The notes beneath the pieces were generated by a model. That model saw only the letters and a program-made list of their open reading frames with translations, was not told where the DNA came from and ran no database searches. DNA of 64,000 nucleotides from Macrostomum hystrix. Taxonomy: Eukaryota > Animalia > Platyhelminthes. Below, in pieces: positions 1 to 64,000 of this stretch. Positions within the stretch are counted from its first letter, which is position 1. The number at the start of each line of letters is the position of its first letter. The stretch is from the NCBI GenBank assembly GCA_950097015.1, contig CATNEN010000038.1, positions 2,666,001 through 2,730,000 on the forward strand. Direction: 5' to 3'. The translations under genes were made by a program, and so were the position numbers.

Positions 1-1454
1 CACCATCTCAGCGGGTTGCATGCCGATGGATCTGGCTTCCTGAATTTCCAGGTTCTGGAAGTAGGTGGACAGCTTGTCCGCGAAGAACAGGTCCTTGGCG
101 GCTGGCAGGTTGCCGGACTTGTAGGCTGCCAACATGCTGGCTCGGAGCTCCTGAATGGTTGGGAAGTTGATAATACAGGTTATAATTGGTAGTATCTAAG
201 GGGCGGGTGAGTGGTAGAGCGATTAACGCGTCCGTCTCTCGCACCAAGGCCCTGTGAGTTCGATTCCGTGGCGAGGCCACATTCGATTGGGGCGCAGCCG
301 CGGAGAGAAGGCTTGGGGGCTGGCCGTGCAATTTACGCTCTTGGGGACCAATTTCCCAAGGCCCAGTTGAGAGTGTACACTGCCTGACGATGAGAAAGTC
401 AGGGCAGATGTACACACACACACTTGTGTGAGTGTCTGCGTACTATATCTCCGCTTTTGCCCATTTCGCTGACTCCTGAGCACACTTGCACACGGATACT
501 GTACGCTGGCACACGCTCACACAGGTGTGTACATCTGCCCTGACTTTCTCATCGTCAAGCAGTGTACACTCTCACTGTGCCTTGGAGGGTGGCTATCAAT
601 TGCGCGACAATCAAGGCATCCAAGCCTTCTCTCCGCTGCTGTGGCCGAAATAAATGTGAACTCGTTGCAAAATCGAGCTCACGGACCTTGGTGTGAGAAA
701 CATAGGCGTTAGACCGCTCTGCCACTCACCACCTGAGTATTGAATGTATTAATTAGTACTTCTGGGAAAAGGGGAGCTTATTTCAGACTCGTTGAATAGT
801 TTGATTATCGGAGAGCTGACAACATTGTTCATATTTCAGAAGGTTCCAATACCGACATATCTCAGGTGCAGAATATATTGTCAGGGGGATTCCCTACTGG
901 TACCTCTACTGTTAATAGAACATTTGGGGGACACTTTGTACTTTAAAACGCAGCCGAGTATATGCTAATGGCATCATAGTCTGGAAGAAATATTCGAATA
1001 GATAAAGCCCAACGGACTCTGCTTCTGGGCGACGATTTTTATCTAGACCCTAACCCTAACCCTAACCCTAACCCTAACCCTACCCTTTCCCTAAGCCAAT
1101 CCCTACTCGTTGCTAATTTAATTGCATTACCTGGTTGAGCTGTCCGGGCGATTTCACCTGACCGGTGCGCCAGAGACCAGCTGCAGCCAAACCAATGGGT
1201 CCCTGGCTGCAGACACAAATTGCTGGTATCGGAGTCAGGTGCTGCACTCGCTCGCTCTCTTGTACAGTCACGTGATAGTCCAAGTATTCGAATACCAGAT
1301 AATAGGTGCTGCTGAGTAGTAGGGTTGCCATGGAGATTATGTAAACTAGCCATAGTAGACGCAGGCCGCTGACTGGCGAGTGGTAGCAGTTTCGGAAGCC
1401 GCGCATCGAGGTACGCTCGATAAAAGTCTCAAGACACAGTCTGAGTAGGCCCAT
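1..1454 (-). CDS. DEG/ENaC (amiloride-sensitive/FaNaC-like) channel, first two exons (1454-1131, 150-<1); continues beyond the window
   Basis: Exon 1 has FIERTSMRG (pre-TM1 T-S-x-H-G position), hydrophobic TM1 LRLLWLVYIISMATLLLSSTYYLVFEYLDY and IPAICVCS (FPAVTVCN-like), then donor CAG|GTAATG. A phase-0 acceptor TTCAG| at 150 gives ELRASMLAAYK...YFQNLEIQEARSIGMQPAEMV (GHQxxEM-like). Confidence 0.8.
201..443 (+). mobile_element. tRNA-derived SINE family A, 3'-truncated copy
   Basis: A-box-like GGTGAGTGGTAGAGCG and B-box-like GAGTTCGATTCC. Body GTGTACACTGCCTGACGATGAGAAAGTCAGGGCAGATGTACAC is shared with about 10 other copies. Confidence 0.8.
458..733 (-). mobile_element. SINE family A copy, inverted relative to 201-443
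   Basis: Same body in reverse complement; the head reads ...TAGACCGCTCTGCCACTCACC on the + strand. Confidence 0.8.
1048..1082 (-). repeat. Interstitial telomeric repeat (TTAGGG) x5-6
   Basis: (CCCTAA)5 CCCTA on the + strand, inside intron 1 of the DEG/ENaC gene. Confidence 0.9.
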
Positions 1455-1461
1455 ACCTTAT

Positions 1462-1488
1462 GCTGCTGCTGCTGCTGCTGCTGCTGCT
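1462..1488. repeat. (CTG/CAG)9 microsatellite just upstream of the DEG/ENaC ATG
   Basis: GCTGCTGCT run seen directly. Confidence 0.9.
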
Positions 1489-1959
1489 ATTGTCAAGTAT
1501 TGGCAGCTGTGTGGGCAAGCTCTATAGCTTGTCACAATGAACTGGCAAGAAATTCTACTCTGGAGGTCGAAAACTGCAAGCAACTTTTATGCGCGATCCG
1601 CAAGCGAAGAGGATGACAGCAAGAGAGTGCACCAAAAACTAACTAATCTCATTGGCCAGCCAGTTTCCGACATGCTTTCTGCAGCACATCTGGCATGCCG
1701 TCCAGAGTTTAGGCAAAAATGATGTATGGAATGAGGTCGCACACGATTTGTCGCATGATAAACTTGCACAACTAAACTGGCCTGCTTAGAATATGACATT
1801 CTGAATTAGTTTCATCATATTTACAAAATCCTCCGCACCTTCTACATCCCCCTACAAAGCTAGCGAGCCTTACAATCAGATGAACTTTTTAGAATAATTC
1901 GACTTACTGTCGTTTTTACAAATTTCGCAAGCAAAAGTTCATTTGTCGACAGTCGATAC

Positions 1960-2220
1960 TTGCAGCCAGCGGTTCTGCCTATTCTGCTGACCCCTGAACA
2001 CACAGGCACACTCACACAGGTGTGTAAATCTGTCCTTGCCTGTCATCGTCAGGCAGTGTACACACAGTCTATCACTGTGTCTTGGTTGGCCCTCGTGGGT
2101 GTGAATCGCACGAAAAGCCAAAGGCCTTCTCACCGCAACTGCGCCCCATTTAAATGTGGTCTCGCTGGGGATACACTGCACCTGCTCAGGGACGTTCGTG
2201 CTAGCGGCAGACTCACCCCT
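1960..2220 (-). mobile_element. Degenerate SINE family A copy
   Basis: TTCTGCCTATTCTGCTGACCCCTGAACACACA...CATCGTCAGGCAGTGTACAC matches the family. Confidence 0.6.
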
Positions 2221-2856
2221 CCTAACTGTGAGTCTCAAATATGATTTGGCCATAAACGAAAATTTTGACTTTAACCATTTGACATTCTTATTTGAGCCAG
2301 CGTGCGGGAATGAAGGCAGTCGTGCAGGAATGAAATATGGCCAATACTCCACTGTTTTACACATGGACATCGTGCAGGAATGACACTCTCCGTTCCTGCA
2401 CGCAAACAATTTATTTATATGTATTTGATTTATTTTTAACCCCCTCTCTCTTTCGTCCCTCCACACTTTATTCTTAATATGAATTTTGTCTATGGTTAGA
2501 ATGGCTCTAATAAGAATGAAATTCATGAACGCTTACTCGTGCGTCTATGGCCAAATCACTCGTAAGCGTTCAAGAATTATACAGTCGAATAGTGAATCAT
2601 CGGTGCGGGGGCAGCGATTGCTTTAGTTTGAATTTAAAAAATGGCTTATAGGGTTTATTGACTTTGAACTACAACCAATCAGAAATAATTCAGTAGGTTA
2701 TAAATAGTATTATGATTCATAGTCTTATTTAACTGCATGTATTTGCCTTACTCTACTTATAGTAGGATCACGAGACCATTGACTATGTAAAAAGAATCGC
2801 AAAGTCTTTCAACACTTTTATAGTGGTGTTGGACACATGTGTTTGGTGTTTGCAGA

Positions 2857-3155
2857 GGTTGTAGCCTAGTGGTTAGGGCGTCGGACTCACGACTTGAAGG
2901 TCGTGGGTTCGATTCCCGACTCCACTGGAACAATTTGCGTCCTTTAGCAAGACACTTAACTCTGCATTGCTTCAGTTCACCCAGCTGTTAAATGGGTACC
3001 AGCATCAGCTGGGATAATTGAAGGTGGGTGTGGCGTCTCCCCAGTCCGTGGACTGAACAGCTGTACGCAGCCTTCAGATGCGCCGCGCATTAGCTGCGGC
3101 TGTGCTGTCCGCTGCACATCTGACCCAATCGGGACAGGTGTAATCAATTATTATT
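2857..3155 (+). mobile_element. tRNA-derived SINE family B with CORE-like central domain
   Basis: tRNA-like head GTAGCCTAGTGGTTAGG...GGTTCGATTCCC, central CCTTTAGCAAGACACTTAAC...CTTCAGTTCACCCAGCTGTTAAATGGGTACC and (ATT)n tail. Possible TSD GACACATGT. Confidence 0.8.
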
Positions 3156-3733
3156 GACACATGTTTTTCAGCATACAGTGGAATGTCGTGTATTTCACAG
3201 AACTTTCAAAATTCTGCGCCTGTTTATGAACCAAAAAAATACGAAATCTTCAATCGTTAAAAATGCCAGCTACCTTCTAAATCGGTCATATTTGGCAAGT
3301 CCATCTTAGCCAGGAGATTTATATTTCCTCTATATTTCGGTAACGTCTGTAAAATCCGTGGAAGTAACATAAGTGAGTAGTGTGTTGCATCTACTAGGAA
3401 CTGCAAATTAATTGAGAATAAAAAGTGCACAGTGAGTTACAGGGGCACAGGAATATAACAAACGTATAGAAGAGATATGCAGAGCTTACCTGACCCAGAT
3501 AATACATTTAAGTAATAAAATACCTCACAAATCTCTTTTCTCTTCTAATGCTGTGTTAGTTTTGTGTTTCATAAAGTAAAATATTCAAAATTATGATGAT
3601 GCCAACCAATTGAGTAGCTTCAGTCCCTTCTCTGTCTTTCATCTTAGTGGCTTTCTGAGCAGCTCGCATCTCTACTGCTAAATGCTAAATGCTGTCTACT
3701 GCACTGCTCGTCATCTCATAGCTTGTGTTGCTG

Positions 3734-6433
3734 TCACTCTCCAATGGCCCTGGCGTACAGCGGCTCGCTCTCCATCCTCCTGTTGTACATCAGCTGAGAG
3801 CGGGCGAGGTCGCGAACTTTGCTCATCTCGACTGCCTTCAGAGCGGCTTCAGCCCACTTGACACTCGTGTCCATGGGCTCCGTGGCTGAGCCACCCCGCT
3901 CCGGATAAACGTGGCACAGGACGCGCTGAAAAATAAACGATTCGTTCACAATTTTCCACCACACTTTCTACTCATAATAATAATACTAATTGCAGGAGGG
4001 CTGCGGGCAATGGCACATCGTTTGGTGACACTAGACCCGCAACCAGCGAGGAGGCAATTCTGCCCATTTCGCTGACTCCTGAGCACACACGCACACAGAT
4101 ACTGTACGCGGGCACACGCTCACACAGGTGTGTACATCTGCCCTGACTTTCTCATCGTCAAGCAGTGTACACTCTCACTGTGCCTTAAAGGTTGGCCCTC
4201 AAGGGCGTAAATTGCAAGACAAGCCCCCAAGTCTCTCTCCGCTGATGTGGCCCAAATGAATGTGACCTCGCTGCGAAATCGAGCTCAGGACCTTGGTGCG
4301 AGCAGCAAACGCCTTAGACCAATCTGCCACTCACCCCATTACTTCCTACTCGTAGTATAGTATATGAAATTTAAAGAATAAAATTTAATCATTCATTTCT
4401 TTCTAAAACACTGACGAACCTCCATCCTGTCGTTCTTGGGCTCCATGACGCCCCACTGCTGTCGCTTCTGCGCCATCTTCCATGGCGTCTGCTCAACTGG
4501 CCGCGCATTGGATTTGAGGAACGGCGCCTTCAGGGTAATCTCGCCGAACATTCGCAGGCAGGGTCCGGTCCGTTGATAATTAAAGTACAAATCAGAGTTG
4601 TCTGGCGTGTTCTCCTTCAGGAACATCGACACGGCGGCTGGTAATCCGTAGGGTTTGCGCCATTTGTAGGGCGGGAACAGCATGCCCATCATCTTGTCGC
4701 ACTGGTCAATTGAAGAATAGCTTGGACCGCGTAGGATCACCACGAGGTATTTCAGCCAGCGGTATTTGCCCATTCGGCGGTTCAGGATGCGGCGGGTGAC
4801 CTGAATTAAAAAATACTATTATTAATAACTAATAACTGATTACACCTGCCCCAACAGGGCCAGATGTGCAGCCGACAGCGCAGCCGCAGATATTGCGCGG
4901 CGCATCTGAAGGCTGCGTACAGCTGTCCATGGACTGGGGGGACGCCACGCCCAATCCTCAATTACCCCGGCTGATGCTGGCACCCATTTAACAGCTGGGT
5001 GAACTGAAGGAATGCAGAGTTCAAGTGTCTTCTTAAGGAAACCATTTTTTCCAGCATCAAGTCGTGAGTTCGACGCTCTAAGAACTAGGTTACTTCGTAC
5101 AAACTCCCAAAAAAGTAACAAAATCCGAGGAATGCAACAGTTGCTAAAAAGGCAATGGCCAAAAAAAAGAAAAAGCACAATTCAAGTTTGCTTGAATTGG
5201 TCAGAAAACTGTGGCGCGATACCTGTGAGTTCAGAGAGCTAATAATCCATGCGAGATCTCACCTCAATCTCGCATTTTGTCCTATTGGCAACAGATCGGA
5301 ATCGCTCTGGGTCAATCAAGAACGCCTGAATCATGTCGTCAGACAGCATCACAATGAACTCCTTGATGTGTACATCGGCGAATACGCTCATGCAGCCAAT
5401 GACCACGCCCTCCTTCTCCAGGTGACCGGTGGGCAGCTTCGTTCGTTTCGTCTTCATCGTTTCCTTGGCATCATTAGACATTTCGTTTGGTACGCGCATC
5501 ACGTCCACCTTCTCACAGTCCAGATAACGCTGATAATGCTTCATGGCGTCGTCCATGTCGCCCACGCCTTCGCCATCATCTTCGCTGCAGTCATCGCTGG
5601 GGCTAGGCACCGAGGCCTGATCGCTGGGGCTAGGCACCGAGGCCTGATCGCTGGAGAGCCCGCCAGGGCCGCTACTGACCCCGCCACTGAAGCCTCCGCT
5701 GACGCCGCCGTCTAAACTGGAGCTGGAGCTAGCCGGAATTGGTGCTTCCTCCGCCGAGCCCAGTAACTTATCCACCGTTTCGAACTCAATCGAGTTGCCG
5801 ACTCTGCCAGTGCGGAAACCGACATTACAGCCTCTGTTCACATCATGTTTATAGGGGGCAGTTTTCTAGTTCCCCGAATCCCTAAGTTCAGGGAGAGAAT
5901 CCCTAGTTTTCTAATCAGTTCAGGGGCAGACTTCTAATTAGTTAAGGTACGTTATCTTATCAGTTCTGAGGAGAGCTTGTGAGCCAGGAAAGCTGCCTTT
6001 GAGTCTAGCCAGATCTCGAACTCACACGTTGGAAGTGTTTGATTCGCTGTCCATGATGATGTTTATGTTTAGTTCTGTGCCAACTCCGTGACTCTGCAGT
6101 TCTGTTTCGAACCGAGTCTCCTTGCCCGAAGCGGTCTTGTGCACCTGGACATCCTTGATGCTGCAAAGCGTGTTATTGTTGTTCCTCTCCAGGCCAGCTC
6201 GTTTGGACTCGTACAGAAATATGTCACTGGATGGCTGAATTTTGCGGGGGTTATTAGCTTGCAATGGTGCCAGATTTTATGTGATATAGTATTCATATTT
6301 CAACCTTCAACTCCATTGTCAGCTTCTCTCCACTTGGATTACTGATTACCTTTTCGTAGATGCCTTCGCTGTCCAGTTCACTGTTTGTCAGCAGTCGCCT
6401 CCAGGCCTTGTGATTGTAATTATTATCTTCCAT
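3734..6433 (-). CDS. Unknown ~478-aa protein, 5 exons (6433-6350, 6234-6026, 5833-5263, 4800-4420, 3925-3734); Ser/Gly/Asp-rich linker then a possibly KH-like globular region
   Basis: All junctions are GT-AG with compatible phases and the joined frame is open to TGA at 3734. SINEs fall only in predicted introns. No family recognised. Confidence 0.55.
3975..4338 (-). mobile_element. Full-length SINE family A copy in intron
   Basis: tRNA head at about 4260-4338, conserved body, 3' stem-loop and (TTA)n tail at 3975-3990. Confidence 0.85.
4815..5095 (-). mobile_element. SINE family B copy with partly deleted head, in intron
   Basis: Reverse-complement match to the body of 2857-3155. Confidence 0.8.
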
Positions 6434-6699
6434 AGCTGCAAACTTCGGTTGAGGATGAATAATATTCGAAAAATTGTTTCACCAAAGCTTTGACGTAAGC
6501 TTACAACACTCAGTGGTCTTACAAAGCCCCCGTATATTCCTTCTCGAGCTTTTGGCCATAGACCAAAAAGTTAGACTGAAAAAGGCAATGAATTGGTATA
6601 CTCTGTTTATGTTATTTTTTAAATAAAATATACATCATCCTAAATAAAAAACATGTCCTGTTATTCTTTACAACGAATTAGCCAAGTATCACAAGAAGA

Positions 6700-6999
6700 A
6701 GGACGGGACACTCCGTTTCTTGGAAAATTAAAAAAGCTTCATTCATGAATAATTGGTCGTCATTTTTCCTTCCTGATAAGTAAGAGAAAAGAAAAGAAAA
6801 ATCGATTATTCATGAATGAAGCTTTTTTATTTGTTGAAGCAACATGTTTTACAAGTTATGTAAAAGGAGCAGCATTGGATCTGTTATAATGTTATCAGCA
6901 CTTTAATATGAAAAACGGGAAAATTTCCCATCTCGCTAGTGCATTTTCCCTGAAAATCAGTCATTAATAAATTTTCCAAGAAACGAAGTGTCCCGTCCT
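6700..6999. mobile_element. Foldback/MITE-like element between divergent genes
   Basis: ~30-bp inverted termini AGGACGGGACACTCCGTTTCTTGGAAAATT / AATTTTCCAAGAAACGAAGTGTCCCGTCCT, plus an internal 24-bp inverted pair (6730-6753 / 6805-6828). No clear TSD. Confidence 0.6.
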
Positions 7000-7727
7000 A
7001 GCTTGTTCTTGTAGTGGTCCTAGCTTGGAATTAGCATGTAGCTATAAATGTGATGTGTAGATCTCATTATTTGTATCAGTAGATTACGAAAACTTACAAG
7101 CTTTTAAAGCGATTCAACAAAAAAATAAAAAATATGACTATATACGTTTACCGTCAAAAAGTTTGACAAAAAGCGAAAGTTTGCCTTTTTATTTTATTTT
7201 GAAATATTCGCGTTGTAAAGAAAAAAAAAGGATTTATTAAATATAGCACACCATTAAGCACTGCATGTAAATTCATTTTTCTGATAACTTGGTAATTTAT
7301 TAGCAATTCCACCTGGGAAATTTCAATTTTGCGAAGTTTTTCTGTAAAAAAATGACATATCGTTAAAAACGCTCTGTGCAACGATAACAAATTTACGCAC
7401 CAATTTGAATTATCTATTCCTGTAGCTGAAAATCTGTGTTTCCATCCTCCCTTTTACACAGCTCTCTGCAAGTCAAAGAGAGTCTTGTGATTCTACCTTT
7501 GTGTCTTGTACAACTTTTTTGTCTACTGAATTAACAGTTCAGTAACATTCGCTTGTCTTAGTAAAATTAAAAAAACTACATTTATAGCTAAGAAAACTTA
7601 GTGAAATCAATTCAACGCCAAAGCAAACAGTAATATTTCTAAAAATAACCAGATTCGCTACAAGAAAAATATCGAGACTAAATTGATAAAAGAATCGCAA
7701 TAAGTAGTTTTCTATAAAATAATTTTG

Positions 7728-22696
<14,969 letters not shown>

Positions 22697-23002
22697 GTCG
22701 GGTGACGAAGACCGAAGGAGAGAGAGAGTCAGGCAGTGAAACTTTCGCTGTCGTAGCCAATCAAGTAGAACTGACGGGGAAAGAGGTTATTTGCAGCCAA
22801 TAGCAGACCAGTGGCAGGCGTGAGGCTGGTCGTAGCCAATGGCAGAGCAGCGGCAAGGGTGAGATTGGTCCTATAGCCAATAAACGAGCAGCGGCAAGCG
22901 TGAGGTGTAAGGGTGGGTCGTGGCCGATGCTTCTTGTTTTGCGGATTGAATTGTCTAATTATCTTATTCGATTTTCCTTTATGACCATATCTATATCAAG
23001 GC

Positions 23003-23008
23003 AATAAA
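23003..23008 (+). terminator. Candidate PKC polyadenylation signal AATAAA
   Basis: AATAAA about 300 nt after the stop, followed by T/GT-rich sequence. Another AATAAA lies at about 22879. Confidence 0.4.
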
Positions 23009-26000
23009 AATTGGTTACATTATGTTTACCGGATTTTTTCGTGTTGCTTCCACTAACCATGAATCCGTTTTTTGTCTCCAACGTTTAGCCTTAATAATAT
23101 CCGAGTTGTTCTGTGAGCTTTTAAATAGAAAACTCTAATTAAATAAATTTTCTGCTTTCATGGTACAATACTCTTCTTAAGTGGTACAGCACTACTTGTT
23201 TTAGCAGTAGTACATCGGAATTATTTTCGAGCACGAGTTCGATTACCCGAGAGTTTATGTTGCGATCTTGCTTTATTAAAAACTTGCCGGAGCTTTTGCT
23301 GTTTGTCCACCGTTCATTGCGGGGTTTTAATTCGCTTTTGCTGTTTTTTGTCGTAGCTATGGTGAGCCATAACAAAACAAGTGGCATGCAGCTGCGGCTT
23401 GTTATAGCCAATAGTAGAAGGTCAGCGCATGGTTGAGGTTGGTCGTAGCCAATAGAAGACCACACAGGGGTGAGGTTCGTCGTATAGCCAATCGCATACA
23501 CTGCAATTGCGTGTATTTACGATCCACTCGTAACTATTATGTAATTTCGATGAATAATCTAACAATTAATGTACGTGTGTATATAGATTTACAACATTTC
23601 CAATGAAACTCAATTAAGTATGCATAAAACAACACACACACAAGCACACAAACGCAGTACACACATCAAACAGCACCACATGAGCAATTGTGCTGCATTT
23701 TGAATGCACTGATCACACCATGGAGGCATAAACACGGATATACACATCGCTGCAATTATAACAAAGAATAAAATATTTGTTGCTTTTTACTGTTCAATGT
23801 TATAAACTTTTAAACTGCATGCATATTCTTTTCAGTTTTCAATAAAGCAGAACCTGCAATATAATTCCAAATACTCTTTTTGTGAAGTTGATAACATTTA
23901 TGCTTGTCTTAAATTACACGTATTGAGAAATATTAACTAAAAACCATTTTAGAATAAACAAATAGGTAATCGATGTAGAGAATCGATTAATGTTTCGTGC
24001 AAGCGTGAGACTGTATGGACTTTAAACTTGAACTATGTGCAATACTAGTAAATGGCTTAATTTTCTTTTGTTTCAAATTGTAGTCGTTACATGAACAGAG
24101 TAGAGATTACAGATACACCGATAACGAAAATATCGACTTTTGAATCGTACCGACTTTATACCATTTGAATTAGTTTAGGCTTCAATTGATAATAATTGTA
24201 CAAACCCACACACCGGGCCCTCGATCGCATCGGTCAGTGTGAGAGATACAAATCAGACTACTGACAACAGTAGAAAAGCAAAGACTTGGCTGCAAAACCA
24301 TAAAAATGGCAAGCTTAAAAGAGATTTCTGTGCACACTAAGAGTGGTGGGAGAGGACGGCGCGTGGCTATGGCTGACTGACGAAGGCAAACAAGCCAGAA
24401 ACCGGTCTCGGTCTGCCAGCGCGAGGTTCGTTCCCCACTTTTAGTGTGTTACAGTCAGCACCAAGGTTTTTGCATAGTAAAGCAGCTGGTGGTTACAACG
24501 ACCGCCGCAGGAAGAGCTTCAACCTGGCGCTGTTCGTCGTCAGCAATTTCAGGCACCAAATCTGTCGATGTAAACGACCTGGCGGCATATTGATCGGAGG
24601 GGGGCTGCCGTCTTCTCGAGATTCCAGGCCTATCTTTCGGCTGGGTGTTGTTATTGGCCTGGTTGAAGGGGATAGACAAGGAAGGACTGCTATTTAATAG
24701 CGTTTAGTGTAGTCCTAATTGTATCAGCTGAGATTATATGAGATAAAACTATATGAAAAAGCTGTTAGAGACAGGGAGACAGAGATAAAATACATAAGAC
24801 AGAGCAGAGTTAACAAAGAGAGAAAAAGGACACTGGAAAGTAATAAGACAGAGAAAAGATGAGAAAAATGTGTTACGTTGAGTTCCAACTATCGTTTATC
24901 GTGAGTGTTAATTGTGGCACATGCATGGTAATTATTTGTTATTATGAAAGTTGAAGACAATTACTTTTGTCTCAGCCATTTCAATTTTTTTATAAAAGCG
25001 TGAATTTAGCTGTCTTTGCACATAGGAGACACTCTGGCTGTTTTATTTTGATAATGTACAATCGTAGTACAATACGAATTAGATTTTTTTGTCTCGCAAC
25101 GGTAAACGTCGCGTCGATTTAAATTGCTCCAAGATCAGTGGTAGGCCGCGCCTACTTACGTCCTTTCGAGTTTGGTAAGTTAGGTGAGTTGTCGAGTTAG
25201 GTCACTCAGACGTTCAGCTTGATCCGTGCTATCTTCCTTACGATGCTGTTTGTAATTTACATTTAGTGATTGTTATTATTGTTTGTGAAAACATTACAAA
25301 TCTGCTAGTATGAATATTTTTCAAATAGACGAAGGTTCCTTCCACTAAATTCGGTGTAGGCCTAAATAGCAACGTAGGCCTAGTAATTTGTTAACACTAA
25401 AGCAATTACAAGTTATAACAGGGTATAGGACACCAACTAGTAACCGTGGGCCTGGCTCACCTCTCAGGTGCATTCTAGAGGTAACAAAAATATGACAAAA
25501 ACTGTAAGATGAAAGTAGATAACTAAGATATGAGATAGGGCCTATATTGGAGTAATATAATATAATATATATATGGAACTTTGTTGGGTATTTCTTGCTA
25601 GCAGCCTAGAGTTTTTAAATCCCCACTTAAAAGGTTATCAATGCTTGCAAAAACAGAATTTTACTCGTGTAAATGATGGTGTAAATGATAGACTCAACCC
25701 TAAATTTTAAACCCTGAATTACCTGTGATAGGCCTACAAAGCTTGCTTGGCAGTACATAGCTTAGCAGAGAGACACTTTATTTTATGTTTACACTGTTAA
25801 TGGCTATTATTACAAAAGTAGGCCTACTTATTTATTAACCATAAAAAACTAAGTTTTCCCCCTCCTGTCCGATCTAGGGAAAGACCATGGAGGGGAATTT
25901 CACTTACAGACATACTTCAGGATATAGATAGCTCCAAAACCAAATGACCATTTTCAGAAAGTCTTAGACAATGTGTCTTCTTTTTCAGTCCTTTACAATG

Positions 26001-27203
26001 TGAAAATATGAGATAAAAACTAATTTTCAAAGCTGACCAGCTTAGCTTTGTCTTTCAGCAGTTCTTTTCAAAGACCCTGGTGTCAAGTACAACCAATATT
26101 CCTGTCTAAACCTCTGGCAACTCCATATTAGTTTAATAATTTGGTGTATGGTTAAAAATAATTAGTGACAATATAATCAATAGGCTATAGTCTATAACAA
26201 CTATGACACTATTACATGATAAATTTTTCTGAGCTAAATTTTTGAAACATGTCTTTTATGGTTTTTGCCACTAGACAGCTGAACAAAACTCATTGAATAG
26301 CTATCTTTACAATACCATTTTTTAGATTCTGGATCTACTTTCATTGGATAAAGTAAAAAACTTTACTCTATATACTATATTATAATAGAAAATGTATATA
26401 AGATAGGTAAGATTTCAGGTATTTACTACTGTTAATGGTCACTCTGTGTTACTGCTAGCTATTTCATAAAATAGCTTATTAATGAAATGTTTTTCTAGAG
26501 TCTATGTTTGTATATGTTTCATATTGTTAAATATGGTAAGTCTTTTAGAGAAAGAATTAAAAAAATTGGACAATGTGTTTGCTACAACAATGAGAAGACC
26601 ACTTTTTTACTTGAAGTAAATGGACACAGACAATTTTTATTTCTTGTATAAATTGATTGATGAAGATATATATATATCTATTTTATTGAAGCAAATTTTT
26701 GAAGCTTACAATTTTCTTTACAATTTTAAGCTTACAATTTAGTTGTAAACATTTACAAAATATTGTAATTAATGACAAACCCAGTAGTGGTATATAGGTA
26801 ATTAATATATATTAAAAATATGCATATGTAGAGCTATCATGTCATGCAACTTATCTCACCTCAACTGCATTACAGAGTGTATTAAAATTATTTTCTCTTA
26901 TAGATATTTGCTACTCATTCTTATTTCTTAATACACACGATTTTATATAAGTTGACACGCACCCAAATAACTACTTTAAGTTGTGTCCTAATTATCATGA
27001 TCCTTTTGACTGCATGAACAAGTGATTACATCTTTCATTAATTAGGATTATATTATATTCATTTTCTAGCTATAAATATTTCCTATTCTGTTAAAAAAGC
27101 ATTCTCTCCATACTGCTAAAATATTTTGTCACAATATTTCCAGATTAAAAGTGTGATTAGATGTAGCTTGATGGCAAATTGACAGTCGTATTTGGGCAGT
27201 CTA

Positions 27204-29150
27204 ATGAACTCAGCCTCACCCTGTTATGAGCAGCCGAGAATGCCAGGCAGGCGCAAATCGCAGGTGAATCAGAACCGCAGCGAGCAGCAGCAGCAGCAGC
27301 CATTGGAGGAGACACTGGGCAGATGCGGCGGTTCCGATGGCGGCTCAGAATCTTCTGGCTGTGAGGCAGCCGCGGGCCTCGCTTCGGTGCCAGCTGCGCC
27401 ACCTATGCAGCTGCACCTGCAGTCCGCTTCAACATCGTCGTCGCATTGGTGGCTACGACCCTCGATGTCTGGCGGTCTGGCTGGCCAATCAGCTGCCGCG
27501 GAGTCAGATGACGACTCTCTGACTGCCAGGGCGCTGGCCAACTTGAGTCTGAGGGTGGGTAAACCGGATGAAACAAGAGATAAGACACGGGAGAGAGAAA
27601 ACACGAAAAAACGGCACAGGAGAGATGAGACACGAAAGAGACAAAATAAAAGGGATCAGGCACGGCACGCCAGAGATAAAACACGGGGAGATGAGACATG
27701 ACGAGACACTTGAGAGATGAGACACGGGAGAGATGAGACACAGAAGAGATAAGACACATAAGAGATAAGACACAGAAGAGATAAGACACAGGAGAGATGA
27801 GACACAGAAGAGATGAGACACAGGAGAGATGAGACACAGGAGAGATGAGACACAGGAGAGATGAGACACAGGAGAGATTAGAAACAGAAGAGATGAGACA
27901 CAGAACGGACCATTTGTCCTGCTAAATAAACGCCGAGCGCACACTGAACTAGCACCGTTTGACCCGTAATGTTCTCTTGTCAGGCTCTGGCGCAGCACCA
28001 TCATCGGCAGCTCGAGTCTGCTGACTCGGCAGATCCGGCCGCTGGCGCCGCTTCGACAGCTCGCGCCGATGCGACCTGGGTTGCTGCGTCTGCGAGTATA
28101 AATAAAACCTCTGACCCAGGCTCCGTTGCTGCCTATGGCGCTGCTGATACTGCTGCTGCCTCGGCAGGAAATCCTTCGCTGACAACCGCATCAACCGCTG
28201 CAGCGCTTGGTTCGCACAATGGCAGCATCTGCTGCCGTCGGGTCCGGGTTCGTCACAAGCAGCCCCGGCCGATGCTAGTGGACTCCGCCGCCGCTACTGC
28301 TTCAGCTCTAACGCCGACTTGTCGAGGCCCACCGCGACCGCCGCGTAAGCGTAAGAAAGCAACGGCTGGCGGCTCCAGTCCAGACGATGAAGACATCGGA
28401 GCTGATCAGGCCATGTCCACAGCATCAGCAGCGGCGTCAGCTGCTCTGAGGACAGCGAGAGCAGCCGCTGGCTCGCCTGCCTCCAGCGGTATTGGCGGTG
28501 GCGGCAGCGGCGCTGATGCAGACGACGAAGGCAGCAGCGGCTGCGGCGCCAGTAGCCTCAGCGACGTTAGCCTGGATGTTGAGGACGATGAGGCTATCGT
28601 TGTGGCCGCCTTTCATGGCTGCGGCATTGCCGATGCCTTTGACGATGCCGACATTCTGGCGACGTCGGCTGCGGCGTCAGCTTTGTCGGCGGCAGCCGCC
28701 GTAGCCTCCGCTGTCTCTGTCGGGGCTTTTGCTTCAACTAGCTCAGCTGTAATGACATCGATGATGCTAATGACGCCAGCGCCGTCGCTGACTTCGGCTG
28801 CGACAACCATGCTGTCCGCGACACACCATCGGCCGATTCGCGCGGCCGTTCATCGTCAGCGCGCCGGAACTGGCGCTAGCGGCGGTGACACCTTCGTCTC
28901 GCCCTCGTCATTCCCGCCGTCGATTTTCACGGACAAATCCTTTGCCGCCAGATGTTGCAACGCAGCCGACGACCATTTTGCCCAGTTGGCCTCTATAACT
29001 AACGGCGAGGGCGAGGAGGCCAGGCGAGGCAAGCGAATCGTGGCCAGCAAGCTGGGCCACCTCACTAATAAGAGGCGCAAGTTTCACGCCAATTCCACCG
29101 CTTCGGTTTCAGATGAGGAGATGCATGTTGCCACTGCTGTGGCGCCCTAG
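27204..29150 (+). CDS. ~505-aa Ala/Ser-rich, probably nuclear protein, 2 exons (27204-27554, 27984-29150); possibly GPATCH2/GPATCH2L-related
   Basis: GC-rich open frames joined in phase 0 (AGG|GTGGGT ... GTCAG|GCT). Basic NLS-like PPRKRKK and KRRKF. Short motifs ESDDD-x-LxA, RRVR...MLVD and GADADDEGS occur in the order I recall for the GPATCH2 N-terminus. Family call is weak. Confidence 0.6.
27575..27905. repeat. 15-bp GA-rich minisatellite (GAGATGAGACACAGGA-like) filling the intron
   Basis: Seen directly; same motif family as the array inside the hAT MITE at 37055-37775. Confidence 0.85.
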
Positions 29151-29462
29151 TGATTCACTCGATAGGATTTCTTTCTACCCAAGAAATCCATTTCTCAGCT
29201 GCGTGAACTGCTCAAGCTTGAATTTTCCTGAAATTCGAACTCACGACCTCTGGGTCACAAGTCCGAAGCTGTAACCACAAGGCAACACTGGTAATAGTAA
29301 TAATATTTCCATGGGGTGGGGCTGCGGGCAATGGCACATCATTTGGTGGCAATTCTGCCTGTTTCGCTGACTTACGCTCACACAGGTGTTTACATCTGGC
29401 CTGATTTTCTCATAGTATTTAGTGTAACAAAAATTGTCCGCCCTTTACGATGAACTAACTTT

Positions 29463-30055
29463 GGGGGCGAGTGGGTCAGCGGCTAGCGTCGCTGCCTCGC
29501 ACTCCAATGGACGCTAGTTCGATTCACCCTTCAAGTCACGATTAATTTCGGGACTTGTTGGAGGGTTTGGACAGTAGCGACCGGCGGAGGTGCACCATAT
29601 TTCGTGCAATCAAAGCTTGAAATAATAGCTTCGCTCCTACCTTCTGTGTCCCTGTTCTGCGTTGTGTGAATTGTGTGCGTTGGCGCTGGGGCGTGAGGCC
29701 TTGCGGGGGGTGGCTGGAGGGCGGGTGTACACCGCCGCGCGCTTTCTGGATTTCCGTCAGCGCGATTGGATAAGTGTACACTCATCACCCGGCCCCCCCG
29801 TGAGGACTGATTTCTTATCAGCCTTCCGCCTTGGTCTGCTATGTGCGTGTGGGGCTGGGTCGGGGGACACTGCTGCCTATTCTGGGTGCCTCCTGCCCTC
29901 CCCGGCTGGTCTGTGCTGTTGTGTGTGGTGCCTGCTCAGGGGAAGCGGCGCGATGGGCGCAAAAGCGTCTAGTTCGCCGGTCTGGGGGCGTGCCGCTCCG
30001 TCGCTTGTGCGACAAGTGCCCCGGGCACCCTGCAAATCGATAGAGATAGAGAGAG
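29463..30055 (+). mobile_element. tRNA-headed SINE family C (~590 bp)
   Basis: GGGGCGAGTGGGTCAGCGG...AGTTCGATTC head. Homologous to 35121-35965 (CAAGTCACGATT...TTCGGG; CAAGTGCCCC...CCCTGCAAAT 3' end). Confidence 0.7.
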
Positions 30056-30615
30056 ATGAACTAATTTTCAAAGCCGTCGGACGTCAGCATGATTCAGATA
30101 TTTAGCAATTCTTGTCGAAGACCCTGGTGACAAGGACAAGTAACAATTGCTCCGTAAAAACTTCTATGGCGAATCCATATTGGCCCAATCAGATAATAAT
30201 TACATGGTTGCATTGTCAGTTTTCGTTGGCAGAAAAATGTGGGCACTCTCTACGAGTATTGTCTATTCACAGTAGCCTTTTTATCCGTAGCCTGTATCAG
30301 CATTGAGCAAGTATATGAGCAAGTATTACCTTTTGTGTTTCTTCTGCGCATTGTTCTGTAAAGACTTCGAGAGCTTCGTAAATCATTTAATGCGATGCAT
30401 TGTTTCTTTCTGTTATCTCTGTAGTAATGAAGCATCTGTTTTTGTCATCTTCATTGTAAAGATCATTGTTATATTTAGCTCGTAATTGAAGCATATACCA
30501 CTTAATAAAGAACTGCAAGATTGAGACTTTATAAAACTTTATAGGACATGTTTTAAGACTGTTGATTTGCTTAAACAAATCACATAAACTGGCTTCTTTT
30601 CACTTTATCTTATAA

Positions 30616-33497
30616 GCAGCTAATCCTCTGTTTTCACACTGCATCAGCTGCTAATCCTCTGTTCTCACACTGCATCAGCTGCTAGCCTAATCCTCTGTTC
30701 TCACACTGCATCAGTTGTTAATCTTCTGTTCTCACACTGCATCAGCTGCTAATCCTCTGTTTTCACACTGCATCAGCTGCTAATCCTCTGTTTTCACACT
30801 GCATCAGCTGCTAATCCTCTGTTCTCACACTGCATCAGCTGCTAATCCTCTGTTTTCACACTGCATCAGCTGCTAATCCTCTGTTCTCACACTGCATCAG
30901 CTGCTAATCCTCTGTTCTCACACTGCATCAGCTGCTAATCCTCTGTTTTCACACTGCATCAGCTGCTAATCCTCTGTTCTCACACTGCATCAGCTGCTAA
31001 TCCTCTGTTTTCACACTGCATCAGCTGCTAATCCTCTGTTCTCACACTGCATCAGCTGCTAATCCTCTGTTTTCACACTGCATCAGCTGCTAATCCTCTG
31101 TTCTCACACTGCATCAGCTGCTAATCCTCTGTTTTCACACTGCATCAGCTGCTAATCCTCTGTTCTCACACTGCATCAGCTGCTAATCCTCTGTTCTCAC
31201 ACTGCATCAGCTGCTAATCCTCTGTTTTCACACTGCATCAGCTGCTAATCCTCTGTTCTCACACTGCATCAGCTGCTAATCCTCTGTTTTCACACTGCAT
31301 CAGCTGCTAATCCTCTGTTTTCACACTGCATCAGCTGCTAATCCTCTGTTCTCACACTGCATCAGCTGCTAATCCTCTGTTCTCACACTGCATCAGCTGC
31401 TAATCCTCTGTTCTCACACTGCATCAGCTGCTAATCCTCTGTTCTCACACTGCATCAGCTGCTAATCCTCTGTTTTCACACTGCATCAGCTGCTAATCCT
31501 CTGTTCTCACACCGCATCAGCTGCTAATCCTCTGTTCTCACACTGCATCAGCTGCTAATCCTCTGTTTTCACACTGCATCAGCTGCTAATCCTCTGTTCT
31601 CACACTGCATCAGCTGCTAATCCTCTGTTCTCACACTGCATCAGCTGCTAATCCTCTGTTTTCACACTGCATCAGCTGCTAATCCTCTGTTCTCACACTG
31701 CATCAGCTGCTAATCCTCTGTTTTCACACTGCATCAGCTGCTAATCCTCTGTTTTCACACTGCATCAGCTGCTAATCCTCTGTTCTCACACTGCATCAGC
31801 TGCTAATCCTCTGTTCTCACACTGCATCAGGTGTTAATCTTCTGTTTTCACACTGCATCAGCTGCTAATCCTCTGTTCTCACACTGCATCAGCTGCTAAT
31901 CCTCTGTTCTCACACTGCATCAGCTGCTAATCCTCTGTTTTCACACTGCATCAGCTGCTAATCCTCTGTTCTCACACTGCATCAGCTGCTAATCCTCTGT
32001 TCTCACACTGCATCAGTTGTTAATCCTTCTGTTTTCACACTGCATCAGCTGCTAATCCTCTGTTCTCACACTGCATCAGCTGCTAATCCTCTGTTCTCAC
32101 ACTGCATCAGCTGCTAATCCTCTGTTCTCACACTGCATCAGCTGCTAATCCTCTGTTCTCACACTGCATCAGCTGCTAATCCTCTATTTTCACACTGCAT
32201 CAGCTGCTAATCCTCTGTTCTCACACTGCATCAGCTGCTAATCCTCTGTTCTCACACTGCATCAGCTGCTAATCCTCTGTTCTCACACTGCATCAGCTGC
32301 TAATCCTCTGTTTTCACACTGCATCAGCTGCTAATCCTCTGTTCTCACACTGCATCAGCTGCTAATCCTCTGTTTTCACACTGCATCAGCTGCTAATCCT
32401 CTGTTCTCACACTGCATCAGCTGCTAATCCTCTGTTCTCACACTGCATCAGCTGCTAATCCTCTGTTTTCACACTGCATCAGCTGCTAATCCTCTGTTCT
32501 CACACTGCATCAGCTGCTAATCCTCTGTTCTCACACTGCATCAGCTGCTAATCCTCTGTTTTCACACTGCATCAGCTGCTAATCCTCTGTTTTCACACTG
32601 CATCAGCTGCTAATCCTCTGTTCTCACACTGCATCAGCTGCTAATCCTCTGTTTTCACACTGCATCAGCTGCTAATCCTCTGTTCTCACACTGCATCAGC
32701 TGCTAATCCTCTGTTCTCACACTGCATCAGCTGCTAATCCTCTGTTTTCACACTGCATCAGCTGCTAATCCTCTGTTCTCACACTGCATCAGCTGCTAAT
32801 CCTCTGTTCTCACACTGCATCAGCTGCTAATCCTCTGTTTTCACACTGCATCAGCTGCTAATCCTCTGTTCTCACACTGCATCAGCTGCTAATCCTCTGT
32901 TCTCACACTGCATCAGCTGCTAATCCTCTGTTTTCACACTGCATCAGCTGCTAATCCTCTGTTCTCACACTGCATCAGCTGCTAATCCTCTGTTTTCACA
33001 CTGCATCAGCTGCTAATCCTCTGTTTTCACACTGCATCAGCTGCTAATCCTCTGTTTTCACACTGCATCAGCTGCTAATCCTCTGTTCTCACACTGCATC
33101 AGCTGCTAATCCTCTGTTCTCACACTGCATCAGCTGCTAATCCTCTGTTTTCACACTGCATCAGCTGCTAATCCTCTGTTCTCACACTGCATCAGCTGCT
33201 AATCCTCTGTTCTCACACTGCATCAGCTGCTAATCCTCTGTTTTCACACTGCATCAGCTGCTAATCCTCTGTTCTCACACTGCATCAGCTGCTAATCCTC
33301 TGTTTTCACACTGCATCAGCTGCTAATCCTCTGTTCTCACACTGCATCAGCTGCTAATCCTCTGTTTTCACACTGCATCAGCTGCTAATCCTCTGTTTTC
33401 ACACTGCATCAGCTGCTAATCCTCTGTTCTCACACTGCATCAGCTGCTAATCCTCTGTTCTCACCCTGCATCAGCTGCTAATCCTCTGTTCTCACAG
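30616..33497. repeat. 31-bp satellite, ~93 copies (GCTGCTAATCCTCTGTTYTCACACTGCATCA)
   Basis: Highly homogeneous; varies mostly at a single C/T position. Confidence 0.98.
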
Positions 33498-33710
33498 GTG
33501 TCGGCCAACGGTCGCAGGGCCAGAATTTGTTAGAATGGGGGTTATATGCCGGCCTCCAGTTGGTTGAAGAAAATGCTTTTGAAGACATTACCAGCCAATC
33601 AAACTTGCCGGCTTTGTTTGTAAAGTGTAATTTGATAAGGCCTAAAAGCAAACATACGACACCTCACAGCAGTGAAATTTCGACGAATTCCAAGCGTTTC
33701 ACCAACTGTC

Positions 33711-34588
33711 ATGCACTGTAAGTTTAAAAGCTATTGTTTTAAACAACGCCACTTAACAATAATCAAATCCCACGATTTTGCTGACTCACTACAGGCTCAA
33801 GAGTGGACTTTCTGTTGTGCATTGTCGGAGGAATCGTTATCACGGCTGCCTCCGCGGATGGCTCAGATCTGATCAGTGGCGGTAGCGACTTTGTGAAAAT
33901 TATCGGTCGCACTTGCCTCAGGCCGCAGTTTGTGGCTACTGAGGCCTTATCGTCTGCCCGCTCTGAGCTCGAATGTGCCTCCTTGTGCAACACGATGCGG
34001 TACCAAGCAGCGTGTCAGGGATTCCGCCTGTTAAGGGATCCTAAGGGATTTGAACTCAACTGCCAGCTGTTCCTTTTTGATCGTTGCAGCCACATGACCA
34101 ACTTGGACAACTGCAGCCAGTTCGGCTGGGTCTTTGTTCGCAAGCAGCCCGGCCTGCCAGATGGGCAGCTGTGCCCCCATGGCTACAGCAATGGCTACCT
34201 GGGCTCCAACTACAAGCTGTTCGACATCTCTAGCTGGGCTTCGGGATCTACCAAGTGCAGCTCGGAGCCGGGGTTAACTAAGTACGCCGACATGATCAGC
34301 CCGGTCGAAGGCGATCGAATGCACTGGATCAAGACCAACGTCAATTTCAAGAGGTCGTACTATATCGGAGGCTACCGCATCGGTAGCGCCACCTCGGGCA
34401 CCTGGATTTGGCAGGCCTGCAACTCGAAATTCGTCAGTGCCATCTGGGCAGTTGGGGAGCCAAATAGCGACGACAACCACAGACGCGCCGCTGTCTCGAC
34501 GAGCATTAGCTCGGGTCCGGATGATCTGCAGGAAGGCGATTCCAATGTCAACCAAGTCATGTGCGAATGCGTTAATCCATTCGCTTGA
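33711..34588 (+). CDS. Secreted PAN/apple + C-type lectin domain protein, ~266 aa (exons 33711-33717, 33795-34588)
   Basis: ATGCACT|GTAAGT joins CTACAG|GC in phase to give signal peptide MHCSRVDFLLCIVGGIVITAASA. PAN-type CASLC..CQGF..CQLF; CTLD-type W..G..KC, YYIGG, WIWQ, WAVGEPN, MCEC. Confidence 0.8.
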
Positions 34589-34719
34589 TGGTTCCGTTCT
34601 GAACTCGTGCGGATCCGGTTAGAGTTGTCTGTCCAAATACACGGACTCTCCATCATGCTTGATGGTTCCGTTCTGAACTCGTGCGGATCCGGTTAGAGTT
34701 GTTTGTCCAAATACACGGA
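34583..34719 (+). repeat. 63-bp direct duplication including the lectin stop codon
   Basis: 34583-34645 vs 34657-34719, one mismatch. Confidence 0.85.
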
Positions 34720-35120
34720 AAGCCAAGCCGATCGATTGACGGTAAAGAACGTTTGTTTTAGCATAGTCAACTGGCAAGCCTAGGCAACTTATCCGAGTTC
34801 AACTGCTCCTCCAGAAGACTAGAAGTTGCCTTTGCTTCCTGTGTCAAATGTAGAATTTTGGTGTCGGCAAAACATCTCTTTTCTTCGCTGTCTTGATGTT
34901 GACTCAAAGTAAAAAAAAACTATTGATTGTGCTCGGTTCCGCGTCCGGGCCACATTCATTTGGGGCATGTTTTGCATCTTTGCACGACTCAAGACAGTGT
35001 GTGAGGGCAAGGGATCACGGCACAAGATAGTATACTACTACTACTACTATTGTACATGTATCATCATACAGTCGAATTGAGAAGCCTCGGGAAAGGGATT
35101 TGAACAATCGGTAGTCTGGA

Positions 35121-35965
35121 GGGGGTGAATGGGTCTGCGGCTGTTGTCGCTGCCTCACTTTCCAATGGTCGCTGGTTCGTTCCTCCCTCCAAGTCACGAT
35201 TATTTCGGGGCTTAGCGCTTAGTTGGAGGTTTGCGAAGTAGTGACTTGTGGAGATGCACCTTATTCTGTGCAACCAAAGCTAATTTAAAATAGCTTAACC
35301 CCTGCATTCTGCATGCAGGTTGTAGCCTACGAGTAGTGGTTAGGGCGTCGGACTGACGACTTGAAGGTCGGGGGTTCGATTCCTGTCTCCACTTAAACAA
35401 TTTGTGTCCTTTAGCAAGACACTTAGCTCTCCATTGCTTCAGTTCACCCAGCTGTTAAATGGGTACCAGTATTAGCTGGGATAATTGAAGGTGGGTTTGG
35501 CGTCCCCCCAGTCCATGGACTGAACAGCCGTACGCAGCCTTCAGATGCGCCGCGCAATAGCTGCGGCTGTGCTGTCGGCTGCACATCTGACCCGACTAGG
35601 GCAGGTGTAATCAATTAAATTATATTATTATTAATTATTCTGCATGCCTGCTTGTTTGTGTTTGTGAATTGGGCCGGCGTTGTATGGGGGTGGGGCGGGT
35701 GTGCACCAATGTGTACTCTCGTCCCTACCCTTCAGGCATCTAAGTCCTCCCCTGGTTTGGTCTGCTCTGCGCGTGTGCGGTCCTAGGGTGAGAGGCACTC
35801 CGGCTGCCGCCCCTTCCCCGCTTGGCTTGCTGCTGTGTGTGAGGTGCCTGAGTCCAGGGTCCAGATGGCGCAATGGGCGACTCCCGCCTATTTCGCCGGC
35901 CTGGGTGCATGCCGTTACTGCGCTTGAGCGTCAAGTGCCCCAGGCCCCCTGCAAATAAGTAAAAA
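35121..35965 (+). mobile_element. SINE family C copy interrupted by a SINE B insertion
   Basis: Homology to 29463-30055 on both sides of the insertion. Confidence 0.7.
35317..35636 (+). mobile_element. Full-length SINE family B nested in SINE C, 11-bp TSD ATTCTGCATGC
   Basis: TSD at 35306-35316 and 35637-35647; tRNA head, CORE-like domain, AT-rich tail. Confidence 0.9.
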
Positions 35966-36029
35966 CGGTGTCTGCAGTCAGCAGTCAATTATACATCCCG
36001 ATAGCTAAACCCCGGTGAATTTTTATATC

Positions 36030-36395
36030 ATGAATAATAATAACTGCGGGAGGGCTGCGGGCAATGGCACTTCATTTGTTGACACTAGACCCGCAGCCAG
36101 CGAGGAGGCAATTCTGCCCATTTCGCTGACTCCTGAGCACACACGCACACAGATACCGTTCGCAGGCACACACTCACACATGTGTGTACATCTGCCCTGA
36201 CTTTCTCATCGTCAGGCAGTTTACACTCTCACTGTGCCTTGGAGGTTGGCCCTCAAGGGCGTAAATTGCACGACAAGCCCCCAAGCCTTCTCTACGCGGC
36301 TGCGCCCCAAATGAATGTGTCCTAGCCGCGGAGTCGAGCTTAGGGACCTTGGTGCGAGAGGCAAACGCGTTGAACCGCTCTGCCACTCACCCCCA
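36030..36395 (-). mobile_element. Full-length SINE family A copy
   Basis: Matches 3975-4338 end to end. Confidence 0.85.
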
Positions 36396-36971
36396 TCGTG
36401 TACCGTCCGTGTCCACTGTACGCTTCGGCGTTTTACAGCAAGACGGTCGCACAGGGGAGTACACAGTATGCATATAATACAATAATACAATAATTTAGTC
36501 TGCCAACTGCAGTTCGTGAAAACAAGTTTGATGAACACGCTTGTTGTACACGCATGCCTGTTCTGCTCATTTTCCAACTGCGCCTCCCAGTGTTATTCTG
36601 ATAAGTACTCGTATGTGTGGGCTTGTTAAATTGATCGAAGCGCGTTTATTACACCGACTGCTGAGCGACTTACATTTTAGCTCACTTTGCCGTACAATGC
36701 CATGCCACCCAGTTGCAAGGATGGGGTAGGAAAACTTGCCAGCTTCTCTAAGCTTTTTTATCCCGCTTGGGCAAACCTTGAGTACATTGTGCCCAAGGAC
36801 TGGCTCAGATTAGCCAGAGAGACGGAGGGAGAGGTTGAGGGAGTGACAAAGCACTGCAGCAAAAGCCAATAGCATCATCCTACAAAATGTCTTCTAGACT
36901 CAGGAATTGCTGATAATCAGTGGGATTTTATCCCCTTATTTCTGAAGCCTGCTTTGACTGCGATTTTACAC

Positions 36972-39380
36972 ATGGCTCGCACCAGCCTGCATGCCCTCTG
37001 CCGACTGAAGGTTCTCATTGTGCTGACCCTCATTCTGGTAAGATTCATGTACTACAGGGGTAGGCAAACTTATTTGCTGGCGGGCCAAAGAGAGAGCCTA
37101 AAAGACGACAGCGGGCCGCATTGACTGTATAAATATGAGATAGGGGAGAGATGAGACACGGGAGAGATGAGATACAGGAAAGATGGGACACGAGAGAGAT
37201 GAGACACGGGAGAGATAAGACAGGGAAGAGATTAGACACGGGAGAGATTAGACACGGGAGAGATTAGACACGGGAGAGATTAGATACGGGAGAGATGAGA
37301 CACGGGAGAGATGAGACACGGGAGAGATTAGACACGGGAGAGATTAGACACGGGAGAGATAAGACACGAGAGAGATAAGACAGGGAAGAGATTAGACACG
37401 GGAGAGATGAGACACGGGAGAAATGAGACGAGAGAGATAAGACAGGGAAGAGATTAGACACGGGAGAGATTAGACACGGGAGAGATTAGATACGGGAGAG
37501 ATTAGATACGGGAGAGATGAGACACGGGAGAGATTAGACACGGGAGAGATGAGACACGAGAGAGATGAGACACGGGAGAGATAAGATAGGGAAGAGATTA
37601 GACACGGAAGAGATTAGACACGGGAGAGATTAGATACGAGAGCGATGAGACACGGGAGAGATTAGACACGAGAGAGATGAAACAGGACACTGTAGATGTC
37701 AGAAGGGGCAACGGGCCGGATTTGGGAGCTTCGAGGGCCGCATCTGGCCCGCGGGCCGGAGTTTGCCGACCCCTGATGTACTACGAGCATTCATTCATTC
37801 GAAGAGCTTCTGCTTGGCATCGCTTTCAACCAAAATTCAACTCCACTCCACTCAGATCATCGCCACTTTAGTCTTCCTGGCAGTCATGAAGCCGTCAAGG
37901 TCAAGGTTTGCAAAGAGGCTCATTGTGAACAGAAAGGACGGACTGATACCGAAGATCTTGCACCAGACTTTCACAACGACACAAGTGTTCGTGGAATACA
38001 GGAAGCAAATTGAGAACTGCTTGAAGCTGAACCCTGACTGGCAGTACTACCTGTGGACCGATGACGACATTGTGGCCTTCATTAATGACCACTATCCGTA
38101 CTTCATGCGCAAGTACCTCGTCTACAAGATGCACGTACAGCGGGGAGACAGCATCCGGTACATGGCGCTGCACCACTTCGGAGGTGAGTTGCTTTTTCCA
38201 TATGTTCTCCTGGGAAAAGTACTCCATGATGGTAGACATATGACGTGTCGTCAAACTCGCGATTAAAAAAAATTATCCTGTCTATCATCTAAGGCTCAAG
38301 CGATGGGTGCCAAAATGGTCTAACTCGGTTCCTTTTCGCACCGAAGTCCTTGAGCTCGATTCCTGAGCTCGAGCAACATTCATTTGAGACGCAGCCGCGG
38401 AGAGAAGGCTTGGGGGCTTGTCATGCTATTTACGCTTTTTGAGGGCCAACCAAAAAAGGCACAGTGAAATGTACGCTGCCTGAGGATGCGAAAGTCAGAG
38501 CAGATGTACACACCTGAATATGTCAGCGTGTGTGTGCGAGAGTCAGCGAAATTGGCAGAACTGCCTCCTCGCTGGCTGCGGGTCTAGTGCCTAGTGTCCT
38601 GCAGTTATTATTATTATATATTATTATTATCATTCTGGCTTCCGCGCTGCCAGGAATCTACATCGACATGGATGTCGAGTGCGTCAAGCCGTTCTTTCCC
38701 AGCTTGTCCAACCTGACAGCATTCGTGGATCAGGAGGCCAAGGAGCACGCCGTCATTCTCTACGGCAAACGCTTCAGCGCGATGAACAGCGCGATGGGCT
38801 CCGTGCCCGGGCATCCGTTCTTCATGCGCCTCGTGATCGCCATGATGGAGGTCAGCGACAAGCAGGGAGGTGCTGGACAGACTACTGGGCCGGACCTGCT
38901 GACCAACCAGCTCACGAACTGGTGGGCGCACGAGTCGACAAGGAGGCACCCGGTGACCCTGCTCGAGCCACCCGTGTTTAGCCCGCTAATTGACAATGGC
39001 CTGCATAACTTTCGGTTGAAGTGCGAACAGCTTCGACGTAAGAGTTGGCTGACTTGTTAAAGTGACTCATGCTCAGTAGTGAGGAGTTTTAAACCTGTCC
39101 TATTGATAATATCATTCCAGGTTTACCATCGCCTGCTGATTCCTCTGGATCGAAGCTGCACGAGCTCCGGCTGCATCTGTGCCAGCAGTACGCCCGGCGC
39201 AACTGGAGACACGACCTCAGCGGCCCGGAGACGGTTGGTCGACACCTGTTCTTGCACCTGGGCTACCGGTGGGGCAACCGGAAGCCAAAATACTTCGACA
39301 TTCGCGACATTGCCAAGAATGTTATGTTCTACGCAATGAACAAGAGCTCCATGATTCCGCCTCAACAATTTATCAACTAG
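36972..39380 (+). CDS. GT32 DXD glycosyltransferase, paralog A (IPC mannosyltransferase Sur1/Csg1-like), type II membrane; exons 36972-37037, 37856-38183, 38654-39037, 39121-39380
   Basis: N-terminal TM anchor across exons 1-2; IPKILHQT, NPDWQYYLWTDDD, VQRGDSIRYM, GGIYIDMDVEC, NSAMGSVPGHPFF, TTGPDLLT. Junctions in phase. Confidence 0.88.
37055..37775. mobile_element. hAT-type MITE with internal 15-bp minisatellite, intron 1 of GT32-A
   Basis: TIRs CAGGGGTAGGCAAACT / AGTTTGCCGACCCCTG; 8-bp TSD ATGTACTA (37047-37054, 37776-37783); subterminal GGGCCG motifs. Confidence 0.92.
38335..38630 (+). mobile_element. SINE family A copy in GT32-A intron 2
   Basis: Family body plus (TTA)n tail. Confidence 0.75.
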
Positions 39381-39864
39381 TTTTCGGTTGATTCTCAAAT
39401 GAGAATCTCATTCTCATTGAGCAAATTTTCGAATTGCTAGAATATGGGGGTACCTGGTGTTTCACTGCATTTTCTACTCTAGTGGCCCTTCAAATTGCAC
39501 TGCAAACACTGAAGCAATCCAACACATATCCAACAGTAAACTGTGCCAAGTCCACAGTTTGTGATCTTCATAATTCGATTGCTTCATTTTCTGTCTCTAT
39601 TTCAACTTGTAAACCAAATCTTAAGCTCACTTCTGTGTCTTTAATGTGAGCATAACTTTTTTTGGCATAAAGCCGATTTACAATATCAGAAATTGCTACT
39701 TAACTGCAGCTTCAAATGTTTGCAGCAATTCTTGATTGTATTTGACTAAGTGCCAAGCCGCTTCAATTCAGTTTCTCTTAGAGTCACTTTATGAGTCGCA
39801 ATGACAGAAAACTGCTTTACTGTACAAGCGAGAAGAATAAAAACAGGACATTAGGCATACTAAC

Positions 39865-40285
39865 ACACTGAACCCTAATCACATTGAACCCTTGTCACCT
39901 TGAGCCCTACTCACCCTGAACCCTACTCACACTGAACCCTACTCACACTGAACCCTTGTTACCTTGAGCCCTACTCACACTGAACCCTTCTCACACTGAA
40001 CCCTACTCACACTGAACCCTACTCACATTGAACCCTACTCAAACTGAACCCTTATCAACCTGAACCCTTATCAACCTGAACCCTTATCAACCTGAACCCT
40101 TATCAACCTGAACCCTTATCAACCTGAACCCTTATCACACTGAACCCTTATCACACTGAACCCTAATCACACTGAACCCTTAGCACATAAATTTGAACCC
40201 TTATCAACCTGAACCCCTATCAACCTGAACCCTTATCAACCTGAACCCTTATCAACCTGAACCCTTGTCACTCTGAACCCTAATT
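39865..40285. repeat. 16-bp minisatellite (CTGAACCCTACTCACA / CTGAACCCTTATCAAC)
   Basis: Seen directly; intergenic between the GT32 paralogs. Confidence 0.9.
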
Positions 40286-40783
40286 ACTGGGATCTCTATT
40301 TATTGCACTCAGCCCTAATTACATATGTTTCATAAATTCATTTGTTTTTCTCGAGATCATTAGAAAAAGATAAAATTTAAAAAATCTAGCGCTTTAAAAT
40401 TCTTTGGATCATTGAGAACACCTGCCGACCGTGTTTGCTGTTAAAGTTACACAATGGATGGCATGCAGCAGTGTGGCTGGCTCGCATTCATCAATGCATG
40501 CTCAGTTTTCCACGTGCCAAAATTTGATGTCAACTGCGCTGCAGGAAAGCAGACAGTTAACTCTTTGAATTGGCCCACAAACAATGTAGCCTATATATTA
40601 TATTTTTCATCTCTGGATTTGCCCCAGTGCTCATACTGTATTTCCTTGGCGTTACAGCGCCTCACGTTTCCTATATGTAAAGTTGCAGACCAGAGTGTCT
40701 TTGCTTTTCGTTTGCGAGAAATTTGTACTTTTAATTGCTTGTGTTCGCAGTCGGAATCTCATTCACGATTAGCCGGCTTAACA

Positions 40784-43505
40784 ATGATTCGCAAACTGGG
40801 ATTGTCAACGGCATGTGGACTACGAAAGTTGATCAGGATAACGGCGCTTTTGGTGAGTAGTACTTGATGATGCTCTTGATTCATATCTTAATACAGGTGA
40901 GACAGGTGAATCAGGTGCTGCTGTGATGGTATTGGTGAGACAGGTGAATCAGGTGCTGCTGTGATGGTATTGGTGAGACAGGTGAATCAGGTGCTGCTGT
41001 GATGGTATTGGTGAGACAGGTGAATCAGGTGCTGCTGTGATGGTATTGGTGAGACAGGTGAATCAGGTGCTGCTGTGATGGTATTGGTGAGACAGGTGAA
41101 TCAGGTGCTGCTGTGATGGTATTGGTGAGACAGGTGAATCAGGTGCTGCTGTGATGGTATTGATGAGACAGCTGAATCAGGTGCTGCTGTGATGGTATTG
41201 GTGAGACAGGTGAATCAGGTGCTGCTGTGATGGTATTGGTGAGACAGGTGAATCAGGTGCTGCTGTGATGGTATTGGTGAGACAGGTGAATCAGGTGCTG
41301 CTGTGATGGTATTGGTGAGACAGGTGAATCAGGTGCTGCTGTGATGGTATTGGTGAGACAGGTGAATCAGGTGCTGCTGTGATGGTATTGGTGAGACAGG
41401 TGAATCAGGTGCTGCTGTGATGGTATTGGTGAGACAGGTGAATCAGGTGCTGCTGTGATGGTATTGGTGAGACAGGTGAATCAGGTGCTGCTGTGATGGT
41501 ATTGGTGAGACAGGTGAATCGGGTGCTGCTGTGATGGTATTGGTGAGACAGCTGAATCAGGTGCTGTTGTGTTGGTAAAGGTGAGACAGTTGAATCAGGT
41601 GCTGTTGTGTTGGTAAAGGTGAGACAGTTGAATCAGGTGCTGTTGTGTTGGTACAGGTGAGACAGTTGAATCAGGTGCTGTTGTGTTGGTACAGGTGAGA
41701 CAGTTGAATCAGGTGCTGTTGTGTTTGTACAGGTGAGACAGTTGAATCAGGTGCTGTTGTGTTTGTACAGGTGAGACAGTTGAATCAGGTGCTGTTGTGT
41801 TTGTAAAGGTGAGACAGTTGAATCAGGTGCTGTTGTGTTTGTACAGGTGAGACAGCTGAATCAGGTGCTGTTCTAAGAAGATTCAGAAGATCTTTGCTGG
41901 TTTAAATAATTTCAGCTATTTTTCGCTATGCTCTACCTCGCGCTGAGACCATCGCCTGAACTAACGCACAAGGGCTCAATCAAGGTTCAAGCTCGTGATG
42001 GAAGGATCCCGAAAATCCTGCACCAGACGTTTTCAACGCCGCGTGTTTTCACGGAGTACAGGAGGTACATCAAGCGCTGTCTGGAGCTGAATCCTGACTG
42101 GGAATACTTCTTCTGGACTGATGAGGACATTGTGGCATTCATTAACGACCACTATCCTTACTTCATGCGCAAGTACCTCACTTTTAAGATGCACGTGCAG
42201 CGTGGAGACAGTATCCGGTACATGATTCTGCACCACTTTGGAGGTGAGATTAGGCCCATGAGCAGTTTTTTATATACCTTACCTTTTGAGCAATGTTTCC
42301 TTCGAGCAACTCTCCCCATAATATTTCGCTGACTCCTGAGCAGACACGCACACAGATACCGTTCGCAGGCACTCGCTCACACAGGTGCGCACATCTGCCC
42401 TAAATTTCTCATCGTCAGGCAGTGCACACTCACTGTGCCTTGGAGGTTGGCCCTAAAGGGCGTAAATTGCACGACAAGCCCCCAAGCCTTCTCTACGTGG
42501 CTGCGCTCCAAATAAATGTTCCCTCGCCGCGGAATCGAGCTTAGGGACCTTGGTGTATTTGGCAAGCGCGTTTGACTGCCACTCAGACCTCAACTTTCAC
42601 CTCTGAGCACTTTCACCATTTGAGAATATTCCATTTTTAGAACTTTCACCTTTAAGCAACTGTAACCTTTTAACTTTTTAATGCCCGCCTGCGAAAAAAA
42701 TTTCAAGAACCTTTGAGGTTTTAAATTAGTTTGACGATTGTTGCATGTTAAAGGCTTGTCAAATTTATTTATAACTCAAGTTAATGCCTACTCAATGCCT
42801 CACAATGCTGTGAACCCAGTAAAATGGCCTTTTGAAGCACTGAAATTGAGCAAATATATGAAAGTGTTGTTGCTGTGCTCATTCCGGCTTCCGCGCTGCC
42901 AGGAATCTACATCGACATGGATGTCGAGTGCGTCAAGCCGTTCTTTCCCAGCTTGTCCAACCTGACAGCATTCGTGGATCAGGAGGCCAAGGAGCACGCC
43001 GTCATTCTCTACGGCAAACGCTTCAGCGCGATGAACAGCGCGATGGGCTCCGTGCCCGGGCATCCGTTCTTCATGCGCCTCGTGATCGCCATGATGGAAG
43101 TCAGCGACAAGCAGGGAGGTGCTGGACAGACTACTGGGCCGGACCTGCTGACCAACCAGCTCACGAACTGGTGGGCCGAAAACTCGACCAGAAACCACGA
43201 AGTGACCATGCTGGAGCCGATCGTGTTCAGCCCCTTTCTTGACACAGCCACCCACGACTTCAAGAAGCTGTGTGCTGATTATCAAACCGGAGGTGGGTTT
43301 ACCCGTATTTTTCTGTTCTTGTTTGTTTTTCTGGCATTCGCAATTCGCGCTCGTCTTTTTACAAAGCTTCTCACCATCATCTCTGTACCTGCGACCTGCG
43401 TAGTCCTTTGATATAGTCCTGTGATGCAGGCACATTCGTGTGATATGCTGATACATTTTGAATGCCTGCATGGCAAGGCCGGGGAGCACGAGAATTTCCC
43501 AAATG

Positions 43506-43577
<72 letters not shown>

Positions 43578-43581
43578 CTAT

Positions 43582-43621
<40 letters not shown>

Positions 43622-44176
43622 GTCAGACAGTGAGACAGGCAGACAGGTAAGAAGGTAAACAGGCCATCACGAGAAATTTCTTTCAGGAAAATCTTTCTGC
43701 AGGAAAAAGATTGCGGGAAAATCTCGGCGGGGGAAATTTCCTGCGGGAAATTCTCATAGAACCCAAGGCTGCACTGAGGCACAGTGCTAATTCATGTATA
43801 GGGGTGTATGAAATGCACTAGCGCTTAAGGGAAAAATCATACCTTCTGCCAGAACCATTGAATATCTCGACGGTCTAAAGAGCTGGCGACTTGATTCTTC
43901 TTTCAGAAGATCCTTTATAATTGATTTCCAGATCAGGAGCCTAGTCCAGACTCAATGGTGCTAGAGAAGCGGCTGCAGTTGTGCAGCGAGTTAGCTCAGG
44001 GGGGTTGGAAACGTGATCGAACTGGCCCCGAGACTGTCGGTCGGCATCACTTCCTCCATCTTGGCTACCGCTGGGACAAAAGCCGAGCACCGAAGTACTT
44101 TGACATTCGGGATGAAGCCAAAAACGTGAAGTTCTACAGTCGTCACAAGAGTCAGATGCTGCGCATTGTCTTATAG
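40784..44176 (+). CDS. GT32 DXD glycosyltransferase, paralog B; exons 40784-40852, 41916-42243, 42903-43292, 43932-44176
   Basis: Same motifs and equivalent intron positions and phases as paralog A. C-terminus GPETVGRHHFLHLGYRW...PKYFDIRD aligns with A. Confidence 0.88.
40894..41872. repeat. 38-bp minisatellite (GGTGAGACAGGTGAATCAGGTGCTGCTGTGATGGTATT) changing to a variant at ~41560, GT32-B intron 1
   Basis: Seen directly; fills most of the intron. Confidence 0.95.
42325..42585 (-). mobile_element. SINE family A copy in GT32-B intron 2
   Basis: Family body; opposite orientation to the copy in GT32-A intron 2. Confidence 0.8.
43505..43646. repeat. (GACA)n microsatellite, GT32-B intron 3
   Basis: Seen directly. 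Confidence 0.9.
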
Positions 44177-46245
44177 CCGATTCGACAAGCAATATCGGCC
44201 ATTAGAAATGCGACAATAATTGAACTAATTATACAAACTAACTGACTGCAATTCTTGGCGGAATCCGAATCACTTGGCAGTGTACCAGTGTAGCTGAGTC
44301 GAGTTGGTTGATAGCTTTGTTATTATAAAATTATTACCAATTCATTACTCCTTAAAATCAGCACAATTTACCTTTTAGTTTTTTAATGAGCAGAGCTGTA
44401 CATTTAATCGCGTATATATACGTAAATTCGTAAATTGTTTCAATACTAATGTAGATGTTTATTTGCATAAAAAGTTTCATATATTATTGCGTCTTGCACT
44501 ATATTTGTTAGTTCGATGCAATTCATGATCAGTGGAATTCTTTATGGTTCTTAATACGTTGAGCATTATTGGATGTTCTTGACATGGGTTGTACTTTTTA
44601 ACTGATTTGCTAATGGACTCTCCGGTATAATGAGAACTTAATGACAAAAACTAAAGTAGACAGCATGATATTGTCGGTCAATAGGATCAGCCAGGTGGCG
44701 CTGCTGCCGCAAAAATAACATTCGGCGTTAAAACATAATTACATTTAATGATGTACGATGTAGAATTTTCGTGTGCTTGCAACTATTGGTTCAACCAAGG
44801 ACAGGACCCATTTATATTATTAACCTCTGAATTAGCACTTATTTTAGCTTTTAATAATGGTATTTTATTAGTCCTTTCGTTTTATTATTCAACAAACGTC
44901 ATCGAAGCTTTAGTAGCGCTCGACATTAGAACAGACAGCTAGCTTTTTATAAAAATGCGATGTTTGTATAGTTTGTTGTTCTACACCAGTTCAGATAAAG
45001 TAAACACACCGATCAGGCAAGTCTATAGCCATTCGATCATGGCTTTTGTCTCTCTTAATTGATTTTTATTTTTCACTTAATAATATTAATGAAATAGTTT
45101 GAATTGCAAAGTGGGATACAAGGCCAAGTAGTACAACACATGTATGTACTGTTGGAGTAGTATTTATACTTGTAATTCAATTTAGTTGTCCTTGTTCGGA
45201 TAGCAGGCCTTAAGTCTTAAAGATAATAAAGTCGTTTAAGGATAGCCTGGACTGCGACGACATATTTACATGTTTATAAGTGAGTTATGTAGTTTTGTCT
45301 TTTGTATTATAAGGTAGATACGAATTTCACGTCATTGCATAAAATATACACAACTAACCCGAAAAATGGCAAAATAAAGACACTTATTTGTTATTAGACA
45401 TTTATTATTTTGTTAAATGCAGCGGCTTTTTATCCTAAAATTGCGCTTTTACTGGCCTTGAATTCGACTCTGTTGTTAGTTTTAATTGGAATATTTCGCA
45501 ACGTTTAAAACTGTAAATTCGGCGAAATAAATTCAAAGCAAAATTCTAAGGGAACTAACTATAACTTGTTGCAGTTTATAAGCTTCTGAACGTTTATTCA
45601 CGTTTTTTGCAAAATAAATAAGCAGGTGAAGTTCATAGTATAAGTTACCTTATGTAAGCCTTAAAAATATTCATAACCTTGTATTAACGGCAGTATTTAA
45701 TTAGTAAAGCCAAAGGCTGAAGCTTTATGAAGACAAAGTATAACTAAAAATTTGAAAATAAAGTTCGTGCATAATCTATTGTTGTCCTCAGGAGTTATGA
45801 ACGAAAATTACCACAGCACAAAATATTTTTATCTCAATCTGGTGACACCTATCTAGGCTAAAGCGACTCTGCTACTCATCATGATTGTCCAAACTTAAGT
45901 AGCAAATAGGTATCTTATCTGTTGATTGGTCTGATCGGTAAGATCAGAGTAAATCTGGTGCTTAACTTTCACAAAAAATGCAAAAAGTCTTTTTTACCAG
46001 TTTAGAAATCATGTTAAAATGTTTTGTCTGTCATTGGCAGTAATACATGTGTAACCTCAAGAATCTTAGCTTGTCATACAACTTAGTTGTCAACAAAAAA
46101 TGTGATATACACTGCAGCAGATAGTTTGATAGAATAAAAGGTCCCAGGTCATTTCGGTGACAAGACATTTTGGTGACAGTCATTTCGGTGACTGAATTGG
46201 TCAGTTCAGAGACAACTATTTTGCACCTAAATATGCTGAGAAAAC

Positions 46246-46684
46246 GCAATGTTGAGGTTTCCTTCGTGATATTATTTTTCAAATGGATTTGAATTCGCGT
46301 ATCTACGGAGATGATTAATATGACATAATATCAATGATAAACAGTTCAGGGCAGTTTTAGTTCACAGAGACAGAGACAGACACAGAGAAGTCACAGCGGC
46401 CAGCGGGTAGTAGTGTGACACCCAGTACAGTATAGCTCCGAAAGCATTAGCCGGGTACAGGCGGCACCAGAGAAATTCCTCCAGGTGGCTTTCGAAGAGT
46501 CCGGCCAAGGTTCCATGCATGGATACAGGCTGAAAAAATATGTCCCTCCCTTATATACTAAAAGCTCACTCAGCCACATCAGCTTCATTCTATGGCACTT
46601 GCCACATCATATTAAACATCTCTGTGGATGGGCGAATTCAAATCCATTTGAAAAATAATATTGCGAAGGAAACCTCAACATTGC
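46246..46684. mobile_element. Nested MITE with ~53-bp TIRs inserted in the host element's left TIR
   Basis: GCAATGTTGAGGTTTCCTTCG...GATTTGAATTCGC / GCGAATTCAAATC...CGAAGGAAACCTCAACATTGC, flanked by an AGAAAAC duplication. Confidence 0.85.
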
Positions 46685-46847
46685 CAGAAAACAGCCTTCT
46701 ATGATCCAGCAGCTGCTTAAAGCCTGCACTCGCCTTGTCAATCCAAAACTTGAAAAATGATTATTATACACATTTAATTAGGAACAAATAACTATTGAAA
46801 CTATTGACTACTCATTAAATAATTTAATAATTTAACTCATTTTAAGT

Positions 46848-47126
46848 CATACATGCGCAACACCCGGCTGACCCAGCCGAATCGGCAGGGTGAAACGAGG
46901 GCCAAGCAAGGTAAGTCGCAAAAACCAATCGACCAAGCGCAAAAAAATCAAAGGGGGGACCAAGGGACAAAAAAGGAAGGCGTGAAGAAAAGGAAAAAGG
47001 GGAGAGAAAAAGAGCAAATGAGAGCAAATTAAGTCATAAATAGAGCAATGAAACGAACTAAGTCACAAATGAGAGCAAAAACTAAGTCGCATGGCCGGCT
47101 AAGATTTGGGAGGTTGCGCATGTATG
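46848..47126. mobile_element. Nested hAT-type MITE
   Basis: TIR CATACATGCGCAAC / GTTGCGCATGTATG; 8-bp TSD TTTTAAGT. Confidence 0.9.
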
Positions 47127-47659
47127 TTTTAAGTAAAACCCAGACTTAATCAGAGCAATGCAGCTTCTTATTAATACTTATAGCATTATTTAATTATTAC
47201 TTTATAAGTGTGCATAGTTAAAATGGAAAGCTGTTTTTAGCATATTTAGTTGCAAAAATTGTTGTCACCAATCTGACCAATTGTGTCACTGAAATGACTT
47301 GAGTTGTCACTGAAACGATTGTCACCAAAATGTCTTGTCACGGAAATGACCTGGGACCGAATAAAATAGACCTAGTCTTTTTATTGTCAATGCAAGGATT
47401 TGCAATACCTAATGACAGGGTTTTTCATATAAAATAGAAGTGTGAAACAAAAAGAAGTCAGAATTGCAAAGTTACATGTATGTCAAAGCCAACTGACTGT
47501 GCACTGATTTGAGATTTGATTGAACATTGAGATGAAATCATAGCATATTTACAAAATAGGGTTGCTTATGTTGCTTTCTCTCCTTCATAACTTGTTTCCC
47601 TCATCAGCAACATTGTTTTCCCTCAAAAGAGAAGAAAAAACAGGGAGAGAGAAGAAAAT

Positions 47660-48000
47660 CTATGACTTAGTTTTTCCTTATCTTCAAATTAGTCTTCCCT
47701 CATCTGCAACTTAGTTTTCTATCATCTGTGACTTAGCTTCTTTCTTTGCTCTGTTTATGACCTAAAACATGTTTTTTGGTCCAATTTTCAAATCTTTGTC
47801 TTCTCTATTATTTTTCTTTTCTTGTCTCTCTCTTTTTTATTATATTTCTCAGATTTCCCTTTTCTTGTTTGTGCTTTCTTCTCTTCCTCTTGTCCCTAAG
47901 TGCTCCTTTGATTTTTTCATCTATGGTCAATTGATTTTTGCTACTTCATTTTTGGCCCTTGTTTTATTTGGCCGGGTCAGCTGGGTGTTGCACATGTATG
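47660..48000 (-). mobile_element. Truncated, inverted relative of the hAT MITE at 46848-47126
   Basis: Ends GGGTCAGCTGGGTGTTGCACATGTATG, the reverse complement of that MITE's left end; shares TGACTTAG subrepeats. Confidence 0.65.
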
Positions 48001-49028
48001 TCGGAAGTAATAATAATGTTGCTAAAAGTCTAAAACTTAACTAGCTCAGATAATTGATGGATTGAAAATTACTATTGGAATAAGCCAATGGAATAATAAC
48101 ATGTTTTTGTAAGCATAGAGTATTCATATCCTTGAACACATCAAGACAAATAGATAGAACAGGCAAAGTAGTACTATTAGGAATTACACAAAAATCATGG
48201 AAATTGACCTAGTAGATAAATAAATACATTTCTAGTGAGCAATAGATTAATAATTATGGTTAAAATTCTAAATAGTAAATACAAAAATAGTTAATTGAAT
48301 GTAGATAACAGGAACTAAATATGAAAAATAGTGTTTATAATTTGTTACAATATAAAGCATCCAGGGATTGCAGGCAATTATGATTGATGATTCTTATTAT
48401 TATCATTGAAAGTCACTATATGATATATTTTTGCTCCTGTTTTGAATTGGCTCTTGGTTATTCTTGAAAATAAAAGCCTAAACTGAATGCTTACTTTAAT
48501 AGTGATAACTATTTAAAATATATCACACAAATTTAAGTTTTGCAAAATTTTACATGTTGAGCTTTTGTGTGAATGTGTGAATACCACTGCTAGCTTGGTC
48601 TATATTAAAATCCAATGGACTATAACAGGATGGCAATGAGATCACAATGGGAACACTTAAAATATAAAACTTCAATATTATTTTTATAATGTATTGCTTT
48701 GAATTGTCCTAGACCATATTCTGTCACAAAAACTTTCCCATATGTATATTTTTATTTATACAAATATTCTTTAACATAATAAAATTTCATTGTTAAATTA
48801 AAAATCAAAAAGAATAAACAATTTTGCAGTTTCTAATTAGTTATGCTATTTATTGGATAATTTAATTAAATTAAATACATTAAATATATAAATATATATT
48901 TTTAATAATTAAAAAATATTTTATAATTTATAAATAACTATCAGTTATTTTATTTTCCTTTTTTCGTTTTTTCACCTAGCAATAATGTCTGTTTTTCAGT
49001 GATAACACACACCGCGTTAGCCATAGTA

Positions 49029-49883
49029 ATGGTTTGTGTACCCTGCATAGTGATCCCATTCATGCTGTGGGTGTTTCATCGCTACCTGCGACCAATTTTG
49101 GCTCCATTCCTGCCAGCCTGGATGATCGGCAACGCTGGCGACGGAGCGGAAGACATAGGAGACAAGAAAGCTGGTGGCAGCCAGGTTGATGCTGCTGCTA
49201 CAGCAGCTAAATCTAAGGTATGCTAGGCCAGGGCAGGCAGTACAGTTTACATACGTTCGGCTTTCTCTGCGATTACTTTGTTAAAGTATCTGACTTGTCA
49301 CTGTCGTGTCATACTTGTCACTGTCGTGTCAGACTTGTCACTGTCGTGTCATACTTGTCACTGTCGTGTCATACTTGTCACTGTCGTGTCAGACTTGTCA
49401 CTCTTGTGTCAGACTTGTCACACTTGTGTCAGACTTGTCACTCTTGTATCAGACTTGTTACACTCGTGTAAGACTTCTCACTCACTTGTCAGACTTCTCA
49501 CTCACTTGTCAGACTTCTCACTCACTTGTCAGACTTGTCACACTTGTGTCAGACTTGTCACACTTGTGTCAGACTTGTCACACTTGTGTCAGACTTGTCA
49601 CACTCGTGTCAGACTTGTCACACTTGTGTCAGACTTGTCACACTCGTGTAAGACTTGTCGCACTCGTGTAAGACTTGTCACACTCGTGTCAGACTTGTCA
49701 CACTTGTGTAAGACTTGTCGCACTATTGTCGCCCCAGAGGTGACCCATGGCTTATTCGAAATCAATTCTCAGAATGTTCTAAGCCAATGCTAATTTATGA
49801 AATTCGCACCGCCAACCTGTCCATCGCAGTGTCCGTTCGCATCGTCTGGCGCTGAAAATCCTCACGCAAAGAAGACCGAATGA
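49029..49883 (+). CDS. C18orf32: UPF0729/C18orf32 homolog, 80 aa (exons 49029-49217, 49830-49883)
   Basis: Characteristic N-terminus MVCVPCIVIPFMLWVFHRYLRPIL; second exon CPFASSGAENPHAKKTE* ends in a KKxx motif. Confidence 0.88.
49290..49722. repeat. 20-bp minisatellite (GTCAGACTTGTCACACTTGT) in the C18orf32 intron
   Basis: Seen directly. Confidence 0.9.
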
Positions 49884-50235
49884 GTTTTGCATTAATCAAC
49901 TAATCGCAACTTTGCATTGATGAGGCACAGCAAGATTACCTGCGTGCATAGAGCACCTATCTGCTTAATTAACATCGATTGCTACCTGCTTGTGTTTTTG
50001 TCTAGTTTTCCCAGTTTAATTTGGTTAGATAGCCTTATACAAGTATTCTCTGAATATTTTCATTTGCTTTATTGAATAATATAATTTACTTATTTGTAAT
50101 AATGATTTCCACTTGATAGTTGAGCGTAAAATATTATTTATCTTGGATCTACCAGTTGTTCTATAAACTGGTCTACAAGTAGATGTCTTGAAATTAATTT
50201 TTCATTGAGATAAAATATTTATATAATTTGCGAGA

Positions 50236-50435
50236 AGCCTAGTGGTTAGAATGTACTCACAAATTGAAGGTCGGGGGTTCGATTCTAGACTCCACTGGAC
50301 CGTTTGTGTCATATAGCAAGACACTTCTCTGCATTGCTTCAGTTCACCCAGCTGTTCAATGGGTACCAGTATTAGCTGGGGTAATTAAGTGTGGGTTTGG
50401 CGTCCCCCCAGTCCATGGACTGAACAGCTGTACGC
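50236..50435 (+). mobile_element. 3'-truncated SINE family B copy
   Basis: AGCCTAGTGGTTAG...GGTTCGATTC...GCAAGACACTT...CAGTTCACCCAGCTG. Confidence 0.8.
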
Positions 50436-50647
50436 CACCCGCGCTTTAAATCAACTTTTATTACGAGCGTATTATCAACTATCAACAGAGGAACACGGAA
50501 TTTCAATTCGCACCATTTCTAGTCCAGTAATTACATTTTCAGCTTGTAAAATTCTGGCATATCTAAAAACCTGATCTGCAAGAGAACAAGACACTACCAC
50601 CTAGACGCATAAATTTTAAACAGAAATTGACTCGAAGACAAGGTCTG

Positions 50648-51926
50648 ATGGGCCGAAAGAAGATTCAGATTGCTCGGATTGAGGATGAACGAACTCGGCA
50701 GGTGAGTTCGGTCTCACCTGATGTCATTCTACAATTGGAGTTTGAGTCTTATAGAGATCTCATCTTGAGAATCAAATCTCATAGAGATCTCATCAAACCT
50801 TATGAGTCAAATCTCATAGAGATCTCATCAAACCTACCTGCCCCATCAACAGGTAACGTTCACAAAGCGCAAATTTGGTCTAATGAAAAAGGCCTACGAA
50901 TTGTCGGTCCTGTGCGACTGCGAGGTAGCCCTGATTGTGTTCAACGGCAACAACCGCCTGCACCAGTACGCCAGCACCGACATGGACCGCCTGCTGCTGC
51001 GCTACACTGAGTACAGCTCACCGCATGAGAGCCGCACCAACAGGGACATTGTTGAGGTACCTGCATTCCCTACCTGACCTACCTATCTACCTGCATTCCG
51101 TACCTGACCTACCTATCTACCTGCACTCCCTACCTGACCTACCTATCTACCTGCAATCCCTACCTGACCTACCTATCTACCTGCATTCCCTACCTGACCT
51201 ACCTATCTACCTGCATTCCCTACCTACCTATCTACCTGCATTTCATACCTGACCTACCTATCTACCTGCATTCCCTACTTACCTATCTACCTGCACTCCC
51301 TACCTGACCTACCTATCTACCTGCATTCCCTACCTGACCTACCTATCTACCTGCATTCCCTACCTGACCTACCTATCTACCTGCATTCCCTACCTGACCT
51401 ACCCATCTACCTGCATTTCATACCTGACCTACCTATCTACCTGCATTTCATACCTGACCTACCAATCTACCTGCATTCCATACCTGACCTACCTATATAC
51501 CTGCATTCCCTACCTGACCTACCTATATACCTGCATTCCCTACCTGACCTACCTATCTACCTGCAAAACTCGTCTATCTTATTGCAGTACCTCAGTCGAA
51601 AGTCGGGTGGCTCAGGCGACCTGGACGACTCTGATCAACCGGCTTCGCCACCAGCGCAACAGCGGCAGCAGCAGCAGCGGCAGCAGCCGTTGCGTCAGTC
51701 AACCAGACTGCAGTCCCATCTGACCGTCAGCTCGGCAACAGTTGAAAAGGTTGAGGCCACTCCGCCGACTTCACCGCCGCTAGAGCAGCAGCAGCAGCAG
51801 CAGCCGCAGCAGCTGGTCCTGCACCTGGATCAATACCCCAATGACTCACCAGTTGTAGACTTTCTTACTCAGCTCAAGTCTGAAGGTAACGACTCTGATG
51901 GCGTAATTCTGAGCGGCCCGCTCTGA
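50648..51926 (+). CDS. MEF2: MEF2 MADS-box transcription factor, ~198 aa (exons 50648-50701, 50853-51056, 51588-51926)
   Basis: [18 protein letters not shown]|[30 protein letters not shown]...[30 protein letters not shown] with canonical MEF2 intron positions; Q-rich tail with PTSPP. Confidence 0.93.
51058..51565. repeat. 30-bp minisatellite (TACCTGCATTCCCTACCTGACCTACCTATC) filling MEF2 intron 2
   Basis: Starts at intron position +2. Confidence 0.92.
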
Positions 51927-52654
51927 ACTCTGCTGCAAGCTGCTTCTAAGAGCAGGATTTGATGGCATCGTTCAGATGTGCACATCTACTGATAATCTGT
52001 TATATTTCTGTTTCTGTCCATTAGATCCCAACTATAATCAAGTTTATTTTGCTCAGAGCTAAGATAATTTCACTCCGCAAATTGACTAGCTCGCCGTCGC
52101 GGAAATCTCGTTTGGGATGACTCAAAAATATATTCAAAAGATTGTTCGTGTGTACAGAACAGTAATCCCATGCTATTCTAGTGCTACTACTAACCAGTAG
52201 TGCTTGTGAAATTGATCGATTATAAATTTGCCTTTGCATCGCCTGGCCGCCAAAATCTTAATTTTCTTCTTGTGTCTCTCTTATCCATTGTTTAGTTTCT
52301 GTTGTTTTCTTCTCTTTCAGCACTGTAGCTGTTTTTTCACGCTGTTAAAATTAGTGGAATATTTTGTTTATTTTTGCGGCGCATTAGCTCACTGGTGGCC
52401 ATTCCCAAATTTGGAAACAATGCCCTTCTTCAATGCTCTGCCGCTCACTTCAACCTATTTTTTAAGTTCCAAACGACACATTGAGCCTATCTTCACTTGA
52501 TAATAAACTTGTTTATTTAACTGTTTGTGCCCCGTCTTCTTGGCTGCTAATGCCAACTTCGCACATTATGTTTTATAGCAAATGTTTACTAAGCGAAAAA
52601 ATTGTAACACCTTAAAGTCGCGACTTTTTGCTGTCTCCGCTGTTTTATAAACAT

Positions 52655-53230
52655 CTCAGATCTTCAGGTTGAGCAAATAGCCATCCTTTCAGATCCTCAG
52701 ATTGAGCAAATAGCCATCATTTCAGATCCTCAGTTTGAGCAAATAGCCATCATTTCAGATCCTCAGTTTGAGCAAATAGCCATCATTTCAGATCCTCAGT
52801 TTGAGCAAATAGCCATCCTTTCAGATCCTCAGGTTGAGCAAATAGCCATCCTTTCAGATCCTCAGGTTGAGCAAATAGCCATCCTTTCAGATCCTCAGGT
52901 TGAGCAGTCAGTCATCCTCTCAGATCCTCAGGTTGAGCAGTCAGCCATCCTCTCAGATCCTCAGGTTGAGCAAATAGCCATCATTTCAGATCCTCAGGTT
53001 GAGCAGTCAGTCATCCTTTCAGATCCTCAGGTTGAGCAAATAGCCATCATTTCAGATCCTCAGGTTGAGCAGTCAGTCATCCTCTCAGATCCTCAGGTTG
53101 AGCAGTCAGCCATCCTCTCAGATCCTCAGGTTGAGTAGTCAGCCATCCTATCAGATCCTCAGGTTGAGCAGTCAGCCACCCTCTCAGATCCTCAGGTTGA
53201 GCAGTCATCCTTCTAGATACTCAGGTTAAG
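52655..53230. repeat. 33-bp minisatellite (TCAGATCCTCAGGTTGAGCAAATAGCCATCCTT)
   Basis: About 17 units. Confidence 0.9.
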
Positions 53231-53764
53231 TAGGCATACTTCAAAATCTTAGATTTTGAATAGTTGTGCCCTATTTACGTGTATTGAAAGCTCAGTCAGT
53301 AGAATTAGCTCTCGGTAGCTACAGCTATTGCTAATCTGGCTTGTTGCAGTGTATTTCTAGTTGAATCTGCAGTAAATAGTGAATAAAGTTTATAACCGAG
53401 CGTATGACGAAGAGTTGCTAATGAGTCTCTTAAGGTAGTTTTGTGATTATGTTCGAGCGTAAAACAAATGGATGGATACAACCATTTTTCGGAATGGGAA
53501 ATAATCCCATGCATTTTAACCAGGTGACAGAACTATTTAGTCAGTGTGTTAAATAGTTTAATTAAGCTTTTCCAAGATATCTGTAAACATGAAGGAGTGA
53601 AACTTGGATAAGTATTTTATTGTAATCTAAGTGGATCCGGCATGCACTACTGTTACTACTAGTACAATTTGTGTGTTCATATCCAATGCTGTGGCTTTGC
53701 TAGATCTTATTAGTAATGCTGCAGCTATTCAATATTTATCCTATTACATTATTGCTATCAAGGT

Positions 53765-54120
53765 ACCCTGAGCACACACATTGTCAGGCAGTGTACACTT
53801 TCACTGTGCATTGTAGGTTGGCAACTCAAAAGCAAAAACGGCACAATTAGCCCCCAAACCTTCTCGCCGCTGCTGCGCCCCAAGTTGATGCGGTCCCATC
53901 TCGGAATCGGGCTTAGGAATTTTAGCTAATTGATCCTAGATGACTCCCCTTACCTTCGACGGCACAAAGACTAAAGCCTAAAGGACCTCGAAGGCACAGT
54001 GAAAGTGTACACTGTCTGACGATAAGAAAGTCAGTGCAGATGTACACACCTGTGTGTGTGTGTGCTCACAGGCTCACCAAATGATGTGCTTGTGCCCGCA
54101 GCCCTCCTGCAATTATGATC
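53765..54120. mobile_element. Two partial SINE family A copies in opposite orientation (53765-53920 -, 53985-54120 +)
   Basis: Family body motifs on both strands. Confidence 0.65.
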
Positions 54121-54257
54121 ATTAACGGAACCAATGGGTGATCGTTGAAATACGAACATTGCGCAAATTCAACCAGAATGAGGGCTTTTAGTTGCAGGCT
54201 GGCTTGAAGGTCAAGCAATGGCCAATCTGCTCAGCCGTCGGGGACCAGCCACTCAGA

Positions 54258-57200
54258 TCAGATCGGCGCCTCCCTCGGCTCCACGAGGATCTCGTTGACA
54301 GCAACATGCGGCGGCTGCTGCACAGCGAACAGCACCGCCCGGGCCACGTCCTCCGCCTCCAGCATGGTGTACTTGCCCTCGCCGCTGAACTCCCGGTGGG
54401 CCTCCGCGTCCGCGTCGTCTCGGCAGGCCTGCCGAAAATTGGTTGATAAATGATTCCAGTTGTTACACCTTAGATGTACTTTGTGGTCCCGAGTTCGTAT
54501 CTCAGCCCTAGGGAAGCAAATTGTATCCTAGAGCAAGACACTTGATTCCCCATAGATTAGGGGTTGTAGCCTAGTGGTTTTGGGCGTCGGACTTGACTTG
54601 AAGGTCGAGGATTCGAATCCTGACTTCAGAGCAATAAAATTTCCCTCTAGCTGAAAACTTAAAGAGTCCGTTCAGTTGACCAAACTCGAAAATGGGTTCG
54701 AGGAGTTAACTGATGCTGGTTGAGGCGTCCTCCCTCCCATTCCATGGACTGAACAGCTGTGCGAAGCCTTTGAAAGCGCGAGAAATTGCTGCGCCTGTGG
54801 CACTGGCTGTACATCTGGCCCTACTAAAGCTATTCTAGTTCAGGCCGCAGCCAATCACCTGCAGCGGCGTGCGCACGTCACCGGGCTGCACGCAGGTGAC
54901 CCGCAGGCCGCGGCTGGCCACCTCCAGGCGCAGCGCTCTCGAGTAGCCCTCGACAAAGAATTTGGAGCCCGTGTACACGGCCAGGCCTGGGAACGGCGCC
55001 CTGCCAGCGTCGCTGCTCAGATTGACGATGTGGCCGTGGCCGCGCTCCAGCATGCCCGGCAGGGCGGCCTCCACCGAGTGCACCAGGCCACGACAATTCA
55101 CGTCGATGGTCCGGTCGGAGAGGTGCGTCAAGCCGCTGAAAGCTCTGGTGTAGTACATCACGCCGGCGCTGTTGACCAGGATGTCCGGCTGGCCCAGTAG
55201 GCTGCGGCAGCGGGCGAGGGCGGCTTCAACTTCGGCGCGGACGGTGACATCGGCCGGGCAGGCGACAGCGACGCCCTGAGCGGCCAAGATGCCCTGGCGA
55301 ACCTGTTCGAGCTGGTCAGCCCGCCTGGCGACCAGCGCGACCTGGCAACCGTCCCTGGCCAGAGCCTGGGCCACCGCCTGTGACAGCGGCAAGGATGAGA
55401 GCAGCTCAGATAGATAACAGCAGCCTGCTCTCCGTGTTTGTTTACGCTCGCACGCCCTCTAATTGTACTTTCTCATCTCTCCCTCTATCTGTTCAACTTC
55501 TTAGCTAACCTTCATTTCTCTTTCCTCTCCCTCGTCTCTGATTGGCTAGCCGTTCGTCTCTATTTCCTTACCCCCTCTTTTCAGCTCTTACCCTCTGGCC
55601 CGACCTTATCTCTTGGTTAATATATTTAATTTTCGGCCTAGTGCTGTAAAGACTGGCTCTTTCAGCAGAGACTCAATTTGCTTTAAGTCACAGCAGTTCC
55701 CATGTGTCACTAACCTGTCCGATGCCACTGCTCGCCCCAGTTACCAACGCAACCTTGCCCACCAATGCGCCACCAGTTGTGTTCCGACGGACCCTGGGCA
55801 GAAGGCCCCTTTCTGCCAGTCTGGCGATGTAGACGGCCAGCAGACTGGAGTCGATGGCCGGGTAGCCGCTCTCCACGCCCAGACTGGGCAGGGCTGCGCG
55901 GAGCTGGCGCGAGTCGAAGGTGCTCAGTCTGGCGAAGTACTCGGCCCCGCTAGCTCCGGCTGGCGCCAGCTCGTCTAGTAGGCGCAGCAGCGCTCCGATT
56001 GGCTGACAGGCATCGGCAAGGCGCCGCAGCTCAGCCAGCCAATCAGCGTAGTCCACTCGGCGCAGTGCGTAGCCGCCAACCGTCAGCCAATCGCAGAGCA
56101 GATCGAAGCTGATTGGCTGTGGATTGACCGCGTGAAAAATCTTGCCGGCGTGCAAGGTCAGCTGGGCCATGGATCGCACGATGAGCTCGCTTGTGAAATC
56201 CACTGGTGTGAACTCGAGACGCCAGTTAAGGCGAGGCGCCAGACCGCTACGCAGCACAGCCTGCCAGCAGTGGAATTAAATCGGATGGATTGATTAAGTT
56301 GAATCAATTCAACTGATACTAGGTTTCACAGTTGTGACTTTTATTTCAGTGGCTCAGTTAAGTTTGGTTCTACAGGTTTGACTTTTACACTTTTGACGTT
56401 TGGTTCTGCAGGTGTGACGTTTGATTTCAGTTAGTTGGGAACCTCTAACTGAGAACCTCAACCAGATCCTCCTCAACTTGAGCAGCCCCACTCCCAGATC
56501 CTCAACTTGAGCAGCCCCACTCCTAGATCCTCAACTTGAGCAGCCCACTCGCATTTTTGCAGGTGCGACGTTCGAATTTACTGGTGCGACGTTTGGTTTT
56601 ACAGGTGCGACGTTTGGTTTTACAGGTGCGACGTTTGGTTTTACAGGTTTGATTTTTACACTTGTGACATTTAGTTCTACAGGTTAGGTTTGGTTCTGCA
56701 GGTGTGACGTTTGGTTTTACAGGTGCGATGTTTGGTGTTAAAGGTGTGACGTTTGTTTCAAAAGGTGTGACGTTTGGTTCTACAGGTGTGACGTTTGTTT
56801 TCAAAAGGTGTGACGTTTGGTTCTACAGGTGTGACGTTTGGTTCTACAGGTGTGACGTTTGGTTCTACAGGTGTGACGTTTGGTTCTACAGGTGTGACGT
56901 TTGGTTCTAAAGGTGCGACGTCAGCTATAATAAACATGAGATGCTTATATTGCTTCTGTATGTGCGAAGTTTGGTTCTACAGGTATGGCCTAAATGTATT
57001 TAGGTTTGGTAATTATTCTTCCCATTTGAAAAGTGCAAAGCAGTTTCTAGCTAGCTTAGTAGCTATGGGGAGCTAATGCGTAATTAATAATTACCTGCAG
57101 CATCAGCAGGGTCAGGTCCTGCGGATTCCACGCGGCGTTAGTCCTGTCGCCGGCCTGATTGCCCAGCCGGTACACCACCACCGGCATGCCGCGGGATCGC

Positions 57201-60200
57201 GCCCTGAGCAGCAGCTGCTCCGCCACCCACTTGGTCTGGCTGTAGCCGTCGTCCAAGTCGCCAGCGTGGACGCTGGTATCGGCGTCCTCTCGACAGTCGG
57301 CCATGCCGTGCGGGAAGACGGCGTCGGTGCTGACGTAGTGCACCGGCTTGACGCGAACTGCGGACGCGAACAAAATTACATTCTGGGTGCCCAGCACGTT
57401 CGGGCCGTACAGCGCCTGTGAGACAGATTCCGGGGGGGACGTAAAGGTGCTTCTCCAAAAAAGTTATTGACAGCTCAAAAACTGCACTCACACTGTAGGG
57501 ATAAATCAAATTCACGTAGGCTCCAGCGTGGATCACCACGTCAATCTCGCTGCTCAGGAAAGCGTAATCATCCTCTGAGAGGCCGAACTTCACCAAGCTG
57601 AGATCACCTGAGAAAAAAACAAATTAATCGAATTTGATTATGTTAGACATCCACCTGTTAGACATCCACCTGTTAGACAGACATCCGCCTGTTAGACAGA
57701 CATCCACCTGTTAGACATCGACCTGTAAGAGGGATTCATCCAGAACCATTGTGCCCAACTGACCTTTGATGGCGGTGACCCGGGCATCGAACGAAGCCGC
57801 CAGCTCCTTGGTCTTGTCGTCCTCCTGTCCGCCGGGTCTCAGGATGAGAAACTGCTCAAGGGTGGCTCGCAGCCTCCGCTGCAGGGCCCCGCTGTCGCCA
57901 CCGCCGGTGTCGCGAACCAAGCAAAACACCTGGGTGTCGGTGAGGCGCAGCAGATCCCGCAGCAGGAAGGCGCCCAGAAAGCCAGTAGCGCCGGTTAACA
58001 GGACTCGGCCGCGGGTCCAGCGCGACTTGTTGAAGTGCGGATTGCGCCAGAATGCGCGTAGCTGAATGTCCAAGCTGTGAGGCGCCAAACAAACTCACTT
58101 TGCGAATACAATTGCGGCTTTTTTTCCAGTTACTGAGATACTACAGTCACAACCCCATATCCCCAGGTTTAGCAGTCGTCCTCCAGATCCTCAACTTGAG
58201 AAAGCAGCCACACTCCTAGATCCTCAACTTGAGCAGCCCCACTCCCAGATCCTCAACTTGAGCAGCCCCACTCCCAGATCCTCAACTTGAGCAGCCACAC
58301 TCCCAGATCCTCCTCAATTTGAGCAGCCCCACTCCCAGATCATCAACTTGAGCAGCTACACTCCCAGATATTCAACTTGAGCAGTCGTCCTCTGAGATAC
58401 TCATGTTGAGCGGGCACACTCCCAGGAAGGGAAGCTTGAGAAAAATTATAATTTTAAATGTGCTCGCTCACTCGGACGCCTGCGGCTGGTCGTGATTGGC
58501 CACCTCGCTCTTCAAATCCACGGTGCGCGCCTCGGCCGCCGGCTGCTCCTCGCTGCCGCGCGAGGTCGCCGAAACTATTAGGCGCGCCATCTCCTGCACC
58601 GTGGGGTACTGGAACAGCTCCTTCACTGACAGCTCGCAGCCCAGCTGGTCGTTGACTCGAGACAGCAGCTTGGTGGCCAGTAGGGAGTGCCTGAGAGGAA
58701 ATTATGTTGAAAAAAAGCTCGACTACTGAACTTATGACATCAGCCCCGTTGGAACACCTTGGAACATCATGAGTTCGAATCCTTCCCGATGAGGCCACAA
58801 TCGTTTTCGGAGAGCGTCCGCTTGGAGCTTGGATTAGACGTACGATGAGAAAGTCAGGTCCGATGTACTCACCTGTGTGAGTGTGTGCCTGTGTGCCTGT
58901 GTGCTGTATATGCGTGCGTGTGCCCAAACGTACCTGCGAACGCTTGTAAGTTGAGCTAATAAAATAATAATAACTGCTGGCAATGGCACATTGGCACTAG
59001 ACTCGCAGCCAGCCAGGAGACGATTCTGCCCATTTCGCTGACTCCTGAGCTCACACGAACACAGGAGTGTACATCTGCTCTCACTTTCTCATCGTCAGGC
59101 AGTGAAAAATTTCAGTGTGCCTTGGAGGTTGGTGTAAATTGCATGACAAGCCACCAGGCCTTCTCTCCGCGGCTGCGACCCAATTTAATGTGGCCTCGCC
59201 GCGGAATCGAGCTCAGGGACCTTGATACGAGACGCAGAGGCGTTAATCGTTGGTAAATTTTATTAAATCAAACAATAAAAGCCCCTGGATTTCACGCCGC
59301 TTCATCATCAACACAGCCAGGCCTCACCCGCCATAGTCGAAGAAGCTCTCCGCTTCATCATCAACACAGCCAGGCCTCACCCGCCATAGTCGAAGAAGCT
59401 CTCCGTTTCATCATCAACACAGCCAGGCCTCACCCGCCATAGTCGAAGAAGCTCTCCGTTTCATCATCAACACAGCCAGGCCTCACCCGCCATAGTCGAA
59501 GAAGCTCTCCGCTTCATCATCAACACAGCCAGGCCTCACCCGCCATAGTCGAAGAAGCTCTCCGCTTCATCATCAACACAGCCAGGCCTCACCCGCCATA
59601 GTCGAAGAAGCTCTCCGCTTCATCATCAACACAGCCAGGCCTCACCCGCCATAGTCGAAGAAGCTCTCCGCTTCATCATCAACACAGCCAGGCCTCACCC
59701 GCCATAGTCGAAGAAGCTCTCCGCTTCATCATCAACACAGCCAGGCCTCACCCGCCATAGTCGAAGAAGCTCTCCGCTTCATCATCAACACAGCCAGGCC
59801 TCACCCGCCATAGTCGAAGAAGCTCTCCGCTTCATCATCAACACAGCCAGGCCTCACCCGCCATAGTCGAAGAAGCTCTCCTGAATGTCGATCTCCTTAA
59901 TGTCCAGTGTGGCCATCCAGATTGCTGCGAGGCTCTTCTCCGTCGCCGTCTGTGGCAGGAAGGAGCAGTCGAGGCTCTCATGGGCTTTGTCGAACGGTGG
60001 CAGGGAGGCCTTGTTCAGCTTGCCCACCGCGCTCACTGGCAGGCTGCGGGAGATTCCAAGGGTTCAGGGGGTTTCATCAATGAAGTTTGAGCACTGTTGA
60101 GGAATCACTCGGCCTGACACTCACTCTGCCAGGAAGACGAAGTAGCTCGGTATCATGTAGAAAGGCAGCTTCCTCTTCAGAGCCGACCTCAGCTGCCTCT

Positions 60201-62375
60201 TGGTGAGCTCCGGGTTGGACGGCACCACGTAGGCCACCAGGAACTTGTCCTCACCTTCGGCGCCTTTCACCAGCACTACACAGGCATTCACGAGGCCGCT
60301 GTCCAGCAGGGCGGCCTCGATGGCTTGCACCTCGACAGAGTAGCCGCGGATCTTCACCATGCTGTCGCAGCGGCCGCAGATCTCCAGGCTGCTGTCGGAC
60401 AGCAGGTAGCCCCAGTCGCCCGTGCGGTAGAGCCGCTCCTGGTCCGGCTGGCAGCCGCCGCTCAAAGCTTTCGGCGCCTGAATGAACTTGCTGCGGTTCA
60501 GGTCCGGCCGCTTCACGTAGCCCTTGGCCAGGGTGGGACCAGCCACGTAGATCTGTGCAGGGTCGATTGCAGTTCGATTCATTTCGATGATGGATTTTGA
60601 TTTCGGAGGGATTTTTATGGATGTCATATGGCGGCGCATGTTCATAAATACGATGCGAATCATTTTATCCCCCGTCGGATATACGTATTTTGTTACGTGT
60701 GAAGTTTGCTTACTAAGGACTGCCTGTTCGAACTACTCCGCATATAATGTATAGTAGCACCGATTGAGCAACGCGAGTGTGCTTTTAGTTGTTAGATGTA
60801 CAGCTAAGCATAGCATTACATAAGCAAAGCATTAAGTGATGGATGTACTACATAACCGTCCCGCATTTGTGCTCAACCTGACCTCTCCGGCTGCTCCAAC
60901 TGGCTGCGGGTTGAGCTCGCTGTCCAGGATGACGACTCGAACTCCGGGCAGCAGCCAGCCGACTGGGCAGAACTTTCGCCTCTCCTCAGGCCGGCGCTGG
61001 ATGCGCTTATAGTACTCGGTCAGGTCGCAGGCAGCAACGTCGTGGCACTCGGAGATGCTGTACAGGTTGATGACTCGAGTTGTCGGGAGTAGCGTTTGGC
61101 AGCGTTCCAGCAGGCTGGTGGTGACCACCTCACCGCAGAGCCAGATTTGTCTGATTATTATTAAATTGGTTTAACCAATCTACGTCAAATATTCACAGGA
61201 TTTTTGATTGATCTACTCAACTCAACAATCTGAAGCCTCTAAGTCTAGATACCGATTGATTTTGCTCCGAGACTTACTTAAGACTGGCGCAGGCCTCCCG
61301 CACTCCGGCGGCCTCGGAGTCCAGCACGGTCTCCAGCAGTGATGGCGTGAAGAGCATCCTCGTGATGCGATTTCGCCGCATATAATCCAGCAGCTTCGGC
61401 GGATCGTAGATCACATCGTCCGGGATGACAAACAGGCACTGGCCCTTCATCAGCGGCCGGAGCATTTCCCAAACGAAGAAAACGTTGCAGGCCTCACGTT
61501 CTGGCCCGTCAGACTCGTCGTAGGGATAGGTCACATGACGCCAGTGGTAGGAGAAGACGGCGCCGCGGTGCGGCATGCCGATGCCCTTCGGCTTGCCCGT
61601 TGTGCCGCTGGAGTACACGATGAAGGCCAGGGCATCGAGATCGACCGTCACGGGCACGCAGCTGGTGTCGCAGCGCAGCTCTTCGAGGTCGCGCCGCCAG
61701 TCGTCGTTGAAGACCCAAGCCAGGCTGCGCGCCGACTCCGGCAAGCGGTTAAGAAGGCCCGGCTTGGTCAGCACCGCTCGTGGCTCGGCGTCGGACAGGA
61801 CACTCTCGATTAGCGATTCCGGGTACGACAGGTCCATGGGGAGGTAGGCCCCGCCTGATGAGATTTGAACAAGAGAGGTCGCCTCATAGTACTTATAGTA
61901 GAGAGAATATATTGTCTAACTATTTGTTGTGATTGCTGAGAATAGTTGCGCATTGTGAAGCGTAAAAAAACTTTGGAGCTCGTGCTGAAGCTGTTCTGGA
62001 CTAGTCCGGTCCTCGATAATGTAAATTTGCAGATTAAAACTTATTTTTCGGGTGCGTATTTTTTGTGAGCAATGTAGCTGAGTCTAGAGTTCACTCACCG
62101 GCCTTGAGAATGGCAATATAGGCCACAACGTACTCAATGCAGCGCTCCATGTAGATGATGCCGCACTGCTCAACATCCACACCTTTGAGCCGTAGCTCAG
62201 CGGCCAGCTTGCTGGACAGCTGGTCGAGCTCGGCGTATGTCAGCTGACTGCCGGAGCCGTCCGACACCGCGACGCGGTCCGGTGTCAGCTGGGCCTGACG
62301 GCAGAACTGAGCGTGCAGACTGCCAACGGTCTGGTACGCATCCGCCGCCGATTGAGTCGTCGACTGAGTCGGCAT
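54258..62375 (-). CDS. NRPS-like A-T-R-R multidomain reductase (glycine betaine reductase ATRR-like), ~1312 aa, 12 exons: 62375-62099, 61854-61278, 61150-60883, 60552-60125, 60043-59858, 58690-58472, 58074-57764, 57607-57492, 57415-57095, 56260-55715, 55377-54859, 54428-54258
   Basis: A domain: LTYAEL, LKAGGAYLPMD, YSSGTTGKPKG, NLYSISE, GEIYVAGPTLAKGY, YRTGD, GRCDSMVKIRGYSVE, LPFYMIP, VGKLNK. T domain: FFDYGG|HSLLA. Thioester reductase: LLTGATGFLG, GYSQTKWVAE. SDR: VTGASSGIG, LVNSAG, NLSS, YTGSK, PGDV. Exons total 3939 nt, GT-AG, no stops. Confidence 0.93.
54488..54825 (+). mobile_element. Degenerate SINE family B copies in the last intron of the ATRR-like gene
   Basis: GGTTGTAGCCTAGTGG...GGATTCGAATCC and TCCATGGACTGAACAGCTG. 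Confidence 0.65.
56320..56920. repeat. 21-bp minisatellite (GGTGTGACGTTTGGTTCTACA) with embedded 29-bp CAGATCCTCAACTTGAGCAGCC units (56460-56550)
   Basis: Seen directly; intron 9 of the ATRR-like gene. Confidence 0.85.
58180..58420. repeat. ~29-bp minisatellite (CCCAGATCCTCAACTTGAGCAGCCCCACT), ATRR-like intron 6
   Basis: Seen directly. Confidence 0.85.
58770..59250. mobile_element. Tail-to-tail SINE family A copies (58770-58940 +, 58965-59250 -) in ATRR-like intron 5
   Basis: GAGTTCGAATCC...GATGAGAAAGTCAGG on +; reverse copy with CTTTCTCATCGTCAGGCAGTG and GGAATCGAGCTC. Confidence 0.7.
59297..59879 (-). repeat. 11 x 53-bp tandem repeat made of the exon-5 3' end plus 5' splice site of the ATRR-like gene
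   Basis: Unit on the - strand: AGAGCTTCTTCGACTATGGCGG|GTGAGGCCTGGCTGTGTTGATGATGAAGCGG. The first copy overlaps the real exon/intron junction. Confidence 0.95.
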
Positions 62376-64000
62376 ATTAATTTAGGACTGCTGTGGCTTT
62401 GAGTGCTTGCAGTTTACTGGTCAATGCTGGACTGCTTGGGGCGCGAGCTTATAAACTCAAGGCCTATAGTTGGGTAGGGAATAGAATCCGTGCCAGAGTT
62501 TGAAGGACGGCGGTGCCAATTGAGGTGGGGTTAGCACTGCGAGTTGCTTGAGGTCACCTTTCAGGATAGGCGGCACGCGAAATGAGGAGAAAGCTGTACA
62601 AGAATTTTCGTCCCAGGCTGTACAGTTCTTCGTGCGCTTATGCTCAAGAGGATAGGAAGCGAACTCACTAGCTGCTGCTCATTAGGAATTTGTTCTTATC
62701 AGTGAAGTAGCTTCACAGAACAATTTGTCGGGGCATTGGTTGGACTCGTATAGGACTTTATAGCTGGTTTTATGTAAGAGTTGTTCAAGTGCTTTCAGCT
62801 TGTTTTTAAGCAGACCTGAAAAATGTAAAGATAAATAAATAAATGTTTACATGTATCGTTAGAAAACTTGCTCTGAAGAATTTTGAAGCTCAAAGATAAA
62901 ATCTTGAGAGACGGTTCCACCTCAAACACGACCTTAGCTAAAACGCGGGTGATTATTCAGCTTTCCAATGTAACAAAAGCTTTGAAAATGGGTTAAATGA
63001 AACGAAAGTTATTCGTGTTTTTCTTCTGATCGTGAATCGGAATTTCTGTCCTGAGTATATCGTGGACAGCCATGCAGTCGGACTCTTCTGGTCCTGACAA
63101 TCGGACTCTGCATGGTGGGGATTCTACATACAGAGCTCCATGGCAAGAGATCCTATAGTGCCGGGCGCTGTTTTTTCTGCCAAGTCACGGTTCTGTCGGG
63201 CCTGGGGAATTATAGTTTTTGTTATCTTGCGAGCAGGTCCGACATTGAGCTAGCCTGCTCACCAGTTCACTCTCCGGCAACTTTGAGTTTTACACACTGC
63301 ACAGTAGCTGCACGCAACACTTCAACCATTCAAGTAAATAGAGGGCAAAGTCCAAAGCACCTGCAGTCAGCTCTTTTGCTTTACTTCTTTGTTTTAGCAA
63401 GTTGACAATTCTTGTTTTATTTATTAACGCACGAAAATTTATAAAACTAGCTTAAATTTTATAAGGGCCAACTTAATTTTTATGCTAACATTAACCCTTT
63501 GAATTTCATGTCAGGACTTAGAGTCCATGCGCGTGTCCCTCTGGCCCAGTACAGGACTTCCTTTGCTTCATCTCTCCAGTTATCTCACCAATTTTCTTAT
63601 CTGTTCTGTCTCATCTCACTTTATCATGTCTCTTCTTTTTATCTCTTATCTCTGCTCGTGTCTAGTCTCTTTTTGTATCTACTGTCTTATTATTCACCTT
63701 TCTATCTCTTCACTGGCTGTCATCTCTCCCGTGTCTTTCTTCCGTGTCTTGATTTTGGCTTAACACTCTTCGATCTGACTAGCGTAATTGGATGTGTACA
63801 AGTACTTGTAAATCAACAGTTGACATTTTGTATCATTCTACTATACAATATTGAGTAGCTCTACCCCGCTCAGAAAATACCTCACTCAAAGCGACTGAAT
63901 CCCCATTTAGTAAATTGTTCCCAGATTGGCAAAGCCACTTAATTTGTATATACTGTCTCTATACTATGTTACTACGAGTACTATGTTAGTTGTATACAAT

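What the first reader, a model, noticed from the sequence alone, without database searches (positions are those of the whole stretch)
54258..62375. Intact, intron-containing A-T-R-R NRPS-like enzyme (ATRR-like) in an animal genome: possible betaine-to-choline pathway
Seen: one ~1312-aa reading frame over 12 GT-AG exons with adenylation, thiolation (GGHSL), thioester-reductase and C-terminal SDR domains, all recognisable catalytic motifs intact, and no condensation domain. It sits among clearly metazoan genes (cPKC, MEF2, DEG/ENaC), and its introns carry the same SINE families as the rest of the window, which argues against contamination. Established: this architecture defines fungal ATRR (Aspergillus nidulans), which adenylates glycine betaine and reduces it in two NADPH steps to choline; animals are usually described as only oxidising choline to betaine. 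Inference: this animal may run the reverse route, linking osmolyte pools to choline, phosphatidylcholine and acetylcholine supply, through ancient retention or an old horizontal transfer.
Basis: partly seen in the sequence, partly recalled or inferred. Interest (0 to 1): 0.88.

Follow-up and report, generated by a model that had tools for sequence, protein, structure and literature searches.

The report
Flatworm copy of betaine-to-choline enzyme ATRR
This Macrostomum flatworm carries an intact, spliced and transcribed gene of the ATRR family, whose fungal form turns glycine betaine into choline. The family was already reported in invertebrates and is named in mollusc annotation, so this is a sound but ordinary new member whose activity in animals is still unassayed.

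Summary
On the minus strand, 62375-54258, there are 12 exons, 11 GT..AG introns and 3936 coding bases (1312 aa). The domain order is adenylation, thiolation, thioester reductase, then short-chain dehydrogenase, with no condensation domain and all checked catalytic motifs intact.

Transcript contigs from public runs join 9 of the 11 junctions exactly, with no mismatches. The gene is single-copy here. Its introns hold repeats found elsewhere in the window, and its neighbours are a PKC-like gene and MEF2.

It belongs to the ATRR family. It aligns end to end with a Penicillium ATRR and is about 85% identical to a Macrostomum lignano UniProt entry mislabelled "Fatty acid synthase". It keeps the pocket residues F201, W204 and W270, with Asp where fungi have Glu304, as in every non-fungal member sampled.

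In the tree animal ATRRs form one clade that largely follows animal phylogeny, so vertical retention explains the gene and recent transfer or contamination is excluded.

The novelty claim does not hold. Hai et al. 2019 already reported atrr in invertebrates, RefSeq names a Haliotis orthologue "glycine betaine reductase ATRR-like", and a nematode orthologue was studied in 2024.

Betaine-to-choline activity here is inferred, not shown. A word search of this scan's notes found no earlier ATRR note.

The parts
62099..62375 (-). Exon 1: start codon at 62375 and the N-terminal part of the adenylation domain (motif LTYAEL at 62243-62226)
   Evidence: Pfam AMP-binding 6e-16. The donor at 62099 is joined to 61854 in transcript contigs. 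The stop-to-stop frame shows this is the first ATG after a stop.
61278..61854 (-). Exon 2: adenylation core with SSGTTGKPKG (61612-61583) and the pocket motif FFVWE (61480-61466), which aligns to F201 and W204 of fungal ATRR
   Evidence: Pfam 6e-22, motif coordinates, pocket columns, junctions.
60883..61150 (-). Exon 3: IWLCGE (61146-61129, W aligned to W270) and NLYSISECHD (61068-61039, Asp aligned to fungal E304)
60125..60552 (-). Exon 4: adenylation motifs A6-A9 (YVAGPTLAKGY, YRTGD, GRCDSMVKIRG, LPFYMIP) and AMP-binding_C
   Evidence: Pfam PF13193 1e-6, motifs, junctions.
59858..60043 (-). Exon 5: the A10 lysine (GKLNK, 60024-60010) and the first half of the carrier domain, ending ...FFDYGG
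   Evidence: The donor at 59858 is the one used in contigs of two studies.
58472..58690 (-). Exon 6: begins HSLLA (58689-58675), which holds the phosphopantetheine-attachment Ser of GGHSL, followed by a linker
57764..58074 (-). Exon 7: start of R1 (thioester reductase), NADPH motif GATGFLG (57992-57972)
   Evidence: Pfam NAD_binding_4 6e-11..
57492..57607 (-). Exon 8: R1 segment GDLSLVKFGLSEDDY...IHAGAYVNLIYPYS
57095..57415 (-). Exon 9: R1 catalytic Tyr/Lys in YSQTK (57244-57230)
   Evidence: Pfam NAD_binding_4 3e-18.. The Tyr corresponds to the R1 Tyr mutated in Hai et al..
55715..56260 (-). Exon 10: R1 C-terminal subdomain, linker, and the start of R2 with TGASSGIG (55741-55718)
   Evidence: The acceptor at 56260 is confirmed. 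The donor at 55715 rests only on collinearity with M. lignano.
54859..55377 (-). Exon 11: R2 short-chain dehydrogenase with NSAG (55173-55162) and the catalytic YTGSK (54975-54961)
   Evidence: Pfam adh_short 2e-42. 95% identity to M. lignano and 51% to Penicillium ATRR.
54258..54428 (-). Exon 12: C-terminus ...PHVAVNEILVEPREAPI plus the stop codon
   Evidence: The C-terminal motif is shared with fungal ATRRs.
59297..59881 (-). Tandem array at the exon 5 / intron 5 boundary: 11 copies of a 53-nt unit made of the last 23 nt of exon 5, the GT donor and 30 intron bases. Not part of the protein.
   Evidence: TRF: 11.0 copies, 99% matches. Sequence read directly. Transcripts use only the first copy.
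58974..59245 (.). Interspersed repeat inside intron 5, with copies elsewhere in the window and very high depth in the transcript assemblies
   Evidence: 19 blastn hits for intron 5 to the rest of the window, the longest eight at 69-80% identity. Depth in the 58800-59399 bins is about 435-4750 (2400-4750 in 59000-59199) against about 2-18 in the exon bins.

Best explanation
This is the native, single-copy, expressed orthologue of ATRR in a Macrostomum flatworm other than M. lignano. ATRR is an NRPS-like enzyme with the domain order adenylation, carrier, thioester reductase (R1), short-chain dehydrogenase (R2).

Proposed mechanism, inferred from the fungal enzyme:
1. The A domain binds a small quaternary-ammonium carboxylate, most likely glycine betaine, in an aromatic cage (Phe and Trp of FFVWE, Trp of IWLCGE) with a nearby acidic residue (Asp of ECHD).
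2. It adenylates the substrate with ATP and loads it as a thioester on the phosphopantetheine arm attached to the Ser of GGHSL.
3. R1 releases betaine aldehyde using NADPH.
4. R2 reduces the aldehyde to choline with a second NADPH.

Shown here: the gene structure, domain order, intact motifs, transcript splicing, family membership, and vertical descent within animals.

Inferred: the substrate and product.
For: - Structure and domains.
- Transcripts: a 4208-nt contig and others join junctions 1-9 with no mismatches, and intron bins have zero depth.
- Copy number: one match in the 220-Mb genome.
- Collinear alignment: Penicillium ATRR residues 10-1278 align along all the exons. That reference is 94% identical to P. 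cosmopolitanum and 73% identical to a protein named 'Glycine betaine reductase ATRR [Exophiala dermatitidis]'. It has F201, W204, W270 and E304 at exactly the numbers given by Hai et al..
- M. lignano orthologue P0366: about 85% identical to the window and 37% identical over its full length to Exophiala ATRR.
- Pocket: F, W and W are kept, with Asp at position 304 as in all 44 non-fungal members sampled.
- A-domain fragment tree rooted on NRPS adenylation domains: the ATRR family is separated at SH-aLRT 99, and the window exon pairs with M. lignano at 96.
- Full-length tree: Metazoa form one clade at 99, with Trichoplax, then Cnidaria, then Bilateria.
- Supporting enzymes in the genome: an AASDHPPT-type PPTase domain, a GMC oxidoreductase and BHMT-type methyltransferase domains.
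- Nematode MiATRR relieved betaine toxicity in yeast.
Against: - No animal ATRR has been assayed in vitro in the papers I read. The nematode evidence is indirect.
- The animal clade lies far from the characterised fungal clade: 37% identity and a branch of about 1 change per site.
- Zhang et al. report that five of the ten pocket-code positions differ between nematode and A. nidulans ATRR.
- Position 304 is Asp, not Glu, and W270 is not conserved across animals. The cage model is therefore not a strict family signature.
- The cage was proposed from a homology model, not a solved structure.
- Junctions 10 and 11 were not covered by the single read-laying run.
Confidence: 0.7

Rival explanations
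1. The chemistry is the same (adenylation followed by two NADPH reductions of a carboxylate to an alcohol), but the physiological substrate is another small cationic acid, not glycine betaine. Candidates are another betaine or a sulfonium analogue. The product would then not be choline.
For: - All sampled non-fungal members have Asp instead of Glu at position 304, and they differ from fungi at neighbouring pocket positions: NLYSISECHDV against NCYSACETHEI, and LCG against LNG.
- Five of ten code positions differ between nematodes and A. nidulans.
- The fungal enzyme shows partial activity on a sulfonium analogue.
- There is no in vitro assay of any animal enzyme.
Against: - F201 and W204 are invariant across the family. 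Macrostomum also keeps W270, and Asp keeps the negative charge.
- Fungal ATRR accepted only the smallest betaine from a panel.
- Nematode MiATRR relieved glycine betaine toxicity in yeast.
- R2 is the best conserved domain, at 51% identity to the fungal one.
Confidence: 0.2
2. The gene is decaying or largely unproductive. The 11-fold tandem duplication of the exon 5 donor would divert splicing to downstream copies, and each of those places a TGA directly after ...FFDYGG. The result would be an adenylation-only fragment or nonsense-mediated decay.
For: The array is real in the assembly: 99% identity, 11 copies. Every copy offers the same donor context. Reading through gives GGG TGA.
Against: - Contigs from two studies all use the first donor and skip the whole array.
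- All 12 exons are open with intact motifs.
- Identity to M. lignano is highest in the catalytic domains and lowest in the linkers, at 95% in R2 against 65-77% in linkers. This is the pattern expected under purifying selection.
- Contigs drop rare variants, so minor use of other donors is not excluded.
Confidence: 0.04
3. The locus is contamination or a recent horizontal transfer from a fungus, alga or bacterium.
For: - The architecture looks microbial.
- The gene region is more GC-rich than its flanks.
- Fragments labelled Rubrobacter or Actinomycetota carry the same pocket motif.
Against: - Eleven spliceosomal introns whose removal is seen in transcripts.
- Host repeats inside the introns.
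- PKC-like and MEF2 neighbours on the same contig.
- An 85%-identical orthologue in M. lignano.
- Placement inside a metazoan clade that largely follows species phylogeny.
Confidence: 0.01

Closest known systems
Fungal ATRR, glycine betaine reductase (Aspergillus nidulans; Hai, Huang and Tang 2019)
   Same: - The same A-T-R1-R2 order and length (1312 against about 1270-1280 aa), aligned end to end.
- No Asp at the PheA-235 position.
- F201, W204 and W270 equivalents are present.
- The R1 and R2 catalytic Tyr/Lys and NADPH motifs are present.
- The C-terminal ...HVAVNE(I/V)L(V/I)EPR(E/D).PI motif is shared.
   Different: - About 37% identity, in a separate long-branched clade.
- Asp instead of Glu304, and several neighbouring pocket residues differ.
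- 11 introns here, whereas the Penicillium reference copy is one uninterrupted reading frame.
- Activity is untested.
Nematode MiATRR (Meloidogyne incognita; Zhang et al. 2024, PMC11050029)
   Same: An animal member of the same clade with the same architecture and Asp at position 304. In the tree, nematode sequences sit with insects inside Metazoa.
   Different: The three plant-parasitic nematode sequences I aligned (Heterodera, Globodera, Bursaphelenchus) have His at the W270 position, where Macrostomum keeps Trp. I did not retrieve MiATRR itself. Its functional evidence comes from yeast growth and RNAi, not enzyme assays.
RefSeq 'glycine betaine reductase ATRR-like' (Haliotis rufescens) and other invertebrate orthologues
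   Same: The closest named full-length relative of the M. lignano orthologue, at 54% identity, with the same pocket residues.
   Different: Named by annotation only. It comes from a different phylum.
Lys2 / alpha-aminoadipate reductase and carboxylic acid reductases (A-T-R)
   Same: Adenylation, carrier loading and NADPH thioester reduction to an aldehyde.
   Different: They have a single R domain, no fused SDR and different substrate pockets (from established knowledge). I had no such sequences, so they were not placed in a tree.
Other animal NRPS-like enzymes: Ebony, ACSF4-U26/AASDH, mollusc FmtATR (PMC11869996)
   Same: Monomodular A-T enzymes encoded by animals.
   Different: Ebony and AASDH have no reductase domains (from established knowledge). 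FmtATR has a formylation domain and one R domain that performs a four-electron reduction. Apart from the gene itself, the own-genome search with exon 2 found no match at E <= 0.001.

Membership tests
ATRR (NRPS-like glycine betaine reductase) | Domain order A-T-R1-R2 in one polypeptide, with no condensation domain | tested here: met
   Pfam exon by exon. Collinear tblastn with Penicillium ATRR residues 10-1278 and with M. lignano P0366 residues 6-1307.
ATRR (NRPS-like glycine betaine reductase) | A-domain pocket lacks Asp235 (PheA numbering) and has the aromatic residues F201, W204 and W270 | tested here: met
   The window has NVFFVWE and IWLCGE. These align to F201, W204 and W270 of a Penicillium ATRR that carries those residues at exactly those numbers.
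ATRR (NRPS-like glycine betaine reductase) | Anionic residue E304 next to the cage | tested here: inconclusive
   The window has Asp (ECHD). All 12 rows of the fungal clade (9 named fungi, 3 metagenome contigs) have Glu, and all 44 non-fungal rows have Asp. The charge is kept but the side chain is shorter. The effect is unknown.
ATRR (NRPS-like glycine betaine reductase) | Carrier-domain Ser for phosphopantetheine (GGHSL) | tested here: met
   GG|HSL spans the exon 5 / exon 6 junction, and the joint is seen in transcripts. An AASDHPPT-type PPTase domain is present in the genome.
ATRR (NRPS-like glycine betaine reductase) | R1 catalytic Tyr and R2 catalytic Tyr plus the NADPH Gly motif (Y811, Y1178 and G1036 in A. 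nidulans) | tested here: met
   GATGFLG and YSQTK in R1; TGASSGIG, NSAG and YTGSK in R2. The roles of these residues are from Hai et al..
ATRR (NRPS-like glycine betaine reductase) | A domain groups with ATRRs rather than with other adenylation domains | tested here: met
   Exon 2 tree rooted on 15 NRPS adenylation domains: the ATRR family is separated at SH-aLRT 99 and the window pairs with M. lignano. Lys2, CAR, Ebony and AASDH were not available as outgroups.
ATRR (NRPS-like glycine betaine reductase) | [quoted passage not shown] | not testable with these tools
   Needs an enzyme assay or isotope tracing.

The most novel reading that the evidence does not exclude
ATRR may be an ancestral animal gene passed down vertically from before the split of placozoans, cnidarians and bilaterians. 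Its animal form, with Asp304 and a variable 270 position, would give many invertebrates, including flatworms, a working reductive route from betaine-type osmolytes to choline or to a related amino alcohol. On this reading, the textbook view of animal choline-betaine metabolism as one-way would hold only for lineages that lost the gene.
Probability: 0.3. Interest if true: 0.55.

Novelty: new member of a known kind. Interest (0 to 1): 0.3.

Why it matters
If the enzyme works as in fungi, this flatworm can make choline from glycine betaine at the cost of one ATP and two NADPH. That would link osmolyte pools to phosphatidylcholine and acetylcholine supply. The idea is already in the literature for invertebrates, so the value here is practical.

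- Macrostomum is a laboratory flatworm genus. From general knowledge, M. lignano has RNAi and transgenesis.
- The gene model is now verified at nine junctions, and the UniProt label of the orthologue ("Fatty acid synthase") is wrong.
- The full-length tree gives a clear picture of vertical descent across animal phyla. I did not see this stated in the papers I read.

A direct enzyme assay of any animal ATRR remains the missing piece.

Tried and rejected
- The search of protein representatives with exon 2: the 150 best hits were all multi-module megasynthases of about 4,100-7,900 aa, whose several A domains add up their scores.
All 80 loci were unrelated AMP-binding genes. The longer matches were 22-36% identical, and higher figures came only from 30-60-residue pieces around the P-loop. 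The ATRR-specific pattern was swamped.
- Pfam on ten long ORFs elsewhere in the window gave nothing useful, because they are low-complexity or repeat frames. Motif searches then located the PKC-like and MEF2 exons.
- PF01648 (ACPS) gave no hit in the genome. PF22624 (AASDHPPT_N) did. The first blank probably reflects a small domain split by introns.
- L096 (GC 74%) first looked bacterial, but it proved almost identical to Aureococcus anophagefferens.
Searches were run exon by exon by reference, and the M. lignano database protein P0366 stood in for the full length in alignments and trees.
- Contamination, recent transfer and pseudogene readings were considered and rejected (see the rival explanations).

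Full report
**What is there**

The finding's interval holds a minus-strand gene. Stop-to-stop frames, together with a junction search guided by the Macrostomum lignano protein P0366, give 12 exons:
- E1 62375-62099
- E2 61854-61278
- E3 61150-60883
- E4 60552-60125
- E5 60043-59858
- E6 58690-58472
- E7 58074-57764
- E8 57607-57492
- E9 57415-57095
- E10 56260-55715
- E11 55377-54859
- E12 54428-54261, with the stop at 54260-54258

All 11 introns are GT..AG. Phases are consistent and no exon contains a stop. The exons add up to 3936 nt, or 1312 aa.

**Domains and motifs**

Pfam gives AMP-binding on E1-E3, AMP-binding_C on E4, NAD_binding_4 on E7 and E9, and adh_short on E11 at 2e-42. There is no condensation domain.

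These motifs are intact:
- A domain: LTYAEL, SSGTTGKPKG, YRTGD, GRCDSMVKIRG, LPFYMIP, and the A10 Lys in GKLNK.
- Carrier: the GG|HSL serine motif, split by intron 5.
- R1: GATGFLG and YSQTK.
- R2: TGASSGIG, NSAG and YTGSK.

The two Tyr motifs correspond to the residues whose mutation inactivated R1 and R2 in A. nidulans ATRR.

**Native and expressed**

- The assembly is 220 Mb in 42 contigs and has one match to exon 2.
- Earlier scan notes call the genome a Macrostomum flatworm. I confirmed the genus: UniProt A0A1I8I4I0 of M. lignano (P0366, labelled "Fatty acid synthase") is collinear with all exons at about 85% identity. The window therefore comes from a congener, not from M. lignano itself.
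- Neighbours on the same contig include a C2 domain and a kinase exon of a PKC-like gene, and a MEF2-type MADS box.
- Introns 5 and 11 contain interspersed repeats with other copies in the window.
- Four runs of one 2020 study hold 0.49-0.50 of the gene's sampled words. That equals the exon share of the interval, 3939 of 8118 nt.
- I laid three of those runs, plus one from a second study, on 56200-62199. Their contigs join junctions 1 to 9 at exactly the predicted bases (CT..AC on the plus strand) with no mismatches. One contig is 4208 nt long. Intron-only bins have zero depth.
- Because the genome holds a single intron-bearing copy, these contigs represent spliced RNA.
They rest on collinearity with the M. 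lignano protein.

**What it is**

- The exon 2 search returned about 120 fragments. Most of those that span the region carry the motif CNVFF(V/I)WE.
- A degenerate-DNA scan for that motif in metagenomes yielded nine uninterrupted reading frames of about 1290-1440 codons, two of them running off a contig end.
- One of them, L120, is a Penicillium gene. It is 94% identical to P. cosmopolitanum and 73% identical to a protein named "Glycine betaine reductase ATRR [Exophiala dermatitidis]".
- L120 has F, W, W and E at positions 201, 204, 270 and 304. These are the numbers Hai et al. give for the aromatic cage and acidic residue of A. nidulans ATRR.
- Residues 10-1278 of L120 align collinearly to the window's exons.
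- P0366 is 37% identical over its full length to the Exophiala ATRR.

**Pocket residues**

I aligned 56 family members.
- F201 and W204 are invariant in all 55 rows that cover those columns.
- Position 304 is Glu in every fungus and Asp in every non-fungal member, Macrostomum included.
- Position 270 is Trp in fungi, in Macrostomum and in many other animals. It is Val, Ile, Leu, His or Met in others, and His in the three plant-parasitic nematodes sampled.

The flatworm therefore has the most fungus-like cage found among animals, with a conservative Glu-to-Asp change. The cage itself comes from a homology model, not a solved structure.

**Phylogeny**

- A tree of the exon 2 region, rooted on 15 generic NRPS adenylation domains, separates the ATRR family at SH-aLRT 99. 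It pairs the window with M. lignano at 96.
- In a full-length tree (1232 columns), the 33 animal sequences form one clade at 99.
- Within that clade, Trichoplax branches first, then cnidarians, then bilaterians. Ambulacraria, tunicates, molluscs with annelid and nemerteans, and insects with nematodes are all recovered.
- Macrostomum sits inside Bilateria. Its pairing with an acoel joins two long branches and should not be trusted.
- This pattern fits vertical inheritance within animals.
- The deeper history is unresolved. Fungi sit on a long branch, ichthyosporeans group with stramenopiles, and the tree has no outgroup.

**Comparison with the literature**

- Hai et al. [quoted passage not shown]
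- Zhang et al. 2024 describe A-T-R1-R2 genes across nematodes. They show that MiATRR relieves betaine toxicity in yeast and matters for parasitism.
- A 2025 paper mentions molluscan glycine betaine reductase homologues.
- RefSeq already uses the name "glycine betaine reductase ATRR-like" for Haliotis.

What is still missing, in the papers I could read, is an in vitro assay of any animal enzyme.

**Mechanism and its standing**

By homology, the enzyme adenylates a small quaternary-ammonium acid and loads it on the carrier arm. R1 reduces it to the aldehyde and R2 reduces the aldehyde to the alcohol.

Glycine betaine to choline is the most likely reaction, at about 0.65-0.7. A different small cationic acid is the main rival, at about 0.2.

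The genome also has an AASDHPPT-type PPTase domain, a GMC oxidoreductase that could be choline dehydrogenase, BHMT-type methyltransferase domains, and PEMT-family hits. These are family-level matches only.

**Tools and limits**

- The representative-library search and the genome-contig scan were uninformative.
- The joined protein was not built or searched. P0366 served as its stand-in.

**Verdict**

The ATRR assignment is supported at family and orthologue level. The function is inferred. Novelty is low: this is a new member of a known kind.

Noticed in passing
window 59297-59881 (minus strand, exon 5 / intron 5 boundary): There are eleven near-identical (99%) tandem copies of a 53-nt unit made of the last 23 nt of exon 5, the GT donor and 30 intron bases. 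Every copy offers the same donor. Any donor after the first, or read-through, puts TGA directly after ...FFDYGG and would give an adenylation-only product. Transcript contigs from two studies use only the first copy. Another note of this scan (s1-850749) flags the same array.
   Followed up: partly
window 58800-59400 (intron 5); other copies at about 220-711, 1963-2171, 4001-4316, 36055-36371, 38346-38619, 42379-42552 and 53779-53917: An interspersed repeat of about 270 nt, 69-80% identical between copies. Its depth in the transcript assemblies is about 435-4750 across these bins (2400-4750 in 59000-59199), against about 2-18 for the ATRR exons. It is a highly transcribed SINE-like family.
   Followed up: partly
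window 56470-56550 (intron 9) and 58183-58425 (intron 6): The same 29-nt tandem unit (CCAGATCCTCAACTTGAGCAGCC.CACTC) forms arrays in two different introns of the gene. Intron 9 also has an array of about 18 copies of a 21-nt unit at 56555-56921.
   Followed up: no
proteins P0162, P0165, P0203, P0217: Fragments labelled Actinomycetota MAG, Rubrobacter sp., Rubrobacter marinus (from a 4.16-Mb contig) and Deltaproteobacteria MAG carry the ATRR pocket motif (C/R)(N/S)(V/I)FF(V/I)WE. In the exon 2 tree, the three actinobacterial ones group with the fungal clade at SH-aLRT 96. This bears on the published statement that atrr is exclusive to eukaryotes.
   Followed up: partly
protein P0366 (UniProt A0A1I8I4I0, Macrostomum lignano) and many animal orthologues: Animal ATRR orthologues carry misleading automatic names: 'Fatty acid synthase', 'linear gramicidin synthase subunit D', 'Dehydrogenase/reductase SDR family member 11', and 'L-cystine transmembrane transporter' in Aureococcus. 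Only Haliotis is named ATRR-like.
   Followed up: no
full-length tree: The ichthyosporean ATRRs (Sphaeroforma, Creolimax) group with the stramenopiles Hondaea and Seminavis at SH-aLRT 100, not next to animals. The history of the family outside Metazoa is therefore not simply vertical.
   Followed up: no
window 12270-20134 (+) and 50567-51074 (+): There are PKC-like exons (C2 domain, and a kinase with [11 protein letters not shown]) and a MEF2-type MADS box. The start of the MADS box (MGRKKIQI) and its continuation ([11 protein letters not shown]) lie in two overlapping frames, which suggests a short intron or a frame change there.
   Followed up: partly
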